In this document: positions 1 through 64,000 of the stretch, piece after piece
How the letters are laid out: each line of letters begins with the position of its first letter
How positions within the stretch are numbered: the stretch's first letter is position 1
Assembly: GCA_037441425.1 (NCBI GenBank)
Contig: JBBISF010000004.1
Coordinates: 10,215-74,214 of the forward strand
DNA: 64,000 nt
Source: Verrucomicrobiia bacterium
Lineage (GTDB): Bacteria > Verrucomicrobiota > Verrucomicrobiia > Palsa-1439
Direction of reading: 5' to 3'
The notes under the pieces: model-generated
What the model was told of the DNA's origin: nothing
Databases searched by the model: none
What the model saw: the letters and a program-made list of their open reading frames with translations, nothing else
Program-made: the position numbers and the translations under genes

Positions 1-2
1 GC

Positions 3-353
3 ACCCAATGGGAGCCGACCGGTTTCCCCGACAAGTCCACCGCGGTGCCTTCCTCCCAGGACAAGCGGATGAATCTCTGCGCGTCGTTGCAGATTTATTT
101 CACCAACGTACCGGCGCAAGAGGTCGCGGCGCTCGGCGTGACGGCGGCCAACGCCCAGGCCCGGTTCGACGCGATCTCGGGTGCCCGGGATGCGGAGGCG
201 CTGAAAGATGAGGATCAGACCACCAGGAAGCAGGCGCGCCCTACCTTTGCTTCGTTCTCGGTGGTGAACTTCTTCCGGTTCGGCTGCGGCGCGCTGGGGC
301 TCGTGCTACGTAGCGGCCGACTTCGCAGAGTAGCAAGGCTCGCCCTCCAGTGA
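3..353 (+). CDS. C-terminal fragment of an unidentified protein entering from the left window edge (frame open from nt 3, stop at 351-353)
   Basis: Frame +3 has no stop from the edge to 353. It ends in a hydrophobic segment (FASFSVVNFFRFGCGALGLVL). No recognisable family. Confidence 0.2.
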   Translation, partial: TQWEPTGFPDKSTAVPSSQDKRMNLCASLQIYFTNVPAQEVAALGVTAANAQARFDAISGARDAEALKDEDQTTRKQARPTFASFSVVNFFRFGCGALGLVLRSGRLRRVARLALQ

Positions 354-367
354 CCACCTCCTGCCGG

Positions 368-1816
368 TCAATACGTCTTGCGCAGGTTGCTGGGGAGGAT
401 GTTCAGTTCGTTGCGGTACTTGGCCACGGTGCGGCGGGCGATGGGGATGCCGCGTTCTTTGAGGATGGCCACGATCTCCTGATCGGACATTGGCCGGGTG
501 GGGTCTTCGCGTTCGATGAGTTTGGCGATGGATTCTTTGACGCTGGTGTTGGACATCGCACCGCCGCCGGCGGTCTCGAAGCCGGGGGTGAAGAAGTATT
601 TCATCTCGAACAACCCCTGGGGCGTCTGCATGTATTTGTTGGCCACGGCGCGGCTGACGGTCGTTTCGTGGACGCCCACCACTTCCGCCACTTGGGCCAT
701 CGTCAGCGGTTTGAGATGGGCGATGCCTTTGTCGAGGAATTCGCGTTGCCGTTCGACGATGACTTTGGCGATGTTATGAATGGTTTGCTGGCGCTGGTGG
801 ATGCATTTGATGAGGAACTTGCCGGCGCGCACTTTGTCGCGGATGTAGTCGCGCGCGTCGGTGGCTTTGATCGGGTCCGCCATCAGTTCTTTGTAGGTGT
901 TGCTGATGCGGAGATGGGGAATCTGTTCGTCGTTGAGCAGGACGACGTACTCGCCGTTGACGCGCTGGATGACCACGTCGGCGGAAACGTATTGCTGTTG
1001 TTCGCTGCTGAACATCCGGCCCGGTTTGGGTTCGAGCGTGGAGACGAAATTGGCGAGGGCTTGAACTTCCGGGAGGCTGAGGTTGAGCACCCGGGCGATT
1101 TCGGGGTAGCGTTTCCGGCCGAGGTCTTCGAGGTGTTGGTTGACGAGAACGGATTCGACGGATTCCGCCTTGCCCAGCCGGTCGAGCTGGAGCAGCAGAC
1201 ATTCTTTGAGGTCGCGGGCACCGACGCCGACCGGGTGGAACGTCTGCACGACTTCGAGGACGTGCTGGAGTTTGTCCAGTGGCAACCCGGAACTGACCGC
1301 CATTTCCTCCAAAGGCGTGAGCAGATAGCCGTCGTCATTGATGCTGCCGATGATCAACTCGGCGATCTTGCGTTCGTCTTCCGGCAGGTTGGCGAAGGCG
1401 AGTTGTTCAAGCAGATGTTGCTGGAGGGATTTCTCGACGGTGATGGAATCGAAGAAATGCTGGCGTTGTTCCTCCTGATCGGGTGAGCGGCCGCGAAAGG
1501 AATTCGTTTGCGAGAAATACTCGCGCCATTCTTCGTCGAGTTTGGACAGGACCTCGAATTCCTGTTTGAAATCCGCTTCGTCCTTGCGATCCGCCTTCGC
1601 GGCGACCGGCTCGTCGCTGTCACCTTCGACTTCGACCTGCGGTTCATCCTTGGCGGATTCCTCGAGCAGGGGGTTCTGTTGGAGTTCTTCCCGGACCAGT
1701 GATTGCAGCTCCAAGGTGGAGACTTGCAGGAGATGCAGACTCTGCTGCAGTTGCGGCGCGAGAATCTGCTGCAACGATAGTTTCTGTACCTGATGTAATC
1801 CCGGTCCTTGTGCCAT
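368..1816 (-). CDS. rpoN: RNA polymerase sigma-54 factor
   Basis: 482 aa. N-terminal Gln/Leu-rich activator-interaction region (LAPQLQQSLHLLQVSTLELQ). C-terminal RpoN box ARRTVAKYR. Confidence 0.9.
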   Translation of the reverse strand: MAQGPGLHQVQKLSLQQILAPQLQQSLHLLQVSTLELQSLVREELQQNPLLEESAKDEPQVEVEGDSDEPVAAKADRKDEADFKQEFEVLSKLDEEWREYFSQTNSFRGRSPDQEEQRQHFFDSITVEKSLQQHLLEQLAFANLPEDERKIAELIIGSINDDGYLLTPLEEMAVSSGLPLDKLQHVLEVVQTFHPVGVGARDLKECLLLQLDRLGKAESVESVLVNQHLEDLGRKRYPEIARVLNLSLPEVQALANFVSTLEPKPGRMFSSEQQQYVSADVVIQRVNGEYVVLLNDEQIPHLRISNTYKELMADPIKATDARDYIRDKVRAGKFLIKCIHQRQQTIHNIAKVIVERQREFLDKGIAHLKPLTMAQVAEVVGVHETTVSRAVANKYMQTPQGLFEMKYFFTPGFETAGGGAMSNTSVKESIAKLIEREDPTRPMSDQEIVAILKERGIPIARRTVAKYRNELNILPSNLRKTY

Positions 1817-1876
1817 CGGCGGCCACTATAGCCGCAGTTGTGAACGAGATAAAGTGAAATCCTGTCCAACCTGCCG

Positions 1877-2761
1877 GTGAAGGTCTCGCGCCGAACATTT
1901 TTGCGGACGGCCGGCTGGGCCGGCTTGGGTTTGACGGCCGGCGGCCTCGTCGATGCGATGGTGATCGAGCCACACCGGCTGCAACTCAGTCGCCATAAAC
2001 TGTCGATTCCCGGTTTGCCGCGGGCGTGGGACGGTCTGCGCATCGTGCAACTCACCGACCTGCATTGCAGCCGGTTTGTCTCGCCCCAATTCATCGCCCA
2101 CGCCATCGAACTGGCCAACGCCTGCGCGCCGGACCTCGTGTTGTTTACCGGCGACTACATCACCTACAACAACCATTTCGGCCCGCCGGGCTGGCGGGTC
2201 ATCGGCAGTCGCGACGTGGTGGCGAAGTTTATGCGACAATGCGCCGCGGCGATGCGGAAGATTCGCGCCCGGTACGGCGTGTGGGCCAGCTTGGGGAATC
2301 ATGATGTTTGGTTCGATCCCGTCGTCGTGACACGGGAAATCGAAGCGGTCGGCATCCCGGTGGTGCGCAACGCCAACCAGTCCGTGCGCATCAACGGCGA
2401 AACCCTTCCGATTGTCGGCCTCGGCGATTTATGGACGGACGGCGTCTATCCCCATATTGCCTTTGCCGAGGTGGACGCGCCGTTTGCCATCGTCCTGATG
2501 CACAACCCGGACACGTTCGCGCATTGGTCGCGACCGGGCGCGCATCTGATTCTGGCCGGCCACACCCACGGCGGGCAGGTCAATTTGCCGCTCATCGGCC
2601 CGCCGATTGTGCCTTCGCAATACGGGGCGAAGTACGCGCAGGGGTTGTTCAAGCGCGGGGCGACCCAGATGTACGTGAATCGCGGCGTGGGCATGATCTT
2701 CCCGCCAGTCCGCTTCGACTGTCCGCCGGAAGTCGCGGTGTTCGAACTCCAATCTGCTTGA
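1877..2761 (+). CDS. Secreted (twin-arginine signal) calcineurin-like metallophosphoesterase
   Basis: GTG start. SRRTFLRTAGWAGLG is a TAT motif. Phosphoesterase motifs present: DLH, GDYITYNN, GNHDVW, GHTHGGQ. Confidence 0.7.
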   Translation: MKVSRRTFLRTAGWAGLGLTAGGLVDAMVIEPHRLQLSRHKLSIPGLPRAWDGLRIVQLTDLHCSRFVSPQFIAHAIELANACAPDLVLFTGDYITYNNHFGPPGWRVIGSRDVVAKFMRQCAAAMRKIRARYGVWASLGNHDVWFDPVVVTREIEAVGIPVVRNANQSVRINGETLPIVGLGDLWTDGVYPHIAFAEVDAPFAIVLMHNPDTFAHWSRPGAHLILAGHTHGGQVNLPLIGPPIVPSQYGAKYAQGLFKRGATQMYVNRGVGMIFPPVRFDCPPEVAVFELQSA

Positions 2762-2792
2762 GTCCGGTCGTCCTCGGAGTAAAATCCGCCGC

Positions 2793-3593
2793 GTGGGGGT
2801 ACAGGTCACCATTTTGGGGAGTGGCAGTGCCGGGAACTGCACGCTGATCGAATCCGATACCACGCGGCTGCTCGTGGATGCCGGGTTGAGTGCCCGGCAA
2901 ATCACCCAACGGTTGGCCGCCTGTGGCCGGAACGTTGAGCAGGTGGACGCCGTGCTGCTGACGCACGAACACCGCGATCACACCCGGGCGCTGGGCGTGT
3001 TGTGCAAGACCCGCACGCTTCCGGTCTACGCCAACCGGCTGACCGCCGAAGTCATCGCCGACGATCCGGACTGGAATGGGCGCGTGCACGTCTCGTGGCG
3101 GTTGTTCAATACCGGCACGCCGTTCGAGGTCGGCGATTTCGCGGTGGAATCGTTCAGCGTCCCGCACGACGCCTGCGATCCGGTGGGCTACGTTGTGCAC
3201 CATGCCGGTAGCGGCATGGCGGTGGGTGTGTTGACCGATCTTGGCCACGCCACCAAGTTGGTGACCGAACGGGTGCGCGCGACCGACCTGCTTGTGGTCG
3301 AAGCCAATCACGATTTGAAGATGCTGCAGGAAGATGCCGCCCGGCCGTGGGCCACGAAGCAACGCATCATGAGCCGGCATGGGCACCTCAGCAACGACGC
3401 GGCGGCGACGTTGACTGGTGAGATCGTCAGTGACCGGTTGCGGCATGTGTTCCTCGCGCACCTCAGCCGCGATTGTAACCGGCCTGAATTGGCCCAGCGA
3501 GTCGTGGCGGAAAAGCTCGGCAAGCTCGGCGCGCGGCATGTCCGGGTCGGCGTGTCGAGTCAGGACGCGCCGACACAAACGGTCACGCTTTGA
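2793..3593 (+). CDS. MBL-fold metallo-hydrolase (YycJ/PhnP-like)
   Basis: HEHRDHTRALG metal-binding motif of metallo-beta-lactamase fold. 266 aa. Confidence 0.7.
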   Translation: MGVQVTILGSGSAGNCTLIESDTTRLLVDAGLSARQITQRLAACGRNVEQVDAVLLTHEHRDHTRALGVLCKTRTLPVYANRLTAEVIADDPDWNGRVHVSWRLFNTGTPFEVGDFAVESFSVPHDACDPVGYVVHHAGSGMAVGVLTDLGHATKLVTERVRATDLLVVEANHDLKMLQEDAARPWATKQRIMSRHGHLSNDAAATLTGEIVSDRLRHVFLAHLSRDCNRPELAQRVVAEKLGKLGARHVRVGVSSQDAPTQTVTL

Positions 3594-3598
3594 TTGCC

Positions 3599-4714
3599 AT
3601 GATCATCGGCGTCCCGAAAGAGATTAAGAACCACGAGTACCGGGTGGGGTTGTTGCCGGTGCATTGCGAAGCGTTGCGCGAGGCCGGCCACACGGTGCTG
3701 GTGGAACGGCACGCGGGAGAGGGAAGTGGCGCGACGGACGCGGATTACCGGGAAGTCGGGGCGCGGTTGGTGAATTCCGCTCGAGAAGCCTACCGGCGCG
3801 CGGGCATGATCGTGAAAGTCAAAGAGCCGCAACTCGCGGAAATGCGCTTGGTTCATGCCGGGCAGATTATCTTTACCTATTTTCATTTTGCGGCGGAGCG
3901 CGAGTTGTTTCAGGCCGTCGTGCGGTCGCGGATCATCGCCATCGCGTACGAGACGATTCAGTTGCCGGATGGGACGCTGCCGTTGTTGACGCCGATGAGC
4001 GAGATTGCCGGGCGGATGGCGGTGCATGAAGGCGCGAAGTATCTGGAAGAACCGATGAAGGGGCGCGGACTGTTGTTGGCCGGCGTGCCGGGCGTGGCGC
4101 CCGCGAAGGTGGTGGTGCTCGGCGGCGGCGTGGTCGGCGCGAACGCGGCGAAGATGGCAGCCGGGTTGGGCGCGGACGTGTCGATCTTGGATGTGAGCCT
4201 GCCCCGGTTGCGTTATCTCGACGACGTGATGCCGAAGAATGTGAAGACGTTGATGAGCAACGCGCACAACATCCGTGAGCAGGTTCGGCAGGCGGATTTG
4301 TTGATCGGGGCGGTGTTGCGGCCGGGCGCGCGCGCGCCGCGGTTGGTGACGCGGAAGTTGGTGGGGCAGATGAAGCGCGGGGCGGTGATCGTGGACGTGG
4401 CGATTGATCAGGGCGGTTGCATCGAGACGTCACGCCCGACGACGCATGGCGATCCGACGTACGTGGTCGGCGGCGTGGTGCATTATTGCGTGACCAACAT
4501 GCCGGGCGCGGTGGCGCGCACGTCCACGTTGGCGTTGACGAATGCGACGTTTCCGTACGCACTGGAGATTGCCAACAAAGGTTACCGGCGGGCGGCGCAA
4601 GAGAATGCGGCGCTGGCACGGGGGTTCAACATCGTGAACGGCCAGATCGTGTATCCTGACCTGGCCGTTCAATACGACACACCACTCACGCCTCTATCAC
4701 GCGCGATTCAGTAG
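3599..4714 (+). CDS. ald: Alanine dehydrogenase
   Basis: MIIGVPKEIKNHEYRVGLLP N-terminus and Rossmann GGGVVG motif. ~371 aa from the ATG at 3599 (ORF track begins at an upstream TTG, 3590). Confidence 0.85.
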   Translation: MIIGVPKEIKNHEYRVGLLPVHCEALREAGHTVLVERHAGEGSGATDADYREVGARLVNSAREAYRRAGMIVKVKEPQLAEMRLVHAGQIIFTYFHFAAERELFQAVVRSRIIAIAYETIQLPDGTLPLLTPMSEIAGRMAVHEGAKYLEEPMKGRGLLLAGVPGVAPAKVVVLGGGVVGANAAKMAAGLGADVSILDVSLPRLRYLDDVMPKNVKTLMSNAHNIREQVRQADLLIGAVLRPGARAPRLVTRKLVGQMKRGAVIVDVAIDQGGCIETSRPTTHGDPTYVVGGVVHYCVTNMPGAVARTSTLALTNATFPYALEIANKGYRRAAQENAALARGFNIVNGQIVYPDLAVQYDTPLTPLSRAIQ

Positions 4715-5025
4715 CAGTAAAACGATCCGCCGCTGTAGTAGTACACGCGCGGGGGAGAGTAATAGCGGACGGGTGGCGGATTGTAGTAATACGCCGGCGG
4801 CGGGGCATAGTACGAATAAGAGAAGGCGAACGACGGGAAATACCAACCCCAATCGCCGCCCCAGTAGTCGTGTCCGCGGTACCCGTGATCGCCGTGCTGA
4901 TAATATCCGCGGTAATAACCGCCCCTGAATCCATGTCCGTCACGCGCCATCGCCACGGGTGACACCATCAATCCGCCCACCGTCACGACCGCGGCAATCG
5001 TCAAAACCTTCAACATCCGTTTCAT
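4708..5025 (-). CDS. Small secreted Tyr/Gly/Pro-rich low-complexity protein
   Basis: Signal peptide MKRMLKVLTIAAVVTVGGLMVSPVAMA, then a ~75-aa segment dominated by Y, G, P, R and W (YYRGYY, YYAPPPAYYYNPPP). Convergently overlaps ald by 7 nt. Confidence 0.5.
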   Translation of the reverse strand: MKRMLKVLTIAAVVTVGGLMVSPVAMARDGHGFRGGYYRGYYQHGDHGYRGHDYWGGDWGWYFPSFAFSYSYYAPPPAYYYNPPPVRYYSPPRVYYYSGGSFYCY

Positions 5026-5100
5026 TGTATACCTCCGCTATCAATCCCTCTGACGAACCCGCCGGAAATCTATTCAAAACGCGCCCGAACGCAACCTGGG

Positions 5101-6000
5101 TCACGTATGCTGGTGATGATGGAGATGGTCGGGGCAGTATTCTTCGTCGCCCTTGCAGTCGGTGCAGACCCGGAAATCCAGCGTGGGATCGTCGTGATCG
5201 GTCTTGCCGCAGACGGCGCACCGGTGAAAGGCGGTGGCGGCGTCTTCTTTTTGTCGGTCTTTGACCGCGCCGTAGAACGCGCGGCGGCGCCGGCCTCGTT
5301 GAAGGCGTTCCCGGATGGAAAACTGGTATGTGCCCGAGGCTTCGAACGCGAGCATCTGTTGTTCGCGCGAGGCTTCCCAGAAGATAAACAACGCCATGAA
5401 AATCAGCATGTACTGGCTGTTCAGGGCCGCCCACACCAGAGCGATGCCGGCAATGATGCGGCTGATCCAGACGGAGACCACTGTCGCCGTCTCGGCGCGC
5501 AGAAAATGCCACAGCGCATCCCGCAGGATGCGTCCCCCGTCCATGGGGAACGCGGGGATCAGATTAAAGAGCAAGAGCCGCAGGTTCCACCGCGAGAGTG
5601 AAGAACAAACGTCGAACATCGGCCCGGGCACGCCCGCCAGATTGCCGAGTAGATGCGTGAGGCCGGAGAAGATCAACCACAACACCAGTGTGACGAATGG
5701 TCCGGCAACTGTCGTGATCAAATGCGCGGTGGGATTGAAAGCCGGTCGCACGAACGCCAGCCCGCCCAGCGGCCAGAGCAAAATATCCGTGGCTTCACCG
5801 TCGCACCACCGGGCCGCGAGGGCGTGGCCAAATTCATGCAGGAGGATGCTGCCGAAAAACAGGAAGACGAATACGAGGCCGATCAGGAAATTGGAATACG
5901 CGGACGCCTCCCAGTAGGCGAAAATGAAGAAGGTGAAGTGGAGTCGGACCCGAATGTCCCAGTACGTGCCCACCGGAACGCCCATGTTGAAGAAATCCAT
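5101..6000 (-). CDS. M50-family (site-2 protease-like) membrane metalloprotease with C-terminal Cys-rich zinc-ribbon
   Basis: HEFGHAL zinc motif inside a TM helix, several TM segments. C-terminal CAVCGK...CTDCKGDEEYCPDHLHHHQH. Confidence 0.7.
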   Translation of the reverse strand: MDFFNMGVPVGTYWDIRVRLHFTFFIFAYWEASAYSNFLIGLVFVFLFFGSILLHEFGHALAARWCDGEATDILLWPLGGLAFVRPAFNPTAHLITTVAGPFVTLVLWLIFSGLTHLLGNLAGVPGPMFDVCSSLSRWNLRLLLFNLIPAFPMDGGRILRDALWHFLRAETATVVSVWISRIIAGIALVWAALNSQYMLIFMALFIFWEASREQQMLAFEASGTYQFSIRERLQRGRRRRAFYGAVKDRQKEDAATAFHRCAVCGKTDHDDPTLDFRVCTDCKGDEEYCPDHLHHHQHT

Positions 6001-6016
6001 CGAACTGATCCGGGGA

Positions 6017-6841
6017 CTAGCGTTTGGTTTTGCCCATTGCTTGGAGGGCGCGGAGCGGGAGAGTGCGGAGTTCTTCCATCTTGGCGGCGGCCACTTGCAT
6101 GACGCGATGGAAGCGGGCGGGCGTCATCAGGTCGGGCCGGCGTTGGGCGCGGCGAATGAGCAGTTCCATGCGCCGGGAATAACTTTCCAGTTGCCGGGCC
6201 ACCTGCTGGGTGGTTTTGTGCAGCAGTTCCAGTTGCCGGAAGGCATACAATTCCGTGCCCAACCCTTGCAGAAGTTGGTCAATGTCCTCGATGAAATCCG
6301 CGATGGTCTCACGGTCGAACGTGAAGAATCCCAAGCTGCGCGGGTTGTTGGCGCGCCGCGCGCCGGGCAGTTCCCGGCTGATGAACATGACCGGCGGCCG
6401 CTCGTCCCGCAACGCGATCCGGTAGGACAACAGCGGCGTGCCGGCAATCCGATGAAACCGCACGCCCGGCGGGAGCTTGGACATTTGCGCGGGCGGTTCG
6501 GGGGCCAGCACGCGGATGCCGTCCAGGCGCTGGGCCAGCCGCTGGAGTCGGTGAAGCGCGGCGCGGAGTTCGCCGTTGAATGTATAGCTCATGGTCAGTT
6601 CGCCACCGGGCCGCAACGTGGCCAGTTCCGCGACGGCATCGGCGAAGGCGTGGCCGGTGATTTCGTCGAAGATATAAAACGTGTCCGGTTGCAGTTCGTT
6701 GATCTTCACCCACACCAAATGCCGGTGTTCGGAAGTGAAGGCCTCCTGCAACAAGCGCACCCCGGCGGGCAGGCGGCGTTGCACCTCCCGCAACAGAACC
6801 TGTTGAGCGCGCATCGGTTTGATTGGCTTGGCTGCCGCCAT
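6017..6841 (-). CDS. Hypothetical protein
   Basis: 274-aa ORF, codon usage consistent with neighbours, same strand and 17 nt upstream of the M50 protease. No family recognised. Confidence 0.4.
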   Translation of the reverse strand: MAAAKPIKPMRAQQVLLREVQRRLPAGVRLLQEAFTSEHRHLVWVKINELQPDTFYIFDEITGHAFADAVAELATLRPGGELTMSYTFNGELRAALHRLQRLAQRLDGIRVLAPEPPAQMSKLPPGVRFHRIAGTPLLSYRIALRDERPPVMFISRELPGARRANNPRSLGFFTFDRETIADFIEDIDQLLQGLGTELYAFRQLELLHKTTQQVARQLESYSRRMELLIRRAQRRPDLMTPARFHRVMQVAAAKMEELRTLPLRALQAMGKTKR

Positions 6842-6958
6842 GATTTTCTCGCCGGCAATCGTTATAGCGGATTTCCCCCGGCGACGAAAGAAATAGTTTT
6901 GGCAGGCCGCCCCACCACGCCCCCGCGCATCATGATTCCGCTGCTGCGGTTGAGTTCG

Positions 6959-7402
6959 TCAGTTGGCGACGCGCACGGTGATGCCGACTTTGCCGCCGGT
7001 AAACATCTCGGCAAACGTTGTGGCCACGGGCCGCGGCTCGGTGCTCTTGTCAAACGGGTCCGGATAGCTGGCTTCGATGACGAAGTCCTTGCCGTCGGCT
7101 TTGATCCGGGCGCTGGCGGCGTCTTGGGTGACGATGAGGACGATCTGGTTGACCTGCACCACATCGCGGGAACTGGTGACCAGACCCTGCGGGGAACGGG
7201 TGATGTTGACGAGCAGTCGCATCTGGGGAATGCCGCGCACGACGGTGAAACTGTCGAGGATCACTTGGAAGTTGTAGGTGGCATCGTCGGTGGGCAACGC
7301 CGGTGGCGTGATGACCAACTGCACGGGTGGCGTTTTCAGCACCGCCCCCGCGTGGGTGGCGACAACCAGCAGCAGCGCGACTGCAACGGTCAAACGTTTC
7401 AT
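6959..7402 (-). CDS. Secreted hypothetical protein
   Basis: N-terminal signal peptide MKRLTVAVALLLVVATHAGA. 147 aa. Confidence 0.5.
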   Translation of the reverse strand: MKRLTVAVALLLVVATHAGAVLKTPPVQLVITPPALPTDDATYNFQVILDSFTVVRGIPQMRLLVNITRSPQGLVTSSRDVVQVNQIVLIVTQDAASARIKADGKDFVIEASYPDPFDKSTEPRPVATTFAEMFTGGKVGITVRVAN

Positions 7403-7532
7403 GACATAGTTCCTTCGCGGTCACAGTTAAGGACAGTCGGCGCGATCTGTCAACGCCGTTGAAATCTTGACGCGGGTGGCGGCGGTTCCATTCAAAAATA
7501 TTCTCGCTGTCTCCCGCCGCATCCGGTAAGCG

Positions 7533-9410
7533 TTGGCGAATTTTATGAAGACCACCGCGCGCGCGTGGCGCATCCGCGCCGTCCAACTTGATCTCGCCCG
7601 GCAACGCGAGACGTTGCCAGCCATCCGGCAATTCATCCGGTTTGCCCAAGATTGGAACTACAACACGCTGGTGCTCTACCTCGAAGGCGTGGTGCGGACG
7701 AAAAGCTTCCCTTACCGGCCCGCGAACCAGAGCTACACGCCGGATGAGATGTGCCGCATTGTCGCGATGGCGGGTGAGGCCGGACTGGAAGTGGTACCGT
7801 GCGTTTCCACGTTGGGACATGTGGAACACTTCACCCAATGCCGGCAACTGCATCACCTGCGGGAAGACGCCCGCCAAGCAGCGCACATGTTTTGTCCGTC
7901 TAACCCGGGTGTGTACGAGTTTCTCGAATGTTACCTCGGCGAAATCGCGGCTTTGTTTCCCAGCCGGAACTTCCACATTGGTTGCGACGAAGTGTGGGGA
8001 CTCGGTACCTGTCCAGCTTGCCGACAACGCGGGCTGGCCCGGGAAGATTTCCTGCTCGCCCACATTCAGCGGGTTCGGACGATCATGCAAACGCTCGGTA
8101 AACGCGTCTGGATTTGGGATGACATGTTGGAAAACGCTCCCGAGTCGAAACTGGCCGAATTGCCGCGCGACGTGTTGCTGTGCGCCTGGAACTACGGCGC
8201 GGAACAGATGGATTACGACGGTGTCCAAGGTCACTTCAACAATCTTGATCGTCGCGATTGGCTGGCGTTGTATGAGAAGTTGGGATTCGACGTGTTGATC
8301 TGTCCCTGGGGCCGGGAAATCGAAAACGCACTGGCCTATACCGAGATCGCCCGGCAACGCCACGTTCTCGGCGGGTTGCTCACGAACTGGGAACTCTCGA
8401 CCGGATTCCTGCCTTCGCTCCTACCGGGCACGGCGTTGGCCGGTGCCTTATGGTCGCAACCGCAACGCGATCCTGAACAAGTCCTGACCGCGACCTTGCA
8501 GCGTTTATTCCCCAGTTTGGACGCAACCGCTCGGGAGGCCGTCCGCGCGAGTCTGATCGGAGGGCTTTGGTGGGGAACGGCGGTGACAAACTCCCTGTGC
8601 GGGCGTCTCACCATGGAAGAAGGCCGGCAACTCCAGAATCTGATTGTCGTTGAGAAACTTCTCGCCGCCCAGTTACATTGCCGCCTCACCGGTTTGGAGC
8701 GAGACATCCTGGAGCAGTTGCACACGCAGGTGCGCCTGCAACTGCTGGCGGGCCGGCAACGCGCCACGCTACCGCGGCTGATTGATCCGCGCCTTCGACA
8801 ATTCGACCGCCGGGCGGTGCGGCGTCGCGCCACGGCGTGCGTACAGGAATGGCACGCGCTCGCGCGGCAAGGCGCCCAAGATTGGCGGCGCTACCGGCCG
8901 GGGATCCACCCTGACCACGCCGCAGCGTATTATCGGCAACAGGCGCGGCAATTGCAGGACTTTTTGCGGTCGGGAAGACCGCAAGCGATGTTGCAGGTCC
9001 GGCTATTTCTGTGGGATGCGTACTCCGCGCCGCGGCTCAAGATCGAACTGCGGGCGGCTGGAAAATGGAGTGCGGTCTACTGCGGCTGTTTCAAGCCAGT
9101 CGATCTTTCCAGCAAGCAATACATCCTTCAGGTGCCGGTAAGGAGGATTGATCGCCGACCCGACCGTGTCCGCTTCACGGTGTCCGGGTTTGGCGGGCAA
9201 GGGATCAGTTTCGCCGCGGTGCATTTCGCCGATGGTTCGCTGGTGCCGGCCGCCGTTAAACGCCAATGCGGGCAGGTGGTCAACCCCCGGGCCGTGCTCA
9301 AGGACGACTCCACCGTTTGTTACCTCGGTTCGCCGGATACCGTCCGTACGCTCCGGGAACACGGTGAAAGTGGGGAATCGTTGGTGGAATTGGCGTTGGC
9401 GAAGGTGTAG
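7533..9410 (+). CDS. Glycoside hydrolase family 20-like (beta-N-acetylhexosaminidase-like catalytic domain) protein
   Basis: FHIGCDEVW resembles the GH20 H-x-G-G-D-E catalytic motif. RVWIWDDML resembles the GH20 W-x-D motif. 625 aa. Confidence 0.5.
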   Translation: MANFMKTTARAWRIRAVQLDLARQRETLPAIRQFIRFAQDWNYNTLVLYLEGVVRTKSFPYRPANQSYTPDEMCRIVAMAGEAGLEVVPCVSTLGHVEHFTQCRQLHHLREDARQAAHMFCPSNPGVYEFLECYLGEIAALFPSRNFHIGCDEVWGLGTCPACRQRGLAREDFLLAHIQRVRTIMQTLGKRVWIWDDMLENAPESKLAELPRDVLLCAWNYGAEQMDYDGVQGHFNNLDRRDWLALYEKLGFDVLICPWGREIENALAYTEIARQRHVLGGLLTNWELSTGFLPSLLPGTALAGALWSQPQRDPEQVLTATLQRLFPSLDATAREAVRASLIGGLWWGTAVTNSLCGRLTMEEGRQLQNLIVVEKLLAAQLHCRLTGLERDILEQLHTQVRLQLLAGRQRATLPRLIDPRLRQFDRRAVRRRATACVQEWHALARQGAQDWRRYRPGIHPDHAAAYYRQQARQLQDFLRSGRPQAMLQVRLFLWDAYSAPRLKIELRAAGKWSAVYCGCFKPVDLSSKQYILQVPVRRIDRRPDRVRFTVSGFGGQGISFAAVHFADGSLVPAAVKRQCGQVVNPRAVLKDDSTVCYLGSPDTVRTLREHGESGESLVELALAKV

Positions 9411-9467
9411 CGGGCCGTCAAAATTCAGGTTGAAATCGTGGGGGAGTTCCGGTAGAAGACTCCCGCA

Positions 9468-9510
9468 CGAGGGCCGGGGGAGGCGAGTTGCTGCCCTCGC
9501 TTTTTTCGTC
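9468..9510 (+). terminator. Putative intrinsic terminator after the GH20-like gene
   Basis: 7-bp GC stem CGAGGGC...GCCCTCG followed by CTTTTTTCG. Confidence 0.4.
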
Positions 9511-9536
9511 TTGTGGTCAAAACTTGAGAAAGGTAT

Positions 9537-10505
9537 TTGGTTGTGTTGTCGAGTGAGTTAAAAATTTTGTCGGGCAATGCCAATCGCCCGCTCGCGCAAC
9601 GGATCGCCGACTCGGTCGGCGTCCGGCTGGGCGATGCGACGGTGACGGCCTTTCCCGATCAGGAGACATTCGTCAAGATCAACGAGAACATCCGTGGACG
9701 CGACGTGTTCATCGTGCAACCGACGAGTCCGCCGGCGAATCAGCATTTGATGGAGTTGCTGATCCTGATTGATGCCTGCCGGCGGGCGAGCGCGAACCGG
9801 ATCACGGCGGTGGTGCCGTTCTTCGGGTACGCCCGGCAGGATCGCAAAGACCAGCCGCGCGTGCCGATCACGGCCAAGCTGGTGGCCAATCTGATGGTCG
9901 CGGCGGGGGCCAACCGGTTGTTGACGATGGACCTGCACGCGCAACAGATCATGGGGTTCTTCGACATTCCCGTGGATCATTTGTACGCGGCCCCGGTGAT
10001 TTACCGGTACTTCAAGGACAAGCACCTGTCGGATCTGGTGGTGGTGTCGCCGGACGTGGGCGGCGTGAAAATGGTCAACGCATACGCCAACATGTTTCAC
10101 GCGCCGCTGGCCATTATCGCCAAGAAACGCAAGTCGGCCGACGATGTGGAAGTGCTGAACGTGGTCGGCGACGTGCGCGGCAAGAATGTGTTGGTGGTGG
10201 ACGATTTGACGGAGACGGCGGGCACATTGACGCGCGGGGCGGAAGTGTTGAAGAAGAAGGGCGCCAAGAAGGTGTTCGCCGCGGTCAGCCACGCGGTCCT
10301 CGGCGCGGCGGCGATGGATCGGCTGAAAAGCTCGGCTTTGGAAGAGTTGGTTTGCACGGATTCGGTGTTGCACGGCAAGATGAGCCGGTTCAAACTGGTG
10401 GAGTTGTCCATCGCCTCCCTGTTGGGCGAGGCGATCCAGCGGATTCATAATTCCGAATCGGTTTCCTCGTTGTTCGACATCAACGGGGCGCGCCCGGAAA
10501 GCTGA
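9537..10505 (+). CDS. prs: Ribose-phosphate pyrophosphokinase
   Basis: LKILSGNANRPLAQRIA, PFFGYARQDRK and the PRPP-binding loop are present. Exact start uncertain (TTG at 9537 or GTG at 9543). Confidence 0.9.
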   Translation: MVVLSSELKILSGNANRPLAQRIADSVGVRLGDATVTAFPDQETFVKINENIRGRDVFIVQPTSPPANQHLMELLILIDACRRASANRITAVVPFFGYARQDRKDQPRVPITAKLVANLMVAAGANRLLTMDLHAQQIMGFFDIPVDHLYAAPVIYRYFKDKHLSDLVVVSPDVGGVKMVNAYANMFHAPLAIIAKKRKSADDVEVLNVVGDVRGKNVLVVDDLTETAGTLTRGAEVLKKKGAKKVFAAVSHAVLGAAAMDRLKSSALEELVCTDSVLHGKMSRFKLVELSIASLLGEAIQRIHNSESVSSLFDINGARPES

Positions 10506-10531
10506 ACGATTTTTTATTTGGAGAACAAATC

Positions 10532-11353
10532 ATGGCGAAGCAAATGAAGTTAAAAGCGAATCTGCGCACCGAGTCCGGCAAGTCGCTGGTCAAACGGCTG
10601 CGCGCCAGCGGCGTGGTGCCGGCGGTCATTTACGGCCCGCACACCCAACCGGTGAGTGTGGGCGTCGGCGCCACGGAACTGGAAGACCTGTTGCATCATG
10701 CCAGCAGCGAGAACGTGCTGGTGGATTTGCAAATTGAGGAAGCCGGCCAAACCAAGAACCGATTGGCGCTGATTCAGGAAGTGCAACATCACCCGGTGAC
10801 CGACGCCGTGCTGCATGTGGATTTCCATGAATTGTCGGCGACCGAAAAATTCCGCACCGTCGTTCCCGTGCGCGCGCTGGGGGAACCGGAAGGCGTCAAA
10901 ACGGGCGGCGGTGTGTTGGAGTACGTCATGCGCGAATTGCACGTCGAATGTCTGCCGAAAGATTTGCCGGACATGGTGGAAGTCAACGTCGAAGCCCTGC
11001 AAATTGGCCAGTCCATTCACGTCCGCGACGTGAAACCGCCGGCGGGCGTGACGTTCCTCGATGATGCCGATCAACCGGTGTTCATCGTTGTCGCGCCGGT
11101 GGTGGAAGAAGAAGCCCCGGCCGAGGGAGCCGAATTGGCCGAGCCGGAAGTCATTGGCGCGAAGAAGGAAGAAGGTGAGGAAGGCGCCGAGGCCGAAGGC
11201 AAGAAAGGCGAAGCGAAACCGGCGGCTGCGGCCGGCAAGGCCGAAGCCGGCAAGCCCGCGGCTGGCGCGAAAGCCGAAGCGAAACCGGCGGCTGGCAAGG
11301 CGGCGGCCCCGGCCAAGCCCGCGGGCGGCGGCAAGCCCGAGGCGAAGAAGTAA
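10532..11353 (+). CDS. rplY: 50S ribosomal protein L25 / general stress protein Ctc with A/K/P/E-rich C-terminal extension
   Basis: MAKQMKLKANLRTESGKS...VIYG L25 N-terminus. ATG preceded by GGAGAA. ~90-aa low-complexity tail. Confidence 0.85.
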   Translation: MAKQMKLKANLRTESGKSLVKRLRASGVVPAVIYGPHTQPVSVGVGATELEDLLHHASSENVLVDLQIEEAGQTKNRLALIQEVQHHPVTDAVLHVDFHELSATEKFRTVVPVRALGEPEGVKTGGGVLEYVMRELHVECLPKDLPDMVEVNVEALQIGQSIHVRDVKPPAGVTFLDDADQPVFIVVAPVVEEEAPAEGAELAEPEVIGAKKEEGEEGAEAEGKKGEAKPAAAAGKAEAGKPAAGAKAEAKPAAGKAAAPAKPAGGGKPEAKK

Positions 11354-11368
11354 CCGGGCCAGGTTGTC

Positions 11369-11968
11369 GTGCCGGTTTGTCCCCAGTTGGTTGTGGGTCT
11401 CGGCAATCCCGGTCGGGAGTACGCCGGGACGCGGCACAACATCGGGTTCGAGGTTGTGGACCGGTTGGCGGAGAAGAGCGGTTGTTCTTTCAAACGGAAG
11501 TTGCGGTTCGCCGCGGATGTGGCGGAAGTGATGCGCCCGGCGGGCAAGATCATGTTCGCCAAGCCGCGAACGTTTATGAACCGGAGCGGTACAGCCGTGG
11601 CGGCGCTGGCGAAGTGGTTGAAGATTGCGCCGTCGGCGGTGCTGGTCGTCGTGGACGACGCGGATTTGCCGGCGGGCGAAATCCGTTTGCGTACCAGCGG
11701 CGGGAGTGGCGGCCACAACGGCCTGCAATCGGTGATCGAAGCGTTCGGCAATAGCGAAGAGTTTGCGCGATTGCGGGTGGGCATCGGTCGGAGCGGTCCA
11801 GTGGGAGCGGATATTACGGGCCATGTGTTGAGCCGGTTCGGCGCAGCCGAGCGGCCGGTCGTGGATGAAGCGGTGAAAAATGCCGTTGCGGCCATTGAAT
11901 GTTGTGTGGAGAATGGCTTGACGGCAGCGATGAATCAATTTAATCGGAAGAAGGAGAACAAAGTTTGA
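11369..11968 (+). CDS. pth: Peptidyl-tRNA hydrolase
   Basis: VVGLGNPGREYAGTRHNIGF motif. Confidence 0.85.
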   Translation: MPVCPQLVVGLGNPGREYAGTRHNIGFEVVDRLAEKSGCSFKRKLRFAADVAEVMRPAGKIMFAKPRTFMNRSGTAVAALAKWLKIAPSAVLVVVDDADLPAGEIRLRTSGGSGGHNGLQSVIEAFGNSEEFARLRVGIGRSGPVGADITGHVLSRFGAAERPVVDEAVKNAVAAIECCVENGLTAAMNQFNRKKENKV

Positions 11969-12321
11969 ACAAGTACGAAGGACTATTTATTTTGGACGGT
12001 ACGGCGTCGGAAGACGCGACCAAGGCGACAATCGACAAGATTCAGGCGGCGATCAAGCAGGCCAGCGGCACGGTGACCAACGTGCAGAAGATGGATCAAC
12101 GGCCGTTTGCCCGCTCCAGCGGCGGCCGGGACACCGGTTACTATGTGAACTTCATCTTCTCGTCGCCGGCCAAAACGATCGCGGAGCTGGACGCGAAGTT
12201 CCATTTGGAGACGGATCTCGTGCGGTGGCAGTTCACCAAGCACGAGGAAGTGGACGAGGAAATCGAAAAGAAGAGGCGCATCCGCCGGAAGAAAGCCGAA
12301 GAGGCCGCAGCCAAAGCATAG
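11965..12321 (+). CDS. rpsF: 30S ribosomal protein S6
   Basis: TTG start after AAGGAG. MNKYEGLFILDG. 4-nt overlap with pth. Confidence 0.85.
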   Translation: MNKYEGLFILDGTASEDATKATIDKIQAAIKQASGTVTNVQKMDQRPFARSSGGRDTGYYVNFIFSSPAKTIAELDAKFHLETDLVRWQFTKHEEVDEEIEKKRRIRRKKAEEAAAKA

Positions 12322-12327
12322 GCGCGC

Positions 12328-12804
12328 ATGGCGAATTTTAACAAAGTTTTGTTGATGGGTAATCTGACGCGCGACCCCGAGGTCCGCTACACGCCGAAGG
12401 GCACCGCGATCGCCACGATCACGTTGGCGGTCAACCGCGCGTGGAGCAGCGAGAGCGGTGAGAAGAAGGAAGAAGTGACGTTTGTGGACGTGGACGTGTG
12501 GGGGCGGCAGGCGGAGACCATTGGGCAGTACATGGCCAAAGGCCGTCCGTTGTTCATCGAGGGCCGGTTGAAATTGGATCAGTGGGATGACAAGGAAACC
12601 GGACAGAAACGCAGCCGGCTGAAGGTGGTTTGCGAGAACTTTCAGTTCATCGGCGCACCCAAGGGCGGCGGCGGCAGCAAAGAGGAGTTCAGCGACCAGC
12701 CGCCCGGCAAGCCTCAACGCGCGGCCCGTCCGGCCGCACCAGCCCCCGCGGCTGAACCGACGGATGACGCGCCGGCCGAGGGCGAAGACAACATTCCCTT
12801 TTAA
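12328..12804 (+). CDS. ssb: Single-stranded DNA-binding protein
   Basis: OB-fold N-terminus, Gly/Pro-rich linker, acidic C-terminal tip EDNIPF. Confidence 0.9.
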   Translation: MANFNKVLLMGNLTRDPEVRYTPKGTAIATITLAVNRAWSSESGEKKEEVTFVDVDVWGRQAETIGQYMAKGRPLFIEGRLKLDQWDDKETGQKRSRLKVVCENFQFIGAPKGGGGSKEEFSDQPPGKPQRAARPAAPAPAAEPTDDAPAEGEDNIPF

Positions 12805-12828
12805 CGCAGGAAGGAAACGATAAGAATT

Positions 12829-13086
12829 ATGCCGAGAAGGAATTCACCAAGTTCGACACGCGAACCCGGGATGCGCCGCAGCCGGCACGACGTGATCGTG
12901 AAGCGGGACTGCAAATTGTGCAAGGACGACATCGTCATTGATTACAAGCAGGCCGATTTGTTGAAAAAATTCATGACCGAGCGCGGCAAGATTCTGCCGC
13001 GGCGGATTTCGGGCAATTGCGCCTGGCATCAACGCGAACTGACCCGGGCGATCAAGCGCGCACGGGTGATGTTGCTGGTGCGGTAG
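12829..13086 (+). CDS. rpsR: 30S ribosomal protein S18
   Basis: Conserved S18 core [25 protein letters not shown]. Confidence 0.85.
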
Positions 13087-13102
13087 CGACGAGGAACGAT
13101 TT

Positions 13103-13657
13103 ATGGCAACTGAAGTGATTTTAACGGGCGAGGTCGAGAACCTCGGCGGACAGGGCGAGGCGGTTAAAGTGGCGGACGGCTACGCGCGGAATTTTCTGTT
13201 GCCGCGCGGCCTGGCGATCTTGGCGACGCCCGGCAACCTGAAGCGGATTGAGGCGTTGCGCAAGAGGCGCGAAGCGGAACTGGCGGCCAAACGCGAGGAG
13301 GCCCAGAAGTTGGCCGAGAAACTCGCGAAGATCGTTTGCACGATCAGCGTGCCAGTGGGCGCGGACGGCAAGTTGTTTGGCGCCGTGACCACGGCGGACA
13401 TTGCCGTGCAATTGAAGGCGCAAGGTGTGGAAGTGGATCGCAAGAAGGTGGTCTTGGAGCATCCGTTGCGGCAGATTGGTGAAACGGAAGTTGAAGTGAG
13501 GCTGCAACCGGAAGTGGTCGCCAAGATCAAGGTCAACGTGGTGGCCGGTGCGGCGGATACCAAGGCGCACACCGCAGCCCCGGCCGAAGCGGCCACCGCG
13601 CCGACGCGCCCGGCGACGCGGAAACCAAAGGACAAGGACAAAGCCAAAGCGAAGTAA
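13103..13657 (+). CDS. rplI: 50S ribosomal protein L9 with Ala/Pro/Lys-rich C-terminal extension
   Basis: MATEVILTGEVENLGGQGEAVKVADGYARNFLLPRGLA. Tail ...PATRKPKDKDKAKAK. Confidence 0.85.
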   Translation: MATEVILTGEVENLGGQGEAVKVADGYARNFLLPRGLAILATPGNLKRIEALRKRREAELAAKREEAQKLAEKLAKIVCTISVPVGADGKLFGAVTTADIAVQLKAQGVEVDRKKVVLEHPLRQIGETEVEVRLQPEVVAKIKVNVVAGAADTKAHTAAPAEAATAPTRPATRKPKDKDKAKAK

Positions 13658-13664
13658 ACGTTAA

Positions 13665-15179
13665 ATGGTGGGGAACGCAGTGCCAGCAACCAATTCTGTA
13701 CCGGTGGAAAACAGCATCCCGTCTAACGGCGGGAGCGTGCCCCGGACAGCCCGACGGTTGGGCGGGCCGGCCCGGCCGGGCGCGGCCCCGACGGCGTTGG
13801 CGATTGAGCGGATGTTGCCCAACAGTCTGGAAGCGGAGATCGCCGTGTTGGGAGCGATGCTGGTCAGTCCGCAGGAAATCGGGTCCCTCGTCCGCGAACG
13901 GCTCACCGACGAGCATTTTTACCACGCCAAGCATCAGGCCATTTTCCGCGAGATGTGCGGGATGCAGGACAAGTTGCACACGGTGGACTTGGTGACGTTG
14001 ACGCAGCGGCTGGCGGACAAGAACCTTCTCGAAGAAATCGGCGGCGGCGCCTATCTTTCGCAACTGATGATGAGCGTGCCGACGACGGCGCACACCGAGC
14101 ACTACGTTGAGATTCTCACGGACAAGTATCTGCTGCGCCGGTTGATTGGGACGGCGACGGACATTGTCGGGCGGGCGTTTGAAGATCAGGAAGACGTCCG
14201 GGAGTGGCTGGCCGAAGTCGAACAGCAAGTGTTCGATATTTCCGCCGAAAAGGCGGCGACGGGCGCGCGGGTCGTGAAAGACCTGATCAAGGACGCGATG
14301 GCCAGCATCGAGAAGTTGTACGACAACCGCGGGGCGCTGTCCGGGTTGGCCACGGGTTTCCGGGATTTGGATCGCATCACGTCGGGATTGCATCCGGCCA
14401 ACATGATCGTCATTGCGGCCCGGCCGTCGATGGGCAAGACGTCGTTGGCGATGAACATCGCGGAGAACGTGGCGATTGATCAGGGTAAGGCGGTGGGGGT
14501 GTTCAGTCTGGAAATGTCCGCGGAAGAACTCGTGAAACGAATGCTCTGCTCGCGGGCGAAGGTGAATCTCCGGTCGGTGAGCGACGGATTTTTGGGCGAG
14601 AAGGATTTTCATCCATTGACGGCGGCCGCGAGCCAGTTGATGAAAGCACCGCTCTACATTGACGATGTGGCCGGGTTGACGATTCAGCAGGTGCGCGCCC
14701 GGGCGCGGCGGATGAAACTGCAATACGGCATTCAGTTGGTGGTGATTGATTACTTGCAGTTGATGCGCGCGCCCTCCCGGCGGGCGGATCTGAGCCGGCA
14801 GGTGGAGATTTCCGATATTTCGTCCGGCATCAAGGGCTTGGCGAAAGAGTTGCAGATTCCGGTCATCGTGCTGAGCCAGTTGAACCGGCAGCCCGAGCAG
14901 CGCGAGGGTGGCAAACCGAAGTTGTCCGACCTCCGCGAGTCCGGCGCAATTGAGCAGGACGCCGATGTGGTGGGATTGCTCGTTCGCCCGGAGGTTTACG
15001 CGGACGAGGGCGACGAACGCGCGGCGGAGCGCGGCAAGGCCACGCTGATCATCGCGAAGCAACGCAATGGTCCAACGGGCGAAGTGCCGCTGACCTTTTT
15101 GCACGAATACACCAAGTTTGAAGACGCCGCCCGTGTCGAGGCGGGAGATGTTCCCGATTTTGAAGGGAGCGAGGCATGA
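13665..15179 (+). CDS. dnaB: Replicative DNA helicase DnaB
   Basis: LPNSLEAEIAVLGAML N-domain, Walker A AARPSMGKT, LQLM, QLNR motifs. The true start may be the ATG at 13812, which removes a 49-aa Pro/Ala-rich leader. Confidence 0.9.
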   Translation: MVGNAVPATNSVPVENSIPSNGGSVPRTARRLGGPARPGAAPTALAIERMLPNSLEAEIAVLGAMLVSPQEIGSLVRERLTDEHFYHAKHQAIFREMCGMQDKLHTVDLVTLTQRLADKNLLEEIGGGAYLSQLMMSVPTTAHTEHYVEILTDKYLLRRLIGTATDIVGRAFEDQEDVREWLAEVEQQVFDISAEKAATGARVVKDLIKDAMASIEKLYDNRGALSGLATGFRDLDRITSGLHPANMIVIAARPSMGKTSLAMNIAENVAIDQGKAVGVFSLEMSAEELVKRMLCSRAKVNLRSVSDGFLGEKDFHPLTAAASQLMKAPLYIDDVAGLTIQQVRARARRMKLQYGIQLVVIDYLQLMRAPSRRADLSRQVEISDISSGIKGLAKELQIPVIVLSQLNRQPEQREGGKPKLSDLRESGAIEQDADVVGLLVRPEVYADEGDERAAERGKATLIIAKQRNGPTGEVPLTFLHEYTKFEDAARVEAGDVPDFEGSEA

Positions 15180-17521
15180 GCGGCTGGCGGCGGATTGCCG
15201 GGCTGATCTGGTTGTTTCTATTACCTTGTGGGCTTTGGGCGCAGGACACCGCGCCCATCGTGCGCGAGATCGAGGTGCGTTTCGATGGACCGGCCACGGT
15301 AAACAAGGCCGTGGTGCTGGCCAACATTCAAACGGCTGTCGGTCGCCCCATCTCCGAGCAATTGATTCAGCAGGACGTGCGCGACCTGATTAATACCGGG
15401 TACTTCTTTGATGTGCGGGTGTCGCGGGAGACGGTGGCGAATGGGGTGAGCGTCATTTACGAAGTGACCGGCAAGGCGACGATCAAAGAGATGATCATCG
15501 AAGGGAACCAATACTTCAAGCAGGTGCGCGTGCAACGCGATCTGAAGCAGAAGGTTGGTGATATTTACGACGAGCGCAAGGCGCATGATGACGCCCAGAA
15601 GCTGGTCGAAACCTATCAAAAAGCGGGGTTCATGGATGCGAAAGTCGAGCCCGAAGCCAGCATTGATCGGGATACCGGCAAGGCGATTGTGCGGTTCAAG
15701 ATCACCGAAGGCCCGCGGGTGTTTCTCAAGCGGATTGTCTTCGACGGCGTGAAGGCGGTGCCGGTGAAGAAGCTGCTCAAGTTGATGAAGACCCGGCATC
15801 GATGGTGGGGTTCCTGGATGGCCGGCACCGGGGTGATCAAGAACGAGCAGTTGCAGGAGGATTTGGATTCGCTGCGGGATTACTACCGGTCGCAGGGGTA
15901 TCTGGACATGGCGATCAAGGGGACGCACATTGAGCGCGTCACGCCGAAGTGGATGATTCTGCACGTCTCCGTTTTTGAGGGGGTGCAGTATCGGGTTGGC
16001 ACGGTCACGATTGAAGGAAACAAACTGTTTCCGACGACGAGCCTGGAAAAACAGTTGAAGATGACGCACGATCACATCCTCACGCCGGCCGGGATGGAAG
16101 CGGACACGAAGGCGCTGCAGGATTACTACGGTGGCCGCGGCTACATTGACACCACAGTGCGGACCACGCGCACACCAAGCACGGAAGCCGGGCACATTGA
16201 TTTGACGTACTCCATTCACGAAGGCGAGTTGACGTACATTGAGAAGATTCAGATTCGGGGGAACACGAAGACCAAAGACAAGGTCATCCGCCGCGAGTTG
16301 GCGGTCGTGCCGGGACAGGTGTTCGACATGGTGCGCGTCGATAAAAGCGCGGAGCGGCTGCGGAATCTGGGGTACTTCTCCAAGGTGGAGACGACGCCGT
16401 ATCCCACGGACGTGCCGAACCGGAAAGATCTGGTGGTGACGGTGGAGGAGCAACGCACCGGCAGTGTCACGTTTGGCGCGGGCTTTAGCTCGGTGGACAG
16501 TTTGGTCGGGTTTGTCGAGGTCACGCAGGGCAACTTCGATCTGTTCAACTGGCCGAATTTCACCGGTGGCGGTCAGAAGCTGCGCATTCGCACACAGGTC
16601 GGGTTCAAACGGCAGGACTATATCCTGTCGTATACCGAGCCGTGGTTTATGGACCAGAAGTTGGCCTTGGGCGTGGATTTGTTCCATAACACCAGCAGCT
16701 ACTACAGCACCAAGTACAAAGAGCAACGTACGGGTGGCGATCTCCGCCTGGAAAAAGCATTGAGCGAATTCCTGCGGGGACAGGTCGAATACAGCATCCA
16801 GGATATTGGAGTGAACGTGGACAAGACAGCCTCGACCCAGTTGCGTATGGAAAACGGTTCGAAGATCCGCAGCGCTGTGGAAGTCAGTCTGACCTACGAC
16901 ACGCGCGACAGTGTGTTTCTGACAACGCGGGGCAACCGCACGGAACTGAGCGCGGAAGTGGCCGGCGGCGCTTTCGGCGGCGATGTGTCGGTGTATAAGC
17001 TCAATGCCAAGACGTCGTTCTTCTTCCCGCTGTTCAATGGGCACGTTCTGCAATTAATGGGCGCCACCGGTGTCGCCGAAGCCTATGGCGCCTCCAGCGT
17101 CGGCGATCAGCTGATCGTTGAACAAACCGACCTCTCCGTTTTTAAGCCGAACGGGGTGCCGATCTTTGACCGGTATTTCTTGGGCGGTCCGAACAGTCTG
17201 CGCGGGTTCGGTTACCAGGACGTCAGTCCGAAAGACGTCGATGGCGAATCGGTGGGGGGCAACACCTACGCCAACGGTACGGCGGAATACACGTTCCCGA
17301 TTGTGGAACGCATCCGGGGCGCGCTGTTTTTTGATGCGGGCAATGTGTGGCGGGATTCCTACCAATATGGACTGAAGGGTTTGAAGGCCGACGTTGGCAT
17401 CGGCGTCCGTTTAAACTTGCCGATTGGGCCGTTGCGATTGGATTATGGCTATCCGATTATGACGGATAAGACTTCCGGCCATAGCGGAAAAATTCAGTTT
17501 AGCGTTGGCTACCAGTTCTGA
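15176..17521 (+). CDS. bamA: Outer membrane protein assembly factor BamA
   Basis: Signal peptide, POTRA repeats, C-terminal beta-barrel ending ...GYQF. ATGA overlap with the dnaB stop. Confidence 0.9.
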   Translation: MSGWRRIAGLIWLFLLPCGLWAQDTAPIVREIEVRFDGPATVNKAVVLANIQTAVGRPISEQLIQQDVRDLINTGYFFDVRVSRETVANGVSVIYEVTGKATIKEMIIEGNQYFKQVRVQRDLKQKVGDIYDERKAHDDAQKLVETYQKAGFMDAKVEPEASIDRDTGKAIVRFKITEGPRVFLKRIVFDGVKAVPVKKLLKLMKTRHRWWGSWMAGTGVIKNEQLQEDLDSLRDYYRSQGYLDMAIKGTHIERVTPKWMILHVSVFEGVQYRVGTVTIEGNKLFPTTSLEKQLKMTHDHILTPAGMEADTKALQDYYGGRGYIDTTVRTTRTPSTEAGHIDLTYSIHEGELTYIEKIQIRGNTKTKDKVIRRELAVVPGQVFDMVRVDKSAERLRNLGYFSKVETTPYPTDVPNRKDLVVTVEEQRTGSVTFGAGFSSVDSLVGFVEVTQGNFDLFNWPNFTGGGQKLRIRTQVGFKRQDYILSYTEPWFMDQKLALGVDLFHNTSSYYSTKYKEQRTGGDLRLEKALSEFLRGQVEYSIQDIGVNVDKTASTQLRMENGSKIRSAVEVSLTYDTRDSVFLTTRGNRTELSAEVAGGAFGGDVSVYKLNAKTSFFFPLFNGHVLQLMGATGVAEAYGASSVGDQLIVEQTDLSVFKPNGVPIFDRYFLGGPNSLRGFGYQDVSPKDVDGESVGGNTYANGTAEYTFPIVERIRGALFFDAGNVWRDSYQYGLKGLKADVGIGVRLNLPIGPLRLDYGYPIMTDKTSGHSGKIQFSVGYQF

Positions 17522-17588
17522 TATAGTCAGCTATTAACAAGCGAAGACCAGAAACAAAGACCGAAACAAACACAAGGACATAACACTC

Positions 17589-18218
17589 ATGAATCGAACA
17601 AAACTCTATCTGAGCCTGATTGCCGGCATGGCGGGCCTCGTCGCGAGCAGCTTCGCCCAAACCGGTCGCATCGTCACGGCGGACATGCAAAAGATTTTTG
17701 ACACCTACTACAAGACGCCCATCGCCCGCGGTAAACTGGAAGAAACGCGCGACAGCTTCACCAAGGAGTTGCAGACCAAGCAGGACGCGCTGAAGAAGGC
17801 CGTGGACGAACTCAACAAGCTCAAGGAAGAACAGGATCGTCCCGAGTACACTCCCGAGGTGCGGGAACAGAAGAAAAAAGCCCTCAACGAGAAGCTGGCC
17901 GACTTGAACAACATGCAGCGTGACATGCAGGAGTACCAACGCAGCCACCAGCGCATCCTGGAAGAACAGAGCCTCCGCATGCGCCAAAGCATCCTCAAGG
18001 AAATTACCGACGTTGTCACCAAAGAAGCCAAGGATGCCGGCTACATGCTCGTGCTGGATAAATCCGGCAACACGTTGAACGGTCTGCCCAGTGTGGTCTA
18101 TTCCCAGGAACCGATGGACATCACGGCGGACATCATCAAGATTCTGAACAAGGACGCCCCGGCCACCCCAGCGGCCACGCCCGCTCCGGCTGCGCCCAAG
18201 CCTGAAGAAAAGAAATAA
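17589..18218 (+). CDS. skp: OmpH/Skp periplasmic chaperone
   Basis: Signal peptide, coiled-coil Lys/Glu-rich body. Sits in the usual bamA-skp-lpxD position. Confidence 0.8.
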   Translation: MNRTKLYLSLIAGMAGLVASSFAQTGRIVTADMQKIFDTYYKTPIARGKLEETRDSFTKELQTKQDALKKAVDELNKLKEEQDRPEYTPEVREQKKKALNEKLADLNNMQRDMQEYQRSHQRILEEQSLRMRQSILKEITDVVTKEAKDAGYMLVLDKSGNTLNGLPSVVYSQEPMDITADIIKILNKDAPATPAATPAPAAPKPEEKK

Positions 18219-18224
18219 GCGAGT

Positions 18225-19175
18225 GTGTCGCTTACTGCCCGTGACATTGCGGAGTTAATCGGCGGCCAACTCACCGGCAATCCCGGTGAGTTGGTTACCG
18301 GTGTCGCGGGAATTCGCGAAGCGCAGGCCGGCGATGTTACCTTCGTCGCCCAGCCCAAGTACTACCCGGCCGTACAAACGACGCGCGCGTCGGTGATCTT
18401 GGTTCCACTGGATGCCGCGCTGGAATCCCCGCAGACGCTCATCCGTGTGGAAAACCCCTCGGCGGCCTTCACCAAAGTTGTGGAACGCATCGTTCCGCCG
18501 CCAATCAAGTTTGCCCCCGGTATTCATCCGACGGCGGTGGTGGAAGCCGATGTTATTATCGGCGAGCGCACGCACATCGGTGCCGGTAGTTACATCGGGC
18601 ATGGCTGCCGGATCGGTAGCGACTGTCTGATCTATCCGCATGTCACGTTGCGGGAGCGCACGCAGGTGGGCGACCGGGTCATCTTGCATCCCGGCGTCGT
18701 GCTTGGCGCGGACGGTTTTGGTTTTGAAACCATCCGGGGTGAACATCAAAAAATTCCTCAAGTCGGCTTCGTGGCGATTGGCGATGACGTCGAGATTGGC
18801 GCCAACACCACCATTGATCGGGGTCGGTTTGGCAAGACCCGGATCGATCGGGGCACCAAGATCGACAACCTCGTGCAGATCGGCCACAACTGCGTCATCG
18901 GTGAACGCTGCGTGATCTGCGCGGGCACCGGCATCGCCGGCAGCGTCATCATCGGCAAGAACGTCACCATTGCCGGGCAAGTTGGCATCGCCGGCCACCT
19001 CACCATCGGCGATGGCGCGGTGCTCGGCGCGCAATGCGGCGTGGCGCAAGATGTTCCCGCCGGTGCCGTCGTTCTCGGCGCGCCGGCCGTGGATCACCGG
19101 CAATTCAAACGCGCCCACGTGGCCCTGCAACGCTTGCCGGACCTCCTTCCCAAACTGCGTAAACTGGACAAGTAG
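18225..19175 (+). CDS. lpxD: UDP-3-O-acylglucosamine N-acyltransferase
   Basis: N-terminal LpxD domain plus left-handed beta-helix hexapeptide repeats. Confidence 0.9.
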   Translation: MSLTARDIAELIGGQLTGNPGELVTGVAGIREAQAGDVTFVAQPKYYPAVQTTRASVILVPLDAALESPQTLIRVENPSAAFTKVVERIVPPPIKFAPGIHPTAVVEADVIIGERTHIGAGSYIGHGCRIGSDCLIYPHVTLRERTQVGDRVILHPGVVLGADGFGFETIRGEHQKIPQVGFVAIGDDVEIGANTTIDRGRFGKTRIDRGTKIDNLVQIGHNCVIGERCVICAGTGIAGSVIIGKNVTIAGQVGIAGHLTIGDGAVLGAQCGVAQDVPAGAVVLGAPAVDHRQFKRAHVALQRLPDLLPKLRKLDK

Positions 19176-19270
19176 CCGGTTGCGCCGCGCTGACCCACTG
19201 ACGTTGGTTTGTCACACTGCCGGCCAGGCAAGCTGACTCACTCTGTCGAATTTCGGCGGTTTTTGTCGTG

Positions 19271-19286
19271 CGGCACCGGTGGTGCT
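19271..19286 (+). promoter_or_regulatory. Possible sigma-54 -24/-12 element (cGGCAC-N5-gGTGCT) ~17 nt upstream of the clpB ATG
   Basis: GG-N10-GC spacing satisfied, 5/6 match at -24, partial match at -12. A TSS about 12 nt downstream of the -12 GC would leave a leader of only ~5-8 nt. Confidence 0.2.
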
Positions 19287-19302
19287 AAAGTAACGGAGAG
19301 TT

Positions 19303-21870
<2,568 letters not shown>

Positions 21871-21901
21871 ATAAGCGTTGTCGGGTCTGCGATCCCGCGC
21901 C

Positions 21902-22909
21902 CTATTTCTGGCCCGGTTTCCGCAAGATACGCTCGCCGCTGCCGGCTGCGGGCGGTTTACCCAAGACGCGATCTTTTTGTTGGCGTGGACCGGAGATGAG
22001 CTGTCGTTCGCCGGCAGCCGCAGGCGGCGCTTGTTTGATGGTTTGTTCGCCGGCGGGCGCGGGCGCAGTGGCAATCGGCTTGTCCTCGGCGACCGGTGCT
22101 GCTGGCTCGGGAACAGGCGCGGGTGGCGGCGGAGGCGGTGGGGCGACGACAACCGGTTCGGGCGCAGGTGGCGGTGGCGGCGGAGGCGGAGGAGGGGGCG
22201 GTGGTGGGGCGACGATGACAGGTGCCGGCGGTGGTGGTGGCGGTGCGACCGGTGCCGGTGGTGGAGTGGGCGCGGCAGGTGCCGGAGTTTCGTGTTTGAG
22301 GAGTTTCCGGAGCGCGCCGGTGGTGCGACTAATCGGACTGCTGGGCGGTGGCGGTTCGGCTCCGGGCAGGCGGACGAAGCTGCGTTTGACGGTCGGTTGT
22401 GGTGCGGCCGGGCGTTGCGCGATAGGCGCCGGCGCGACGGGTTTGGGTGCGCCCAAGCGGGGAATCGGGGGACGCACAGGCGCGGGTGGTTCGGGAGGTG
22501 GCGGCGGTGGAGGAACCTCTTGAGCGACCGGCGCGGGTTCGGGTGGCGGCGGCGCGACGGGAGTAACCGGTTGTGGAGCCGGGACGGCAACCGGCACTTG
22601 GGGTTGCGGTGGCGTTTGGACTTCGGGCAGATAGACCAGCATGAAGATGCCCATGTGAATCTGGTCACCGCTCTTCAGGGGATGAACCGTGATGGGGAGG
22701 CCGTTGACGAAGGTGCCGTTGGTGGCGTGCAGATCAACCAGCTTGTGCTCGTCGTCTTCGGTGACAATGATCGCGTGGTGCTTGGAGACGCTGCGGTCGT
22801 TGAGATGGATGGTGTTGTCGGGCGCGCGGCCAATGGAGCAGATGGTGCCGCTAAGATCGTGAGCGCGAGGTTGCGGCAGCCCCGCCAAAATGTGGAGTTT
22901 TGCCTTCAT
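21902..22909 (-). CDS. FHA-domain protein with long polyproline/PAPV-rich C-terminal tail
   Basis: N-terminal FHA fold (GRAPDNTIHLNDRSVSKHHAII...TNGTFVNG). ~220-aa Pro-rich tail including a run of 14 Pro. Start set at the ATG at 22909 (alternative 22924), because the longer ORF overlaps the tRNA-Gly. Confidence 0.7.
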   Translation of the reverse strand: MKAKLHILAGLPQPRAHDLSGTICSIGRAPDNTIHLNDRSVSKHHAIIVTEDDEHKLVDLHATNGTFVNGLPITVHPLKSGDQIHMGIFMLVYLPEVQTPPQPQVPVAVPAPQPVTPVAPPPPEPAPVAQEVPPPPPPPEPPAPVRPPIPRLGAPKPVAPAPIAQRPAAPQPTVKRSFVRLPGAEPPPPSSPISRTTGALRKLLKHETPAPAAPTPPPAPVAPPPPPPAPVIVAPPPPPPPPPPPPPPAPEPVVVAPPPPPPPAPVPEPAAPVAEDKPIATAPAPAGEQTIKQAPPAAAGERQLISGPRQQKDRVLGKPPAAGSGERILRKPGQK

Positions 22910-23403
22910 TTCGCATTCCACCATAACAACACCCCGGGATGCTTGCAAACTCAAAGCGGGTGATGAGTGGGCGCAGCTTGACGCTGCCACCATAATGGAG
23001 GTGGGAACGGTTTCCCACCCACGGCTCACGAACACCCCACCGTGGGAGGCCCATGGAACCATCTCGCTCACTGTGGGAATTGGAAGAGGAGGTGCTGGCA
23101 GGTGCGCCAGCGTGGTCTCGGCTGGGGCCGTCGGAAACCCAAACCGGCGCGCGGAAATCGAACAGGTTACGCTCCGCCTCCAAAAGTTTCTCGATTCGTT
23201 TCTCGACGCATCATTGACCGCAATGACTACACCGCCGAGAAGGCGAAATTGATGAGGCGGAAGAAGATATTGGAGGAACAAAAAGCCGCCTGCGCAGCAG
23301 GCCGGGCCGATTGGCTCGAACCTTGTCCTCGACTGTAAAAAAGCCCGTGGTTCTTGCGTGAAACCGTGGTCACTACTTCTCGAAAACTCGTCGAGTTGCG
23401 TGG

Positions 23404-23477
23404 TGGAGCGGGCGATGGGAATCGAACCCACCTCACCAGCTTGGAAGGCTGGCGCATTACCACTATGCTACGCCCGC
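23404..23477 (-). tRNA. tRNA-Gly (anticodon UCC)
   Basis: Manual fold: acceptor GCGGGCG/CGCCCGC, D arm GCAT/ATGC, anticodon stem CCAGC/GCTGG with loop CTTCCAA, T arm GTGGG-TTCGATT-CCCAT, discriminator U, encoded CCA. Confidence 0.8.
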
Positions 23478-23566
23478 ATCCTTGGCGCGACGTGCGCAAG
23501 CTACATCACGCCGCCCACAAGCGTCAAGACGGGAAACCGCTTGTGCCCGCGGTGTTCCGGTTGTAC

Positions 23567-25237
23567 ATGTTACGAGCAATGGCGATGCGCATGATCCGGT
23601 GTTGGCTTTTGTTCGGCCTGCTCGCGTGGGGCTTGACCGACGCGGTCCACGCCCAGACTTCCGGCACCGGGTTCGTCGTCAACGAACACGGCTACATCGT
23701 CACCTGCGCCCACGTCATCCGCAACGGGCGCAAAATCGAAGTCGTGCTCGGTGACCGGGTGTACGACGCCACCGTGGTGGAAGCGGATCAAATCTTCGAC
23801 CTCGCCCTGTTGCGCGTCAACGCCGATAACTTGATCCCGCTGCCGTTGATTGATTCCGACCGGGTAGAGGTCGGCGAAGAAGTGCGCGCGTTCGGATTTC
23901 CGTTGGCGACAATGCTGGGTGACAGCGTCAAGATCACGCGCGGCACAATTTCCGGCATTGAGACCAGAGACACGTACAAATACTTTCAGGTGGATGCCGT
24001 GCTCAATCCCGGCAACAGCGGCGGCCCGTTGGTGGACGACCGCGGCCAGGTCGTGGCCATCAACAACGCCAAGCTGAGCGGCCCGGCGGTCAGCGGCATT
24101 GGGTTGGCCGTGCCGATCAACTACATCAAGGATTTGTTGCGTCGGCAAGACGTGTCGTTTTCCACCGTGGCGGTGCCCCCGCGCATGGAAGGCCCCATGC
24201 TCGTGCGGAAAGTGTCGCCCTCGGTCGCGCTGATCAACGTCACGATGCGCGCGGCGGCGGTGAACACCGGCGCGCCAACCGCCACGCCGATTCCACCGCC
24301 CGAACCGCTGGAGTTGGTGCCGACGATGGCGAAGTATAACCGGCTGGTCTATAGCCTCGCGTTTGCGCCGGACGGCAAGGTGCTTGCCAGCGGCGCCGGT
24401 GACGGTTTGGTGGGCATCTGGGATGCCCATACCGGCGAACTGAAGCGGCCGCTCATCATTCACAAAGGCGCGGTTACTTCCGTTGCCTTTGCGAAGGACG
24501 GTCAATGGCTGGCCAGCGGCAGCTTGGACAAAACCATTCAACTCTGGGACGCCCACACCGGCGAATTGCGGCGCACAATGGCGTGGAACTCCGGTCCCGT
24601 GTACGCCATCGCCCCTTCGCCGGATGGAGAAACCTTGGCGGCGGCGACGGGGCGGCCGGGGGAAGCCGGTTTCATTCGACTCTGGGAAGTGAAGACCGGC
24701 AAGGTCCGCCGCAATCTCACTGGCCATCGCGCCGAAGTGACGGCGGTCGCGTATTCGCCCGACGGCAAGTTCCTCGCCAGCGCGAGCAAAGACAAAACCA
24801 TCCGCCTCTGGGACGGTGACACCGGCAAACTCCTGCGCATTCTCAAAGGACATTTCGACGAGGTGTATGCGCTTGCGTTTTCACCGGATGGCCGGTGGCT
24901 CGCCAGCGCCGGCAAGGATTACACGGTGCGACTTTGGGATCCCGAGACCGGCGGGAACAAACACACGTTCACCGGCCAACTCGATGAAGTGGATGCGGTC
25001 GCGTTCTCGCCCGATGGCAAAACGCTGGCCAGCGGCAGTCTCGACAACACGATCAAATTCTGGGATGTGGCCACCGGCAAATTAGAGCGCACACTCGACG
25101 GTCCGGGTGAAGGCGTGGTGGCGCTGGCGTATGCGCCCGACGGCAAGACACTCGCCGTTGCCGGCAAGAACAAGACGCTCAAGCTCTACGATCTCACGGC
25201 ACCGGCAGGGGAGGCGGCTGCCCAGCCGGCCCCTTAA
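23567..25237 (+). CDS. Secreted trypsin-like serine protease (S1C/HtrA-like) fused to a 7-bladed WD40 beta-propeller
   Basis: Signal peptide MRMIRCWLLFGLLAWGLTDAVHA. Catalytic triad context TCAHV...D...GNSGGPL. Seven WD repeats (GxVLASGxxDxTIxLWD). The ORF track starts at TTG 23354 inside the tRNA, so the start was moved to an in-frame ATG (23567/23579/23585). Confidence 0.8.
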   Translation: MLRAMAMRMIRCWLLFGLLAWGLTDAVHAQTSGTGFVVNEHGYIVTCAHVIRNGRKIEVVLGDRVYDATVVEADQIFDLALLRVNADNLIPLPLIDSDRVEVGEEVRAFGFPLATMLGDSVKITRGTISGIETRDTYKYFQVDAVLNPGNSGGPLVDDRGQVVAINNAKLSGPAVSGIGLAVPINYIKDLLRRQDVSFSTVAVPPRMEGPMLVRKVSPSVALINVTMRAAAVNTGAPTATPIPPPEPLELVPTMAKYNRLVYSLAFAPDGKVLASGAGDGLVGIWDAHTGELKRPLIIHKGAVTSVAFAKDGQWLASGSLDKTIQLWDAHTGELRRTMAWNSGPVYAIAPSPDGETLAAATGRPGEAGFIRLWEVKTGKVRRNLTGHRAEVTAVAYSPDGKFLASASKDKTIRLWDGDTGKLLRILKGHFDEVYALAFSPDGRWLASAGKDYTVRLWDPETGGNKHTFTGQLDEVDAVAFSPDGKTLASGSLDNTIKFWDVATGKLERTLDGPGEGVVALAYAPDGKTLAVAGKNKTLKLYDLTAPAGEAAAQPAP

Positions 25238-27728
25238 ATTTTTCCACGCCCAGTTGCCCCAGCGCCGTTGCCGCCGCAAAACGCACATCCCAAAATTCGT
25301 CGTGCAACACCGGTAGTAGCCGGGGGATTGCGCGCCGGTCACCGATTCGGCCCAGCGTTTGCGCGGCGCGGAGACGAATCAACTCCCGGTCATCGCGCAA
25401 GAAACGGATGGCAGGTCCGAAGGCGGCGTGGGCGCGCAGATGGCCCAGCGTGTAAAGCGCGGTGGTCTGGGTCTTCTCCCGGTGGAGCAGGGGCAGGATG
25501 ACCGGAATGGCGTTCGTGGCCGACTCAAATCGGGCGAGGAAATAACAGCACACCCGCGCCGCTTCGTCATCGGGCGCGTGACGAACACCGTCGATTAGTG
25601 CCGGGACCGCATTTGTTCCCAGGTAATCAATCAGCGCTTCCGCCTTCACCTGCACCATGACGTCGGGGCTGTCCATGCGTGTCAACCAGTAGGGAAGCAC
25701 TTCCAAGCCGCGGCGTTTCAATTCAGCCCACGCCTGATCGGCGTCGGCGTGATCGGAGATCGCGACGCGGATCAGGTGTTCGAGGGGATTGTGGACATCC
25801 ACGTGCCGGGTGTGAATGTGGACGCGCCCTTCCGAGCGTGATCCCCATAAGAGCAACGGCACCGGTCGCGCCGGGAAGGGCGCGCCCCCGTGCGGCGTTG
25901 CTTCCGTATCAATGCCGCAGCCATACCACGGTTTTACCCAGACGGTGTTGTTCGTCTGGCCTTGCGAGTACGTGTCTTGGCCGGCGAGGTCGAGCAGCAC
26001 GGCGATTGAACCGTATTCCCGTTTGTCGCCGTCTTGGCCAGCGGCTTGCGATTGTTTCGGGTCTTTGCCGATGTACACATCGTTACCGGCGTGATCGAGC
26101 AGCAGCGCGAAGGAGTTGTAGAGCGCCGCGCCTTGGGCCGTGGTGTCGCCTTCGTAATGGTCATTGCCGGCACGGTCAATCAGGATGCCCACCGAGTAGT
26201 CGTGGGCCGCGCCTTGGCAGATGTGACCGGCGGTGTAGGTGTCGTTGCCGCTCCAGTCAATCAGCGCGCCACTGCTGAGATGGATGCCGGCGCCCTGACA
26301 ATATTGATAGGCTTGATAGGTGTCATTTCCCGCCGCATCAAGAAGCAACCCAAGCGAATACCAGTAGCTGGCCCCTTGTCCGTACACGTCGGCGACGTAA
26401 TGATCGTCGCCCTGCAAATCGCACAAGATGCCGACGCCGCCGCCGGCAAACGGGCGCAGCCCATAGCCGAATCCTTGGGAGAGGGTGAACCTGTGCCCCG
26501 GCAACCACGGACACGGTTGGTTGCCGGTGGCGACGTACGAGTCGTTGCCCTCCACATCCAGCAATAACCCCACGCCACTCGTGCCGCCATATCCTTGCGA
26601 TTCCGCCGTTGCCCGGTAAGACGTATCGCCACCGCGCTGCCACAGAATGCCGGCGCCGAAAGTTGCCGCGCCTTGGGCATGTGTGTCCGCCACGAACTTG
26701 TCGCGCCCGCCGCCGTCCACCAGCATTCCGCAGCCGAAGAACCCGGCGCCCTGCGACAGATGTTTGGCTTCGTAAACGTCATCGCCACCGCAGTCTACCA
26801 GAATGCCGATGCCGAAAATACCGGCGCCTTGAGAGTAACTCTTGCGCGAGATGTATTGATCATTGCCGGCCAGATCGATGACGATCGAAATCGGTCGCCC
26901 TTCTAATCCATTCGCGCCGCCGGCGGAGTTCTCGTACACATCGTCGCCGCCGAGGTCGATGATCAGAAAGGCTTCCTCCTTGTACACGTTCCGGCCCACG
27001 CCACCGATGATGATCTTCCCGAGCGGGGTGTCAGTCGAGACCTCGAATTCTTCCGTGTAGTGATGCTGGCGCAGTTCCCGGACGGCTTCGTCCACGGCGC
27101 GCGTCAGTTCCGCGAACGCCTGAAAGAGGTGGGCGTGATTCAACCGGTTGCTGGCGGCGAGGATGAGATTGACCGGTTCGTCGTCTTGGAATTCCAGATT
27201 CTTGTCGCGCCGCAGGAGATCGGGATCAATGCCGGCCTTGTCGGCGTCGTCTTGGACAGTCTGGAGCAGGAAAGCTTCGAAGGCTGGTTTGTCGGGCTTC
27301 GGCAGGAGCGGCCGGACGCGGAGGGCGGCATCGTAGATCAATTGCACCGCGGAAGCGACACCCGGCGGAACAGCCGGCAGGTGTAACGGGTGGGTTGGCG
27401 GTTGCCAGTGCGGATGCGCGCCAGTCAACGCCGTGACGATGTCCGTGAGATTGGTGGCGCGGCTCAGCTTCGCGCGTACCTCGTCGGCAACGACCGACAG
27501 TGTGAGCGGTTCTTGCAGGGTCATGCGCACGACCGGCAGGATGAGGTTGGACTCGGCATTGGTTTTGGAAAAGGACAAATCGTGCGGCGTCATCTTCAAG
27601 GTGCGCAGCGCTTGTGCGAGATAGTACTCGTCGGTGGCGTCAAAGGCCGGCGGGATTTCACCGCCACGACATAGCGGGCACAGAGCTAGGAGTGCCGCGC
27701 CGAGGAGGAATAGTGGTCGTCGGTTCAT
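25194..27728 (-). CDS. Secreted 844-aa protein: ~12 tandem ~26-aa Gly/Asp-rich beta-solenoid-type repeats plus C-terminal PBS-lyase HEAT-like repeats
   Basis: Signal peptide MNRRPLFLLGAALLALCPLCRG. Repeats of consensus [LIV]-D-x-x-G-[ND]-D-x-Y-x(6)-Q-G-A-x(5)-G-[IL]-L. C-terminal AIPRLLPVLHD...VRxAAAxALGQLG HEAT units. Confidence 0.7.
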   Translation of the reverse strand: MNRRPLFLLGAALLALCPLCRGGEIPPAFDATDEYYLAQALRTLKMTPHDLSFSKTNAESNLILPVVRMTLQEPLTLSVVADEVRAKLSRATNLTDIVTALTGAHPHWQPPTHPLHLPAVPPGVASAVQLIYDAALRVRPLLPKPDKPAFEAFLLQTVQDDADKAGIDPDLLRRDKNLEFQDDEPVNLILAASNRLNHAHLFQAFAELTRAVDEAVRELRQHHYTEEFEVSTDTPLGKIIIGGVGRNVYKEEAFLIIDLGGDDVYENSAGGANGLEGRPISIVIDLAGNDQYISRKSYSQGAGIFGIGILVDCGGDDVYEAKHLSQGAGFFGCGMLVDGGGRDKFVADTHAQGAATFGAGILWQRGGDTSYRATAESQGYGGTSGVGLLLDVEGNDSYVATGNQPCPWLPGHRFTLSQGFGYGLRPFAGGGVGILCDLQGDDHYVADVYGQGASYWYSLGLLLDAAGNDTYQAYQYCQGAGIHLSSGALIDWSGNDTYTAGHICQGAAHDYSVGILIDRAGNDHYEGDTTAQGAALYNSFALLLDHAGNDVYIGKDPKQSQAAGQDGDKREYGSIAVLLDLAGQDTYSQGQTNNTVWVKPWYGCGIDTEATPHGGAPFPARPVPLLLWGSRSEGRVHIHTRHVDVHNPLEHLIRVAISDHADADQAWAELKRRGLEVLPYWLTRMDSPDVMVQVKAEALIDYLGTNAVPALIDGVRHAPDDEAARVCCYFLARFESATNAIPVILPLLHREKTQTTALYTLGHLRAHAAFGPAIRFLRDDRELIRLRAAQTLGRIGDRRAIPRLLPVLHDEFWDVRFAAATALGQLGVEKFKGPAGQPPPLPVP

Positions 27729-27803
27729 GGATCAGCGGTATTGGAATAACCGCGAAGCTCCCAAAAGCCAAGCCGCCAGCTTGTCGTTGATTTCGTCCAG
27801 TGA

Positions 27804-28685
27804 TCAACCGCCGGTTTCGAAGCCGGGGTAGAGCGTCATGCCGCCGTCAATGTAGATGTTGGTGCCGGTAATGTAATCAGCATAATCGCTCGCCAGCCAG
27901 ACGGCGGCTTGGCCAATGTCTTCCGGTTCGCCGATGCGTTTGTAGGGAACGAGCTTCATCAGGTTTTTGTAGGCTTCGGGAGTGTCCCAAGCGGCGGTGT
28001 TAATTGGGGTCCGGATCGCGCCGGGGCAGATGCTCAGGACGCGGATGCGGAACGGGGCGACTTCTTGGGCGATGCTTTTCATCATCATCATGACGCCGCC
28101 TTTCGAGGCCGCGTAGTTGACGTGGCCGGCCCACGGAATGACATCGTGCACCGAACTGATGCAGATGATCTTGCCGGCGGCGCAGGAGATTTCCTTCTTG
28201 ATGCCGCGGCGCTTGAACTCGCGTACCGCTTCGCGCGCACAGAGGAACTGGCCGGTCAGATTCGTGCCGATGACCTTGTTCCATTTGTCGAGGGTCATCT
28301 CCTCGAACCGGGAATCGCTTTGGAGGCCGGCGTTATTGATGAGAATATCAATCGTGCCAAATTCCTGGCACATCTTGGCGAACATCGCTTGCACCTCGGC
28401 TTCCTTGGAGACGTCGGCTTGATGCGCGTAGCACCGGCTCCCGCTCTGGCTGGCGGCGGCCACGACTTCATCTGCGGCAGCCGGGTTCGCGTAGTAGTTG
28501 ACCACCACGTCCGCGCCGGCTTCGCCGAGGGCGATGGCGACGGCTTTGCCGATGCCGCTGTTGGCGCCAGTGACCAGCGCTTTTTGGCCTTTGAGAATTT
28601 TGACGGTTGGGCAAGCCGGCAGGACGACGCTCGGCAACTGATCCATCTCCACATCGCGGACGAACTGACTCATGGTCGTAGCCAT
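27804..28685 (-). CDS. SDR-family NAD(P)-dependent oxidoreductase (glucose 1-dehydrogenase-like)
   Basis: TGANSGIGKA glycine-rich loop, NNAG, catalytic YAASK. Start at ATG 28685, preceded by AAGGAG. Confidence 0.8.
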   Translation of the reverse strand: MATTMSQFVRDVEMDQLPSVVLPACPTVKILKGQKALVTGANSGIGKAVAIALGEAGADVVVNYYANPAAADEVVAAASQSGSRCYAHQADVSKEAEVQAMFAKMCQEFGTIDILINNAGLQSDSRFEEMTLDKWNKVIGTNLTGQFLCAREAVREFKRRGIKKEISCAAGKIICISSVHDVIPWAGHVNYAASKGGVMMMMKSIAQEVAPFRIRVLSICPGAIRTPINTAAWDTPEAYKNLMKLVPYKRIGEPEDIGQAAVWLASDYADYITGTNIYIDGGMTLYPGFETGG

Positions 28686-28765
28686 GGATGATTTCTCCTT
28701 TTTAGTTAAGGGCTTGAGAAGCGTGACGACTCGCCGGACTTGGACAGCGCCAGGCTCCGGAAGGT

Positions 28766-29293
28766 TCACTGCGGGGGCGACGGCGTCTTTTCGAACGTCA
28801 ACGCCGCGGAGTTGATGCAGTAGCGCAGGCCGGTCGGTTGGGGGCCGTCGTCAAACACGTGCCCCAGATGCGCGCCGCACCGCCGACACAAGATTTCGGT
28901 GCGGTGCATGCCGAAGGAATTGTCGGGTCGGCGCTCGATGTTGTCCTCGGCTGCCGGCTGAAAGAAACTGGGCCAGCCCGTGCCGGATGCGAATTTGGCG
29001 GCGGATTTGAACAACACGGTTCCGCAACACACGCAGCGGTAAAGACCGTTCTCGTGGTTGTTCCAATAGCCGGACGAACACTGGCGTTCCGTCCCCGCCT
29101 GACGCGTGACCCGGTACTGTTCGGGGGTGAGTTGTTGGCGCCATTCGGCGTCGGTCTTGACGATCTTCTCCACGGTGACGACTCCTTTCCGGACACCGGC
29201 ATCGGTGAACTCAACGATTTTTACTTTCTGCGCGAATGAACCGGTCGTGCCCAGAAGGGCGCTCCCACAAATTAGTGCGAAGCAAATCTTCAT
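28766..29293 (-). CDS. msrB: Peptide methionine-R-sulfoxide reductase MsrB (secreted)
   Basis: SelR domain with CxxC...CxxC zinc site and the RYCINSAAL motif. Signal peptide. Confidence 0.85.
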
Positions 29294-29865
29294 TCCGTCA
29301 CCACATGGCAACTTGGCAAGTCATGCTTGTGGAAATAATCCTGATGATATTCTTCCGCCCGCCAAAATTGCTGCGCGGGCACAATCGCGGTGACGATGGG
29401 CCGGTGGAACTTGCCGGACTTGTCGAGGCGGTCTTTCACCGCGCGCGCGATCTTCTCCTGTTCCGGCGTGTGGTAGAAGATGACCGACCGGTATTGCGTG
29501 CCGACATCCGGGCCTTGCCGGTTGAGGGTCGTTGGGTTGTGAAGTTTGAAGAAGTACTCGACCACCTTTTCGTAGCTGACCACGGACGGATCGAACGTGA
29601 TCTGGCACACCTCGGCGTGTCCGGTGCGATCCGTGCACACCTGTTGGTACGTCGGATTCTTCAGATTCCCGCCCATGTAACCAACCACGGTCGAGGTGAC
29701 GCCCCGCAGTTGCTGAAACGCGGACTCCACGCCCCAGAAACAACCCGCGGCAAATGTCGCTTTTTCCATTGGAGGTTCTCCTTGCGCGCTAAACGCCGTC
29801 ACCGCGCCGACGCCGAGCAGGCAGCACCACGATCGCAATCTGTCAGCCATCGCGGTATGTGTCAT
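29290..29865 (-). CDS. msrA: Peptide methionine-S-sulfoxide reductase MsrA (secreted)
   Basis: GCFWG active-site motif. 4-nt overlap with msrB. Confidence 0.85.
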
Positions 29866-29920
29866 CCGGATTCCAGCGGTTGTCAAATGGCGACCGCGCA
29901 CTTGCGCGGGCGCCGCGGGA

Positions 29921-32692
29921 ATGGTATCGGTGAGCAGCGATGGGCCGGTTCTTCAGGCAATACACATGATCTCCGAACTTATACGTCTCAACGAAGACGC
30001 GCGGCGCGAGAAAAACTGGAAGCGGTGGGGACCGTACCTTGCGGAGCGCCAGTGGGGCACGGTGCGCGAAGATTATTCGGAGTGGGGGAATTGCTGGGAT
30101 TATTTTCCGCATGATCAGGCACGCAGTCGTGCTTACCGTTGGGGCGAAGATGGCTTGCTCGGCATCACCGACCGCGAATGCCGGCTGTGTTTGGCCCTCG
30201 CCTTGTGGAACGGCAAGGATCCGATTTTGAAGGAGCGGTTGTTTGGATTGACCGGCCCCGAAGGTAATCACGGCGAGGACGTGAAGGAGTGTTATTACTA
30301 CCTCGATTCAACGCCGACGCACTCCTACCTGAAGGCGCTCTACAAATATCCGCAGGCGGCCTACCCCTATACCCGGTTGGTGGACGAGAACCGCCGCCGG
30401 GGCCGGGGTGACCCGGAATTTGAACTGCTTGATACCGGGGTGTTCGACGACAACCGGTACTTCGATGTCGTTGCCGAATATGCCAAAGCCTCGCCTGATG
30501 ACATCTTGATGCGCATCACGGTCGCCAATCGCGGGGCGGCGAAGGCGACGATCCATTTATTGCCGACGTTGTGGTACCGGAACACGTGGGTGTGGGGCTG
30601 CAAGCACGAAGGCTGCTGGATCCGGCCGACGCTGGAACTGCAGAACGACGGCACGGTCGTTGGCAGCCATGTTGGTTTCGGCAAACATGTGTTTGTGGCG
30701 GACGGCGCGCCGCAGTGGTTGTTCACCGAAAACGAAACCAACACCCAAAAACTGTTCGGCACCGATAACTGGACGAAGTTCTCCAAAGACGCATTCCATG
30801 ACTACGTTATCGGCGGCAAGACCGCCGCGGTGAACCCCAAGCGGACCGGCACCAAGGTGGCGGCGTATTACCAGTTCGAGATACCCGCCGGGCAGGAAGT
30901 TGTTGTGAAGGCGCGCTTGTCGGCTGTAGCCGTGGGCGATGACCGCGGCGGATCGAAGGGGATGCCGCGCTCAGCGAGCGCGGCGACAGGTTTGGGCAAA
31001 GACTTCGACCAAATTTTCGCCGACCGGATCCGCGAAGCCGATGAGTTCTACGCGGCGAGACTGCCGGCCAACTTGAGCGCCGAGGAAAGGCGTGTCGCCC
31101 GGCAGGGCTATGCCGGGTTGCTCTGGTCGAAACAGTTTTATCACTACATCGTCCGTGACTGGCTCGACGGCGATCCGCAGCAACCACCGCCGCCGGAAAG
31201 TCGGAAGCATGGGCGCAACAGTGACTGGCCGCATCTCTACAACCGCGATGTGATTTCGATGCCGGACAAGTGGGAGTATCCGTGGTACGCCGCGTGGGAC
31301 TTGGCGTTCCACATGATCCCGTTCGCGAAGGTGGATCCGCAATTTGCCAAGGAGCAGCTCGTCCTCTTCCTGCGCGAGTGGTACCTGCACCCGAACGGGC
31401 AATTGCCGGCCTACGAGTTTGCGTTCGGCGACGTGAATCCGCCCGTCCACGCGTGGTCGTGCTGGCGCGTTTATAAGATGACCGCGCCACCAGGGAAGCG
31501 CGACCGGGAGTTTTTGTCGCGCACGTTTCAAAAGCTTATCATCAACTTCACCTGGTGGGTCAACCGCAAGGATGCCGGGGGCCGGAACATCTTCGGCGGC
31601 GGCTTTCTCGGTCTGGATAACATCGGCGTATTCGACCGCTCAAAGCCGTTGCCCACCGGCGGGCATCTGGAACAGGCGGACGGCACGGCGTGGATGGCGT
31701 TTTTCTGCAACACGATGCTCGCCATGGCGCTGGAATTGGCGCGCGACAATCCGGCCACGGAAGACATGGCTTCAAAATTCTTCGAGCATTTCGTGGCCAT
31801 CGCCGATGCGATCAACACGCTGGGCGGCACCGGCTTGTGGGACGAAGAAGACGGGTTTTACTACGACCAACTGCACGTGGACGGCCAGGTGATTCCGCTC
31901 CGGGTGCGGTCGCTGGTTGGGTTGCTGCCGTTGATTGCGGTGGAAGTGTTGGAGGAAGAGATCATCGCCAAGCTGCCCGGCTTTCGCAAACGGATGAACT
32001 GGTTTCTCGAACACCGGAAAGACCTCGCCCAGCACATCGCGTACATGGAAACCGAAGGCGCGGAGGCGCAACACGGTCACCGCTTGCTGGCCATTCCCTG
32101 CCGCGACCGACTGGAGCGCGTGTTGCGCTACCTGCTCGACGAAAACGAGTTTCTGTCACCGTATGGCATCCGCTCGGTTTCCAAGTATCACGCGCAACAT
32201 CCGTACGTCCTGCCGGTGAACGGCCAGGAATTTCGGGTGGACTACGAGCCGGGGGAATCCGCAACCGGCCTTTTCGGCGGCAACTCCAACTGGCGCGGCC
32301 CGATCTGGTTTCCGATCAACTACCTGCTCGTCGAAGCGCTGGAGCGCTACCATCATTTCTACGGCGATGCGCTGAAAACCGAATGCCCCACCGGTTCCGG
32401 CAATTGGCTGAACCTCCAACAGGTTGCTGATGAATTGCGTGCCCGGCTGGCGCGCATCTTCCTGCCGGATGCCCAAGGCCGTCGCCCCTGCCACGGCGAC
32501 GAACCCCGGTACGTCAGCGACCCATACTGGAAAGACCTCGCCTTGTTCTACGAGTACTTCCACGGCGAGACCGGTCGTGGCGTCGGGGCGAGCCACCAAA
32601 CCGGCTGGACCGCGCTCGCAACGCGTTGCATCGAGGACGCGGCAACGGCTGGCGATGCGCGAGCGGGATGCCGGCGATGTTATCCGTTTTGA
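29921..32692 (+). CDS. GH63-like (alpha/alpha)6-barrel glucosidase family protein
   Basis: 923 aa. WEYPWYAAWDLAFH and surrounding motifs are typical of GH63/MGH-like glucosidases. Confidence 0.5.
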   Translation: MVSVSSDGPVLQAIHMISELIRLNEDARREKNWKRWGPYLAERQWGTVREDYSEWGNCWDYFPHDQARSRAYRWGEDGLLGITDRECRLCLALALWNGKDPILKERLFGLTGPEGNHGEDVKECYYYLDSTPTHSYLKALYKYPQAAYPYTRLVDENRRRGRGDPEFELLDTGVFDDNRYFDVVAEYAKASPDDILMRITVANRGAAKATIHLLPTLWYRNTWVWGCKHEGCWIRPTLELQNDGTVVGSHVGFGKHVFVADGAPQWLFTENETNTQKLFGTDNWTKFSKDAFHDYVIGGKTAAVNPKRTGTKVAAYYQFEIPAGQEVVVKARLSAVAVGDDRGGSKGMPRSASAATGLGKDFDQIFADRIREADEFYAARLPANLSAEERRVARQGYAGLLWSKQFYHYIVRDWLDGDPQQPPPPESRKHGRNSDWPHLYNRDVISMPDKWEYPWYAAWDLAFHMIPFAKVDPQFAKEQLVLFLREWYLHPNGQLPAYEFAFGDVNPPVHAWSCWRVYKMTAPPGKRDREFLSRTFQKLIINFTWWVNRKDAGGRNIFGGGFLGLDNIGVFDRSKPLPTGGHLEQADGTAWMAFFCNTMLAMALELARDNPATEDMASKFFEHFVAIADAINTLGGTGLWDEEDGFYYDQLHVDGQVIPLRVRSLVGLLPLIAVEVLEEEIIAKLPGFRKRMNWFLEHRKDLAQHIAYMETEGAEAQHGHRLLAIPCRDRLERVLRYLLDENEFLSPYGIRSVSKYHAQHPYVLPVNGQEFRVDYEPGESATGLFGGNSNWRGPIWFPINYLLVEALERYHHFYGDALKTECPTGSGNWLNLQQVADELRARLARIFLPDAQGRRPCHGDEPRYVSDPYWKDLALFYEYFHGETGRGVGASHQTGWTALATRCIEDAATAGDARAGCRRCYPF

Positions 32693-32896
32693 CGGTGACA
32701 GGTGGAAGCGCATTGTGCGCGACTGACGGACTGGTCACGACTTGGAGAGAGACAACATGTTCGATGGCGAGCTTGATCTTACCGAAGGAAGTCTCCAGTT
32801 CCACGCGGTGTGACAGGACTCGGCCCTGTAGCCGATTCCCATTGAGAAACAGCAGGCTGCGCTGCATCGATGCAAGTCCGGGTTGGAGAACGATAG

Positions 32897-33835
32897 TTGC
32901 CGAATATGGGTGGATGGCGTATGCTGGCCGCCGTCTTGTTCGACATGGAAACCGCAGGACACTTTGCCAGCACCGCCGTCGCCACACCGCCGTTCGCCAA
33001 GCGAGCCATGCGCGCGATCTGGTCGGTGTTGCCGCGGTGTGCTCTCAGTTACAACTTGGGCAAGCTGGTGACCCGGACGTTACTCCGGCCATCCGCGACT
33101 ACATGGCCGGTGTTGGAACGATTTGGTGGGAAGTGCCCCATGGTGTTGGACCTCGGCAGCTTTGTCGCGAATGATCTTTATTGTCTGGATGATCATTATG
33201 AGGCGGTGACGCTCCGTTTGTGGCGCCGTTTGGCCCGACAATCCCGGACGATCCTCGATGTCGGCAGTCACATCGGGACTTTCGCGTTGGTTGCGGCTGC
33301 GGAAAACCAAGCGGCACGCATCATCGCCGTGGAAGCAACGAGTGGACACTTCACAAGTCTCCGGCACCATAGTGCCGCGTTTCCCAACGTCATTCCTGTG
33401 CAGGCTGCTATCGCCGACCGGGCGACGGAAATGTGGTTTTGCGCTGACGGAAGCAATGATGGTGGTGGCTATCTGAGTGTTGAACGCCCCCCGGGTGTCG
33501 AATGCCAGCCGGTTGCCACGCGCACGCTGGAGCAGCTTTGCGCCGAGTACGACATCGGCCAGTTGGATTTGATGAAGTTGGATGTGGAAGGGTTTGAGCA
33601 CAAGCTCTTGGCGGAGGACCGTGAATTTTGGCGTCGGCACGCCCCGACGCACCTGATTGTGGAGATCACCAGCGACCGCCGCAATTGTGGCCCGACGAAT
33701 GAATTGTTCCGCGCGATGGCGCGTCGTGGCTATCGCGCCCAGCGCGTTCAAGGATTGTATACGGTCCCATGGGGTAAGCCCGAGGCGCTGGCCAACTGGC
33801 ATTTTACGCGTGGGGAGGCGGCCAGCGCGCGTTGA
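32897..33835 (+). CDS. FkbM-family SAM-dependent methyltransferase
   Basis: ILDVGSHIGTFAL...LMKLDVEGFEHKLL matches the FkbM domain signature. Confidence 0.7.
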   Translation: MPNMGGWRMLAAVLFDMETAGHFASTAVATPPFAKRAMRAIWSVLPRCALSYNLGKLVTRTLLRPSATTWPVLERFGGKCPMVLDLGSFVANDLYCLDDHYEAVTLRLWRRLARQSRTILDVGSHIGTFALVAAAENQAARIIAVEATSGHFTSLRHHSAAFPNVIPVQAAIADRATEMWFCADGSNDGGGYLSVERPPGVECQPVATRTLEQLCAEYDIGQLDLMKLDVEGFEHKLLAEDREFWRRHAPTHLIVEITSDRRNCGPTNELFRAMARRGYRAQRVQGLYTVPWGKPEALANWHFTRGEAASAR

Positions 33836-34956
33836 TGCCAGAGCTACGGCCCAAGCGGATCATGGTGTTTTGTCTCTCGGGTTTGGGAGATGCCATCCTG
33901 GCGTCGGCGGCGCTGGCGGCGCTGGCCGCGCGTCCCGATCAGTTCCGCCTGACGCTCTTGACGATGTTTAGAAGTGTTAAGGAGTATCTGGACGACCAAC
34001 AGTTCACACCGGATGTTCGCTTGATCCAGTTTCTCGGAATGTCCAAGTGGAATATCTTCCACCATGCTTGGCCATTACGAAAAGAGCAGTTTGACGTCAG
34101 CGTGTTGCCATATGCAATGAACCGGCTGGGATATAATCTGATGAGTCGGGTCGTGGGGGCACGTTACCGGATCGGTTTCCGGTATCAACGGCAGTTCATC
34201 ATCAATGCCCCAGCGCTCAATCAGTGTGTAATTGATGAAGATCCGTCGTTGCACGCGGTGCAAGAGAACCTGCGTTGGGCATCGGTGCTCTGCAACACGG
34301 GAGTTGACGCGTTGCCGGATGAGTTTTCATACCGGATTCATCCGTCCGCAGTGACCGCTGCGGATGCGTATCTCAAGGAACATAAATTAGATCAGGCAGC
34401 GCCGCTTATCGGCATCCATGCCGCCTGCAATTCACTCAAGAACCAACACTGCCGCTGCTGGCCACCGATTCGTCTCGGCGAGTTCATCCGGCGGTTTCGC
34501 GAGCAAACGCCGGGGGCGCGCTTTATCTTGTTCGAGGGGCCAAGCGACCAACAGATGAACGAAGCCGTGGTCGTGGCTGCCGGTCCGGCATCAGGGGATA
34601 TTGTCGTCGCCAAGATGTTACCCCTGCGTTTGGTTGCGGCGCTCGTAAAGCGTTGTCACCTTTTTCTGAGCAACGATTCCGGTATGATGCACACGGCGGC
34701 GGCCTGTAAAGTGCCTTGTGCGTCCATCTTTGGGCCGACGAATCCAGCTTGGGTGCGGCCTTGGAAGACCCAGAACATTATCGTTAGCCGACAACTGCCG
34801 TGCAGCCCTTGTTTTTACTACTCCAGCCGGCCCTTGGTGTGTCCGGCTCACCTGGATTTTGCCTGTGTGCGTGACATCGCTGTGGACGACGTTCTCAACG
34901 CCGTCCAACAACTGCTCGCTCAAACTCATGTCCACGCAATCCCCGTCCAAACCTGA
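33832..34956 (+). CDS. Glycosyltransferase family 9 (heptosyltransferase-like)
   Basis: LSGLGDAIL...LFLSNDSGMMHTAAACKVPCASIFGPTNP are GT9 hallmarks. 4-nt overlap with the FkbM gene. Confidence 0.75.
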   Translation: MMPELRPKRIMVFCLSGLGDAILASAALAALAARPDQFRLTLLTMFRSVKEYLDDQQFTPDVRLIQFLGMSKWNIFHHAWPLRKEQFDVSVLPYAMNRLGYNLMSRVVGARYRIGFRYQRQFIINAPALNQCVIDEDPSLHAVQENLRWASVLCNTGVDALPDEFSYRIHPSAVTAADAYLKEHKLDQAAPLIGIHAACNSLKNQHCRCWPPIRLGEFIRRFREQTPGARFILFEGPSDQQMNEAVVVAAGPASGDIVVAKMLPLRLVAALVKRCHLFLSNDSGMMHTAAACKVPCASIFGPTNPAWVRPWKTQNIIVSRQLPCSPCFYYSSRPLVCPAHLDFACVRDIAVDDVLNAVQQLLAQTHVHAIPVQT

Positions 34957-37357
34957 GCTGCGTCAGGTCGGTCTTTGGATTACGCTGACAGCGGCGCTGG
35001 TGTATTGCGGGTGGCTGGGGTGGCACTGGTTGTCGCTGGGGTATAGCGACAAGGAACTGGCGGGATTTGTCTCCCGGGTCTGGGACATCCAACGGTCGCT
35101 GGCCGGGCATCACGGGCTGCCGTGGTGGACGCCGTGGTTCATGGGCGGAGCCAGCTACGGATTGGATTACTCCCATGGACTGTACCTGATTCCCTGGCTG
35201 CTGCTGGCGACGATGTTCAGCTTGCCGGTGGCGGGCAAGCTTTGCGCCTTGATCGCCATCTTTGCGGGAACGGTGGCGATGTACTGCTGCGCCCGGTATT
35301 TTCTTAAGAACGACTGGGCGGCAACTTTGGCGGCACTGGTGTTTCTGTTGCATCCCGAGCAAATCATCCGTGCCGCCGGGGTCGAGCAAATGACGGTCAT
35401 CATGTGCTTGCCGTTCATCCCGCTGACATGGTGGTGGTTCGCGCGGGTGCTGGATACCGGCAAACTGCGGGACTCGTTTTGGTGCAGTGTCAGCGCGGTC
35501 TGCCTGTTGGGAATGGACCACCAACAGGCGCTCATCCAGTACATGTTTCTGGCCTGCTATTTCGTTTATTGGCTTTGGAGCAATGGGGCTGTGCGACGGG
35601 TCTCAGCCATCCGGATGTGCGGACTCATCGCCATCTTCACCGTGGGCCTTGGCGCGTTCTTCATCGTCACCAGATTTGTGGAGTCGCATTACATCAAACA
35701 GTCTTACGATGAGCCGGTGACGGATTTGCAGCGCAATTACGCGTTCAAGAGTCTGTTGGCGCTGGTGGACCGGGATGGCACGATCACCCGGCAAGCCATC
35801 CGCGGCGCGGTCGATGCCGTCAACGCCCGCGGCGGTGTGCGCAGCCAAGCCGAATTGACCCAACTGCAACGGCTGGCTGGTCTCCAGATTGATTCGCCGG
35901 AGAAGTACGCGGGCCTCGTGTTGTTGGCGGTGTTGACGATCACGATGTTGTTCAACCGGGATCGGGTGAACCGCCGGTTATTCTGGTTTTTCGTGGGCAT
36001 GTTGTTGGTGACGGTGATGCTGGCCAGCGGACGCAGCAGTGTGTTCAGCGCCAACTGGCAAACCTGGCAGGCGCTCACGTCGCTCGCCGGGGTGCCGGGA
36101 TTGGTCACGCGCGCGATCTGGTTGGCGTTGCTGACGATGGCGACGTTTCTCGTATTGTTCATCCATCGCAAGCTCACGACCACCCGGAAACGCATCTTTG
36201 CCGGCGGGGCGTTGCTGGTGTTTCTCTTTCTGCCAGCGTTCCACATCCTCGCCGTCGTGCCGTTCTTCAAGGAGTGGCGCGCGCCGTTTGTGTTTTATGA
36301 TTTGCCGGCGGTATTCTTCGGCGCACTGCTGGCCGGGTTTTTCGTGACGGATGGATTGCCGTCTGCATCGCCGGCGAAAGTGGTGGCCGGTCTCGGGTTG
36401 TTGCTGGTGGTGGATTACTGGCCGTATCAGCAACCGATGAAAATCAATGACGTGCCCGGACACACGTTCCAAAACTTGCGCGCCACCTACACAGCACTGG
36501 CCGATGATCGGGACTGGGTTAAGACCTATGCATTTTCAGGACGACCATTCCATTTGCTCGGTCCCCGGTGGAGCGATAAACCACAGGTATCGGAGACGTT
36601 TGACAGCCAAGCGTACCCGCCCGGAATGGGGTTGCTCATCCCGAACATGGGTGGCGAATTATTCAATCTGGTCGGCGCGCGCTATGTCGTCTTCGACAAG
36701 ACCGATCCCGGCGGCAACGCTCAACTCGCCAGCCAATTGCGGCAAGCGGATCCGGTGGTGACCGAGAACGAAGATTTTGTCGTCTTTCGCAACGCCGGCG
36801 CGCGACCATATCTGACGGCGTACCTGCGCGCCTGCGCATACTTGGGCGATTTCCGGCAATCGTCGCGGCTAGCGCTTACCTTGTCGAACAAGGGCTGGCC
36901 ATTGGTGCAAATCAATTCGCCCCAAGAAGCCGCCAGTTACGAACGGGTGTACGCCCCGCCGGCCGAAGCGCTCCGGTTCAGCGGCATCCCGAATCTATAT
37001 GAACTCCATCCCGATTCGCTGCCGCTGTTGCCGGCAACGTCGAGTGAGCCAGTCACCCTGACCAGTGTCCAGTTGCGCCGGGAGAGCAATTACCGGATCC
37101 ACATGGAACTGACTGTGCTGAGTCCCTGCACCCTGGTCATTGCCGAGAGTTACTATCCTTTCTGGCAGGCGACGGTGGATGGGAAACCCTCCGCAGTGCT
37201 GCGGGTTAACTGCGGTTTGATGGGCCTGTCATTGCCGGCAGGACAGCACAGCATCGAGATGCTCTTTCGGCCGCCGCGCGCCTACGCGGTGGCGGCTGGG
37301 GTCAGTGTGCTGACATTGGTGGCGGGGTTGATCCTTTCACGGCGCGGATCTCCATAA
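34928..37357 (+). CDS. Large polytopic membrane protein, YfhO-like GT-C glycosyltransferase candidate (copy 1)
   Basis: ~810 aa. More than 12 N-terminal TM helices, ~300-aa extracytoplasmic domain, terminal TM helix. Start taken at ATG 34928, overlapping the GT9 end. Confidence 0.45.
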   Translation: MSTQSPSKPELRQVGLWITLTAALVYCGWLGWHWLSLGYSDKELAGFVSRVWDIQRSLAGHHGLPWWTPWFMGGASYGLDYSHGLYLIPWLLLATMFSLPVAGKLCALIAIFAGTVAMYCCARYFLKNDWAATLAALVFLLHPEQIIRAAGVEQMTVIMCLPFIPLTWWWFARVLDTGKLRDSFWCSVSAVCLLGMDHQQALIQYMFLACYFVYWLWSNGAVRRVSAIRMCGLIAIFTVGLGAFFIVTRFVESHYIKQSYDEPVTDLQRNYAFKSLLALVDRDGTITRQAIRGAVDAVNARGGVRSQAELTQLQRLAGLQIDSPEKYAGLVLLAVLTITMLFNRDRVNRRLFWFFVGMLLVTVMLASGRSSVFSANWQTWQALTSLAGVPGLVTRAIWLALLTMATFLVLFIHRKLTTTRKRIFAGGALLVFLFLPAFHILAVVPFFKEWRAPFVFYDLPAVFFGALLAGFFVTDGLPSASPAKVVAGLGLLLVVDYWPYQQPMKINDVPGHTFQNLRATYTALADDRDWVKTYAFSGRPFHLLGPRWSDKPQVSETFDSQAYPPGMGLLIPNMGGELFNLVGARYVVFDKTDPGGNAQLASQLRQADPVVTENEDFVVFRNAGARPYLTAYLRACAYLGDFRQSSRLALTLSNKGWPLVQINSPQEAASYERVYAPPAEALRFSGIPNLYELHPDSLPLLPATSSEPVTLTSVQLRRESNYRIHMELTVLSPCTLVIAESYYPFWQATVDGKPSAVLRVNCGLMGLSLPAGQHSIEMLFRPPRAYAVAAGVSVLTLVAGLILSRRGSP

Positions 37358-38243
37358 TCGCCCCGGCACCGGCGAGCCAACTCAACAGGGCGAGCAATAA
37401 ACCGGGAACGGCCAGCACGGCAGCAAGCAAGATCATCACAATGCCCGATGGAGTCCAGATGTGTTCACGATCAGCGCCGGACAGCCAGTGCTGCAACAAA
37501 TAAGGCGGGAAGCCCAGCCGGTTCAGCGCGCTCTGCACCCAGCCGAAGGGATCGTATTCCCAGCTCACGGTTCGCAGTGTTTCGGCCCGCAACCCGGCTC
37601 GTTCCAACGCGCCCCGCAACGCGTCCGGCGTGAAGTGGCCGAGATGCCGGGGGACATCGAGATGTTGCCAGTGTTGCCGGGAAAAACGGAACTGCCAACT
37701 CGCCAGATTCGGCACGCCAATCACCAACCGCCCGCCGGGCTTGAGCAGCCGGGCGCAGGCTGCCAAGCGTTCCCGCGGATCCGGCAGGTGTTCCAGGACT
37801 TGGTTCATCACGATTAGATCGAATTGTGGTTCGTCGCCTAGAGTGCCAAGTGCGCCCACCCGGACGTCCAACCCATGCTGGTCGCGCGCAAACGCGGCGC
37901 TTTCCTCCGTGCGCTCCAAGCCGGTGACCTGCCAACCGTGATCGCGCAGCGCGGCGAGCATCCAGCCGTGGCCGCAGCCGATTTCCAAAGCCTGGCCGGT
38001 ACCGCGTTCGCGCGTCCAAGCCCGGACACGCCGGCGGTGGATGAACCGAAAGAAACGCAGGATCAACGGATGATAGGCCCGGTAAGAGGCGGGGTAATAC
38101 GCATCAAGACTCGCGGGTGGCGGCCACACGAAAACAAATCCGCACGGCTGGCACCGGTGGAGGGCGAACGATTGACCGGTTACGTGATCGCGGGCATCGA
38201 GGAAATGCCCGGTCTCCTCCGCATGACAAAGCGGGCAGGTCAT
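37302..38243 (-). CDS. Class I SAM-dependent methyltransferase with N-terminal Cys4 zinc-ribbon
   Basis: CPLCHA...CQPCG ribbon, then LEIGCGHGW methyltransferase motif I. ATGA overlap with the upstream GT2. Confidence 0.7.
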   Translation of the reverse strand: MTCPLCHAEETGHFLDARDHVTGQSFALHRCQPCGFVFVWPPPASLDAYYPASYRAYHPLILRFFRFIHRRRVRAWTRERGTGQALEIGCGHGWMLAALRDHGWQVTGLERTEESAAFARDQHGLDVRVGALGTLGDEPQFDLIVMNQVLEHLPDPRERLAACARLLKPGGRLVIGVPNLASWQFRFSRQHWQHLDVPRHLGHFTPDALRGALERAGLRAETLRTVSWEYDPFGWVQSALNRLGFPPYLLQHWLSGADREHIWTPSGIVMILLAAVLAVPGLLLALLSWLAGAGAIMEIRAVKGSTPPPMSAH

Positions 38244-39151
38244 GGTCGCGGATGATTGTAGTGCGACAGTTTCCAATCCACCACGCTGAGCGGCCGGGCG
38301 ACCTGATCCTTGTAGGTCCGCGCCAGATAAATGCAAATGACCATCAGGAAGAACGCGACGTAGATAAAATCGAGCGCCACCAACCAGTGGAACTTGTCAT
38401 TGATGACCAACGCGATGTTCAGCGCGATCAGCAACGGGAACGCGTACACCGACAACCGCAGCGGGAACGTGGATGAGCTGAGGATGCCGGCCACGGCAAA
38501 GACGATGGCGCGCCAAAGATTGTAGTGGGTCTGGCCGATGATGCGTTTCTGCCGGGAGTAGGGGATGCCTTTGCGTTGGAACCCAACGTGGGCGACTTCG
38601 GTGCGCAGAAACGGGAACGTGGAATGGTTCGCCAAAATCGCGTCGCGCACCGGGGCGGAGACGAGAAAGAACTCCGCCATGTCGAGGACAATATCGCTGT
38701 CGGCGACCAGGCGGTTCAACCGGTAGAACGCCTTGCGCGCGAGTTGCCAGGGAAGCGGTTCAGGACGCTCGTCGCGCCGCCCATAGACGATGTCGTGGCC
38801 GGCTTCCCATTCGGCGATGAACTGGGGAATCATTTCCGGCGGGTCTTCGCAGTCCACGTCAATGATCGCCACCGCCGCGCCGCGCGCGTGGCGCAGACCG
38901 GTGGCGACGCTGGCTTCGTAGCCGAAATTGCGCGAGAGCGTCAGCACCTGCACCTGCGGGTTCTGCTCTCGGAGTTTGAGAATCGCCGACAACGTCCGGT
39001 CGGCGGAGCGGTTGTTGGTGAAGATCAACTCGAAGTCATACCGGTTGGCCAGCGGCGCGAGGGCCTTCTGCAACCGCTCATAAAACAACGGGATGGCTGT
39101 CTCTTCGTTGAACACCGGACAGACGATCGAAATCAACTGACGCTCGCTCAT
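38240..39151 (-). CDS. GtrB/ArnC-like GT2 polyprenol-phosphate glycosyltransferase (two C-terminal TM helices)
   Basis: ISIVCPVFNEE, DVDCEDPPE (DxD). Two TM helices at the C-terminus as in GtrB. ~304 aa. Confidence 0.75.
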   Translation of the reverse strand: MSERQLISIVCPVFNEETAIPLFYERLQKALAPLANRYDFELIFTNNRSADRTLSAILKLREQNPQVQVLTLSRNFGYEASVATGLRHARGAAVAIIDVDCEDPPEMIPQFIAEWEAGHDIVYGRRDERPEPLPWQLARKAFYRLNRLVADSDIVLDMAEFFLVSAPVRDAILANHSTFPFLRTEVAHVGFQRKGIPYSRQKRIIGQTHYNLWRAIVFAVAGILSSSTFPLRLSVYAFPLLIALNIALVINDKFHWLVALDFIYVAFFLMVICIYLARTYKDQVARPLSVVDWKLSHYNHPRP

Positions 39152-39930
39152 GATAGGTGTTGCCGCCACCAGTTTATCGTTTCGCGCAAGCCGGTGTCGA
39201 GATTGTAGCGAGGCCGCCAACCGGTGGCGAGCAACCGGGTGTTATCAGCCACGATAGGCAGCGGGTCGCCGGGAGCGTAGGGGCGCGCGCCAAACTTGAG
39301 CAGTTCCGGTCGTCCGATGATCGCGCCAATCTGACCGGCCAGCGCGCGGACGGTGATCGGCTGGCCGCTGCCGATGTTCACGGCCCCGGTGAGATTGCTT
39401 TCCGCGACGGCGACGATGGCCCGCGCAACATCCTCCACGTGCAAGAAGTCGCGGACCTGTTCGCCGGGGGTTAGTTCTGCCGGTTGGCCGCGCAGGAGTG
39501 ATTGAATGATGTACGGCACCAGCCGTCGCGGGTCTTCGCGCGGACCATATTGGTAGAACAACCGCGGCCAGGCAACTGGCGTGTCGAGTTGCTGGAGCTT
39601 CTCAAAGAGTTCCAGTTTGCATTGCGCGTAGAGCGTGGTGGATTCACGCTCGATACAGGTGCCAATGGCAACAAAACGTTGGGTGTTGACTTCCTGGGCC
39701 AAGCGAAGACTGGCGGTAACCCATTGCTGGTTCAGTGGTGAGTCGAGGTACTTACCGGGTTCGGCGTACCACGCGAGGTGAAGGCAGATATCGAACTGCG
39801 AACGCGGAAAACGGAAACCAGGCGAGAGCAGATCGCGGCCGAGGGTGGTCACTTCGTGACCGGCCTGTTCCAGTACAGCGGCGACGTGGAAACCGATAAA
39901 GCCGGTGGCGCCGGTGAGCAGGACTTTCAT
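39148..39930 (-). CDS. NAD(P)-dependent sugar epimerase/reductase (short RmlD-like 4-ketoreductase candidate)
   Basis: MKVLLTGATGFIGFHV Rossmann N-terminus. 260 aa. Coupled between the RmlC-like gene and the GT2 gene. Confidence 0.65.
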   Translation of the reverse strand: MKVLLTGATGFIGFHVAAVLEQAGHEVTTLGRDLLSPGFRFPRSQFDICLHLAWYAEPGKYLDSPLNQQWVTASLRLAQEVNTQRFVAIGTCIERESTTLYAQCKLELFEKLQQLDTPVAWPRLFYQYGPREDPRRLVPYIIQSLLRGQPAELTPGEQVRDFLHVEDVARAIVAVAESNLTGAVNIGSGQPITVRALAGQIGAIIGRPELLKFGARPYAPGDPLPIVADNTRLLATGWRPRYNLDTGLRETINWWRQHLS

Positions 39931-40436
39931 AGCAACGGCAGAGCTTGATCACGGGCAGAGACAGTCGGGTGGGGGATGGGCCACGGGATGGCCAGCTTGG
40001 GATCGTTCCAGCGGATGCCGCGCGCCAGTTCTGGGAAGTAGAAATTGGACATTTGGTAGAACACCTCGCAGTTGTCGGTGAGACATTGAAAACCATGCGC
40101 GTAGCCGGCCGGCGCGTAGAGTTGGCGGGGAGAATTGGCGGACAATTCAAACGCCTCCCATTTACCGGAGCGCACGTCCGCGATGACGTCCCAGATCGTG
40201 CCGGCAACGCAGCGGATCAGTTTGGTCTCGGGATGCGGCTCGGCTTGGAAGTGCAACCCGCGAATGGCGCCGCGCTGTTTGGTGAGCGTGGTGTTGCACT
40301 GCGGCCAATGGATGTTCAAGTTGTGCTCGGCGAATTCGCGTTCGCAATAGGTCCGGGCGAGGAAACCGCGTTCGTCAGCACGCGGTTCCAGATCAATCAG
40401 CCAGACACCCGGTAGTGACGTGGTGTGAAACTTCAT
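39927..40436 (-). CDS. dTDP/CDP-4-keto-6-deoxyhexose 3,5-epimerase (RmlC-like cupin)
   Basis: [30 protein letters not shown]...GLHFQ...HGF motifs. 169 aa. The ORF-track N-terminal extension is not credible (Arg/Pro-rich). Confidence 0.8.
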   Translation of the reverse strand: MKFHTTSLPGVWLIDLEPRADERGFLARTYCEREFAEHNLNIHWPQCNTTLTKQRGAIRGLHFQAEPHPETKLIRCVAGTIWDVIADVRSGKWEAFELSANSPRQLYAPAGYAHGFQCLTDNCEVFYQMSNFYFPELARGIRWNDPKLAIPWPIPHPTVSARDQALPLL

Positions 40437-41665
40437 ACAACCCGCGGCTCCGGAACGGGGATGATGAACTTGCCGCCGCGTTGTCGGTAGGCGGCTTGTT
40501 GCTGAAGAATCTCGTCGGCAAAGTTCCACGTGAGCAACAGGGTGTGGTCCGGCATCTGCGCCAACAACTGATCGGGGGCGAGGATGGGGATCCGGACACC
40601 CGGCATGTAACGGCCCTGTTTGTGTGGGCTGCGATCCACGACGAACTCGATGGTTTCGCGGCTGATGCCGCAGTAGTTGAGGAGCGTGCTGCCTTTGGCG
40701 GCGGCGCCGTAGGCGGCCAGCCGTTTGCCTTGGTGGCGGAGATCGGCGAGAAACCGGACGAGTTGGGCGCGGAGTTGTTCCACCCGGCGGGCGAAGTCGG
40801 CGAGGGAGTCCAGTCGGTTCACACGCCAAGCCGTTTCCTCGCGCAACAGGAGCGGGACGGATTCCCGGGTGCGTTGGTGGGATTCGCTGTGGACGAATTG
40901 GACGCGAAGTGAACCGCCGTGAATAGGGAGGCGTTCCACATCCAGCAGACGTAATCCGTGGCGCTGGGATAACCGGTCGAGCGCCGTCAGGGAGAAATAG
41001 CAGAGGTGTTCGTGGTAGATGGTGTCGAATTCAACGCGGTCAATGAGGTCTTTGAGGTAGGGAACTTCAAACTGGGCGACGCCTTCGTCTTTGAGCAGGA
41101 GCGCGACACCGCGCATGAGACCGTTGAGGTCGGCGACGTGGGCGAGCACGTTGTTGCCGATGATGACATCGGCCTGCCGGCGTTCGTTGCGCAGCTTGCG
41201 GGCGAGCGGTTCGCCAAAGAATTCGGCCAGGGTGGGGACGCCGCGTTCGGTCGCGACTTGGGCGATGTTGGTGGCCGGCTCAATGCCGAGCACGGGGATA
41301 CCGGCCGCGACAAAATTCTTCAGCAAGTAGCCGTCGTTGCTGGCGATTTCGATGACGAGGCTTTGAGGAGTCAGTTGCCGGGTGGCGATGAGTTTGGCGG
41401 CGCTGTCTTGGGCGTGCGCCAACATGGCGGCGGACGTGGAGGAGAAATAGAGGTATTCGCGAAACAGGATTTCCGGCGGCACGATCTCGGTGATTTGGAC
41501 AAGCGTGCAGTCGGGGCAAAACGCGAGGTCGAGAGGATAAACCGGCTCCGGGCGCGTCAGTTGGGCGGGGGTGAGATAGGAATTGGCGAGCGGCGTTTTG
41601 CCGAGTGACAGAACAACTTGTAGATTCTGTTTGCCGCAGGAACGACAGGTGTGACCGGTGGTCAT
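40433..41665 (-). CDS. NDP-hexose C-methyltransferase (TylC3-like: zinc-ribbon + class I MTase + C-methyltransferase C-terminal domain)
   Basis: CRSCG...CPDC zinc-binding N-domain, SAM-binding core, ~410 aa. ATGA overlaps on both sides. Confidence 0.7.
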
Positions 41666-42642
41666 GCGGTCGTCCCCAAGAACTGCCGGTACCAATCAAT
41701 CGTGCGCCGCAATCCGTCGTCGAGGGTGAACAATGGTTTCCAGTCGAGCACCCGGCGCGCCTTCGCCGCGCTGAGGTATTGCTGGCGGATTTCATGGATC
41801 GCTTCGTTGCGAACCTCCGGCTGAAGCGGGGAATTCATCAGGCCGAGGATGCGTTTCACGAGGTCCAGCACGGTGATCTGGATTTCGTTGGAGAAGTTGA
41901 ATGCCTGGCCGCGGAGCTTCGGGTTCTCGCCCAATTGTTCGGCCAACAACATATAGGCCGCCGCGCCGTCCTCGATGTAGAAGTAGTCGCGCACGAACTG
42001 ACCATCGGAGCGGATGAGGGGGCGTTCGCCGCGCAACACCGAGCGGATGGTGCCGGGTACAATGCGGTTCCAATTGAGATCGCCGCCGCCGAAGAAGTTC
42101 CCGCAGCGTGTGACGGCTACCGGCAAGTTGTAGGTAACGGCGTACGCCTGGGCGATGAGATCGCTGCAGGACTTGCTCACGTCGTAGGGATGCCGGCCTT
42201 GCAACGGCGTGTTCTCATCGTAGGGAAGTTTTTCCTGATCGCCATACGCTTTGTCGGATGACGCAAGCACGATCTGTTGGACGGTCGGGCTGCGCCGGCA
42301 AGCCTCCAGCAGCGACCATGTGCCGCCGATGTTGGTTTCAAAGGTGGAGACCGGATTGCGGTTGGCAATGGTGACGATTGTCTGCGCCGCGAGATGGATG
42401 ACCGTGGCGATTTCATATTCGCCAAGGATGCGTTCCAACAAGGTCTGATCCGTGATGTCGCCCCGGACGGTTTTCACTTGGTGAATGAGACCGGAGCGGA
42501 CGAGTTCGCTCTGCGGCACCCAGTCCCGGACGAGACAGACGACATCGGCACCGGCTTTCTGGAGGCGCGGTACGAGCCAACTCCCGACGAGACCGGTGGC
42601 ACCGGTGACAAACGTAGGACGATCACGCCAGAAGTTGTTCAT
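41662..42642 (-). CDS. rfbG: CDP-glucose 4,6-dehydratase
   Basis: [23 protein letters not shown] is a characteristic RfbG N-terminus. SDR-extended fold with YDVSK catalytic motif. Confidence 0.8.
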
Positions 42643-42645
42643 GGT

Positions 42646-43416
42646 TCAGCTCCACACCTTCCACGGGGCTTGGCTGCTTTGCCAGAGTGATTCGAGCGTC
42701 CGGGTGTCGCGCAACGTGTCCATGCACTGCCAGAAGTCATTGTGCCGGTAGGCGACGAGTTGCCGGTCGGCAGCCAATTTTTCCAACGGCTCGCGTTCAA
42801 AGACGGTCTGATCGCCGGCAATGTAGTCGAGCACTTGGGGTTCGAGGACGAAGTAACCACCGTTGATCCAGCCTTCGCCGATCTGCGGTTTTTCGGTGAA
42901 CTCTTTGACGAAATCGCCGTCGAATGTCAGCCCGCCAAACCGGGCGGGTGGCCGGACGGCGGTAATGGTCGCAAGTTTGCCGTGGCGACGATGGAATTCG
43001 AATAACCGGCGGAGATCAACGTTGGTCACGCCGTCGCCATAGGTCATGAGGAACGTTTCCTTACCGAGCAAACCGGCGAGACATTTGAGGCGGCCACCGG
43101 TTTGGGTTTGGTCGCCGGTATCCAGCAGGTGCACGAGCCAGTCTTCGCGTTCCTGAGCGTGCGTTTCCACGCGGCCTTTGCCGAGGTGGACAGTGAGATT
43201 ACTCTCCAGTTGATAGGACTCAATAAAGTAGCGTTTGATATGTTCGCCCTTATAGCCGAGCGCGAGAGCAAACTCTTTGAATCCGTGGTGGGCGTAGCTT
43301 TTCATGATATGCCACAGGATCGGCCGACCGCCGATCTCCACCATGGGTTTGGGTTTGATTTCGGTCTGTTCGGCCAAGCGCGTACCCAACCCACCGCATA
43401 GAATGACGACCTTCAT
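42646..43416 (-). CDS. rfbF: Glucose-1-phosphate cytidylyltransferase
   Basis: MKVVILCGGLGTRL...KPKPMVEIGGRPILWHIM. ~257 aa from ATG 43416. Confidence 0.85.
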   Translation of the reverse strand: MKVVILCGGLGTRLAEQTEIKPKPMVEIGGRPILWHIMKSYAHHGFKEFALALGYKGEHIKRYFIESYQLESNLTVHLGKGRVETHAQEREDWLVHLLDTGDQTQTGGRLKCLAGLLGKETFLMTYGDGVTNVDLRRLFEFHRRHGKLATITAVRPPARFGGLTFDGDFVKEFTEKPQIGEGWINGGYFVLEPQVLDYIAGDQTVFEREPLEKLAADRQLVAYRHNDFWQCMDTLRDTRTLESLWQSSQAPWKVWS

Positions 43417-43560
43417 TGGCAAATTAAGAAAGCCGGAGGCGCGGCGTCTTTGTTGATGTGGGTGCCACAACGAAGTTGGTAACCAGTTCTCACGGTTTTG
43501 CCAGCAGGTTTCTAGCATTCGGCTGGCGCTCGGTCAAGAATGGGACGCTTTACGATTTAA

Positions 43561-43651
43561 TTTTGATGTAGGGACAATGCTCTGCATCAAAATCTCTGTT
43601 TGTGATGTCCCGCGTCGACCAAGGTTTGGAGGTTTGACGCGCGTTGGTCGA
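43561..43651. promoter_or_regulatory. Two 8-bp inverted repeats plus a GTTTGGAG triple direct repeat in the divergent rfbF/lipoprotein control region
   Basis: TTTTGATG-N16-CATCAAAA and TCGACCAA-N21-TTGGTCGA. The region is lower in GC than the flanks. Confidence 0.25.
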
Positions 43652-43806
43652 GTTTGGAGCCTTTTTTGTAATTCTCCTCTGAACAGGTTCCAGGTAACGA
43701 GGTCAAGTCAAGGAAGGATCTGCCGATTTGTCTTTACAGGCACCGAGGGAGGATTTATCGGTCGGCCCGGTGGAGAGCCGTAATCCAACCCAGAGGAACA
43801 ATCATC

Positions 43807-44307
43807 ATGACTAATGGCTCTAAAGTTTTTAATTGTGTCTGCATCCTGTCACTGAGCCTAGCATTGACTGGATGTCAGACAATCCGTAGCCCCGGCACAG
43901 CAAGCCAGTTTGCGGACAGCGTTAGGGAGACTCCCGTAGACGTGGTACGGGCCCATCTGTTGGCGATGCACGATCCGACGGTGTTTGAGTCGCTCGCCGC
44001 GCCGGTGGTGGGCATCTCAGGCGGTGAAGGTGCGGATCGTATTTGGTATCGCAACGCCGAGTTTACGGTCCGGCAACGTCAGGAAAATCCCGCGCCGCCG
44101 CACCGAGTGATCGACTTGCAGACACACTTCCTTGATAAGGCGCTGGCTGCCGTCATCGCGAGGTATACCACGGCGGATCGTTCGGTGACCTGTCGGGCTA
44201 TCTATACGCTCTCGCGTGAAAGTGGCGAATGGCGAATCGTGTCCCTTGTGTTTGAGACGCAGCTCACTCAGTTCCTCCACCGGGACCAATGCCGCGCGCG
44301 CGATTAA
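43807..44307 (+). CDS. Lipoprotein, hypothetical
   Basis: ATG after GAGGAACAATC. Lipobox LALTGC. Confidence 0.5.
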   Translation: MTNGSKVFNCVCILSLSLALTGCQTIRSPGTASQFADSVRETPVDVVRAHLLAMHDPTVFESLAAPVVGISGGEGADRIWYRNAEFTVRQRQENPAPPHRVIDLQTHFLDKALAAVIARYTTADRSVTCRAIYTLSRESGEWRIVSLVFETQLTQFLHRDQCRARD

Positions 44308-44428
44308 TGCCTTGGGATGGGGCTGGGGAGACAGGAGGATTTCTATAGGGCCAAAACAAACAAAACTACCCGGCGAATTAGGGCGCTTTGCGGTTGAATT
44401 TTGAACGAAGGGCAACTAACTTGCGCGC

Positions 44429-45097
44429 GTGTCCAGCATCCTCACAACAGCAACTTTGCAGGTGCGGGTCCTTGAGGTGCGCCCGCTGACCGAAGCGACC
44501 TATGTGCTGCGATTGGAACGGCAGGGTGTGGCGTTTCGGGCCGGGCAATCCATCACGCTGGGTGTCAGCCGGATGCGAGTCAATCGCGAATACACAATTT
44601 ATTCGGGGGAACAGGACGATTACATCGACGTGCTGATCCGAGAGATTCAAGGCGGCACGGTTTCAGTAGCCTTACGCCGCTGTCCCCCGGGTGAACTGCT
44701 GGAGTGCAACGGCCCGTTCGGTTCATTTGTCATTCCAGAGCCATCAGATCGGTTGCGAAAATACCTTTTTATCGCTTCCGGCACTGGCATTGCCCCATAC
44801 CATTCAATGGTCCGGACCCATCCTGAGCTTGATTACCGGATCATCCACGGGATTCGCAATGCGCGGGAACAGTATGACCTTGCGGACTACGACCATGCCC
44901 GTTATGTCGCTTGTGTGACCGGTGAACCCGGTGGCGATTTTTCCGGGCGCGTCACCGCCTATCTCCACCAACACCCGGTCGATCCCGGCAGCCACTGCTA
45001 TTTGTGCGGCAACGGTCGCATGTTGACGGCCGGCTACGAACTGCTCCGCGAACAAGGCGTGCCCAGCGACCAGATTCATCTGGAGGCGTTTTTCTGA
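44429..45097 (+). CDS. Ferredoxin-NADP reductase-like FAD/NAD(P)-binding oxidoreductase
   Basis: REYTIYS (RxYS FAD motif), FIASGTGIAP NAD(P) motif. 222 aa. GTG start. Confidence 0.65.
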   Translation: MSSILTTATLQVRVLEVRPLTEATYVLRLERQGVAFRAGQSITLGVSRMRVNREYTIYSGEQDDYIDVLIREIQGGTVSVALRRCPPGELLECNGPFGSFVIPEPSDRLRKYLFIASGTGIAPYHSMVRTHPELDYRIIHGIRNAREQYDLADYDHARYVACVTGEPGGDFSGRVTAYLHQHPVDPGSHCYLCGNGRMLTAGYELLREQGVPSDQIHLEAFF

Positions 45098-46653
45098 TGC
45101 GCGTGGCCATTTCGTATCCGCCGATAGTTAACGAGCTGGGCCAGAAGGCCATGGTCTCGCAGAACCGCAACGTCCAGTATTTCAAGACGCCGACGTATCT
45201 GTTGCCGGTGGTGCATGCGCAAGCGGCCACCTGGTTGCGTGATCTCGGTCACGAGGTGTACTGGGACGACGGCAATGCTCAATTGAAAACCTTTGCGCAG
45301 TGGTACCGCGATTTGCTGGCATGGCAACCGGACCTAGTGGTGTTCGAGAGCACAACCCCGGTCATGAAGTTTTACTGGCGGCTGATCCAGCGGCTCAAAC
45401 AAGACCGACCGGATATCATGATCGTTATGACCGGCTATCACTCGATGCGGATGCCGTTCGAGACGATGAACAAGTGTCCTGTGGACATTGTCTTGCGCAG
45501 TAATCACGTCGATTTCGTGCTCAGCAAATTGGTGCCGTTTATTACCACGCACCCGGACTGGCGCACCACCTGCGCTCTTGAAGGATTGTTTATTCGCACG
45601 GCCAACGGTGAGCAACGGCAGACCGGCAGTTTCAAGCAGATTGAGCCGCTCGACAATTCGCCTGATGTGGATCGTGACCTGGTCCAATGGCAGCGGTACG
45701 CGTACGAGAACGGCAATTTTCTGCGAACGCCCGGCACCTACGCCACGAGCGTTGTCCGCGATTGCACATTCGGTAAGTGCACCTTCTGCCGCTATAACGG
45801 TCCTGATCTTACGTTTTCGATGCGATCGGTCCAGCGCAGTCTCGACGAATACCAGCGACTCATCGAGCAATACGGCGTCCGCGAAATCTTTGATGATTCT
45901 GGCGTGTGGTACCGCGGCAAGGAAGCCCGCGAGTTTTGCGAGGGACTCATCGCCCGCGGGCTGCACCGAAAGGGTTGCTACTTCGGCCTGAACACACGGT
46001 TTGCCTACCTCGATGAGGAAACCATCCAGCTCATGGGCCAGGCGAATTTCCGGTTCGTGTTGCTTGGCTTGGAAGCGTGCGACGACGAGACGCTCAGCCG
46101 GTTGAACAAGGGGTATCAAGTTGTGGACGTTGAACAGAATCTGCGCTGGTTCACCAAGTACGGTCTGCATCCGCACCTGACCGTCATGGTCGGTTACTAT
46201 TGGCAGACGCAGCAACAACTGGATCAGACCGTCCAGACGGTCCGGCAATTTATGTTCCAGGGCCTCGCGCGGACGCTCCAAGTCACCATCTGTACCCCGC
46301 TGGATTTCACCCCTTACCACCAAGAATGCTTGGACCAGGGCGTTCTGCTCACGGACGACTACGACGACTTCGACATGAGCAAAGTCATCGTGAAAACGCC
46401 GATCCCACACGAGCGGCATTACGAGGCCATCCGTCAGATGTACGGGATTGCCTTTCATCCGAAATTTCTCGCACGGCAAATTGCTTTCCTTGCCTCAGGT
46501 CGCATTCGGGATTGGGAATTCTTGTTCACTTACGGTTGGCGAGCTTTACGCCGCGTGCGCCAACACATCTTCAACTTGACTCAGGCCCGCCAACTTCAAA
46601 AACCGGCCAGCGGTGATGCTCACCACGCCGACGAACCCGCGTTGAACTCGTGA
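45097..46653 (+). CDS. B12-binding (class B) radical SAM protein
   Basis: N-terminal cobalamin-binding-like domain. Cys cluster CTFGKCTFC (Cx4Cx2C variant). ~518 aa. TGATG overlap with the reductase gene. Confidence 0.7.
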   Translation: MRVAISYPPIVNELGQKAMVSQNRNVQYFKTPTYLLPVVHAQAATWLRDLGHEVYWDDGNAQLKTFAQWYRDLLAWQPDLVVFESTTPVMKFYWRLIQRLKQDRPDIMIVMTGYHSMRMPFETMNKCPVDIVLRSNHVDFVLSKLVPFITTHPDWRTTCALEGLFIRTANGEQRQTGSFKQIEPLDNSPDVDRDLVQWQRYAYENGNFLRTPGTYATSVVRDCTFGKCTFCRYNGPDLTFSMRSVQRSLDEYQRLIEQYGVREIFDDSGVWYRGKEAREFCEGLIARGLHRKGCYFGLNTRFAYLDEETIQLMGQANFRFVLLGLEACDDETLSRLNKGYQVVDVEQNLRWFTKYGLHPHLTVMVGYYWQTQQQLDQTVQTVRQFMFQGLARTLQVTICTPLDFTPYHQECLDQGVLLTDDYDDFDMSKVIVKTPIPHERHYEAIRQMYGIAFHPKFLARQIAFLASGRIRDWEFLFTYGWRALRRVRQHIFNLTQARQLQKPASGDAHHADEPALNS

Positions 46654-47663
46654 CGTCGTCCGGGGCATCCATCCTCATCGCCCTGCCGGCCGCGACGCGC
46701 TATTTGGACGAGTCCCTCGCCGCGCTCGAGCGCCAGACGGTTCGCGATTTTGAAGTCATCCTCTTGCCGGACGCGCCTTCGGGTCGGTCGTGGCCCGCGT
46801 GGTGCCGGGAAGTCCCCACCGGTCGGCGGCGCCCGGCCGAAAAACGCAATCGGGGTATCGCGGAAGCGCACGGGGCCATCATTGCGTTTCTCGATGACGA
46901 CGCGTGGCCGGTTGACCGGTGGCTGGAAGCGGCGCTGCCGCACTTCAATGATCCCGGCGTTGTCGGCGTCGGTGGTCCCGGCGCGACGCCGGCGCATGAT
47001 CCCTTCTGGGCACAACTCAGCGGGCGGGTATATGAAAATGTACTGGTTTCAGGTGGATACCGGTGTCGGTACCGGGCCGGCTCGGCGCGGGACGTGGACG
47101 ATTGGCCAAGCTGCAATTTCTTTGTGCGCACGGCAGTCGTCCGGCGGCTCCACGGTTTCCGCACCGACTATTGGCCCGGCGAAGACACCTACCTGTGTTT
47201 GGAACTGACGCAGACCCTCCGCCGGCGCATCGTCTATGAACCGCAGGCGCTGGTTTATCATCACCGGCGGGCGCTGTTTCTGCCGCATCTCCGGCAGATC
47301 GGCCGGTACGGACTGCATCGCGGCTATTTTGCCCGGCATTTTCCCAGTACCTCGCGGCGACTGAGTTACCTGATGCCTTCGCTATTGGTGTTGGGATTGG
47401 CGGGGGGCGCACTCGGCAGCGCGTTCCTGCCGGGGCTGCGCGGGCCCTATGTTACCGGGGTGGGATGTTACCTGTTGGCCACACTGGGCGCGGCGGTCTC
47501 GTCACGCCCGCACGTTTGGCTCTTCACCTGGTTCGGCATCATGGCGACGCATGTGGTGTACGGCGTGCGGTTCCTGATGGGGTATTTCTCCACCCGACTG
47601 CCCGGCAGCGTGCAGCGATTTGATCACCCATCAGAAGACGACCCGAATTTCGACCGTAAATAG
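46650..47663 (+). CDS. GT2-family glycosyltransferase with C-terminal membrane anchor
   Basis: ILLPD, FLDDDAWP (DxD), C-terminal TM helices. GTGA overlap with the radical SAM gene. Confidence 0.7.
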   Translation: MTSSGASILIALPAATRYLDESLAALERQTVRDFEVILLPDAPSGRSWPAWCREVPTGRRRPAEKRNRGIAEAHGAIIAFLDDDAWPVDRWLEAALPHFNDPGVVGVGGPGATPAHDPFWAQLSGRVYENVLVSGGYRCRYRAGSARDVDDWPSCNFFVRTAVVRRLHGFRTDYWPGEDTYLCLELTQTLRRRIVYEPQALVYHHRRALFLPHLRQIGRYGLHRGYFARHFPSTSRRLSYLMPSLLVLGLAGGALGSAFLPGLRGPYVTGVGCYLLATLGAAVSSRPHVWLFTWFGIMATHVVYGVRFLMGYFSTRLPGSVQRFDHPSEDDPNFDRK

Positions 47664-48457
47664 ACTATGCCGACGGCGAACCGCAGGCAGTACAACGCCA
47701 GCACGTGGATTGGACGGGAGAGGAAACGCTTCCATTTTCCCTGTTCGAGAAACACTCCAAAGTAACGGTACCAAAGCCCAAATTGTTTCTTAGTAATCGC
47801 GTCGCGCCCCCACTTGGTAAAGTACGTCGCGAAGTTCTGCGCGTAGTAAGCTTTCTTGCGGATGTACCGGCGAAAATCAAACTTGCCTTCGTTGTGCAGT
47901 AGATGTGTGTCGGCCAACGCAAATCGCCCCCTTACAGCCAGTCGCCGGTCGAGATCCCAGTCTTCCGGCCCACACAGGTTGGGGTCATAACCGCCGATCT
48001 CAACGAATGTTGCCCGGTGGATGAAGCGCACGGCGTCAATCGGCGTCGTGTTATAAAACGACCGTTCAAAATTCTGCACGCTGATCCAGAAGCTTGTGCC
48101 CACGATCTTTTCCGGGATGAACGCGGCGATTACATCCGGTACCGCCACGACGGCTAGGCATGCGCGTACTAGCGTTGGCGCAACCATCATGTCGGCGTCG
48201 AGAAACAGCAGAAACTCCCCGGTGGCTTGTGCCGCGCCAAAATTGCGCTGCGCCGAGCGTTCGGGACCGATCTGATAGAAGCGAACACCATATTTGCTAG
48301 CGACGGCAGACGTGTCGTCGGTGGAGAAGTTGTCCACGACGATGATTTCCAGTTGTTCCTGTGGGTAATCCAGAGCGCGAACTGCGGCGAGGCAGTCGTC
48401 GAGAAACCGTCCCGCATTGCGCGTGGGAACAATGATGCCAACCCGCGGTTCAGCCAT
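47624..48457 (-). CDS. GT2-family glycosyltransferase
   Basis: VGIIVPTRNAGRFL, VVDNFSTDDT, LFLDADMM motifs. Confidence 0.7.
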   Translation of the reverse strand: MAEPRVGIIVPTRNAGRFLDDCLAAVRALDYPQEQLEIIVVDNFSTDDTSAVASKYGVRFYQIGPERSAQRNFGAAQATGEFLLFLDADMMVAPTLVRACLAVVAVPDVIAAFIPEKIVGTSFWISVQNFERSFYNTTPIDAVRFIHRATFVEIGGYDPNLCGPEDWDLDRRLAVRGRFALADTHLLHNEGKFDFRRYIRKKAYYAQNFATYFTKWGRDAITKKQFGLWYRYFGVFLEQGKWKRFLSRPIHVLALYCLRFAVGIVYLRSKFGSSSDG

Positions 48458-48484
48458 GAACACAGCGAATACAATCCCGAGGCC

Positions 48485-49732
48485 ATGCTGGCAATCATTT
48501 TATCGCATGGCCTTGGTCGGCCTGCTCTGGTACAAAGTTTATCTATGCACAAAGAGGGGGCGCAGAGCTTGCAAGAAGTGCGTGTGGTGATAGTGCTGCA
48601 CTACTACGCCACGGGGCCCGGTCAGGAACTACATGGGTGGCTGGTTGGAAAGCGAATCGCCGAAGCAGCGCTGTTGGAACACCCGTTCCCTTATTCCGAT
48701 CGCTCGTTCGCCCGTTGGGAGCGCTGCTCTCCTGACGGCAAGCTCGCCGGGCAAAATTTTCCGAGGTGGGTTCGACCCATGTTTCTGCGCTACACGTTGG
48801 ATTTTATCCGCACGCTGCGTCTGGTTCTGCGCGCCGGCGTCCGGTATGACTATTATGTTGGAAATGGTGCGTTTAACACTGCACCCGGTATCATTCTGCG
48901 GTGGCTCGGCAAAGTTCACCACGTGGTTCTCTACACGATTGACTACGCGCCTCAGGCGGGTGGCAATCGCCTCTACGAAATGGCGTACCGGTGGATCGAT
49001 CGTTTTTGTTGCCGGCGAGCGGATGTGATTTGGAATCTATCGCCGCGGATGCAAGAGGCCCGACAGAGAGACGGTTTGCAGGTGCGATTCTGTGCACCGG
49101 TAGTGATCGTGCCCCACGGTACCCATGCGACAGCACTGGCCTGTCTATTGCCTGGAAACCCTGACCCGTTGCGGGTTGCTTTCATGGGGCACGTACAAGA
49201 GAAGTCCGGTTTGCAACTTTTCCTCGAAGTCATGCCGGAGTTAGCGCAGGAACTTCCCGGGTTACGGCTCGAGGTGTTTGGTGATGGCCCTTATCTGCCC
49301 CGATTGCGTGAGCAGGTGATCATGCGAGGGCTCACTTCGTCCGTTGCCTTTCATGGGTTTATTCCAGACCACGTCGAATTGGAACGTCAATTGGCACGTT
49401 GTGGGGTGGGGTTGGCGCTCTACCATCCCGAGACGGCCGGGTTTTCTTGGTTGGCTGATCCCGGTAAACCGAAGGTTTACCTCGCTTGCGGATTGCCGGT
49501 CATCATCACGAATGTTCCGTCCGTTGCCGAGGAAATCGAGCGTCGCAAAGCCGGGATCTCGATCCGGTTCGATGTTGCCGAGCTGCGAATGGCCCTGCAT
49601 GCCGCGATCTGCAACCACGGTATGTACCGAGCCAACGCTTTGGCGATGGCCAAGGAATTCAATTGGGACTGCGTCTTTGATCGAGCCTGGCAGGAGACGC
49701 AGGCACTAGTCAAACGGGAGCAGGAACGATGA
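48485..49732 (+). CDS. GT4-family glycosyltransferase
   Basis: C-terminal Glycos_transf_1-like region (E-x7-E context, GLPVIITNV). Start ATG 48485 after GAGG; alternative 48548. Confidence 0.7.
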   Translation: MLAIILSHGLGRPALVQSLSMHKEGAQSLQEVRVVIVLHYYATGPGQELHGWLVGKRIAEAALLEHPFPYSDRSFARWERCSPDGKLAGQNFPRWVRPMFLRYTLDFIRTLRLVLRAGVRYDYYVGNGAFNTAPGIILRWLGKVHHVVLYTIDYAPQAGGNRLYEMAYRWIDRFCCRRADVIWNLSPRMQEARQRDGLQVRFCAPVVIVPHGTHATALACLLPGNPDPLRVAFMGHVQEKSGLQLFLEVMPELAQELPGLRLEVFGDGPYLPRLREQVIMRGLTSSVAFHGFIPDHVELERQLARCGVGLALYHPETAGFSWLADPGKPKVYLACGLPVIITNVPSVAEEIERRKAGISIRFDVAELRMALHAAICNHGMYRANALAMAKEFNWDCVFDRAWQETQALVKREQER

Positions 49733-50526
49733 AACGAATTGCCCGCTGCTTCGCATTACAAGTTAACGGTTTGTTGCCGTTTCTCTATCCGTTGTGCCAT
49801 GTGGTTCGACGGGGTAATTGGTTCCGTGGCGTGTATCGTTACGGTCGTGACTATCGGCGTTACCGGATGGCAGAGCGCTCCGGCGACCCATTTCCGTTAC
49901 GTTTTTTCAATACCTACCCGCAACTATTTGACCGGTTTGAGCCGGCGGGCAATGTTCCGCGCCACTATTTCCTGCAGGATCTGTGGGCTGCGCAAAAAGT
50001 ATTTGCGTCGCGCGTGCCGGTTCATTACGACATTGGTAGCCGGGTGGATGGCTTTATTGGGCATTGCGCGATATTTTGTCAGGTGGTCATGCTCGACATC
50101 CGTCCCCTCGCACTCAAAGTTCCCAACGTCGAGTTCCATCACGCCGACGCCACGGACATGAGTGATATTCCGAACGGAAGTATTCCTTCGTTGTCTTCGT
50201 TGCATGCCGTCGAACACTTCGGTTTGGGTCGGTACTGCGACCTGGTGGAGCCGGGAGCGCATGAAAAGGCGCTGCGGGAGATGATGAGGGTGTTAGCTCC
50301 AGGCGGTAACCTGTATTTGTCGGTTCCTGTCGGGCGGCAACGTCTGGAGTTTAACGCACATCGGGTATTTGATCCGGTTGGGATTCTCGAACTCTTGCCC
50401 AGCCTGAACCTGCAAGAGTTTTCGGTGATCGATGACGCCGGTGTATTGCGAGAGAACGTGCGGCCCGCAGAATACCGACAAGCCGGATACGCTTGTGGCT
50501 TGTTCTGGTTCTGCAAGTCTGTGTAA
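49729..50526 (+). CDS. SAM-dependent methyltransferase (DUF268-like)
   Basis: SLSSLHAVEHFGLGRY motif. ATGA overlap with the GT4 gene. Confidence 0.55.
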   Translation: MKRIARCFALQVNGLLPFLYPLCHVVRRGNWFRGVYRYGRDYRRYRMAERSGDPFPLRFFNTYPQLFDRFEPAGNVPRHYFLQDLWAAQKVFASRVPVHYDIGSRVDGFIGHCAIFCQVVMLDIRPLALKVPNVEFHHADATDMSDIPNGSIPSLSSLHAVEHFGLGRYCDLVEPGAHEKALREMMRVLAPGGNLYLSVPVGRQRLEFNAHRVFDPVGILELLPSLNLQEFSVIDDAGVLRENVRPAEYRQAGYACGLFWFCKSV

Positions 50527-50537
50527 GTTGCGAATAA

Positions 50538-51377
50538 TTGATGAACCGGACCGATTTCTTTGCCAGCGCCGAAGCCGTGATTCGAGAGACGATTGCTACA
50601 GTCAGTACTGTATACGGCAAATCGGGAAGCCACATTGATATTAGTTCTCCATCCTACCGGCGGCCGATCTTGGAGAGAATTTGGCGCGTGCTGTACGCAA
50701 ACGCGTGGCGCCCAGATGTAGGAAAACTCACGGTTCTTGATATAGGGGTGGGCAAGGGATGGAGTTCGTACTTGCTGGCTGCGCATTGCCGTCGGGTATT
50801 GGCATGTGATCTCTCCACTACCATTTCCGAGCAGATGGAATTGAATGACCAACCGCAGTGGCAACGCCTTCTCTGGAAGCACTTTGTTGCTGGTCGTCCA
50901 AATTTGGCTTACGTTTTTTTCGACGGGACAGCTTTGCCGGTGACGACCGAGTCAGTGGATCTCGCCGTTGCGGTGGCAGTCTTCGAGCATGTCGGCAACA
51001 ATACACTCGACCACACCGCCCGACGTGCTTGGTTGCGAGAGGTATCTCGCGTGCTCAAACCCGGCGGGCGGCTACTGATTGTCGCGTGTCCCAACCGTCA
51101 TTCCTATGCCGAAGCTCTCGCCCGCCTGCTGGGGTTGCCGCATCATACCAAGACGTTTTCCGGCAACGAAATGCGAATGCTCATCGAAGAGGCCGGGTTG
51201 GCAATCGAGGAGATTCAGTTTACCCACCCGTTTATTGATTTCTATCCGCTTCGCCTGATGCAACGACTGTGGTCGGTGTGCTACGGCTGTGGGATTCGCT
51301 TTGTTGAACCAGTTCTTGGGGTGCTACCGCTTCGCTACGTGTGGCATCACCATTGCGTAATTGCAGTTCGCAAGTGA
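50538..51377 (+). CDS. Class I SAM-dependent methyltransferase
   Basis: VLDIGVGKGW motif I, LKPGGRLLI motif. Confidence 0.65.
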   Translation: MMNRTDFFASAEAVIRETIATVSTVYGKSGSHIDISSPSYRRPILERIWRVLYANAWRPDVGKLTVLDIGVGKGWSSYLLAAHCRRVLACDLSTTISEQMELNDQPQWQRLLWKHFVAGRPNLAYVFFDGTALPVTTESVDLAVAVAVFEHVGNNTLDHTARRAWLREVSRVLKPGGRLLIVACPNRHSYAEALARLLGLPHHTKTFSGNEMRMLIEEAGLAIEEIQFTHPFIDFYPLRLMQRLWSVCYGCGIRFVEPVLGVLPLRYVWHHHCVIAVRK

Positions 51378-51387
51378 CGACAGCCGG

Positions 51388-53835
51388 TCAGGCGGACCGT
51401 CGCTTGTCGGCTACGGCTTGTAGCCCAGCAACACCAACGATGACCGATGCGAAACCGAGCGCAACCAAGTGGATGTAGATTGCCGTGGCTGGGCTTTGGT
51501 AACGAACCACTACTTCAGAGTGTCCGGCGGGAACAGGGACCGCATAAAGAATCAGGTCGGCGCGCACGGGCGCGACCGGGTGTCCGTTGACCGCTGCGTG
51601 CCAGTTTGCGTCGTAGCGGTCGTTGATCAATAGATAACCGGGCGTGGGGGCTTCGACCGCGGCTTCGATCCGGTTACCGGAGTAGCGTTGCAGATGAACG
51701 GTTCCCACCGCGTTGCCGGTCCCGCTCGGGGCGGTTGGGTGGTCGAGTAACAGCGTGCGGCGCGGGTCCCAATCGGCGGACGCTAGTCGGCGACTCAGTT
51801 CAGACTGATTATCGAAAACTTCGATTCCCGGCACAAATGTCGCCTTGGACAGGTAGTTCTTCAGAGTCACCACCGCGTGGGTCGCCTGCCAGGTATCGGT
51901 AACAGCGATCACCGTCAGGTCGTCTAATTTCGTGCCTTGCGCCTGGAAGAGCGCCACGCCGGTGATGTTGGTCTGCAATTCGGTCACGCGCTGAAGCTGG
52001 CTTAAGCCGGCAGCCGGTAGTGCCAGATACTTGACGCCGGCCAGTTGCCAGAGACGGATCGGATTGCTCTCCAACGCACTGAAGAACGCGAGGTAGTTGT
52101 CGGGCATTCGCGACGAGGCGGGAATATCAAGGGATGCAATCCGGTAGTACGGAAACACCGCGCTCAGGTAGTAGTGCAACAGACCATCTTGCGCGAGGAG
52201 TTTGACGCGCGCCGGTTCTGGATCGGCGCGGAGGGTTTCGATCAGCGGGTTGCTCCGGTACGCCGCGCGGAAGTTGAACGGTTCCAGATAGTGCGTGTGC
52301 ACCCAAAACATCTGGGCGACAACCAAGCCCGCCAACACGGGAATGCGGGCTGACGGTTTCGCCGCCACAAACCAGAGCAGCCCCACGACCGCCACAGTCA
52401 CCCCGGCGGCAAGACGGACAACACCCAGCGCGGCGGCAATTTCCGCCCGGCTATACCCTTGCGGCGCCAGCGTCTGCGGCAACCACGAATCCGCTCCCAG
52501 TGCCGCCAACAACACCAGGCCCGCCGCCGCGCTGACACCGGTCAGCAACCAGCGCCACCGTTGATTGGGTGAACCGTCCAGCCACATCTGCACACCATAG
52601 GCCGCCAGCACGGTCAGACAAAATCCGCCCGGCACCATGAATTTCAGCGGATTGCGCCACGTACCCATGTACGGGAGTTTGTAGAACAACCAGTAGAATG
52701 GCGCATACCGACCCAGCGCCAACAGGTAGCAGATGACCAAAGCCACGGTGAAGAACCGACCGTAGAACCGGCTATCGGTGTCGAGTAACTCCTCTGTGGT
52801 TGCATCCTTTTGGGCGGGCCGATTTCTGCGCCATAGCATCCACGCCCCGGCCAAGGCGAACACCAAAGCCACGGTGCCGAAGCTGTTGGCACTGATGGAA
52901 AAATTGCGGAATCCTTGATGGTCTTGCGCCCAGCCGGCTTGTCGGCCAATCCGTCCCCAGTACGGCCCATCCGGATCACCGCTGCGCCAGCCGAAAAAGC
53001 CGGGCACGAGATAATCCAAAGTCTCCGCGAACGGCAGACTCCACTGCGTCGCCCAATTCCAATGCTCTTGAGGGTTATCGCTGGCCACCTGTTTGACGCC
53101 GGTGATTTGCGTTTCAAGCATCGTTTGGAGCGTCGGCAACGCCACCAGTGCTGACATTCCGATAACCGCCAGCAACCGGCCGCCAAGCATCAGACTTTCC
53201 CGTCGCTCCCGCCGTAGCGCACGACCGATACCGGCCAGGAACAACGCGCCGACCAGCAAGGCCACCAACATTCCATGGTCGGGCTGGAGACAGATGTTCA
53301 TCCCTAAAATTGCGCCACAGACAATCGCCGCCCACCAATTCCGACTACGGATCGCCCGCAGCGCGGCACCGACGGCCAACGGCATCAGAACTAGCAGCGC
53401 CATGGGGCCAAAATGACCTGAGTAGATATTGCTAAGCAACGGTCCCTGCCACCCGTAGATCAACCCGCCGATGACGGCTGCCGGGCGCGCCAGTTTCAAT
53501 TCGCGCAACAGCCAATAGGCCGTCCCGACAGCCAGTGCGCCGCAGAGCGGATAAAATAGCGTGAAAAACCACCACACCGGCAAGTGCGCGAGGAGTGAAG
53601 TCGGCGTCAACGGTACCGGCAAATTCGGAAACCCGAGCCAATAATCATAACTCATGAACCCTTGCGGCGGGAACTGAAACCGCATCGCGCGATAGCTGCC
53701 CGGTGTGACGTCATTGGTCAGCGGAACGAATTGGCCGCCGGAGAAAAAGTAGCAGAGCCACAACTGCAACAGAAGCGTTCCGCCAGCAGCCAGTAACAGC
53801 CAGCGATTATTATGTTGCCCAACCGGTTTCTTCAC
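51388..53835 (-). CDS. Large polytopic membrane protein, YfhO-like GT-C glycosyltransferase candidate (copy 2)
   Basis: 815 aa. Many N-terminal TM helices, large soluble domain, terminal TM. 4-nt overlap with the upstream GT2. Confidence 0.45.
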   Translation of the reverse strand: MKKPVGQHNNRWLLLAAGGTLLLQLWLCYFFSGGQFVPLTNDVTPGSYRAMRFQFPPQGFMSYDYWLGFPNLPVPLTPTSLLAHLPVWWFFTLFYPLCGALAVGTAYWLLRELKLARPAAVIGGLIYGWQGPLLSNIYSGHFGPMALLVLMPLAVGAALRAIRSRNWWAAIVCGAILGMNICLQPDHGMLVALLVGALFLAGIGRALRRERRESLMLGGRLLAVIGMSALVALPTLQTMLETQITGVKQVASDNPQEHWNWATQWSLPFAETLDYLVPGFFGWRSGDPDGPYWGRIGRQAGWAQDHQGFRNFSISANSFGTVALVFALAGAWMLWRRNRPAQKDATTEELLDTDSRFYGRFFTVALVICYLLALGRYAPFYWLFYKLPYMGTWRNPLKFMVPGGFCLTVLAAYGVQMWLDGSPNQRWRWLLTGVSAAAGLVLLAALGADSWLPQTLAPQGYSRAEIAAALGVVRLAAGVTVAVVGLLWFVAAKPSARIPVLAGLVVAQMFWVHTHYLEPFNFRAAYRSNPLIETLRADPEPARVKLLAQDGLLHYYLSAVFPYYRIASLDIPASSRMPDNYLAFFSALESNPIRLWQLAGVKYLALPAAGLSQLQRVTELQTNITGVALFQAQGTKLDDLTVIAVTDTWQATHAVVTLKNYLSKATFVPGIEVFDNQSELSRRLASADWDPRRTLLLDHPTAPSGTGNAVGTVHLQRYSGNRIEAAVEAPTPGYLLINDRYDANWHAAVNGHPVAPVRADLILYAVPVPAGHSEVVVRYQSPATAIYIHLVALGFASVIVGVAGLQAVADKRRSA

Positions 53836-54545
53836 TTGTTAACCTCGCTCCGTCGAACCGCGCGCCACGTGCGCCAGGTGTCGCGGAAAATCTCGGCAAT
53901 CGCGCGCCAGCCCACGGCGCTGCCAAATTTCATCGTGTGATTGACCACCACCGGCGCCTCGGCCATGCGGGCGCCCAGTTTCACCAAGTGGACCAGCAAT
54001 TCAAGATCGAAGGCAAAGCCGGTCAGCTTGGTGTTGGCCAGCGCTTCGGTCAATAGTTCGCGCCGGACCAGTTTCAGACCCGTCTGCGTGTCGCGGACCG
54101 GCAACCCGAACAGACATTTCACCAGCCGGTAGTAGCCCCAACTGTATAGCCGCCGCAGCGCGGGATACTCGACGTTGCTGTCCGGGTGCATCTTGCTGCC
54201 GATGACGGCGTCGGCGTTGTGGGTTTTCTGCAGAATCAGGAACAACTCGATTTGCTCCGGTGGCAGGTCTAAGTCGGCGTCGAGAAAGATCACAAACTCG
54301 CCCCGCGCGGCGCGGGTGCCCTGGCGCAACGCCTCGCCCTTGCCGGCGTGCGGCAGATGCAGCACCCGGACTTCGGGAAGCTCGGCCGCCGCCGCGTCCA
54401 GCGCGGCCGGTGCGTCGTCCGTGCTGCCGTCGTCCACCGCCAGAATCTCAAATGGCCCCAAGGGACGTAACACGCCGGCCGTGTGCCGGAGATTCACCAA
54501 CACGTTCGGGCCTTCATTATAGACGGGCATGACGACGGACAACAT
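53832..54545 (-). CDS. GT2 polyprenol-phosphate sugar synthase (DPM1/CsbB-like, soluble)
   Basis: LSVVMPVYNEG, AVDDGSTDD, IFLDADLD motifs. 237 aa. Confidence 0.75.
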   Translation of the reverse strand: MLSVVMPVYNEGPNVLVNLRHTAGVLRPLGPFEILAVDDGSTDDAPAALDAAAAELPEVRVLHLPHAGKGEALRQGTRAARGEFVIFLDADLDLPPEQIELFLILQKTHNADAVIGSKMHPDSNVEYPALRRLYSWGYYRLVKCLFGLPVRDTQTGLKLVRRELLTEALANTKLTGFAFDLELLVHLVKLGARMAEAPVVVNHTMKFGSAVGWRAIAEIFRDTWRTWRAVRRSEVNK

Positions 54546-54558
54546 GGCTGTACCTATT

Positions 54559-55815
54559 CTATGAACCAGTCTTGACGGTTGCTGTCAACTGCCGCGTTGA
54601 ACGGGTCAACAAAGCCAACCCCGCCAACAGAGTCACTGCGCCGCAACCCCCAAGCTGGATCAGCCGCACTAATTCCGTGGCGGTTCCGCCGTACCACATC
54701 AGGACGCTGCTGTAGATGATCGCAAGCACGCCATAGCCGAGGCTCAACCCCAACCGGCGCGAGGCCAGCGCGTACGCGCCGGCGGCTTGCAGCAGTCCGA
54801 TGCCGAACATGGCCCGCGCAAATGCCGGCAACAACGCCGTCACCGGCTCTTCCACGCGTCCCAGCAACAGCCGGCACAGGAACGCATCGCTGTGTATCAC
54901 CGCCACCGCGCCCACCGCCAGCAGGCCCACGTAGAGCAACAACAACAGTTGCGCCGTCCGATCAGTGCGTTGTCGACCGGAACGCGCCGTGAACCAGACC
55001 ACCAGAACGGGGCTTGCCAGATACACCACCGCGCGACCGAACAACCCGGCCGCGCTGTACACGCCCAGCGCCGGCCCGTCCAAATGACGTTGCGCAATCA
55101 GCAGGTCCGATTGGAGGAACAGGAACTGCCCGCCCACGACCGCGAAGGCCGCCACCAGGAACAACAGAAACTCCCGTTCCATAACCGGCTGGATTGAGCC
55201 GGACAACCGGACCTGACCCCCATCGCGGCGCAACACCAAGCCCACCGCCAAAAGACTGCCCAGCAGCGAAGCCACGATGCCGCTTTCCGCCCGGGGCCAA
55301 ACCGCCACGATGCTGACGCCCAGCAAACGCATGGCGACGTTGGCCAGGCCCAGCCCGGCCAGAAAAGTGAATTGCCCCAGGCCCGCGCACCAGGCATTCA
55401 TCAAGCCGCCCCAGATTCCGGCCAAGGCCATCGCCAAAACCAACCCGGCCACCGTCACGCGTGGCACCTGAAAGAACCGCGCGGCCGGGTAGAGCACCAC
55501 CAACGCGAGCAGTGACACCACCACCGTGACGCGCAGCAAAAACGCGGCGCTGGCGGTCTTCAATTCGGCAACCCGCGGTTGGTCATCCACCGCTTGATGC
55601 CGGGCCAGATAATGGGTCACGGCCTGATTGGCGGCGGCCATCCCCAGCGACAACATGGCGGCCAGACTGAGCGCGGCGTTGAGGTACCCGAATTCGGCGA
55701 GCGGCAACAGGCGGCCCATCAACGCCTGAAACACATAATTGCCAAGCGCGCCCAACAAACTGGCCGCCGTCAGCACCGCGCTGCTGCGCCACCAGAATCG
55801 TTGTTCCCCAGCCAT
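54559..55815 (-). CDS. MOP-superfamily (Wzx-like) polysaccharide/lipid-linked oligosaccharide flippase
   Basis: ~12 TM helices throughout. Start taken at M46 (55815) of the track ORF. Confidence 0.65.
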   Translation of the reverse strand: MAGEQRFWWRSSAVLTAASLLGALGNYVFQALMGRLLPLAEFGYLNAALSLAAMLSLGMAAANQAVTHYLARHQAVDDQPRVAELKTASAAFLLRVTVVVSLLALVVLYPAARFFQVPRVTVAGLVLAMALAGIWGGLMNAWCAGLGQFTFLAGLGLANVAMRLLGVSIVAVWPRAESGIVASLLGSLLAVGLVLRRDGGQVRLSGSIQPVMEREFLLFLVAAFAVVGGQFLFLQSDLLIAQRHLDGPALGVYSAAGLFGRAVVYLASPVLVVWFTARSGRQRTDRTAQLLLLLYVGLLAVGAVAVIHSDAFLCRLLLGRVEEPVTALLPAFARAMFGIGLLQAAGAYALASRRLGLSLGYGVLAIIYSSVLMWYGGTATELVRLIQLGGCGAVTLLAGLALLTRSTRQLTATVKTGS

Positions 55816-55882
55816 ATCGGCCTGACTGTGTAAGCCAAAACCATTGCCGCCGCCAGAGTTTTCGTGTACAAGCTGGCCCACC

Positions 55883-57112
55883 ATGAAAATTGTTGTGGCG
55901 TACTCCGGCGGGTTGGATACCTCGGTCATTTTGCGATGGTTGAAGGACACCTATCAATGTGAAGTCGTCGCGTTTTGCGCCGACATCGGGCAGGAAGAAG
56001 AACTGACCGGCCTCGATAAGAAAGCGTTGGCCACCGGCGCGAGCCGGTTCTTTGCGCTCAACCTCGTGGAGGAATTCGCCCGCGATTTCATTTTCCCGAT
56101 GATCCAAGCCGGCGCGATCTACGAGAGCCAATACTTCCTCGGCACGAGCATTGCCCGCCCGCTCATCGCCAAGGCGCAGGTCGAGATCGCCCGGAAAGAG
56201 AAAGCGGACACCGTGGCGCACGGCGCCACCGGCAAGGGCAACGACCAATGCCGGTTCGAGTTGACCTATGCCGCGCTCGCGCCCGATCTCAAGATCATTG
56301 CGCCGTGGCGCTTGCCGGAATATCACAACCGCTTCAAGGGCCGGGCGGAGATGCTCGCGTATTGTCAGGAGCAGGGGATCAAGGTGGAAGCTAGCGCCAA
56401 GAAGCCGTACTCGATGGACCGCAATCTTCTGCACATTTCGTTTGAGTCCGGCATCCTCGAAGATCCGTGGAGCGAACCGCCAAAAGACATGTTCAAGCTC
56501 AGCGTGTCGCCCGAAGACGCCCCGAACCAACCGGAGTACGTCGAACTCGATTTCGAGTCTGGCATTTGCGTCGCCGTCAACGGCAAGAAACTCTCGCCCG
56601 GCAACGTCATGCGGATGTTGAATAAGCTCGGCGGCAAACACGGCATCGGCCGGGTGGACCTCGTCGAGAACCGGTTCGTGGGCATGAAAAGCCGGGGTGT
56701 GTACGAAACACCCGGCGGCACGATCCTGCATTTTGCCCACCGTCAGATGGAAACGCTGACGATGGACCGGGAAGTCATGCACCTGCGCGACTCGCTCATC
56801 CCGAAATACAGCGAACTGGTGTACTACGGCTTCTGGTTCAGTCCGGAACGGGAAGCGTTGCAGGCCCTCGTCACCGAGAGCCAGAAGAATGTCACCGGCA
56901 CCGTTCGCCTCAAGCTCTACAAAGGCAACGTCGTCACCGCCGGCCGCAAATCGCCGGTCTCGCTCTACAACCCGTACGTCGCCACGATGGAAGCCGACAA
57001 AGGCGCGTTCGATCAGACCGACGCCACCGGCTTCATCCGCCTCAACGCCCTCCGGTTGCGGACCCGCGCGGGCGTCTTGAAGTCGGGCAAAAAGACGCAG
57101 CCCTCCGCCTGA
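55883..57112 (+). CDS. argG: Argininosuccinate synthase
   Basis: [18 protein letters not shown]-PPase motif. Confidence 0.9.
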
Positions 57113-57490
57113 CCGGGTTCGGAATCGAGTATCTTCGGCGGAATTTCCGGCCGGGGATGCCAGCCTGCACTTTTCTCACCCGTGAGACGGGAACTCTGCC
57201 ATTCTGCATGGCATGAAGATGATTGAGCTGCGCCTGCAAACCATCCGGGGCGCGCAATTTCTGGAGACGCTCGGCCGGCTCAGCTTTCTCCCCGTGCCAA
57301 GTCCTCAGCCTGAAATGCCCGTGCCGGAAGGGCGGCCGGAGTGATGAACCACCCCGCGCCGTCATCCCCGTCTGGGTCGGCACCAAGCCTGCCGGCAATG
57401 ATCCCGTCGGCCAGTACACCAAGCTTGCCGGCTGCGATCCGCTGGCGAGCCTCACCGTCGAACCGCAGACATGATCCTCACGCACGCGGA

Positions 57491-57538
57491 CGGAACGGTG
57501 CCCCGTTCCGCTCCGGAGCGGAATCGGTCACGATTCCG
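57491..57538. other. Three consecutive GC-rich palindromes (two 8-bp-stem hairpins flanking GCTCCGGAGC)
   Basis: CGGAACGG-tgcc-CCGTTCCG; GCTCCGGAGC; CGGAATCG-gtca-CGATTCCG. No U-tract on either strand. Confidence 0.4.
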
Positions 57539-57718
57539 TTGGTCGTCGGTAAAGCTCTGTGCCCTCACCGCGCCGCGTCTTTGCTTCTGTCTTTACATCT
57601 GGCTTCGCGCGCGTGATGCTACGACACGGAAGATTGGCCTGCAATGAAGTGTGCGCCGGTAAGCTCGAATCGCGCCGTCCGGAATAGGCTGCAAAAACGC
57701 AGTTCACCATAAGGCTAG

Positions 57719-58147
57719 GTGATGATGCTGAAATTCCTGTCAGGGCTTAGCATGATAGTAGCAGTCTTCCTTGTGTTCAGTTCGTTCGCTGCTGCACAAA
57801 ACGCAGTCCCGCCTGCGGATCTATCAGCAATTTCAGATTTCTTTCGTAAGTATGTTTCGATAATCAACGCCGGTGATACGAACGCTTACTTACGGCTTGT
57901 ACATCCGAAGTATCTGGCGTGCAGGACGGCTAAGACAGGACCCTTTTACAGGCATTGGTTGAATTCAGAATTCAAATACCGGATTCCACCCGATTATACT
58001 GTGCACACGGAAATTATAGCCAATTGGACAGGGGGGGCGGACTTGCCGATATATTTGAGTTTCCGGTTCCGCCGACGCATTTTGTCAGTTTTGGTTTTCG
58101 GACCAAAGAGGTCTCACTGGGTGCGTGCCGGTACGTCATCTGCGTGA
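57719..58147 (+). CDS. Secreted hypothetical protein in low-GC islet; reading frame shifts at an internal G7 tract (alternative C-terminus to 58227)
   Basis: Signal peptide MMMLKFLSGLSMIVAVFLVFSSFAAAQ. GC ~48% against ~62% genome-wide. See repeat at 58031-58037. Confidence 0.45.
   Translation: MMMLKFLSGLSMIVAVFLVFSSFAAAQNAVPPADLSAISDFFRKYVSIINAGDTNAYLRLVHPKYLACRTAKTGPFYRHWLNSEFKYRIPPDYTVHTEIIANWTGGADLPIYLSFRFRRRILSVLVFGPKRSHWVRAGTSSA
58031..58037 (+). repeat. Homopolymeric G7 tract inside the CDS
   Basis: Directly visible run of 7 G. Confidence 0.6.
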
Positions 58148-58438
58148 CCAACACTGTGTTTCTTGTCATTCCATGTCCGAAGCCTCGGATCGTCGAGTAC
58201 TACCGCAAGCTAGAGACACGTCCTTGAAGGCCACATGCAAGAAATCACTTCGCTTCAGCGAACGGCGATCCGCGCGTTCGCTGGGTGTTCGCGTTCTGCT
58301 CCCACATCGCGTCTCCATAATCCTCGGCCGTTTCGCTAACTTGCTGTCTGCTGCTCCTATCCGGCGTGAGCGGCCAGCACGTCCGGCTTTACAGGCGGGG
58401 CGGGGCGCGCGAATCTGCCGGTAGGAGAAGGAGCAGCA

Positions 58439-59047
58439 GTGGCGCATACATTCGGCAGCAGTATGAAACGCTGGCACAAGGCCGTCTTCTTGATTCTCGG
58501 TATTGTGCTACTGTTTCGGCTCGGACAGTTCGCTTGGGTTAAAGCAACGCCGAGGTTGACACCGAGCCAACAAAGGTACATCGCGTTGCCCTGCGGTTAC
58601 TGGCTGTCCATCTTCCCGAAGAATGGGAGTCTGTATACAATCTGCGGAGTCACGCTGTGGGTATCTGCACCGGGCTGTTATGTCGCATTGATTGGGCCGA
58701 ATTGTTTTCGTGACCAGGCGCTCATCGGATGTGTCGCCTTGGCTTTCGCGGGGCTGACTCCTCTCGTCGGCTGGCGTCGAAAATCGTGGAAGCTATTGGG
58801 GATTGGACTGGGGCTTTCGGCCGCGTATGGTTGGTATTTCCGACCATGGCGGGTATTTGAGAGAATCATGTTGAACCCCAGTGCACCTTCTGAATCGCTG
58901 TCCCGATTTTATCGGGAGGCGTTGCCCTGGATTTGGTGTATGCGGTGCGTTGTGGTGGCTTGGATGGTCGCGCTCTTATTGACCGTTTTGGTGGTTTCAA
59001 GGCGGTACTGGCAACATCCAGCCAGCGCTTGGCTACGCCCCCGATGA
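58439..59047 (+). CDS. Hypothetical membrane protein (4 predicted TM helices) in low-GC islet
   Basis: Hydrophobic helices at AVFLILGIVLLFRLGQFAW, LIGCVALAFAGLTPLVGW, LLGIGLGLSAAYGWYF and VVVAWMVALLLTVLVV. Confidence 0.4.
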   Translation: MAHTFGSSMKRWHKAVFLILGIVLLFRLGQFAWVKATPRLTPSQQRYIALPCGYWLSIFPKNGSLYTICGVTLWVSAPGCYVALIGPNCFRDQALIGCVALAFAGLTPLVGWRRKSWKLLGIGLGLSAAYGWYFRPWRVFERIMLNPSAPSESLSRFYREALPWIWCMRCVVVAWMVALLLTVLVVSRRYWQHPASAWLRPR

Positions 59048-59057
59048 GGCGGTCGGG

Positions 59058-59204
59058 TTGATCTTTGTCGGTGGTCTTGAGGCTCTTGCGAATCTGCTTG
59101 CCGTCACGCTTGAATAAGGCATAGTACACGCCCGATGTTTCGGATCAATACAGGTTTTTCCCGACGTGATGCAGGGCGTGATTTACGATTGGCGTCGTTT
59201 TCAT
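59058..59204 (-). pseudogene. Decayed tyrosine-integrase N-terminal (arm DNA-binding) remnant with in-frame TGA
   Basis: Minus-strand translation MKTTPIVNHALHHVGKNLY*SETSGVYYALFKRDGKQIRKSLKTTDKDQ matches the phage-integrase N-terminal pattern LPxNLY...GVYYxRxRxxGKxxRxSLGTxDKxxA. Similarity is lost after ~45 aa. Confidence 0.45.
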
Positions 59205-59297
59205 GCCTTGTATCACACAGGGTGACAACTTGGGGTCATAAGTGCAAAATTGCAGTTTGTACGGAAACGGAGTTTGACCGCATAAACATTGATTGAT

Positions 59298-59373
59298 GAG
59301 CCGGTAGCTCAGTTGGTAGAGCAACGGCCTTTTAAGCCGTGGGTCGTGGGTTCGAATCCCACCCGGCTCACCA
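59298..59373 (+). tRNA. tRNA-Lys (anticodon UUU)
   Basis: GAGCCGG acceptor, anticodon loop CTTTTAA, TTCGAAT T-loop, encoded CCA. Confidence 0.85.
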
Positions 59374-59539
59374 ATCTTTTCCCGCCGCGTTCAGCGGTCG
59401 AAGAATTCCCGGGCCCGTTGAAAGTCGGCCGGGATTTCAGGGGCGGCGACGCTGAGTCGCCTCAGACCGGCGTGTTCGCTCTGTTGACTTTTTGGCAAAT
59501 CTTCCGCTAGGTTCGTGACCATCCGTGGGATGCGCGATG

Positions 59540-59626
59540 GCCCGGGTGGCGGAACGGCAGACGCATCGGACTTAAAATCCGAAGGTGGGTTAAACCACCG
59601 TGGGGGTTCGAATCCCCCCCCGGGCA
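59540..59626 (+). tRNA. tRNA-Leu (anticodon UAA)
   Basis: GCCCGGG acceptor, anticodon loop CTTAAAA, long variable arm, GGGGG-TTCGAAT-CCCCC T arm, no encoded CCA. Confidence 0.85.
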
Positions 59627-59706
59627 CTTCGGCTGGGGCAGGGGCGTCCTGCGGTTTTCTGCCTTTCCATTTGTCAGGGCCGGGTGCTTGCTTTATTTTG
59701 GTCGTC

Positions 59707-60552
59707 ATGCGCCGTGTGTGGGATCAATCCAGTTTGGCCGGGTCAATCCGGGCGTGGTTCAGCCGTTTCCGTTCGGTCACGCAATTCCTGTTGGTGGCGA
59801 ACTGCGCCGTGTTCATCGTCCAACTGCTGTTCCGGTTTGCCAACAGCGGATGGTTTGACGAGACCTTTTCCTTGAGCGGCGCGGGCTTGCGGCACGGGTT
59901 TGTCTGGCAGCCGGTGACGTACATGTTTTTGCACGGCGGCGTGCTGCACATCCTGATCAACATGCTCGTGTTGTGGTTCATTGGTCGGGAGGTGGAGTTC
60001 TTCATTGGCGCGAAACATTACATGCGGCTGTATTTCCTCGGCGGAATTGCCGGGGCGGCGCTCTGGCTGGCATTCAACTGGCACGAGGGCGCGGTCCTGG
60101 GCGCGTCGGCCGCGATATTGGGGTGTGTCATTGCGTTCGCGACGTTGTTCCCGGAACGGGAGATCACCTTTCTGCTGTGGTTCATCATCCCGATTTCGAT
60201 CAAGGCCAAGTATCTGGCGTGGATTTGCGTGGCGCTCGACGTGGTGCCGCTGCTCGAACACGAGCCGGGGAACGTGGCGCATCTGGCGCATCTGGGCGGG
60301 GCGCTGCTGGGATACGTTTACGTGAAACAACTCGGCTACGGGCCGCCGCCGTTTTGGATGCGGTGGGTGGGGGCGCTCGAGGGCGGGTTGCGCCCGCGCC
60401 GGTCGGAGAACGTTTCGGCGGCGGAGTATATCCGGGAGCAGGTGGATCCGATCCTCGACAAGATCAGCCGGGAAGGGATGCAGAGTTTGACGCGGGAAGA
60501 ACGAGCCATCCTGGATCGGGCGCGCGATTTGATGGAGAAGAAGAAGCGGTGA
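59707..60552 (+). CDS. Rhomboid-family intramembrane serine protease
   Basis: 6 TM core. GASAAILG (GxSG) and AHLGGALLG (catalytic His) motifs. Start moved to ATG 59707 because the track ORF overlaps tRNA-Leu. Confidence 0.75.
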   Translation: MRRVWDQSSLAGSIRAWFSRFRSVTQFLLVANCAVFIVQLLFRFANSGWFDETFSLSGAGLRHGFVWQPVTYMFLHGGVLHILINMLVLWFIGREVEFFIGAKHYMRLYFLGGIAGAALWLAFNWHEGAVLGASAAILGCVIAFATLFPEREITFLLWFIIPISIKAKYLAWICVALDVVPLLEHEPGNVAHLAHLGGALLGYVYVKQLGYGPPPFWMRWVGALEGGLRPRRSENVSAAEYIREQVDPILDKISREGMQSLTREERAILDRARDLMEKKKR

Positions 60553-60587
60553 CCCGGCGAAAAAGAACCCAGACGGTCGCGACAGGA

Positions 60588-63512
60588 ATGTCGCTCCTAC
60601 GACAACCCGGCCTGTCGAAGGCGAGTGCGGAAAAGCTTTTGCGAAATCTCGGTTTCCGCGAGCCGGCCCGGATGCGGGGGGCAATCGGGCGGCTACATGC
60701 GGATGAAATTCAGCGGCGCAGTCTGCGCCGGATCTTCCGGCATCTGCTCGACGCTTGCACCCAGTCAGCCGACCCGGACCGCGCGCTGGTGAACTTCGAG
60801 CGGCTGGTGGCGGCGTTGCCCAACGCGAACATGTTGTATCACTACCTGCACGAGGTGCCGGAAACGCTGGATTTGCTGGTGACGATCTTCGCGCATTCGC
60901 AGGCGCTGGCGGACACGTTGACGCGGGACGCGAAGTTTTTCCATTTTTTGATCTCCCCGGAAATGCTGGCCCAGCCGCGGGAGAAAGGCTGGCTCGATGC
61001 GGAGTTGGCGCGGCTGGTGGCGGGATTGCGGACGCCGACACAGCGGTACGACGCGGTCCGGCGGTTCCGGCGGCGGGAGACGTTGCGGATCGGGGCGCGC
61101 GATCTGGTGGGCCGGGCCACGGTGGCGGAGACGACCCGGGAATTGTCGAACCTCGCGGATGTATGTTTGCAGGCGGTATTTGAGGTTGCGACGGAGAAAC
61201 TAGGGAAGGAGTTCAAGGTTGAACCGGCCGCCGGGTTCGCGGTGATCGGGATGGGGAAACTGGGCGGGCAGGAGTTGAACTACTCGTCGGACGTGGACGT
61301 GATTTTCGTGTACGACGAGGAAGGCGAGTTCAATCCCCGGCTGAGCTATCATGAGTTCTACACGAAACTGGCGGAGGAAATCATCCACGCGGTCGCGGCG
61401 CCGAGCGAGCAGGGGAACATCTTCCGGATTGATTTGCGGTTGCGGCCGGAAGGCAAGAGCGGGCCGTTGGCGCGGTCGCTGGAGAGTTGCGAGAATTATT
61501 ACGCCGAGCACGGTGAGACGTGGGAACGGATGGCGTTGATCAAGGCGCGGTGCGTGGCCGGCGACGCGACGGTGGGGGAGAGTTTCATCCGGATGGTGCA
61601 GCCGTTCATTTACCGGCGGCATACGGGCGAGAACATCATCCGCCAGATGGCGGCACTGAAACAGCGGATCGAACAGGAAATTGTCCGCGACGCACGGCTC
61701 ACCCGGCATGTGAAGCTGGGGATTGGCGGGATCCGCGAGATTGAGTTCATCGTGCAGGCATTTCAGGTGTTGCGCGGCGCGGCGGTGCCGGCGTTGCGGG
61801 AACGCGGCACATTGCGGGCGCTGGAACGGTTGGTGGCGGCGAAGGTGTTGACCGCCGCGGAGGCCCGGCGGTTGGCGGACGCCTACCGGTTTCTGCGGAA
61901 CGTAGAGCACCGGTTGCAGATGGAGATGGAGTTGCAGACGCACACCATCCCGGATGAGGCACAGGCGTTGTACCGGTTGGCGCGCAGTTTGGGGTTCGAG
62001 TCGGTCGAACAATTTCAGGCGGCGCAGCAACAGCACACCGCGGCGGTCCGGCAGATTTACGCGGGCGTGTTGGCCCACGCCGAGACGAGCGCCGCGCCGA
62101 TGCCGGAAGTGACGATTGCGTCGGCGGGATTTGCCGACCCGGTGGCCGCGACGAAGATTCTGGAGAGTTTGGAAAACGGGCCGGGGTTTGTGCATGTGTC
62201 GGCGCGCACGAAGGAATCGTTCCGGCGGTTGTGGCCGACGGTGTTGGCGGTGTGCGGGCGGTTGGCCAACCCGGATGCGGCGTTGGTGAGTTTCGAGAAG
62301 TTCGTGACGGCGTACGGTTCCCGCGGGCTGCTGTATGAGTTGCTGCTGGGAACGCCGAAGTTGCCGGAGATGTTGTTGCGGTTGGGCGACGCGAGCCGGT
62401 TTTTGGCGGAGACGCTGGCGCACCGGCCGGAGTTGTTCGATGAGATTTGCCGGGGCGCGACGCTCAGCGAGCCGAAGAACCGGGAGCGCATGGCGGCGGA
62501 GTTGCAGAGCGTGGTTGGGACACCGGCCGACGCGGCGCGAGTGTGGAAACGCGGGGAGTTGTTGCGGATCGGGATCGAAGACGTGATGGGGTTGGTGGAC
62601 GTCGAACGCGTGCATCAGGAGATGACGCAAGTGGCGGAAGTGTGTCTGGAGTTTGCGGTGGGGAAACAGAAGAAGGGGTTCGCGATCATCGGCCTGGGCA
62701 AGTTCGGCGGACAGGAACTGGGGTACGGCGCGGACCTGGATGTGTTGTTTGTGAGCCGGCAGGACGGGCCGGCGGCGATCAAATTGGCGGCCGAGGTGAT
62801 GGCCTTCATGGAACGTTCGACGGCGGTGGGGACATTGTTCAAGGTTGATCCCCGCCTGCGACCGGATGGGGAGAAAGGGCCGTTGGCGGGTTCGCTGGCG
62901 GCGCATCGGGAGTATTACCGGCAACGGGCACAGTTGTGGGAACGACAGGCGTTGACGAAGGCGCGGTTCGTGGCGGGGGACGAGCGGTTGGGGCGGGAGT
63001 TTATGGAGATGGCGCGCGGTTATGTGTACGGTCAGCCACTGAATCCGGCGGAATGGGAGCAGATCCGGCACATGCGGCGGCGGATTGAGATGGAGCGGGG
63101 TGATCCACAGCACCGGGAATTTGAATTTAAGACGGGGCCGGGCGGGCTGATTGATGTGGAATTTCTGGTGCAGGCCTTGCAGTTGCAGCAGGGGACACGC
63201 TATCAGCAGTTGCAGACGGCGCACACGCTGGCCGCGCTCAATCGGCTCACCGCCCTGAGCGTTTTGGACGACGAGCAGAGTTATCAGTTGCGGCGCGGGT
63301 ATCTGTTTTTGCGGCGTGTGGAATCGGTGTTGCGCCGGGTGGAGAATACGAGCGTGTCGAAAATTTCCAGTGAGCCGCGCGAACAGGAGGTCTTGGCCAA
63401 ACGATTGGGATATATGAACGCAAAGGAGTTTTTGGGAGTCTATCAGCAGATGACGCAACAGATTCGTGCGGTTTACACAGCCATGATGGATCGTTCCGGG
63501 GAGGATGCGTGA
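60588..63512 (+). CDS. glnE: Bifunctional glutamine synthetase adenylyltransferase/adenylyl-removing enzyme
   Basis: Two nucleotidyltransferase modules (GMGKLGGQELNYSSDVDV and GLGKFGGQELGYGADLDV) with GlnE linker regions. ~974 aa from ATG 60588. Confidence 0.85.
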   Translation: MSLLRQPGLSKASAEKLLRNLGFREPARMRGAIGRLHADEIQRRSLRRIFRHLLDACTQSADPDRALVNFERLVAALPNANMLYHYLHEVPETLDLLVTIFAHSQALADTLTRDAKFFHFLISPEMLAQPREKGWLDAELARLVAGLRTPTQRYDAVRRFRRRETLRIGARDLVGRATVAETTRELSNLADVCLQAVFEVATEKLGKEFKVEPAAGFAVIGMGKLGGQELNYSSDVDVIFVYDEEGEFNPRLSYHEFYTKLAEEIIHAVAAPSEQGNIFRIDLRLRPEGKSGPLARSLESCENYYAEHGETWERMALIKARCVAGDATVGESFIRMVQPFIYRRHTGENIIRQMAALKQRIEQEIVRDARLTRHVKLGIGGIREIEFIVQAFQVLRGAAVPALRERGTLRALERLVAAKVLTAAEARRLADAYRFLRNVEHRLQMEMELQTHTIPDEAQALYRLARSLGFESVEQFQAAQQQHTAAVRQIYAGVLAHAETSAAPMPEVTIASAGFADPVAATKILESLENGPGFVHVSARTKESFRRLWPTVLAVCGRLANPDAALVSFEKFVTAYGSRGLLYELLLGTPKLPEMLLRLGDASRFLAETLAHRPELFDEICRGATLSEPKNRERMAAELQSVVGTPADAARVWKRGELLRIGIEDVMGLVDVERVHQEMTQVAEVCLEFAVGKQKKGFAIIGLGKFGGQELGYGADLDVLFVSRQDGPAAIKLAAEVMAFMERSTAVGTLFKVDPRLRPDGEKGPLAGSLAAHREYYRQRAQLWERQALTKARFVAGDERLGREFMEMARGYVYGQPLNPAEWEQIRHMRRRIEMERGDPQHREFEFKTGPGGLIDVEFLVQALQLQQGTRYQQLQTAHTLAALNRLTALSVLDDEQSYQLRRGYLFLRRVESVLRRVENTSVSKISSEPREQEVLAKRLGYMNAKEFLGVYQQMTQQIRAVYTAMMDRSGEDA

Positions 63513-63928
63513 GTCCGCCACCCGCGCCGGGTCGGAAACTGCGGGTCATCGTGGTGGATGACCAGCCGGCTGTGTGTGAAGTCGTGGCGGATTGCGTCAA
63601 ATACGCCGGCCATGACGTCGTCGCCACGGCGCGCGACGGCCTCGAAGCCGTGGCGGGCGCGCAGCAGCACCGGCCCGAACTGGTCATCATGGATGTGGTG
63701 ATGCCGCAGTTGGACGGCGTGGCGGCGATGGAAGCCATCTTGAAAGCCGGCACGGCGCGGTGGGTGGTGTTGATGTCGGGGGAATACCGGTCGCACGGAT
63801 ATACAAAGGCCGGGATGACCCAGCGCGGCGCGACGGCGTTCCTGGAAAAACCATTTGATGTGTCGCAGTTGTTCTCGCTCCTGGATGATTTAGCGGGTCA
63901 AACCGGCCCGGCCCCGGCGGCGTCATGA
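63509..63928 (+). CDS. Single-domain response regulator receiver (CheY-like)
   Basis: VVDD acidic pocket, phospho-acceptor Asp in VIMDVVMP, conserved K in FLEKPF. GTGA overlap with the glnE stop. Confidence 0.7.
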   Translation: MSPPPAPGRKLRVIVVDDQPAVCEVVADCVKYAGHDVVATARDGLEAVAGAQQHRPELVIMDVVMPQLDGVAAMEAILKAGTARWVVLMSGEYRSHGYTKAGMTQRGATAFLEKPFDVSQLFSLLDDLAGQTGPAPAAS

Positions 63929-64000
63929 TCCAGGGTTCCGACGCGCGTTTTTGTCGTGCGCTCCGTGGGTGGGGCTGGTAGTATTCTCCGTTGAAGGTAA

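Follow-up and report, generated by a model that had tools for sequence, protein, structure and literature searches.

The operon lies on the minus strand of the 64-kb stretch of DNA that was analyzed, which comes from an uncultured Verrucomicrobiota-like bacterium and is here called the window, and consists of seven co-directional genes, g1 to g7 (Table 1). The original prediction described seven minus-strand genes with 4-nt ATGA overlaps at nearly every junction; the overlap is present at five of the six, the exception being g1/g2, where a 3-nt spacer (TGAACCATG) separates the genes. Since ATGA is the most frequent overlap class among bacterial operons, the pattern indicates an operon and is unremarkable by itself. 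The start codons of g1 to g7 are backed by homology, because the alignments reach the starts of the family profiles, beginning at about residue 1 to 7 of each protein. Shine-Dalgarno sequences are unrecognizable at several downstream gene starts, and internal promoter-like and terminator-like sites do not exceed the count expected from shuffled sequence, both of which fit one translationally coupled transcript. Upstream of g1, an imperfect palindrome occupies 43560-43593 of the divergent intergenic region, which gave no match to an Rfam family.

Table 1. Features of the operon and its surroundings, in window coordinates
Feature	Coordinates	Strand	Predicted product or role	Length	Basis
g1-g7	37302-43416	-	Seven-gene operon		Co-directional genes
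g1	42646..43416	-	Glucose-1-phosphate cytidylyltransferase RfbF/DdhA	256 aa	TIGR02623, PF00483
g2	41662..42642	-	NDP-glucose 4,6-dehydratase, CDP type	326 aa	TIGR02622, PDB, motif
g3	40433..41665	-	NDP-hexose C-methyltransferase, TylC3/MtmC/TcaB9 family	410 aa	Pfam, PDB
g4	39927..40436	-	RmlC-like NDP-4-keto-6-deoxyhexose epimerase	169 aa	PF00908, TIGR01221, PDB
g5	39148..39930	-	Short extended-SDR, putative 4-ketoreductase	260 aa	PF01370
g6	38240..39151	-	GtrB-like polyprenyl-phosphate glycosyltransferase (GT2)	303 aa	PDB, AF2/Foldseek
g7	37302..38243	-	Class I SAM methyltransferase	313 aa	PF13489
YfhO-like ORF	34718..37357	+	Multi-TM protein, GT-C candidate		PF09586
Intergenic region	43417..43806	.	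Divergent, upstream of g1; presumed promoter and 5' UTR		

The seven family assignments of the original prediction all held in profile and PDB comparisons. The g1 product matches PF00483 and scores above the equivalog cutoff of TIGR02623 (369.4 bits versus 300.25, aligned over 1-255 of 255). The g2 product is shorter than canonical RfbG and falls under the cutoff of its best NCBIfam model, TIGR02622 (214.5 bits versus 278.45), but its rfbG-type assignment is borne out by a CDP-type SDK motif: SSDKAYG (D-K) pairs with TSDKCYD of its top PDB matches, the CDP-glucose 4,6-dehydratases 1RKX and 1WVG, where dTDP enzymes carry STDEVYG. The C-terminal C-methyltransferase domain, on which the earlier assignment of g3 had been staked, is present (PF08484, 200 bits), together with PF13489 and a PF08421 zinc domain (91 bits). 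This protein aligns end to end with MtmC (4RV9; E = 8.6e-100, residues 6-410), KijD1, and TcaB9 and retains the CxxC...CxxC and YHEH motifs. The g4 product matches PF00908 (182.7 bits) and scores slightly below the TIGR01221 cutoff (147.1 versus 155.75); its PDB matches include RmlC enzymes (E = 1e-34), NovW (2C0Z; E = 2e-26), and the CDP-specific WbcA (5BUV; 9e-21). The g5 product matches PF01370 (82.6 bits) and contains GATGFIG and YAQCK (YxxxK) motifs, with a central region reduced relative to canonical enzymes; pathway logic suggests that it is the 4-ketoreductase. We consider it likely that the operon encodes a CDP-C-methyl-6-deoxyhexose pathway.

The GT2 encoded by g6 is, as originally proposed, a full-length GtrB homolog in both sequence and predicted fold. 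It aligns with Synechocystis GtrB (5EKP) over residues 7-292 at 34.5% identity (E = 5e-42), other PDB matches being ArnC (2e-20) and PfDPMS (1e-11), and the leading Foldseek matches of its AF2 model (pLDDT 82.9) are exclusively GtrB, ArnC, or DPMS. Its architecture combines a GT-A domain, juxtamembrane helices, and the two C-terminal TM helices claimed earlier, found here as hydrophobic helices at 230-248 and 253-271. GtrB residues D94, D96, D99, R122, K180, and R197 correspond to the conserved D98, D100, D103, R125, R183, and R200 of g6. The best NCBIfam match is PgfS (163 bits, under the equivalog cutoff). Judged from these comparisons, g6 very likely makes a polyprenyl-phosphate sugar.

The g7 product scores 98 bits against PF13489, with only generic methyltransferases among its PDB matches, and its N-terminal CxxC...CxxC fits the zinc-ribbon SAM methyltransferase originally described. 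It also has a C-terminal hydrophobic segment (261-295), a membrane anchor that had not been mentioned. The chance that g7 methylates the sugar of the operon appears about even. A GT-C candidate that the original prediction had missed, the YfhO-like ORF, converges on the operon with a 56-nt overlap with g7; its true start is probably near 34928. It reaches 28.1 bits against PF09586 (cutoff 28.5) over the C-terminal part only, shows a weak PgfM1 match, and is predicted to have about 9 TM segments, one of them C-terminal. A 51-52% homolog at another locus (L005) is likewise convergent. The protein is probably the extracytoplasmic transferase using the lipid-linked sugar. No GtrA-like flippase was found within the window, whose other glycosyltransferase genes include a GT9 nearby and, at 46.6-49.7 kb, two GT2 and a GT4.

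A genome scan seeded with the GT2 alone yielded 80 orthologous loci (47-72% identity) in Verrucomicrobiota, Acidobacteriota, Myxococcota, Chloroflexota, Bacteroidota, Omnitrophota, Eisenbacteria, Spirochaetota, and Proteobacteria, and linkage of the GT2 to CDP-sugar genes was found in at least eight bacterial phyla. Flanks of 8 kb or more on both sides were available for 34 loci; 30 of these have a homolog of rfbF (at least 40% identity) and/or of the C-methyltransferase within 10 kb of the GT2, and 20 have both, the GT2 and these genes mostly sharing a strand. At 29 of the 80 loci, the GT2 ortholog has a g7-type methyltransferase as its direct neighbor, no more than 150 nt away. In L046 (Chloroflexota), the order is rfbF, dehydratase, GT2, methyltransferase, C-methyltransferase, RmlC-like gene, reductase, and PMT_2 (GT-C), with unrelated genes downstream of PMT_2; in L071, it is rfbF, dehydratase, C-methyltransferase, epimerase, GT2, methyltransferase, and reductase. 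Neither cassette contains a Leloir-type glycosyltransferase, both contigs ending just upstream of rfbF, and the glycosyltransferases of the L046 cassette are the GT2 and the GT-C protein only. At the Eisenbacteria loci, rfbF and the dehydratase are linked to the GT2 without a C-methyltransferase, which ties the GT2 to the CDP pathway itself. A lipid-linked product is supported by L057, where the gene pair after the GT2 ortholog is DprE1/DprE2-like (a type of enzyme acting on polyprenyl-phosphate sugars), and by large proteins with at least six TM segments (PMT, PMT_2, DUF6311, or YfhO-like) near the GT2 in 58 of the 80 loci.

The donor site of g6 deviates at two residues, N47 for Asp and E102 for Gln. 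At the position of Asn47, GtrB carries the Asp of VNDGS, and the equivalent Asp39 of PfDPMS hydrogen-bonds the guanine base (PMC5526996). Glu102 replaces the Mg-binding Gln (GtrB Q98, PfDPMS Q93). This beta2-end Asp position is Asn in g6 and in 74 of 81 sequences, the set comprising the 80 loci and L001, in which the gene of the window occurs a second time. When representatives at 50% identity were compared, the clade of g6 had N in 35/38 and E in 34/38, versus D in 53/73 and Q in 66/73 of more distant GtrB-like proteins, which include a separate subfamily with DN and Gln. rfbF is missing from all seven Asp-keeping orthologs (Fisher P = 0.005, kinship ignored, the contrast representing about two independent clades only), and at L019, the one Asp-keeping locus whose dehydratase type was examined, the dehydratase linked to the GT2 is of the RmlB type (305 bits with the dTDP model versus 90 with the CDP model). 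rfbF is present at L062, which belongs to Bacteroidia and has the NN motif. Loci without rfbF can also show the Asn47 signature: the NN-type L010, L023, and L026 adjoin a nucleotidyltransferase-GmhB fusion of a heptose pathway. Cross-phyla synteny, cassettes free of an alternative glycosyltransferase, and a remodeled donor site lend independent support to transfer from a CDP-sugar to Und-P, and it is reasonably probable that g6 uses the CDP-sugar of its own operon.

The same observations bear on a different division of labor, which we regard as unlikely. Here g6 would serve YfhO-type side-chain glycosylation by making a common Und-P-hexose from a donor such as UDP-Glc or UDP-GlcNAc, and the CDP-C-methyl sugar would be consumed separately by a cytoplasmic Leloir glycosyltransferase elsewhere, with clustering reflecting the shared polymer decorated. 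Every characterized GtrB-family member uses a UDP or GDP donor, the window holds a GT9 nearby as well as two GT2 and a GT4 that could take the CDP-sugar, and the heptose-linked NN-type orthologs are tied to a pathway without rfbF. Synteny could also mean two independent modifications of one glycan, but the linkage recurs across the phyla often as one tight same-strand block, and the compact L046 and L071 cassettes leave no other glycosyltransferase beside the CDP-sugar genes. Moreover, both nucleotide-contacting signature residues are altered in exactly the clade of g6, and the Asp-keeping orthologs lack rfbF, the one at L019 adjoining an RmlB-type dehydratase.

If g6 does draw on the CDP-sugar, the operon can be read as follows. 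From their family membership, g1 would form CDP-D-glucose and g2 would convert it to CDP-4-keto-6-deoxy-D-glucose. g3 would then place a SAM-derived methyl group on the carbon adjoining the 4-keto group, most likely C-3, and g4 would epimerize the sugar to the L-series at C-5, the sole position remaining because C-3 is quaternary. Reduction of the 4-keto group by g5 would give CDP-6-deoxy-3-C-methyl-L-hexose; we infer the donor nucleotide, methylation position, order of steps, and stereochemistry from sequence. g6, whose fold and acceptor-site residues are those of the family, would transfer this sugar to undecaprenyl phosphate. g7 may O-methylate it, either on CDP or on the lipid, to give a vinelose-like sugar; action on the lipid-linked sugar is proposed because of the membrane anchor and the fixed adjacency to the GT2. 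The lipid-linked sugar would be flipped, and the YfhO-like GT-C would transfer it to a periplasmic or outer acceptor, e.g., LPS or protein.

A noviose-like order, in which the epimerase acts first and methylation at C-5 gives a CDP-5-C-methyl (gem-dimethyl) 6-deoxyhexose, the remaining scheme being the same, is rather improbable. dTDP-noviose is made by the same trio, NovW/NovU/NovS (RmlC-like epimerase, TylC3-family C-methyltransferase, and 4-ketoreductase), equivalent to g4, g3, and g5. NovU, the C-5 methyltransferase of that pathway, belongs to the family of g3, so sequence does not decide between C-3 and C-5, and NovW is among the g4 matches. However, g4 is nearer to true RmlC enzymes than to NovW, the solved homologs of g3 are all 3-C-methyltransferases (best MtmC, 9e-100), and the known CDP-linked C-methyl sugars, cereose, cillose, and vinelose, are 3-C-methyl sugars. 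A classical CDP-3,6-dideoxyhexose O-antigen operon (abequose, paratose, or tyvelose), the pathway that rfbF and rfbG open, is highly improbable, and was already considered the less likely reading in the original prediction: tblastn gave no DegT/RfbH (E1)-family homolog anywhere in the 64 kb of the window (best E = 3.9), and the complete C-methyltransferase g3 occupies the place of E1.

For the preferred 3-C-methyl product, the nearest operon is that of Bacillus cereus for cereose/cillose, reportedly described by Li et al. in 2017 (J Biol Chem 292:7636) as yielding a CDP-3-C-methyl-6-deoxyhexose. That operon shares the CTP:Glc-1-P cytidylyltransferase, CDP-Glc 4,6-dehydratase, SAM C-methyltransferase, and 4-reductase, but it has four genes and is not known to include an RmlC-like epimerase (its products being D-series), a polyprenyl-phosphate glycosyltransferase, or a second methyltransferase; its sugar goes onto spore glycoproteins of a Gram-positive host. 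With its seven genes, the present operon points to an L-sugar that would be routed to a lipid carrier. The cereose/cillose precedent named in the original prediction stands for the compound class, the CDP-cereose/cillose pathway being on record (PMC7725333), but not for the sugar itself: the RmlC-like g4 implies the L-series, a consequence that had not been drawn.

Among polyprenyl-phosphate systems, g6 resembles GtrB of the GtrA/GtrB/Gtr* O-antigen glucosylation system (5EKP, 9NYC) in architecture, DxD motif, and Und-P-binding arginines. GtrB uses UDP-glucose, whereas g6 has Asn/Glu instead of Asp/Gln and lies in a CDP-sugar operon without GtrA in the window and with a YfhO-like rather than Gtr-type GT-C partner. 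Pairing of a GtrB-like GT2 with a YfhO-family GT-C also occurs in CsbB/GtcA/YfhO (Bacillus, Listeria) and PgfS/PgfM1 (Streptococcus mutans), but their donors are UDP-GlcNAc or UDP-hexoses, their hosts are Gram-positive, and their targets are lipoteichoic acid or adhesins, and the scores of g6 and the YfhO-like ORF all fall under the equivalog cutoffs. The closest analog in logic is the Arn pathway (ArnC/ArnD/ArnT), which likewise encodes together a nucleotide-sugar pathway, a polyprenyl-phosphate glycosyltransferase (ArnC, a structural match of g6), a modifier of the lipid-linked sugar, and a GT-C; it differs in its UDP-Ara4FN donor, on-lipid deformylation instead of methylation, and lipid A target. 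Chemically, the predicted class (CDP-linked, 6-deoxy, 3-C-methyl, L-series, and O-methylated) has a precedent in CDP-vinelose of Azotobacter vinelandii, reportedly identified by Okuda and Suzuki in the 1960s as CDP-6-deoxy-3-C-methyl-2-O-methyl-L-talose. To our knowledge, neither its genes nor its fate has been described, and no report connects it to a lipid carrier.

We lean slightly toward the view that the operon is a self-contained module by which a rare branched sugar would be added, via a lipid-linked donor, to a glycoconjugate of the envelope. GtrB-type enzymes have been described as UDP-sugar users (PMC11127046). If true, our reading would mean a CDP donor for an enzyme family in which only UDP and GDP sugars are known to date.

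The seven genes of the operon (g1 to g7, see table) lie on the minus strand with ATGA overlaps, as the original prediction had described; the 4-nt overlap occurs at five of the six junctions, and g1 and g2 are separated by a 3-nt spacer. For each chosen start codon, homology reaches the N terminus of the family profile. The overlaps, the absence of a Shine-Dalgarno sequence before several downstream starts, and a count of internal promoter-like and terminator-like sites at or below shuffled expectation suggest that the block reads as one translationally coupled operon. Since ATGA overlaps are frequent in bacteria, the notable feature of this operon is its gene content rather than the overlaps. 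Rfam gave no meaningful match to an RNA or regulatory element around the operon. The 390-nt divergent intergenic region contains an imperfect palindrome with a 14-bp stem (ATTTTGATGTAGGG...CTCTGCATCAAAAT), approximately 145 to 180 nt upstream of the g1 start, which likewise had no Rfam match.

Features of the operon and its surroundings (window positions)
Feature	Position	Strand	Description
Glycoside hydrolase, methyltransferase, and GT9 genes	29921-34956	+	MGH1/GH63-like glycoside hydrolase (923 aa), FkbM-family methyltransferase, GT9 (heptosyltransferase family); before the first YfhO-like ORF
First YfhO-like ORF	34718-37357	+	~9 TM segments; converges on g7
Shared 3' ends of g7 (-) and first YfhO-like ORF (+)	37302-37357		56 nt, convergent
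g7	37302-38243	-	Class I SAM methyltransferase
g6	38240-39151	-	Putative polyprenyl-phosphate glycosyltransferase (GT2)
g5	39148-39930	-	Extended SDR
g4	39927-40436	-	RmlC-like
g3	40433-41665	-	Sugar C-methyltransferase
g2	41662-42642	-	4,6-Dehydratase
g1	42646-43416	-	Glucose-1-phosphate cytidylyltransferase
Imperfect palindrome	43560-43593		Upstream of g1
B12-binding radical SAM enzyme gene	45004-46653	+	In the glycan cluster
Second lipid-linked glycosylation module	51388-55950	-	Multi-TM ORF, small GT2, second YfhO-like ORF
Second YfhO-like ORF	51388-53835	-	Pfam YfhO 34.2 bits, above cutoff
Small GT2 of second module	53832-54545	-	237 aa; canonical VDDGSTD and LDADLD motifs
Multi-TM ORF of second module	54559-55950	-	463 aa

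The g6 product had been described as GtrB-like with two C-terminal transmembrane (TM) helices, and it proved to be a full-length GtrB homolog. Residues 7 to 292 align with Synechocystis GtrB (5EKP; E = 5e-42, 34.5% identity), ArnC and archaeal DPMS are matched more weakly, and TM helices are predicted at residues 230 to 248 and 253 to 271. When an AlphaFold (AF2) model from a 31-sequence alignment (pLDDT 82.9) was compared with the PDB by Foldseek, the best 25 matches were all GtrB, ArnC, or DPMS (TM-scores of 0.52 to 0.70). The protein has the architecture of polyprenyl-phosphate glycosyltransferases, with a GT-A domain, a DxD motif whose aspartates are kept, juxtamembrane helices, and C-terminal TM helices. 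In GtrB, R122, K180, and R197 bind undecaprenyl phosphate (PMC12698845); their counterparts in g6, R125, R183, and R200, vary little or not at all across the ortholog alignment. The GtrB alignment, the TM helices, the fold matches, and the conserved DxD and undecaprenyl phosphate-binding residues all predict that g6 is a polyprenyl-phosphate glycosyltransferase.

In GT-A enzymes of the GT2 family, the nucleobase is read by the aspartate that ends strand beta2; its equivalents are Asp39 of SpsA and the first D of BcsA. Asp39 of PfDPMS hydrogen bonds to N1 and N2 of guanine (PMC5526996). The text of the GtrB and ArnC structure papers names no uracil-contacting residue, and base reading by this aspartate is documented here for PfDPMS only. 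GtrB carries the aspartate in VNDGS, whereas g6 has Asn47 in FTNNRSAD, at the end of beta2 (residues 38 to 46) in the AlphaFold model. A second substitution affects the glutamine that helps bind the metal-diphosphate, Q98 in GtrB (PMC12698845) and Q93 in PfDPMS (PMC5526996), where g6 has Glu102. The canonical UDP/GDP donor site, a beta2 aspartate plus a glutamine after DxD, is thus absent from g6, and Asn47/Glu102 is a signature of its whole clade. Among 81 sequences, which comprise the 80 orthologous loci described below and another copy of the g6 gene itself (L001), 74 have Asn at position 47 and 7 have Asp. Representatives at 50% identity were searched exhaustively and split by bit score: 35 of the 38 members of the query's clade (at least 190 bits) had Asn at position 47 and 34 had Glu at position 102, while among 73 more distant GtrB-like proteins (140 to 170 bits), 53 had Asp and 66 had Gln, respectively. 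The family resemblance of g6 stands, and the replacement of both residues suggests that its donor probably differs from a UDP- or GDP-sugar. For uracil or guanine, a carboxylate can serve as the acceptor of the ring N-H; cytosine instead has N3 as an acceptor and its amino group as a donor. On chemical reasoning, an Asn amide could match the N3 and amino group of cytosine.

Gene neighborhoods were compared after a scan of one genome per species that was seeded only with an alignment of g6 orthologs. Eighty loci (L002 to L081, 47 to 72% identity) were taken in out of at least 238 orthologous loci, and they come from Verrucomicrobiota, Acidobacteriota, Planctomycetota, Bacteroidota, Myxococcota, Omnitrophota, Eisenbacteria, Chloroflexota, Spirochaetota, Nitrospinota, and Proteobacteria. 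Synteny was counted by tblastn with the window's proteins over a range of 10 kb, with at least 40% identity defining an rfbF (g1) homolog, because greedy ORF calls could not be relied on at high GC content, where antisense clusters 6, 10, and 16 proved spurious. Flanks of 8 kb or more to each side of the GT2 gene were available at 34 loci; of these, 30 had an rfbF homolog and/or a C-methyltransferase (g3) homolog within 10 kb and 20 had both, mostly on the same strand as the GT2 gene. A g7-type methyltransferase gene lay within 150 nt of the GT2 gene in 29 of the 80 loci, which marks these two genes as a conserved core pair. Eisenbacteria loci link rfbF and a dehydratase gene to the GT2 gene without a C-methyltransferase, so the association of the GT2 is with CDP-sugar synthesis as such. 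The gene order in L046 (Chloroflexota) is rfbF, dehydratase, GT2, methyltransferase, C-methyltransferase, RmlC-like, reductase, and PMT_2, followed by unrelated genes; in L071, it is rfbF, dehydratase, C-methyltransferase, epimerase, GT2, methyltransferase, and reductase. Both contigs start just upstream of rfbF, and within each cassette the GT2 is the only encoded enzyme that could consume the CDP-sugar.

The main rival explanation is that the GT2 takes an ordinary UDP-sugar as its donor and only happens to lie among CDP-sugar genes. The donors of characterized GtrB-, ArnC-, and DPMS-type synthases are UDP- or GDP-linked, with UDP-sugars described for the GtrB type (PMC11127046) and GDP-mannose for PfDPMS (PMC5526996). 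A literature search, itself incomplete, found no description of a CDP-dependent polyprenyl-phosphate glycosyltransferase, which would represent a new class of donor for these enzymes. Variant loci bear on both sides. All seven Asp-keeping orthologs (six Bacteroidota loci and one alphaproteobacterial locus) lack rfbF, while L062 (Bacteroidia), with an Asn-Asn motif, has it; this agrees with the reasoning that Asn suits cytosine, and residue 47 is associated with rfbF (Fisher P = 0.005), with only about two independent lineages involved. The six Bacteroidota loci (L015, L017, L019, L021, L022, and L072) contain a variant cassette of a DUF6798 multi-TM protein, a small cupin, the Asp-keeping GT2, a g7-like methyltransferase, a C-methyltransferase, and an RmlB-type dehydratase (in L019, 305 bits with the dTDP model versus 90 with the CDP model), with two DegT aminotransferases upstream. 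The probable product of this cassette is an amino C-methyl sugar on dTDP, destined for a lipid carrier.

Asn-Asn-type GT2 orthologs also adjoin fused nucleotidyltransferase-GmhB phosphatase genes (L010:11057-14572, L023:6942-8174, and L026:3698-5083), accompanied in L010 by an HddA-like heptose kinase gene. In these loci, a nucleotide-heptose pathway appears to feed the same kind of polyprenyl-phosphate glycosyltransferase, and the nucleotide may not be CDP. The heptose-linked loci and a DN-plus-Gln subfamily among the distant representatives weaken Asn47 as a strict mark of rfbF linkage and, with the silence of the GtrB and ArnC papers on a uracil contact, weaken the CDP reading of the donor site. 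With L046 and L071 on the other side, we consider a common UDP-sugar donor unlikely. The boldest reading, which we rate at slightly less than even odds, is that the whole g6 clade, found in at least eight phyla, would use CDP-activated rare deoxy sugars through an Asp-to-Asn and Gln-to-Glu switch, within a fixed cassette whose membrane-anchored methyltransferase would tailor the sugar on the lipid ahead of its transfer to the envelope by a GT-C enzyme.

The genes for the sugar largely bore out their predicted functions. The g1 product is a glucose-1-phosphate cytidylyltransferase, with a full-length match to TIGR02623 (RfbF/DdhA; 1 to 255 of 255, 369.4 bits, equivalog cutoff of 300.25). For g2, which had been assigned as a CDP-glucose 4,6-dehydratase, the best model is indeed that of this enzyme (TIGR02622, RfbG/DdhB; 214.5 bits versus 176 bits for the dTDP model), and its top-ranking relatives of known structure are two CDP-glucose dehydratases, 1RKX and 1WVG, but the score is below the equivalog cutoff of 278.45 and g2 is ~30 aa shorter than these two. 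Its SSDKAYG aligns with TSDKCYD of 1RKX and 1WVG, the CDP-type SDK motif, while 6BI4 reads STDEVYG, with the TDE typical of dTDP-glucose dehydratases; the Asp-Lys (SDK) or Asp-Glu (TDE) pair has a catalytic role in 4,6-dehydratases. We read g2 as a shortened, putatively CDP-type dehydratase. In L002 to L081, rfbF is followed by either of two kinds of dehydratase, the short g2 type (~326 aa, 50 to 81% identity to g2) or a canonical RfbG-like type (~360 aa, only 25 to 32% identity to g2).

The prediction that g3 is a TylC3-type C-methyltransferase hinged on its C-terminal domain, which is present (PF08484, 200.5 bits) together with the N-terminal Cys4 zinc domain (PF08421, 91.4 bits) and a SAM domain (60.7 bits), all above their cutoffs. 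Its alignment with MtmC (4RV9; E = 8.6e-100), a 3-C-methyltransferase, spans the whole protein, and so do those with KijD1 and TcaB9. The zinc cysteines are kept, and IYHEHLCY aligns with IYHEHLSY of MtmC, which includes the YHEH (Tyr-x-Glu-His) residues that we take, from work on TcaB9, to be catalytic. The g4 product matches PF00908 (182.7 bits, cutoff of 27) and a PDB entry (E = 1e-34), and its score with the NCBIfam equivalog TIGR01221 (147.1 bits) is just below the cutoff of 155.75, which fits an RmlC-like paralog with a different nucleotide or substrate. The g5 product (260 aa) belongs to the extended SDRs; it carries GxxGxxG and YxxxK motifs, and its middle region is shortened.

From these family memberships we infer a pathway in which g1 would produce CDP-glucose, g2 would convert it to CDP-4-keto-6-deoxyglucose, and g3 would methylate this intermediate, most likely at C-3; noviose-like methylation at C-5 is a minor variant that we regard as quite improbable beside the end-to-end match to a 3-C-methyltransferase. 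Because C-3 would be quaternary after methylation and C-5 still available, g4 would epimerize at C-5, and reduction of the 4-keto group by g5 would yield CDP-6-deoxy-3-C-methyl-L-hexose. A 3,6-dideoxyhexose operon is ruled out locally, since a DegT/RfbH (E1) homolog, whose absence had been predicted, was found nowhere in the 64-kb window.

After the proposed transfer of the sugar to undecaprenyl phosphate by g6, g7 would O-methylate it, possibly on the lipid, as suggested by the membrane anchor of g7 and its fixed adjacency to the GT2. The g7 product agrees with its prediction as a zinc-ribbon SAM methyltransferase in having an N-terminal CxxC...CxxC in a class I SAM methyltransferase, and it has a hydrophobic C-terminal segment. 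Characterized DprE1 and DprE2 epimerize a polyprenyl-phosphate sugar in mycobacteria. In L057 (Phycisphaerales, 10963-13034), DprE1-like (215 bits) and DprE2-like genes directly follow the GT2 ortholog, which provides independent support for a lipid-linked product and, by analogy, suggests tailoring on the lipid in the g6 family. The sugar would then be flipped, and the YfhO-like protein, a GT-C candidate, would transfer it to an envelope acceptor. No GtrA-like flippase was found in the window, where the three small multi-TM ORFs gave no hit in Pfam; the gene for a flippase often lies at another place in the genome. The first YfhO-like ORF scores 28.1 bits with Pfam YfhO (cutoff of 28.5), over its C-terminal region only, and the equivalent position in orthologous loci is occupied by clear PMT_2, PMT, or DUF6311 proteins. 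A large protein with at least six TM segments is encoded nearby in 58 of the 80 loci; those with an assignable family are PMT/PMT_2, DUF6311, or YfhO-like and are candidates for GT-C-type enzymes.

A glycan-biosynthesis region of ~26 kb surrounds the operon, and the presence of a GT9 gene there points tentatively to an LPS core-type glycan as the acceptor. Beyond the operon are a B12-radical-SAM gene, two GT2 genes, one GT4 gene, and two methyltransferase genes. In L026 (Omnitrophica), a B12-radical-SAM gene (11837-13279) is one gene away from the GT2 ortholog; such genes may provide radical methylation of the same glycan. In the second lipid-linked glycosylation module, the GT2 gene shares 4 nt with the YfhO gene, and this GT2 is an internal contrast to g6, whose same motif reads Asn-Asn. 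Only one further contig, a 5.9-kb one from Logan, contains identical genes; the nearest homologs found come from uncultured Verrucomicrobiota (72 to 76% identity).

A four-gene cereose/cillose operon of Bacillus cereus reportedly makes CDP-linked C-methyl sugars and is like the sugar half of this operon, which has an extra epimerase gene, g4, that predicts an L-sugar. The closest chemical precedent is CDP-vinelose of Azotobacter, 6-deoxy-3-C-methyl-2-O-methyl-L-talose, for which we know of no genes. The transfer half resembles GtrB/Gtr, CsbB/YfhO, and PgfS/PgfM1. Closest in overall logic is the Arn pathway, in which ArnC transfers a dedicated nucleotide sugar, ArnD edits it on the lipid, and the GT-C enzyme ArnT passes it on. 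The parts of the operon are ordinary members of known families; what appears to be new is how they are combined and that a GtrB-type enzyme is predicted to use a CDP donor. Together, these results support the original interpretation, synthesis of a CDP-C-methyl-6-deoxyhexose and its loading onto a polyprenol carrier, and extend it with conserved synteny, cassettes without another glycosyltransferase, the donor-site signature, the candidate GT-C partner, and the membrane-anchored methyltransferase.

All glycosylation outside the cytoplasm draws on polyprenyl-phosphate sugars as donors. If this reading of g6 is confirmed, a CDP-dependent clade would widen the donor repertoire of GtrB/ArnC/DPMS-type enzymes, and a simple two-residue marker would predict nucleotide specificity from sequence. 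The eight-gene cassette, cleanest in L046, would be movable to a laboratory host for glycoengineering. The operon may supply the genetic basis for CDP-vinelose-type sugars, and it would offer C-methyl-branched 6-deoxy sugars a path to the cell surface in many environmental bacteria that are still uncultured, among them Verrucomicrobiota, Acidobacteriota, Myxococcota, Chloroflexota, and others.

Follow-up and report, generated by a model that had tools for sequence, protein, structure and literature searches.

We propose that the FNR-like gene, the radical SAM (rSAM) gene, and the glycosyltransferase gene that lie end to end in the window (the whole 64,000-nucleotide stretch analyzed here) encode an electron-supplied radical-modification cassette acting on a carrier-linked sugar, a model built on sequence comparison to which we assign a probability of roughly 0.6. 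The 222-aa FNR-like protein would transfer hydride from NAD(P)H to FAD and then hand electrons one at a time to the rSAM protein's [4Fe-4S] cluster, either directly or via housekeeping ferredoxin or flavodoxin, sustaining reductive SAM cleavage and any further one-electron step in each turnover. The rSAM protein would act by radical chemistry on an unactivated sugar carbon, probably while the sugar is still on its polyprenyl-phosphate carrier at the inner membrane face. Assembly of this carrier-linked sugar would fall to the membrane-anchored GT2 enzyme of the cassette (GT2c) and a DPM1/ArnC-like GT2 encoded at 53,832 to 54,545, and GT-C-type (YfhO-like) enzymes would then move the modified sugar to the surface glycan.

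Pairing of the FNR-like and radical SAM genes

The cassette reads on the forward strand and comprises the FNR-like gene (44,429 to 45,097; 222 aa, GTG start), the rSAM gene (45,097 to 46,653; 518 aa, ATG start), and the GT2c gene (46,650 to 47,663; 337 aa, GTG start at 46,650). As read from the sequence, a GGAGG at 45,082 to 45,086 lies 10 nt 5' of the rSAM ATG, whose A is also the last base of the FNR-like gene's TGA stop (TTCTGATGCG) in the overlap TGATG at 45,095 to 45,099. The GT2c start in turn overlaps the rSAM stop (GTGA, 46,650 to 46,653). We placed the rSAM start at 45,097 and not at the upstream GTG at 45,004 because all homologues begin M[KR][IV]AISYPP. ORF coordinates and Pfam matches bore out both the overlaps and the gene identities given in the earlier sequence-only reading, and the TTCTGATGCG junction (TGATG) recurs in four further loci (L042, L022, L015, and L006). 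Four-base overlaps are frequent in operons and unremarkable alone; the feature that exceeds chance is the conservation of the FNR-rSAM gene order. In 47 independent loci, spread over about ten phyla, the FNR gene lies directly upstream of the rSAM gene and on its strand, with a median gap of 28 nt and a TGATG overlap in 5 of these loci; among evaluable genome loci, this placement was seen in 19 of 20. In a clade of rSAM proteins with 34 to 37% identity, the position of the FNR gene is occupied in 4 of 6 loci by a gene for a small ferredoxin (Fer4_13). When the FNR family itself was the starting point, 64 of the 69 metagenome loci that were evaluable after dereplication had a neighboring rSAM gene. 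Since members of this family are almost always encoded beside an rSAM enzyme, the FNR-like protein is probably the built-in electron supplier of its neighbor. The earlier suggestion of a self-contained redox pair is therefore the best supported of the ideas raised by that reading, resting on near-universal adjacency and the ferredoxin swap in the sister clade.

The partners of the FNR family are more varied than the same reading implied by presenting the reductase as the dedicated partner of a B12 enzyme. Among 72 dereplicated loci, the FNR gene lies upstream of MiaB/MtaB in 34 and upstream of the rSAM gene studied here in 26, and it is divergent from MoaA in 2 loci and from LipA in 2 others. 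The members adjoining MiaB/MtaB, MoaA, and LipA are 45 to 50% identical, the gene for a paralogue overlaps the start of RlmN, and the identities of the rSAM neighbors scored above NCBIfam trusted cutoffs. Because the family adjoins these enzymes, and a paralogue adjoins RlmN, the FNR-like protein is, judged by its gene neighborhoods, a general rSAM-associated reductase that is not specific to B12 or glycans. Its most likely target is the [4Fe-4S] cluster, with no role specific to cobalamin. The semiquinone/hydroquinone couple of FNR enzymes is usually too weakly reducing for rSAM clusters without ferredoxin or flavodoxin, so direct transfer is uncertain, and both the direction and the directness of electron transfer are what we infer.

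The FNR-like protein matches FAD_binding_6 (PF00970; 45.1 bits) and NAD_binding_1 (PF00175; 28.7 bits), both above the Pfam cutoffs. The motifs that mark the FNR superfamily (R-x-Y-S/T, G-x-x-S/T, GTGIAP, CG, and a C-terminal aromatic residue) are all present, and REYT(IYS), GGTVS, SGTGIAP, YLCGN, and a C-terminal FF are kept throughout the family. With both domains and every motif in place, the protein belongs by these features to the superfamily, and its flavin and pyridine-nucleotide motifs are intact. No Fe-S, ferredoxin, or flavodoxin domain was found in it with Pfam or NCBIfam. Assignment to the named Fpr, Fre, BenC, MmoC, or PyrK families was rejected: scores were far below the equivalog cutoffs, the best being BenC (86 bits against 430), MmoC (72.5 against 500), Fpr (42.7 against 390), and Fre (31 against 230), and only the reductase half aligned; BenC, MmoC, and PyrK membership additionally demands an attached Fe-S domain. 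Relatives in the PDB are the P450 reductase 5ogx, the FAD domain of MmoC, and Fpr.

An operon for CDP-glucose synthase and 4,6-dehydratase lies 1 kb upstream, and E3 enzymes belong to the FNR superfamily. The FNR-like protein might on these grounds be an E3 (AscD/DdhD)-type reductase of the neighboring CDP-deoxyhexose pathway and not an rSAM partner. However, it lacks the N-terminal plant-type [2Fe-2S] (Fer2) domain, and no gene for an E1/DegT-type (PMP-dependent) dehydrase was found between 32.9 and 57 kb. Moreover, the FNR gene tracks the rSAM gene and not the sugar pathway, adjoining it amid GDP-mannose, other, or no pathways, and its family also sits beside MiaB, LipA, and MoaA. These context data effectively refute an E3 identity.

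Affiliation of the radical SAM protein and the cobalamin question

The rSAM protein matches Radical_SAM (PF04055) over aa 219 to 380 with 47.8 bits against a cutoff of 29.5. Its AF2 model (pLDDT 89.4) has an N-terminal five-strand Rossmann fold (about aa 1 to 160), a barrel (about aa 213 to 400) in which Foldseek supports the partial TIM-barrel fold, and a C-terminal helical region (aa 438 to 501); the hydrophobic moment indicates an amphipathic helix at aa 470 to 487. This domain layout is of class B type, and the fold is modeled with confidence. We found more than 1,400 homologues, the best 120 of which are 71 to 82% identical. The protein is 67 to 83% identical across about ten phyla, compared with only 35 to 57% for the FNR-like protein and GT2c, a difference that the whole model leaves unaccounted for. 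The distribution of the family is patchy and HGT-like, and it includes CPR bacteria. As an equivalog of BchE (107 bits against a cutoff of 481), HpnJ (95 against 578), HpnR (58 against 650), PhpK (55 against 600), or AprD4 (31 against 500), the protein was rejected, all NCBIfam scores being far too low; by these profiles, it matches no named family and belongs to an unnamed one.

The cluster-binding motif, C223-TFGK-C228-TF-C231 (RDCTFGKCTFC; 45,763 to 45,789, forward strand), is of the form Cx4Cx2C, one residue longer than the canonical Cx3Cx2C. This spacing was kept in 18 of 18 family sequences and is invariant in both the main clade and a 36%-identical clade, as the sequence-only reading of a genuine variant would have it; wider relatives have Cx3Cx2C, Cx6 to Cx18, or no remaining cysteines. 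The motif aligns with the cluster motifs of AprD4 and queuine lyase, the latter (6p78) having the same Cx4Cx2C spacing, and the cysteines do therefore align with radical SAM cores. Foldseek neighbors of the model were AprD4, MgmA, OxsB, TsrM, CysS, and TokK, with the top matches all rSAM enzymes. AprD4 ranked first in a profile search against the PDB (E = 5e-10) and matched by fold with E = 5e-20, a target-normalized TM of 0.76, and 16 to 17% identity. Of the solved structures, the diol dehydratase AprD4 and the B12-dependent methylase MgmA are the nearest relatives.

The sequence-only reading took the enzyme to be B12 dependent. The match to the B12-binding domain (PF02310; 29.8 bits, E = 5.7e-7) falls just below the cutoff of 32.1, and relatives score above it, at 34 to 40 bits; searched alone, the N-terminal domain retrieved no solved B12 domain. 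Known cobalamin tail-binding motifs are G/A-x-S/T-x-X in the beta3-alpha3 loop, Gly(-Gly) in beta4, and Gly-Glu in alpha5 (PMC9204698). In the rSAM protein, the beta3 loop has the sequence F-E-S-T-T-P, in which E84 and P88 are invariant, and beta4 has V-M-T-G113-Y-H115, in which neither G113 nor H115 varies across 37 sequences. No GE motif was found in the main clade, where the beta5-alpha5 region is R-S-N-H-V-D-F; the sister clade has GGDYDF in this region. With the cysteines aligned to rSAM cores and the B12-binding signature marginal, yet present, neither of the two findings that would count against the sequence-only reading was obtained outright. Dependence on B12 is left with the Rossmann fold on its side and, on the other, the subthreshold PF02310 score, the failed search for a solved B12 domain, the missing GE, and AprD4 as the closest structure.

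A cobalamin-dependent class B methylase or epimerase acting on a sugar carbon, with the FNR-like protein reducing both the cluster and cob(II)alamin, is a tentative reading, somewhat short of even odds. The Rossmann-plus-rSAM architecture and the PF02310 E value fit it, as do relatives above the Pfam cutoff, and the best full-length profiles are of B12 type (BchE, HpnJ, HpnR, and RiPP C-methyltransferases). MgmA, TsrM, CysS, and TokK are structural neighbors, Gly113 in beta4 is invariant, the beta3-alpha3 loop carries an E-S/T-x-S/T-P segment similar to the downstream Cbl motif, and the locus is rich in methylated-sugar genes. Set against these are the incomplete domain and motif evidence, AprD4 as the top solved relative, and the two nearest named families, neither of which contains methylases: BchE is a cyclase, and HpnJ is a proposed ring-contraction enzyme. 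The family is also present in CPR bacteria, which rarely make corrinoids, and no cobalamin riboswitch was found in the window. The FNR family serves B12-free rSAM enzymes too, so its presence is uninformative on cobalamin.

AprD4 does not need cobalamin, and its rank as best match by both profile and fold suggests another, improbable identity, that of a cobalamin-independent radical dehydratase or deoxygenase removing the sugar hydroxyl beside the abstraction site. The FNR-like protein would then give two electrons in each turnover, one used in cleaving SAM and the other in quenching the product radical. Viperin, which receives its electrons from an FNR-superfamily enzyme, makes a parallel demand. 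Both proteins have noncanonical cysteine spacing (AprD4 aligned as C-PYP-C-RFY-C), and the incomplete cobalamin motifs agree with this proposal. However, the NCBIfam AprD4 score of 31 bits against 500 covers the rSAM core only, identity is 16 to 17%, and no conserved AprD3-like ketoreductase is found beside the pair, the SDR genes of these loci resembling ordinary NDP-sugar enzymes. For the reaction of the proposed cassette, we infer a range of types: cobalamin-dependent C-methylation is the foremost candidate, though short of an even chance; another rearrangement, a ring contraction, or an epimerization is possible; and cobalamin-independent deoxygenation or dehydration is unlikely. The C-methylation or epimerization first suggested is in this way reduced to one option among several.

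Glycosyltransferase partners and the glycan locus

GT2c has a GT-A domain that matches Glycos_transf_2 (PF00535) with 41.9 bits against a cutoff of 23.3 and carries a DDD motif (FLDDDAWP); PF00535 and DxD together place it in GT2. Hydropathy indicates two or three C-terminal membrane segments (aa 241 to 316). It was rejected as an equivalog of MftF (94 bits against 280), EpsD (47 against 370), and AglG (35 against 440). Orthologues of GT2c (35 to 57% identical) accompany the rSAM gene within the locus in 8 of 11 genome loci with complete flanks; among metagenome loci, the figure is 12 of 29. Most GT2c homologues are fused to an N-terminal GT2 domain resembling polyprenyl-phosphate glycosyltransferases. 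In the window, a short GT2 of 237 aa (53,832 to 54,545, reverse strand) resembles DPM1, ArnC, and AglJ; its NCBIfam matches, to ArnC, AglJ, PpgS, and dolichyl-phosphate hexose transferase, are subthreshold. Compared with the fused GT2-GT2c proteins of loci L021 and L010, it shares 48% and 38% identity, respectively, with their N-terminal domains, which makes it the probable split-off partner of GT2c. The gene order GT2(ArnC-like)-GT2c-FNR-rSAM recurs, the amphipathic C-terminal helix of the rSAM protein agrees with a glycan link, and the substrate of the cassette is likely a polyprenyl-phosphate-linked sugar made by these partner GT2s. Fused GT2-GT2c genes often have no FNR-rSAM pair nearby, so a glycan or lipid-linked substrate is a majority association only.

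The surrounding LPS or O-antigen-like locus (32,897 to 55,950) bears out the glycan setting claimed earlier. It encodes two YfhO-like GT-C proteins (34,718 to 37,357, forward strand, and 51,388 to 53,835, reverse strand), an operon leading from CDP-glucose to a 3-C-methyl-6-deoxyhexose (37,302 to 43,518, reverse strand), and a Wzx-like protein (54,559 to 55,950, reverse strand) that clusters with Polysacc_synt proteins of other loci. FkbM methyltransferase, GT9 heptosyltransferase, GT2, GT4, and methyltransferase genes are also present. In three Lentisphaerales loci, the FNR-rSAM pair instead lies amid unrelated RibD, GFO/IDH/MocA, Sir2, and S41 peptidase genes, with no glycosyltransferase nearby. 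It is conceivable, if decidedly improbable, that glycan loci are a secondary setting and that the pair acts on a conserved nonglycan component of the cell, for which the polyprenol carrier itself, a glycerolipid of the membrane, or some further housekeeping molecule would be candidates. The 67 to 83% identity of the rSAM protein across about ten phyla suggests an invariant substrate, the Lentisphaerales pairs stand alone in nonglycan contexts, some genomes have the fused GT2-GT2c gene beside GpsA, PlsY, or acyltransferase genes, and the other partners of the FNR family are housekeeping rSAM enzymes. However, most fully flanked loci are glycan loci with GT2c, Wzx-like, and GT-C genes, and the patchy, HGT-like spread better fits an accessory surface trait.

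Significance and relation to known systems

For most rSAM enzymes, the electron donor used in the cell is not established or is simply presumed, which is a practical obstacle to reconstitution. An FNR family hard-wired beside at least five unrelated rSAM classes is a candidate dedicated NAD(P)H-driven activator and would be ready for coexpression in heterologous hosts with MiaB, LipA, MoaA, RlmN, and class B enzymes. The 518-aa rSAM protein, at 67 to 83% identity in an unnamed family with no known product, points to an uncharacterized, strongly constrained radical step linked to lipid-carried surface sugars. Were C-methylation or deoxygenation of a carrier-linked sugar true, it would be a new kind of reaction in envelope glycan biosynthesis. 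More speculatively, and on balance unlikely in full, the short FNR family could be a general, so far unrecognized bacterial "radical SAM reductase" that docks directly on its coencoded client and, with electrons from NAD(P)H, reduces the SAM cluster, needing neither ferredoxin nor flavodoxin, its subfamilies having coevolved with each client (MiaB/MtaB, RlmN, LipA, MoaA, and the class-B-like enzyme). The client in the window would then alter a polyprenyl-phosphate-linked sugar by a radical reaction of a new kind, for example, C-methylation or carbocycle formation, a step with no known counterpart in bacterial surface-glycan assembly.

A related system is that of yeast, in which Cbr1-Dph3 feeds Dph1/Dph2 and Elp3. 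We found no description of the FNR-rSAM pairing in the literature searched, where the nearest precedent is human CYB5R3 and viperin (2026). CYB5R3, an FAD-only FNR-superfamily reductase, reduces the cluster of human viperin (RSAD2) directly (PMC13592299). The likeness lies in a small FAD-only reductase with PF00970 and PF00175 that would carry electrons singly from NAD(P)H to the [4Fe-4S] cluster of an rSAM enzyme, in a partnership that needs both proteins to be brought together. However, CYB5R3 is a general ER reductase, distant in sequence and not coencoded with viperin, whereas the bacterial pairing, known from genes alone, is written into operons with overlapping genes and extends to several rSAM classes. 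The E. coli flavodoxin/Fpr system likewise runs from NADPH through an FNR-type FAD enzyme to an rSAM cluster, and Fpr is a detectable relative. In contrast to the present family, which scores 42.7 against the Fpr cutoff of 390, is encoded with its client, and has no flavodoxin gene in the cassette, Fpr is a shared housekeeping enzyme that acts via flavodoxin.

AprD4/AprD3, which deoxygenate apramycin at C3', share with the cassette an N-terminal Rossmann domain, noncanonical cysteine spacing, and, under the proposed model, a sugar substrate and an NAD(P)H-dependent partner. AprD4 differs in its Cx3Cx3C motif (against Cx4Cx2C), its 16 to 17% identity, and its family model score (31 of 500 bits), and AprD3 does not donate electrons but works on the product as a ketoreductase. 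The partner GT2s resemble AglJ/AglG and ArnC/GtrB, which load a sugar on polyprenyl phosphate and then extend it, and the locus encodes GT-C proteins like the YfhO/ArnT-type transferases, although all scores fall below the family cutoffs; we know of no three-component glycosylation system that includes a radical SAM step. Class B enzymes (TokK, CysS, TsrM, OxsB, MgmA, Fom3, and GenK) have the same domain order and fold as the rSAM protein, but the latter misses every equivalog model widely (107 of 481 bits for BchE and 95 of 578 for HpnJ), lacks the GE cobalamin-tail motif, and is subthreshold for PF02310; to our knowledge, none of the class B systems has a coencoded FNR. The best full-length profile scores are those of BchE and HpnJ. 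In hopanoid synthesis, the GT2 enzyme HpnI joins a sugar to a lipid as its head group and HpnJ then acts on that sugar, and HpnI/HpnJ would parallel the GT2-plus-rSAM arrangement described here.

The gene trio and its glycan locus

ORF calls, Pfam searches and the sequence itself recovered everything that the sequence-only reading had described here: three genes, their overlaps and a Cx4Cx2C motif. ORF1 (44429-45097, + strand) encodes a 222-aa FNR-type flavoprotein (FNR) with FAD_binding_6 and NAD_binding_1 domains above the Pfam thresholds. ORF2, on the same strand, encodes the radical SAM enzyme (rSAM). As listed, ORF2 opens at GTG 45004; all homologues in the alignment start with M[KR][IV]AISYPP, and the true start is therefore ATG 45097, giving a protein of 518 aa. 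This ATG shares one base with the ORF1 stop codon (TGATG) and is preceded by GGAGG 10 nt upstream. The protein scored 47.8 bits for Radical_SAM, had a B12-binding score slightly below threshold (29.8 versus 32.1 bits; E 5.7e-7), and carries the cluster motif C223-x4-C228-x2-C231. ORF3 (GT2c; 46650-47663, +) encodes a 337-aa GT2 glycosyltransferase that carries a DDD motif and, near its C terminus, two or three membrane segments; its GTG start overlaps the ORF2 stop as GTGA. A promoter and terminator scan yielded no signal above shuffled expectation, and Rfam detected no riboswitch across the window, only three tRNAs.

The last 40 nt of GT2c (47624-47663) overlap, tail to tail, with a second GT2 gene on the opposite strand (47624-48463, -). 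The predicted TTG start of a GT4 gene (48227-49732) falls in a region that this second GT2 gene also covers, and the GT4 start therefore probably lies further downstream. Directly upstream of the FNR gene, a predicted 166-aa lipoprotein is encoded (43807-44307, +), with a signal peptide and an LTGC lipobox. It had no match in Pfam or NCBIfam, and its gene was found on one short Logan contig (L001) and was not conserved in the other loci.

A glycan locus spanning roughly 23 kb (32.9-56 kb) surrounds the trio. The genome is Gram-negative, and the window encodes BamA, ClpB and GlnE outside this locus. The locus includes a GT9 heptosyltransferase gene, further GT2, GT4 and methyltransferase genes, a Wzx-like gene, and a CDP-sugar operon (37302-43518, -). 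The operon encodes glucose-1-phosphate cytidylyltransferase (369 bits, above the cut-off), CDP-glucose 4,6-dehydratase, a TylC3-type NDP-hexose C-methyltransferase, a 3,5-epimerase, a reductase, a PgfS/ArnC-like GT2 and a methyltransferase. Its product would be a CDP-activated 6-deoxy-3-C-methyl-hexose resembling a vinelose-type branched sugar. Neither a DegT/E1-type dehydrase nor a PEP mutase is encoded in the glycan locus, and we rejected the idea that the FNR serves the neighboring CDP-sugar pathway as an E3/AscD enzyme. Two large YfhO-like GT-C membrane proteins (34718-37357, +; 51388-53835, -) and two GT2s resembling polyprenyl-phosphate glycosyltransferases (38240-39220, -; 53832-54545, -) suggest that the locus holds two three-component (GtrB/YfhO-type) periplasmic glycosylation branches. 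Elsewhere in the window, one ORF (23354-25237, +) joins a trypsin-like protease domain to a WD40 beta-propeller; the neighboring genes (21902-23431, -; 25194-27728, -) encode an FHA-domain protein and a HEAT-repeat protein, respectively.

Linkage of the FNR family to radical SAM enzymes

The linkage between the FNR and rSAM genes is the strongest result of our analysis. Of the 20 genome loci that could be evaluated, 19 had the FNR gene as the immediate same-strand upstream neighbor of the rSAM gene; in the twentieth it lay 1.7 kb away. When genome and metagenome loci were pooled, the adjacency recurred in 47 independent cases, the two genes lying a median of 28 nt apart, and the junction TTCTGATGCG was identical in 5 of these 47.

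The FNR homologues form a distinct family of approximately 215 to 240 aa consisting of the two FNR domains alone. Lookup by FNR placed it upstream of the present rSAM in Wildermuthbacteria and another genome. Members also lie directly upstream of MiaB and MtaB in cultured Ancylomarina and in Bacteroidales MAGs, and an FNR paralogue overlaps the start of RlmN. We took the best 80 loci from a metagenome scan with the FNR alignment and dereplicated them at 90% to 72 clusters. An rSAM gene adjoined the FNR gene in 64 of the 69 evaluable clusters, with client identities above the NCBIfam trusted cut-offs: 34 of the 72 precede a MiaB-type methylthiotransferase, 26 precede the present rSAM, and four are divergent from their client (MoaA in two, LipA in two). 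Five clusters had no rSAM gene within the available flank, and three were too short to evaluate. The FNRs were about 45% identical across different clients, compared with about 54% where the client was the same. The linkage to MiaB, MoaA, LipA, RlmN and the present rSAM thus indicates that the FNR family is a reductase associated with radical SAM enzymes generally and is not tied to cobalamin or glycans. The earlier proposal of a self-contained redox pair is therefore well supported by the adjacency in genomes, in the pooled cases and in the FNR clusters, and the earlier interpretation as a whole is supported in part. Repair of an auxiliary cluster was rejected as the role of the FNR, since RlmN and the present rSAM lack such a cluster. 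Neither the present rSAM family nor any FNR family encoded alongside radical SAM enzymes was described in the literature searched, an absence that is no proof of novelty.

No FNR-rSAM fusion was used as evidence, and none occurred among the top 120 FNR homologues or the 47 loci. The sole candidate Rosetta-stone case was P0151, a 332-aa fragment in which the FNR C terminus runs in frame into the rSAM N terminus (…KSFFRNNVMKIAISYPP…). This read-through could be a natural fusion; its 3' end diverges as if frameshifted, and it may be an assembly error. In two Wildermuthbacteria loci (L035 and L036, 10730-12159), genes for an AbiEii-type toxin and a 201-aa partner are inserted between the FNR and rSAM genes, splitting an otherwise contiguous pair.

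A highly conserved enzyme of class-B type

A search of 5.8 billion proteins returned more than 1400 matches to the window rSAM, of which the best 120 were 71 to 82% identical and came from Verrucomicrobia, Kiritimatiellae, Burkholderiales (including cultured Polynucleobacter wuianus), Lambdaproteobacteria and an archaeal MAG. Scanning species-representative genomes extended the family, at 67 to 77% identity, to Nitrospinae, Lentisphaerae, Gammaproteobacteria, Leptonemataceae, Glassbacteria and Gemmatimonadales, and revealed a sister clade of 34 to 37% identity in CPR bacteria and some Gammaproteobacteria MAGs. In four of six sister-clade loci, a single-cluster ferredoxin gene (Fer4_13, E 2e-9) occupies the FNR position. 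The partners encoded in the main-clade loci are far less identical (FNR, 38 to 55%; GT2c, 35 to 57%), which argues that the rSAM is under unusually strong constraint.

No named family fits the rSAM, the top NCBIfam scores being BchE (107 of 481) and HpnJ (95 of 578). A PDB profile search ranked AprD4 first (E 5e-10), followed by the glutamine methylase MgmA, queuine lyase and OxsB; a single-sequence search found queuine lyase only and was uninformative beyond the motif alignment. Foldseek with an AlphaFold model (pLDDT 89.4) returned AprD4, MgmA, OxsB, TsrM, CysS and TokK. These matches show the predicted architecture to be of class-B type, with a Rossmann domain, an rSAM barrel and a helical C terminus. 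The alignment showed Cx4Cx2C to be invariant in the main and sister clades, and the only invariant cysteines are C223, C228, C231 and C411. Queuine lyase has the same spacing, in contrast to the Cx3Cx3C of AprD4; more distant relatives show Cx3Cx2C, carry insertions as long as 18 residues or lack the cysteines.

We compared the rSAM with cobalamin motifs defined from OxsB, TsrM and TokK (PMC9204698). The invariant glycine on beta-4 is kept (G113), the beta3-alpha3 loop has an E-S/T-x-S/T-P segment, and the very long beta1-alpha1 loop bears an invariant SQNR. The Gly-Glu at alpha-5 is absent, and the N-terminal 185 residues alone matched no solved B12 domain. On balance, we lean slightly toward cobalamin binding by this enzyme.

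In several relatives of 33 to 42% identity (P0126, P0129, P0130, P0139, P0141 and P0169), inteins interrupt the cluster motif (corresponding to window nt 45763-45789) precisely at its first or third cysteine, and most of these inteins have a LAGLIDADG homing-endonuclease domain; without its intein, P0126 would read RDC-x18-CTFC. In five full-length relatives from alignment A2 (P0149, P0152, P0158, P0162 and P0163; 25 to 30% identical), the N-terminal domain and the overall length are preserved but every cysteine of the cluster motif is gone; these proteins may be non-catalytic paralogues.

The glycan link and a proposed reaction

Of 11 genome loci with complete flanks, 8 encode a GT2c orthologue, as do 12 of 29 metagenome loci. 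The GT2c gene closely follows the rSAM gene in the window, L002, L012 and L039 and closely precedes the FNR gene in L005, L007, L009, L013 and L021. Most GT2c homologues are 570 to 590 aa long, with GT2c fused behind a GT2 domain like ArnC, AglJ, PpgS and dolichyl-phosphate hexose transferases. The counterpart of this N-terminal domain is encoded separately in the window (53832-54545). On the model of AglJ and AglG, this GT2 and GT2c would load polyprenyl phosphate with a sugar and then extend it; a single-sequence PDB search with GT2c gave only a weak, uninformative match to GalT1. The glycan link is weakened because the fused GT2-GT2c gene is also encountered well away from any FNR-rSAM pair, and because three Lentisphaerales loci hold the pair in unrelated surroundings. 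The link is thus frequent and not obligatory.

On three unrelated contigs, the fused gene adjoins glycerolipid genes encoding GpsA, PlsY and a two-domain acyltransferase (L121, 6149-9770; L123, 8001-10731; L124, 5051-10518), and it may be linked to the synthesis of membrane lipids or glycolipids. Four loci carry, beside the FNR-rSAM pair, a gene for a membrane protein of 150 to 180 aa with conserved DxDH, HxWE and HxxID (L010, 8711-9193; L018, 1722-2189; L023, 2283-3283; L024, 6720-7720). This family had no Pfam match and may be a metal-dependent membrane hydrolase. In Nitrospinae glycan loci, the conserved enzyme is accompanied by two or three extra class-B-like paralogues with about 24 to 26% identity to the window rSAM (L005, 16051-17748 and 20776-21510; L008, 3019-4545 and 8367-9935; L009, 17168-18643; L007, 1906-3003), a hint that a single glycan undergoes several radical modifications.

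In Polynucleobacter wuianus (GCA_018881935.1; L002, 8585-16076), the trio is flanked by genes for a CDP-alcohol phosphatidyltransferase, a cytidylyltransferase-PEP mutase fusion, a phosphonopyruvate decarboxylase-like TPP enzyme and an Fe-ADH, a set resembling the Fom1/Fom2/FomC-like 2-hydroxyethylphosphonate pathway. The glycan of this locus is therefore probably phosphonate decorated. A Fom3-like phosphonate methylase was rejected as the general function of the rSAM, since phosphonate genes are missing from the window and all other loci, where the enzyme is still about 72% identical.

Our analysis shows the linkage and the folds; the chemistry that follows is inferred. NAD(P)H would reduce the FAD on the FNR, from which single electrons would pass to the rSAM cluster, directly or via a housekeeping carrier. 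SAM cleavage would then produce a 5'-deoxyadenosyl radical that takes hydrogen from a sugar carbon of a carrier-linked intermediate at the membrane, a location that the amphipathic C-terminal helix of the rSAM fits. The outcome could be methyl transfer from methylcobalamin, loss of a neighboring hydroxyl or rearrangement, and the GT-C enzymes of the locus would deliver the modified sugar. All three outcomes would use about two electrons per turnover, so a co-translated reductase would be useful.

The main value of these findings lies in the general association of the FNR family with radical SAM enzymes and in an extremely conserved enzyme outside the named families. The published precedent closest in kind is human viperin, to which CYB5R3, an FAD-only enzyme of the FNR superfamily, delivers electrons (2026; PMC13592299). 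The bacterial pair joins two known kinds of protein, a radical SAM enzyme of class-B type and an FNR-superfamily electron donor.

What the first reader, a model, noticed from the sequence alone, without database searches (positions are those of the whole stretch)
51388..55815. Flippase - DPM1-like GT2 - YfhO-like GT-C operon (three-component extracytoplasmic glycosylation module), duplicated in spirit at 34.9-39.2 kb
A Wzx-like MOP flippase, a soluble polyprenol-P sugar synthase and an 815-aa GT-C-like protein are on one strand, with a 4-nt overlap between the last two. This is the arrangement of CsbB/GtcA/YfhO (LTA glycosylation in Firmicutes) and GtrA/B/C (O-antigen glucosylation). Those systems use a small 4-TM GtrA-type flippase and sugars such as UDP-Glc/GlcNAc; here the flippase is full-size Wzx-like. 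A second GT-C candidate (34928-37357) sits beside a second Und-P GT2 (38240-39151), so two different sugars may be added by the same logic.
Basis: inference. Interest (0 to 1): 0.65.

Follow-up and report, generated by a model that had tools for sequence, protein, structure and literature searches.

The report
Three-gene periplasmic sugar-adding module
Three adjacent genes in a Verrucomicrobia-type genome very probably load a sugar onto a membrane lipid, flip it across the inner membrane and attach it to a cell-envelope molecule; this is a known kind of system, so the finding is real but fairly ordinary.

Summary
On the minus strand lie a 418-aa MOP/Wzx-family membrane protein (54559-55815), a 237-aa TM-less GT2 (53832-54545) and an 815-aa membrane protein (51388-53835). 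The gaps are 13 nt and a 4-nt GTGA overlap.

The 815-aa protein passes Pfam YfhO. It aligns over its full length with YfhO proteins (hhalign E 5e-65), and its model (pLDDT 91.7) matches only GT-C enzymes such as AftD, ArnT and PglB. The GT2 aligns across the catalytic domain of Dol-P-mannose synthase and ArnC. The flippase family hits Polysacc_synt, never MatE.

Comparative data link the three genes. In 79 related PVC loci, 15 carry all three and 7 more carry flippase plus YfhO, in several gene orders. In two MAGs the GT2 and flippase are one fused ORF.

The three-component reading is therefore supported. Sugar and acceptor remain unknown.

The Wzx-size flippase is not new: GacI/J/K/L in streptococci, AglD/R/S in Haloferax and the Citrobacter MATE system are precedents.

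The second GT-C (34928-37357) is a distant YfhO paralogue. Its pairing with the 303-aa GT2 is not conserved in two relatives.

Verdict: a new member of a known kind, of modest interest.

The parts
54559..55815 (-). MOP-superfamily, Wzx/PST-type lipid-linked-sugar flippase candidate (418 aa, about 12 TM helices)
   Evidence: Hydropathy gives about 12 TM segments. The window protein has no Pfam hit itself, but 13 of 18 family members hit PF01943 and none hit MatE or MurJ. The AF2 model has pLDDT 89.3. Foldseek finds the MOP fold; best TM-score is to WzxE 9g9p (0.69/0.70), with MATE and MurJ at similar E-values. A family HMM finds homologues beside YfhO-family genes in 22 of 79 loci.
53832..54545 (-). 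Soluble GT2, candidate polyprenyl-phosphate sugar synthase (237 aa, no TM helix)
   Evidence: PF00535, E 7e-29. No TM segment is predicted. It aligns with P. furiosus Dol-P-Man synthase 5mlz over residues 2-226, and with ArnC 9hwj. Its motif LDADLDLPPEQI corresponds to DADLQHPPE and DADLQNPPEEI in those enzymes. It reaches no NCBIfam equivalog cut-off. It is the best conserved of the three genes (66-72% identity in L001, L003, L004, L082, L084).
51388..53835 (-). YfhO-family GT-C glycosyltransferase (815 aa): N-terminal multi-TM domain, about 270-aa extracytoplasmic beta-rich domain, C-terminal TM helix
   Evidence: PF09586 scores 34.2 bits against a cut-off of 28.5. hhalign against 21 PF09586-positive proteins gives E 4.8e-65 over 721 columns. 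The AF2 model has pLDDT 91.7 and pTM 0.91. Foldseek PDB matches are AftD, ArnT (TMt 0.60), PglB, STT3, AftA, EmbB and Pmt4. Invariant residues include D42 in the first loop after TM1, D186 and W393-R-N-P-x-K398.
34928..37357 (+). Second YfhO-like GT-C (809 aa), a distant paralogue of the 815-aa protein
   Evidence: PF09586 scores 28.2 bits, just below the 28.5 cut-off. hhalign against the YfhO set gives E 3.9e-45 over 728 columns. hhalign against the 815-aa family gives E 6.7e-32 at 14% identity. Its start overlaps the end of the GT9 gene, an arrangement also seen in L085.
38240..39151 (-). Membrane-anchored GT2 of the PgfS/ArnC/GtrB type (303 aa, C-terminal TM helices), candidate second polyprenyl-phosphate sugar synthase
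   Evidence: PF00535. NCBIfam PgfS scores 163 bits (E 8e-48, below cut-off) and ArnC 81 bits. Two to three C-terminal TM segments are predicted. It lies in one minus-strand gene string with the CDP-sugar genes. It is absent from the equivalent position in L086 and from L085.
39148..43518 (-). CDP-sugar pathway genes upstream of the 303-aa GT2: glucose-1-phosphate cytidylyltransferase, CDP-glucose 4,6-dehydratase-like, C-methyltransferase, 3,5-epimerase-like, reductase/epimerase
   Evidence: TIGR02623 scores 369 bits, above its cut-off. TIGR02622 scores 214 bits, below its cut-off. Methyltransf_14/13, dTDP_sugar_isom and Epimerase domains are present. The whole block is missing between the YfhO-like gene and the FNR gene in L085.
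44429..48463 (.). Conserved companion block: FAD/NAD reductase (44429-45097 +), B12-binding radical SAM (45094-46653 +), GT2 with a C-terminal hydrophobic region (46650-47663 +), GT2 (47624-48463 -)
   Evidence: Pfam assignments are and NCBIfam. The same block directly follows the 809-aa homologue in L085. A similar block lies between the GT2 and the YfhO gene in L082. Homologues of the 337-aa GT2 lie directly beside 815-family genes in at least 14 loci.
33832..34956 (+). GT9 (heptosyltransferase family) gene whose end overlaps the start of the 809-aa YfhO-like gene
   Evidence: PF01075, E 9e-24. The same order FkbM-methyltransferase, GT9, YfhO-like occurs in L085. This hints at an LPS-core-related acceptor, which is inference only.

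Best explanation
The three genes form an operon-like module for extracytoplasmic glycosylation with a lipid-linked donor. The proposed steps, and their status, are as follows.

1. The soluble GT2 transfers a sugar from a nucleotide sugar to polyprenyl (undecaprenyl) phosphate at the cytoplasmic face of the inner membrane. This is inferred from family resemblance.
2. The Wzx/PST-type MOP protein moves the lipid-linked sugar to the periplasmic face. This is inferred from family, linkage and fusion.
3. The YfhO-family GT-C enzyme transfers the sugar to an acceptor in the periplasm. Its invariant Asp42 lies in the first extracytoplasmic loop, and it carries a large periplasmic domain. The fold and family are shown; the activity is inferred.

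The acceptor is most likely a glycan made by the neighbouring 33-51 kb cluster, such as an LPS-core, O-chain or exopolysaccharide-type polymer of this diderm organism. A Ser/Thr-rich envelope protein is the alternative, because streptococcal YfhO-family enzymes glycosylate proteins.

The second YfhO-like protein and the PgfS-like GT2, fed by the CDP-sugar operon, probably add a different sugar by the same logic. The single MOP flippase of the region may serve both.
For: Gene anatomy:
- The three genes are co-oriented, with a 13-nt gap and a 4-nt overlap.

GT-C enzyme:
- It passes Pfam YfhO and shows full-length profile homology to YfhO proteins.
- The high-confidence model matches only GT-C enzymes.
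- Its architecture matches published B. subtilis YfhO: many TM helices, then a large loop before a last TM helix (PMC5836110).

GT2:
- It has no TM helix.
- It aligns through the whole catalytic domain of Dol-P-Man synthase and shares the DADLxxPPE motif with DPMS and ArnC.

Flippase:
- The family is PST/Wzx by sequence and has the MOP fold.

Linkage:
- Among 79 genome loci found through the GT-C, 15 carry GT2, flippase and GT-C on one strand, and 7 more carry flippase plus GT-C.
- Several gene orders occur: F-G-Y, G-Y-F, Y-GF, G-F-x-Y and F-G...Y.
- The trio is kept while adjacent genes differ.
- In L054 and L061 the GT2 (residues 2-206) and flippase (256-660) are one ORF directly after the GT-C gene.
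- The distant flippase homologues tested get no Pfam hit yet match this family's HMM at 1e-20 to 1e-27. They are therefore a dedicated lineage.

Wider context:
- No initiating phosphoglycosyltransferase, Wzy, WaaL, ABC exporter or GtrA-type protein was found in the window.
- Systems of the same design have been described (PMC8035078, 10.1101/180810, PMC11127046).
Against: - No biochemical evidence exists for any step, and the sugar and acceptor are unknown.
- The GT2 reaches no curated equivalog threshold. It lacks the C-terminal membrane anchor of GtrB/CsbB, and no GacJ-like helper gene is present.
- Fold comparison cannot separate Wzx from MATE or MurJ, and the window flippase itself has no Pfam hit.
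- 54 of 79 related loci show neither partner within about 8 kb.
- The most frequent immediate neighbour of this GT-C family is a different GT2, the 337-aa type. The true donor-making enzyme could be that one.
- Wzx proteins classically move Und-PP-oligosaccharides, and this is the only flippase in a 23-kb glycan cluster.
Confidence: 0.62

Rival explanations
1. The genes are neighbours within one large polysaccharide locus but do not form a dedicated trio. The Wzx-type protein flips the Und-PP-linked repeat unit made by the 33-51 kb cluster. The 237-aa GT2 is an ordinary cytoplasmic elongating glycosyltransferase. The YfhO-like enzyme takes its lipid-linked donor from another GT2, either the PgfS-like 303-aa enzyme or the 337-aa enzyme.
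For: This is the only flippase in a cluster holding at least six glycosyltransferases and sugar-nucleotide genes. PF01943 family members are classically Und-PP-oligosaccharide flippases. Homologues of the 337-aa GT2 sit immediately next to the GT-C family gene in at least 14 loci, more often than the 237-aa type. The PgfS-like GT2 has the canonical membrane-anchored architecture.
Against: No initiating phosphoglycosyltransferase, Wzy or WaaL is present in the 64 kb. The flippase lineage travels with the 237-type GT2 and the GT-C through several gene orders, and is fused to that GT2 in two MAGs. The trio is conserved at 46-72% identity while the adjoining glycan genes are replaced. In Methylacidiphilales loci the flippase-GT2 pair sits among housekeeping genes, not in a polysaccharide locus.
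Confidence: 0.2
2. This is an oligosaccharyltransferase-like pathway. The 237-aa GT2 starts a glycan on polyprenyl monophosphate, and the neighbouring GT2, GT2, GT4, methyltransferase and radical-SAM enzymes extend and modify it. The Wzx-size flippase exports the lipid-linked oligosaccharide, and the YfhO-like GT-C transfers it en bloc to a protein or lipid acceptor. Haloferax AglJ/G/I/E followed by AglB works in this way.
For: A full-size Wzx-type flippase is used rather than a small GtrA or SMR type. No phosphoglycosyltransferase, polymerase or ligase is present. The GT2/B12-rSAM block is persistently associated with both YfhO-like families. The 337-aa GT2 weakly resembles AglG, which extends a Dol-P-linked sugar. 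The GT-C model also matches PglB and STT3.
Against: All characterised YfhO-family enzymes use monosaccharide donors (PMC5836110, PMC12041528). The similarity to AglG is weak (35 bits). The trio also occurs without those extra transferases (L046, L070, L010, L018). Nothing in the data speaks directly to donor length.
Confidence: 0.13
3. The 418-aa protein is a MATE-type small-molecule exporter that is unrelated in function to its neighbours, and the adjacency is fortuitous.
For: Foldseek ranks human MATE1 and other MATE transporters at E-values similar to WzxE. The window protein has no Pfam hit of its own.
Against: No family member hits PF01554 MatE, while 13 of 18 hit Polysacc_synt. Linkage to the GT2 and GT-C recurs, and the protein is fused to the GT2 in two MAGs. 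A MATE-family protein also serves as the proposed Und-P-sugar flippase in Citrobacter (PMC11127046), so even this classification would not imply drug export.
Confidence: 0.03

Closest known systems
[quoted passage not shown]
   Same: Both use a cytoplasmic GT-A enzyme without its own membrane anchor, a Wzx-type flippase and a GT-C transferase, with a Und-P-monosaccharide as proposed donor (PMC8035078 Fig. 2b; bioRxiv 10.1101/180810).
   Different: GacL is a PMT_2-type GT-C, not YfhO-type. GacI needs the small membrane protein GacJ, and no such gene lies in or beside this operon. The host is a monoderm Firmicute, whereas this is a diderm PVC bacterium. No detectable orthology was tested or claimed.
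CsbB/GtcA/YfhO (B. subtilis, S. aureus, L. monocytogenes teichoic acid GlcNAc-ylation) and PgfS/PgfM1/PgfM2 and GtrB/PgtC2 (streptococcal protein O-glycosylation)
   Same: The GT-C belongs to the same YfhO family and has the same architecture. The GT2 gene is directly coupled to the GT-C gene, as csbB-yfhO is (PMC5836110, PMC12041528). The window's 303-aa GT2 resembles PgfS (163 bits).
   Different: In those systems the GT2 is anchored by C-terminal TM helices, and the flippase is the small 4-TM GtcA/GtrA type encoded elsewhere. Sequence identity to PF09586 proteins is only about 18% at profile level.
Citrobacter youngae O1/O2 three-component pentofuranose system (polyprenyl-phosphoribose synthase, MATE-family flippase, GT136 GT-C)
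   Same: It is a Gram-negative system placed in a glycan locus, with a full-size MOP-superfamily protein as the proposed flippase of a Und-P-sugar and a GT-C enzyme for periplasmic transfer (PMC11127046).
   Different: The donor synthase there is a phosphoribosyltransferase, not a GT2. The flippase is MATE rather than PST/Wzx by sequence, and the GT-C family differs.
Haloferax volcanii AglD / AglR / AglS (final mannose of the S-layer N-glycan)
   Same: It combines a GT2 Dol-P-mannose synthase, a Wzx-like protein proposed to flip Dol-P-mannose, and a multi-TM Dol-P-Man-dependent transferase acting outside the membrane. This rests on my own knowledge of the Agl literature; PMC3871713 reviews the pathway.
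   Different: The system is archaeal and uses a dolichol carrier. AglS is not a YfhO-family protein, and the genes are part of an N-glycosylation pathway with AglB.
GtrA/GtrB/Gtr* (O-antigen glucosylation) and ArnC/ArnEF/ArnT (lipid A Ara4N)
   Same: The three-step logic is the same. The GT2 here is most similar in PDB sequence searches to ArnC, DPMS and GtrB. ArnT gives the best target-normalised structural match to the GT-C model (TMt 0.60).
   Different: Those systems use small GtrA or SMR-type flippases and membrane-anchored GT2 enzymes. Their GT-C enzymes lack the YfhO C-terminal domain and terminal TM helix.

Membership tests
YfhO family (Pfam PF09586), GT-C glycosyltransferases | Score at or above the Pfam gathering threshold | tested here: met
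   The 815-aa protein scores 34.2 bits against 28.5, with the best stretch only at the C-terminal residues 713-783. The 809-aa protein scores 28.2 bits, just below threshold.
YfhO family (Pfam PF09586), GT-C glycosyltransferases | Homology over the whole length, not only the C-terminal domain, to proteins that are PF09586 members | tested here: met
   hhalign of the 815 family against 21 proteins that all hit PF09586 gives probability 100% and E 4.8e-65 over 721 columns. The 809 family gives E 3.9e-45 over 728 columns.
YfhO family (Pfam PF09586), GT-C glycosyltransferases | Architecture: about 13 TM helices with a large extracytoplasmic region between the last two (B. subtilis YfhO, PMC5836110) | tested here: met
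   The model shows a helical bundle over residues 11-514, a beta-rich domain over 515-783 and a terminal helix over 784-814. Hydropathy gives 10 N-terminal segments plus one C-terminal segment.
GT-C fold (GT-C_A class) | Structural similarity to solved GT-C enzymes | tested here: met
GT-C fold (GT-C_A class) | Conserved acidic residue in the first extracytoplasmic loop | tested here: met
   D42 is invariant in 30 sequences and aligns with the conserved D of the YfhO set. The 809 family has E at that column. A catalytic role is not testable here.
GT-C fold (GT-C_A class) | Uses a polyprenyl-phosphate-linked sugar donor outside the membrane | not testable with these tools
   This needs enzymology or mutant lipid analysis.
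Polyprenyl-phosphate glycosyltransferases of GT2 (DPM1 / GtrB / ArnC / CsbB type) | GT2 GT-A domain with a DxD motif in the DADLQxPPE context, alignable through the DPMS catalytic domain | tested here: met
   PF00535, E 7e-29. 5mlz aligns over residues 2-226 and ArnC 9hwj over 2-165. The motif LDADLDLPPEQI has D in place of Q.
Polyprenyl-phosphate glycosyltransferases of GT2 (DPM1 / GtrB / ArnC / CsbB type) | Reaches a curated equivalog threshold that would name the sugar | tested here: not met
   The best NCBIfam scores (EpsD 60, ArnC 55, PpgS 41 bits) are far below their cut-offs of 370-529. The sugar is therefore unknown.
Polyprenyl-phosphate glycosyltransferases of GT2 (DPM1 / GtrB / ArnC / CsbB type) | C-terminal TM anchor (GtrB/CsbB/ArnC subtype) | tested here: not met
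   No TM segment is predicted in the 237-aa protein. The 303-aa GT2 has 2-3. The 237-aa enzyme therefore resembles the anchor-less GacI / human DPM1 subtype.
Wzx / PST family of the MOP superfamily (Pfam PF01943) | Pfam Polysacc_synt match | tested here: inconclusive
   The window protein has no hit at E <= 0.1. 13 of 18 close homologues (37-67% identity) hit PF01943 with best E 1.9e-9, and none hit MatE or MurJ.
Wzx / PST family of the MOP superfamily (Pfam PF01943) | 12-TM MOP fold | tested here: met
   The model has pLDDT 89.3. WzxE 9g9p gives TM 0.69/0.70 at 19% identity, while MATE and MurJ structures match at similar E-values, so the fold does not assign the subfamily.
Wzx / PST family of the MOP superfamily (Pfam PF01943) | Translocates a lipid-linked sugar | not testable with these tools
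   Support is only indirect, from linkage and fusion with the GT2.
Three-component (multi-component) transmembrane glycosylation system | GT-A donor synthase, flippase and GT-C encoded together and co-inherited | tested here: met
   The window shows operon-like spacing. Of 79 related loci, 15 have all three on one strand and 7 more have flippase plus GT-C, in several orders. Two loci carry GT2-flippase fusions.
Three-component (multi-component) transmembrane glycosylation system | A defined acceptor that loses one sugar when any component is removed | not testable with these tools
   No cultured, genetically tractable host was identified. The window comes from an uncultured Verrucomicrobiota-like genome: the nearest loci are Verrucomicrobia MAGs.

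The most novel reading that the evidence does not exclude
The PVC-wide trio, together with its recurrent companions (two further GT2 enzymes, a GT4, methyltransferases and a B12-radical-SAM enzyme), may be a bacterial pathway that assembles an oligosaccharide on polyprenyl monophosphate. A dedicated Wzx-type flippase, sometimes fused to the initiating GT2, would export it, and a YfhO-type GT-C would transfer it en bloc. That would be an archaeal-Agl-like oligosaccharyltransferase route in diderm bacteria, using a GT-C family so far known only for monosaccharide transfer.
Probability: 0.12. Interest if true: 0.7.

Novelty: new member of a known kind. Interest (0 to 1): 0.33.

Why it matters
The finding adds a diderm, PVC-superphylum branch to the YfhO-type multi-component glycosylation systems, which have been studied almost only in Firmicutes. 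It also defines a dedicated lineage of Wzx-like proteins that co-inherits with a small soluble GT2 and a YfhO-type GT-C.

The natural GT2-flippase fusion proteins seen in two MAGs may be useful. Flipping of polyprenyl-phosphate sugars has never been shown directly for any GtrA, Wzx or MATE candidate, and a fused synthase-flippase would be a convenient object for reconstitution.

For the organism itself, the module predicts at least one, and probably two, periplasmically added sugars on an envelope glycan or glycoprotein.

Tried and rejected
- A profile of the 815-aa family found no PDB chain by sequence, and the flippase found none either.
- The 30-sequence alignment was too diverse for the genome scan. 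An 18-sequence subset worked.
- A first tblastn census suggested the flippase was linked only in the four closest loci, and I nearly concluded that the trio was clade-restricted. An HMM of the flippase family overturned this.
- My first GT2 HMM was contaminated by over-long ORF calls, giving spurious hits on the argG antisense strand. It was rebuilt from trimmed sequences, with control scores of 45 and 22 bits for the window's other GT2s.
- In L010 the 438-aa ORF upstream of the YfhO gene is not a flippase. The real, truncated flippase lies beside the GT2 about 6 kb away.
- A search for a GtrA-like small 4-TM protein, a phosphoglycosyltransferase, Wzy, WaaL or an ABC exporter in the window found none.
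- I considered naming the sugar from neighbouring sugar-nucleotide genes and rejected it. The genes next to the trio differ between the window, L001/L002, L003 and L084.
- The exact flippase protein (P0067) could not be traced to a contig, so the source organism is inferred only from the nearest loci.

Full report
OBSERVATION

- 54559-55815: 418 aa. The longest ORF extends to 55950, but the ATG at 55815 gives a product identical in sequence and length to database protein P0067.
- 53832-54545: 237 aa.
- 51388-53835: 815 aa.

The first two genes are 13 nt apart. The GT2 stop and the start of the 815-aa gene overlap in GTGA. An argininosuccinate synthase gene lies divergently upstream. A methyltransferase gene converges on the 3' end.

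The window has about 60% G+C. It also carries BamA, Skp and LpxD genes, so the organism is a diderm with LPS. The nearest related loci are Verrucomicrobiota MAGs.

THE 815-AA PROTEIN IS A YfhO-FAMILY GT-C ENZYME

It passes the Pfam YfhO gathering score, 34.2 against 28.5 bits. The best matching stretch, however, is only the C-terminal 70 residues. I therefore tested the rest of the protein in three ways.

1. About 30 full-length homologues (24-72% identity) were aligned. A profile-profile comparison with 21 proteins that all hit PF09586 gave probability 100% and E 4.8e-65 over 721 columns, from the first TM helix to the last.

2. An AlphaFold model built on that alignment is confident (pLDDT 91.7, pTM 0.91). 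It shows a helical membrane domain (residues 11-514), a beta-rich domain (515-783) and a terminal helix (784-814). B. subtilis YfhO is described with the same layout: 13 TM helices and a large loop between the last two (PMC5836110).

3. Foldseek against the PDB returned 24 matches at E <= 0.001, and all are GT-C enzymes. They include AftD, ArnT (target-normalised TM 0.60), PglB, STT3, AftA, EmbB and Pmt4.

Invariant residues include D42 in the loop after TM1, D186, and a W-R-N-P-x-K motif at 393-398. D42 aligns with the conserved Asp of the YfhO set.

THE GT2

The 237-aa protein is a GT2 (PF00535, E 7e-29) with no predicted TM helix. Among solved structures its best sequence matches are ArnC, P. 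furiosus Dol-P-mannose synthase (aligned over residues 2-226) and GtrB. It carries LDADLDLPPEQI where DPMS has DADLQHPPE and ArnC has DADLQNPPEEI. No NCBIfam equivalog threshold is approached, so the sugar cannot be named.

THE FLIPPASE

The window protein has no Pfam hit of its own. However, 13 of its 18 close relatives hit PF01943 Polysacc_synt, and none hits MatE or MurJ. The model (pLDDT 89.3) has the MOP fold. WzxE gives the highest TM-scores (0.69/0.70), but MATE and MurJ structures match with similar E-values, so fold alone does not assign the subfamily.

ARE THE THREE GENES FUNCTIONALLY TIED?

A genome scan with the GT-C family returned 134 matches. The 79 loci kept are almost all from Verrucomicrobiota, Kiritimatiellia and Lentisphaerota.

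Plain tblastn found the full trio only in the closest loci, at 48% identity or more, each beside argG. An HMM of the flippase family changed that picture.
- 22 of the 79 loci have a flippase homologue near the GT-C gene.
- 15 of these also have a 237-type GT2. It scores 90-107 bits in distant loci, against 45 and 22 bits for the window's other GT2s.
- All of these genes lie on the GT-C strand.

The gene orders differ between loci:

| Order (F = flippase, G = GT2, Y = GT-C) | Loci |
|---|---|
| F-G-Y | window, L001-L004, L084 |
| G-Y-F | L046, L070 |
| G-F-x-Y | seven Kiritimatiellia loci |
| F-G, then about 5 kb of housekeeping genes, then Y | L010, L018 |
| F-G, inverted block, Y | L082 |
| F-Y | L040, L076 |
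| Y-F | L069 |

In L054 and L061 a single ORF of 665-667 aa directly downstream of the GT-C gene contains the GT2 (residues 2-206) and the flippase (256-660). The two distant flippase homologues tested (L046, L034) get no Pfam hit, yet they match this family's HMM at 1e-20 to 1e-27. They therefore belong to a dedicated lineage rather than being generic Wzx proteins.

The genes flanking the trio differ between the window, L001/L002, L003 and L084. Linkage that survives rearrangement, together with a fusion, is the strongest support for the three-component reading. Against it, 54 of 79 loci show neither partner within about 8 kb.

THE WIDER LOCUS AND THE SECOND PAIR

The region 32.9-55.8 kb is one glycan cluster. 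Its genes, in order, are:
- an FkbM methyltransferase
- a GT9
- the 809-aa YfhO-like protein
- a methyltransferase
- the 303-aa GT2
- a CDP-sugar operon: glucose-1-phosphate cytidylyltransferase (above its NCBIfam cut-off), a CDP-glucose 4,6-dehydratase-like protein, a C-methyltransferase, a 3,5-epimerase and a reductase
- a flavin reductase
- a B12-radical-SAM enzyme
- two GT2s
- a GT4
- two methyltransferases
- the trio

The 809-aa protein scores 28.2 bits on PF09586, just below threshold. Its family aligns with the YfhO set at E 3.9e-45 and with the 815-aa family at E 6.7e-32 with 14% identity. The two are therefore old paralogues, not a recent duplication.

The 303-aa GT2 is of the PgfS/ArnC type (163 and 81 bits) and has C-terminal TM helices. 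This is the classical donor-synthase architecture.

Its pairing with the 809-aa gene is not conserved.
- In L085 the 809-aa homologue is followed directly by the reductase, radical-SAM and GT2 genes. The CDP-sugar operon and the 303-aa GT2 are absent.
- In L086 the methyltransferase and CDP-sugar genes are present, but no GT2 lies between them.

Homologues of the 337-aa GT2 (46650-47663), often with the B12-radical-SAM gene, are the most frequent direct neighbours of the 815-aa family, in at least 14 loci. They also follow the 809-aa family in L085. Which GT2 feeds which GT-C is therefore not settled.

No phosphoglycosyltransferase, Wzy, WaaL, ABC exporter or GtrA-type protein was found in the window.

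MECHANISM

The best-supported model has three steps.
1. The soluble GT2 charges undecaprenyl phosphate with a sugar.
2. The Wzx-type protein moves the product across the inner membrane.
3. The YfhO-type GT-C transfers the sugar to a periplasmic acceptor.

What is shown: gene arrangement, family and fold assignments, conserved residues, linkage and fusion.

What is inferred: every catalytic step, the carrier lipid, the sugar and the acceptor. The acceptor is probably a glycan of this cluster. The GT9 gene hints at LPS core. Protein O-glycosylation is the alternative, as for streptococcal PgtC2 and PgfM1/2 (PMC12041528).

There are two main rivals. In the first, the flippase serves the Und-PP repeat unit of the cluster and the 237-aa GT2 is an ordinary elongating enzyme. 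In the second, an oligosaccharide is built on Und-P and transferred en bloc.

COMPARISON WITH KNOWN SYSTEMS AND NOVELTY

The GT-C is a member of the YfhO family that includes CsbB/GtcA/YfhO and Pgf (PMC5836110, PMC12041528).

The particular combination of anchor-less GT-A, Wzx-type flippase and GT-C is the type b system drawn in the Rismondo and Gründling review for GacI/J/K/L (PMC8035078; bioRxiv 10.1101/180810). A MOP-superfamily (MATE) flippase is part of the Citrobacter three-component system (PMC11127046). The archaeal AglD/AglR/AglS set is analogous (own knowledge; reviewed in PMC3871713). A yfhO gene next to an Und-P mannosyltransferase GT2 and a gtrA gene has already been drawn in a Pontiella EPS cluster (PMC7356697).

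What is new is the PVC-wide lineage, its dedicated flippase family and the GT2-flippase fusions.

I rate it a new member of a known kind, with interest about 0.33.

Noticed in passing
L054:10148-12151 (+) and L061:8184-10181 (+): Single ORFs of 667 and 665 aa join a 237-type GT2 (residues 2-206) to a flippase of this MOP family (residues 256-660). Each lies directly downstream of the YfhO-family gene. The two come from different MAGs (a Verrucomicrobia MAG and a Kiritimatiellales MAG), so an assembly error is unlikely.
   Followed up: partly
window 44429-48463; also L005, L007, L008, L082, L085 and about 10 Kiritimatiellia/Verrucomicrobiota loci: A block of flavin reductase, B12-binding radical SAM, a 337-aa GT2 with a C-terminal hydrophobic region and a further GT2 recurs next to both YfhO-like families. 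The 337-type GT2 is the commonest immediate neighbour of the 815-aa family. Its role is unexplained; it could be a donor synthase, an elongating enzyme or something else.
   Followed up: partly
window 37302-43518 compared with L085:6245-6270: In the relative L085 the 809-aa homologue is followed at once by the reductase and radical-SAM genes. The window's roughly 7-kb minus-strand string (methyltransferase, 303-aa GT2, CDP-sugar pathway) therefore looks like an insertion, or L085 like a deletion, inside a conserved cluster.
   Followed up: partly
window 39927-40829 (-): The mechanical ORF is 300 aa, but only its last 157 aa or so match dTDP-4-dehydrorhamnose 3,5-epimerase. The Arg/Pro-rich N-terminal part overlaps the C-methyltransferase gene (40433-41695) and is probably not translated.
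   Followed up: no
window 40433-41695 (-) and 45094-46653 (+): An NDP-hexose C-methyltransferase (Methyltransf_13/14) and a B12-radical-SAM enzyme lie in one glycan cluster together with five further SAM methyltransferases (32897-33835, 37302-38336, 49729-50526, 50538-51377). This suggests a heavily methylated, possibly branched-chain 6-deoxy sugar glycan.
   Followed up: no
window 43807-44307 (+) and 58439-59047 (+): Two ORFs have no Pfam hit. One is 166 aa and lies between the CDP-sugar operon and the reductase gene. The other is a 202-aa protein with about 4 TM segments, downstream of argG.
   Followed up: no
window 29921-32692 (+): A 923-aa GH63 / MGH1-like glycoside hydrolase lies directly upstream of the glycan cluster.
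   Followed up: no
window 15176-19175 (+): A BamA - Skp(OmpH) - LpxD gene string is present. It is the usual outer-membrane/LPS arrangement and confirms a diderm host.
   Followed up: no
window 51388-53835 vs 54559-55815: The flippase has a 100% identical entry in the protein collection (P0067, NCBI, 75.9-kb contig). The best hit of the adjacent 815-aa protein is only 72% identical, and P0067 could not be traced to a contig. This is probably a property of the database rather than biology.
   Followed up: no
L010:1660-4817 and L018: In Methylacidiphilales MAGs the flippase-GT2 pair and the YfhO-family gene are separated by housekeeping genes (an FAD-linked oxidase and ThiG). There the module is not part of a polysaccharide locus, which suggests a conserved housekeeping envelope modification.
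   Followed up: partly
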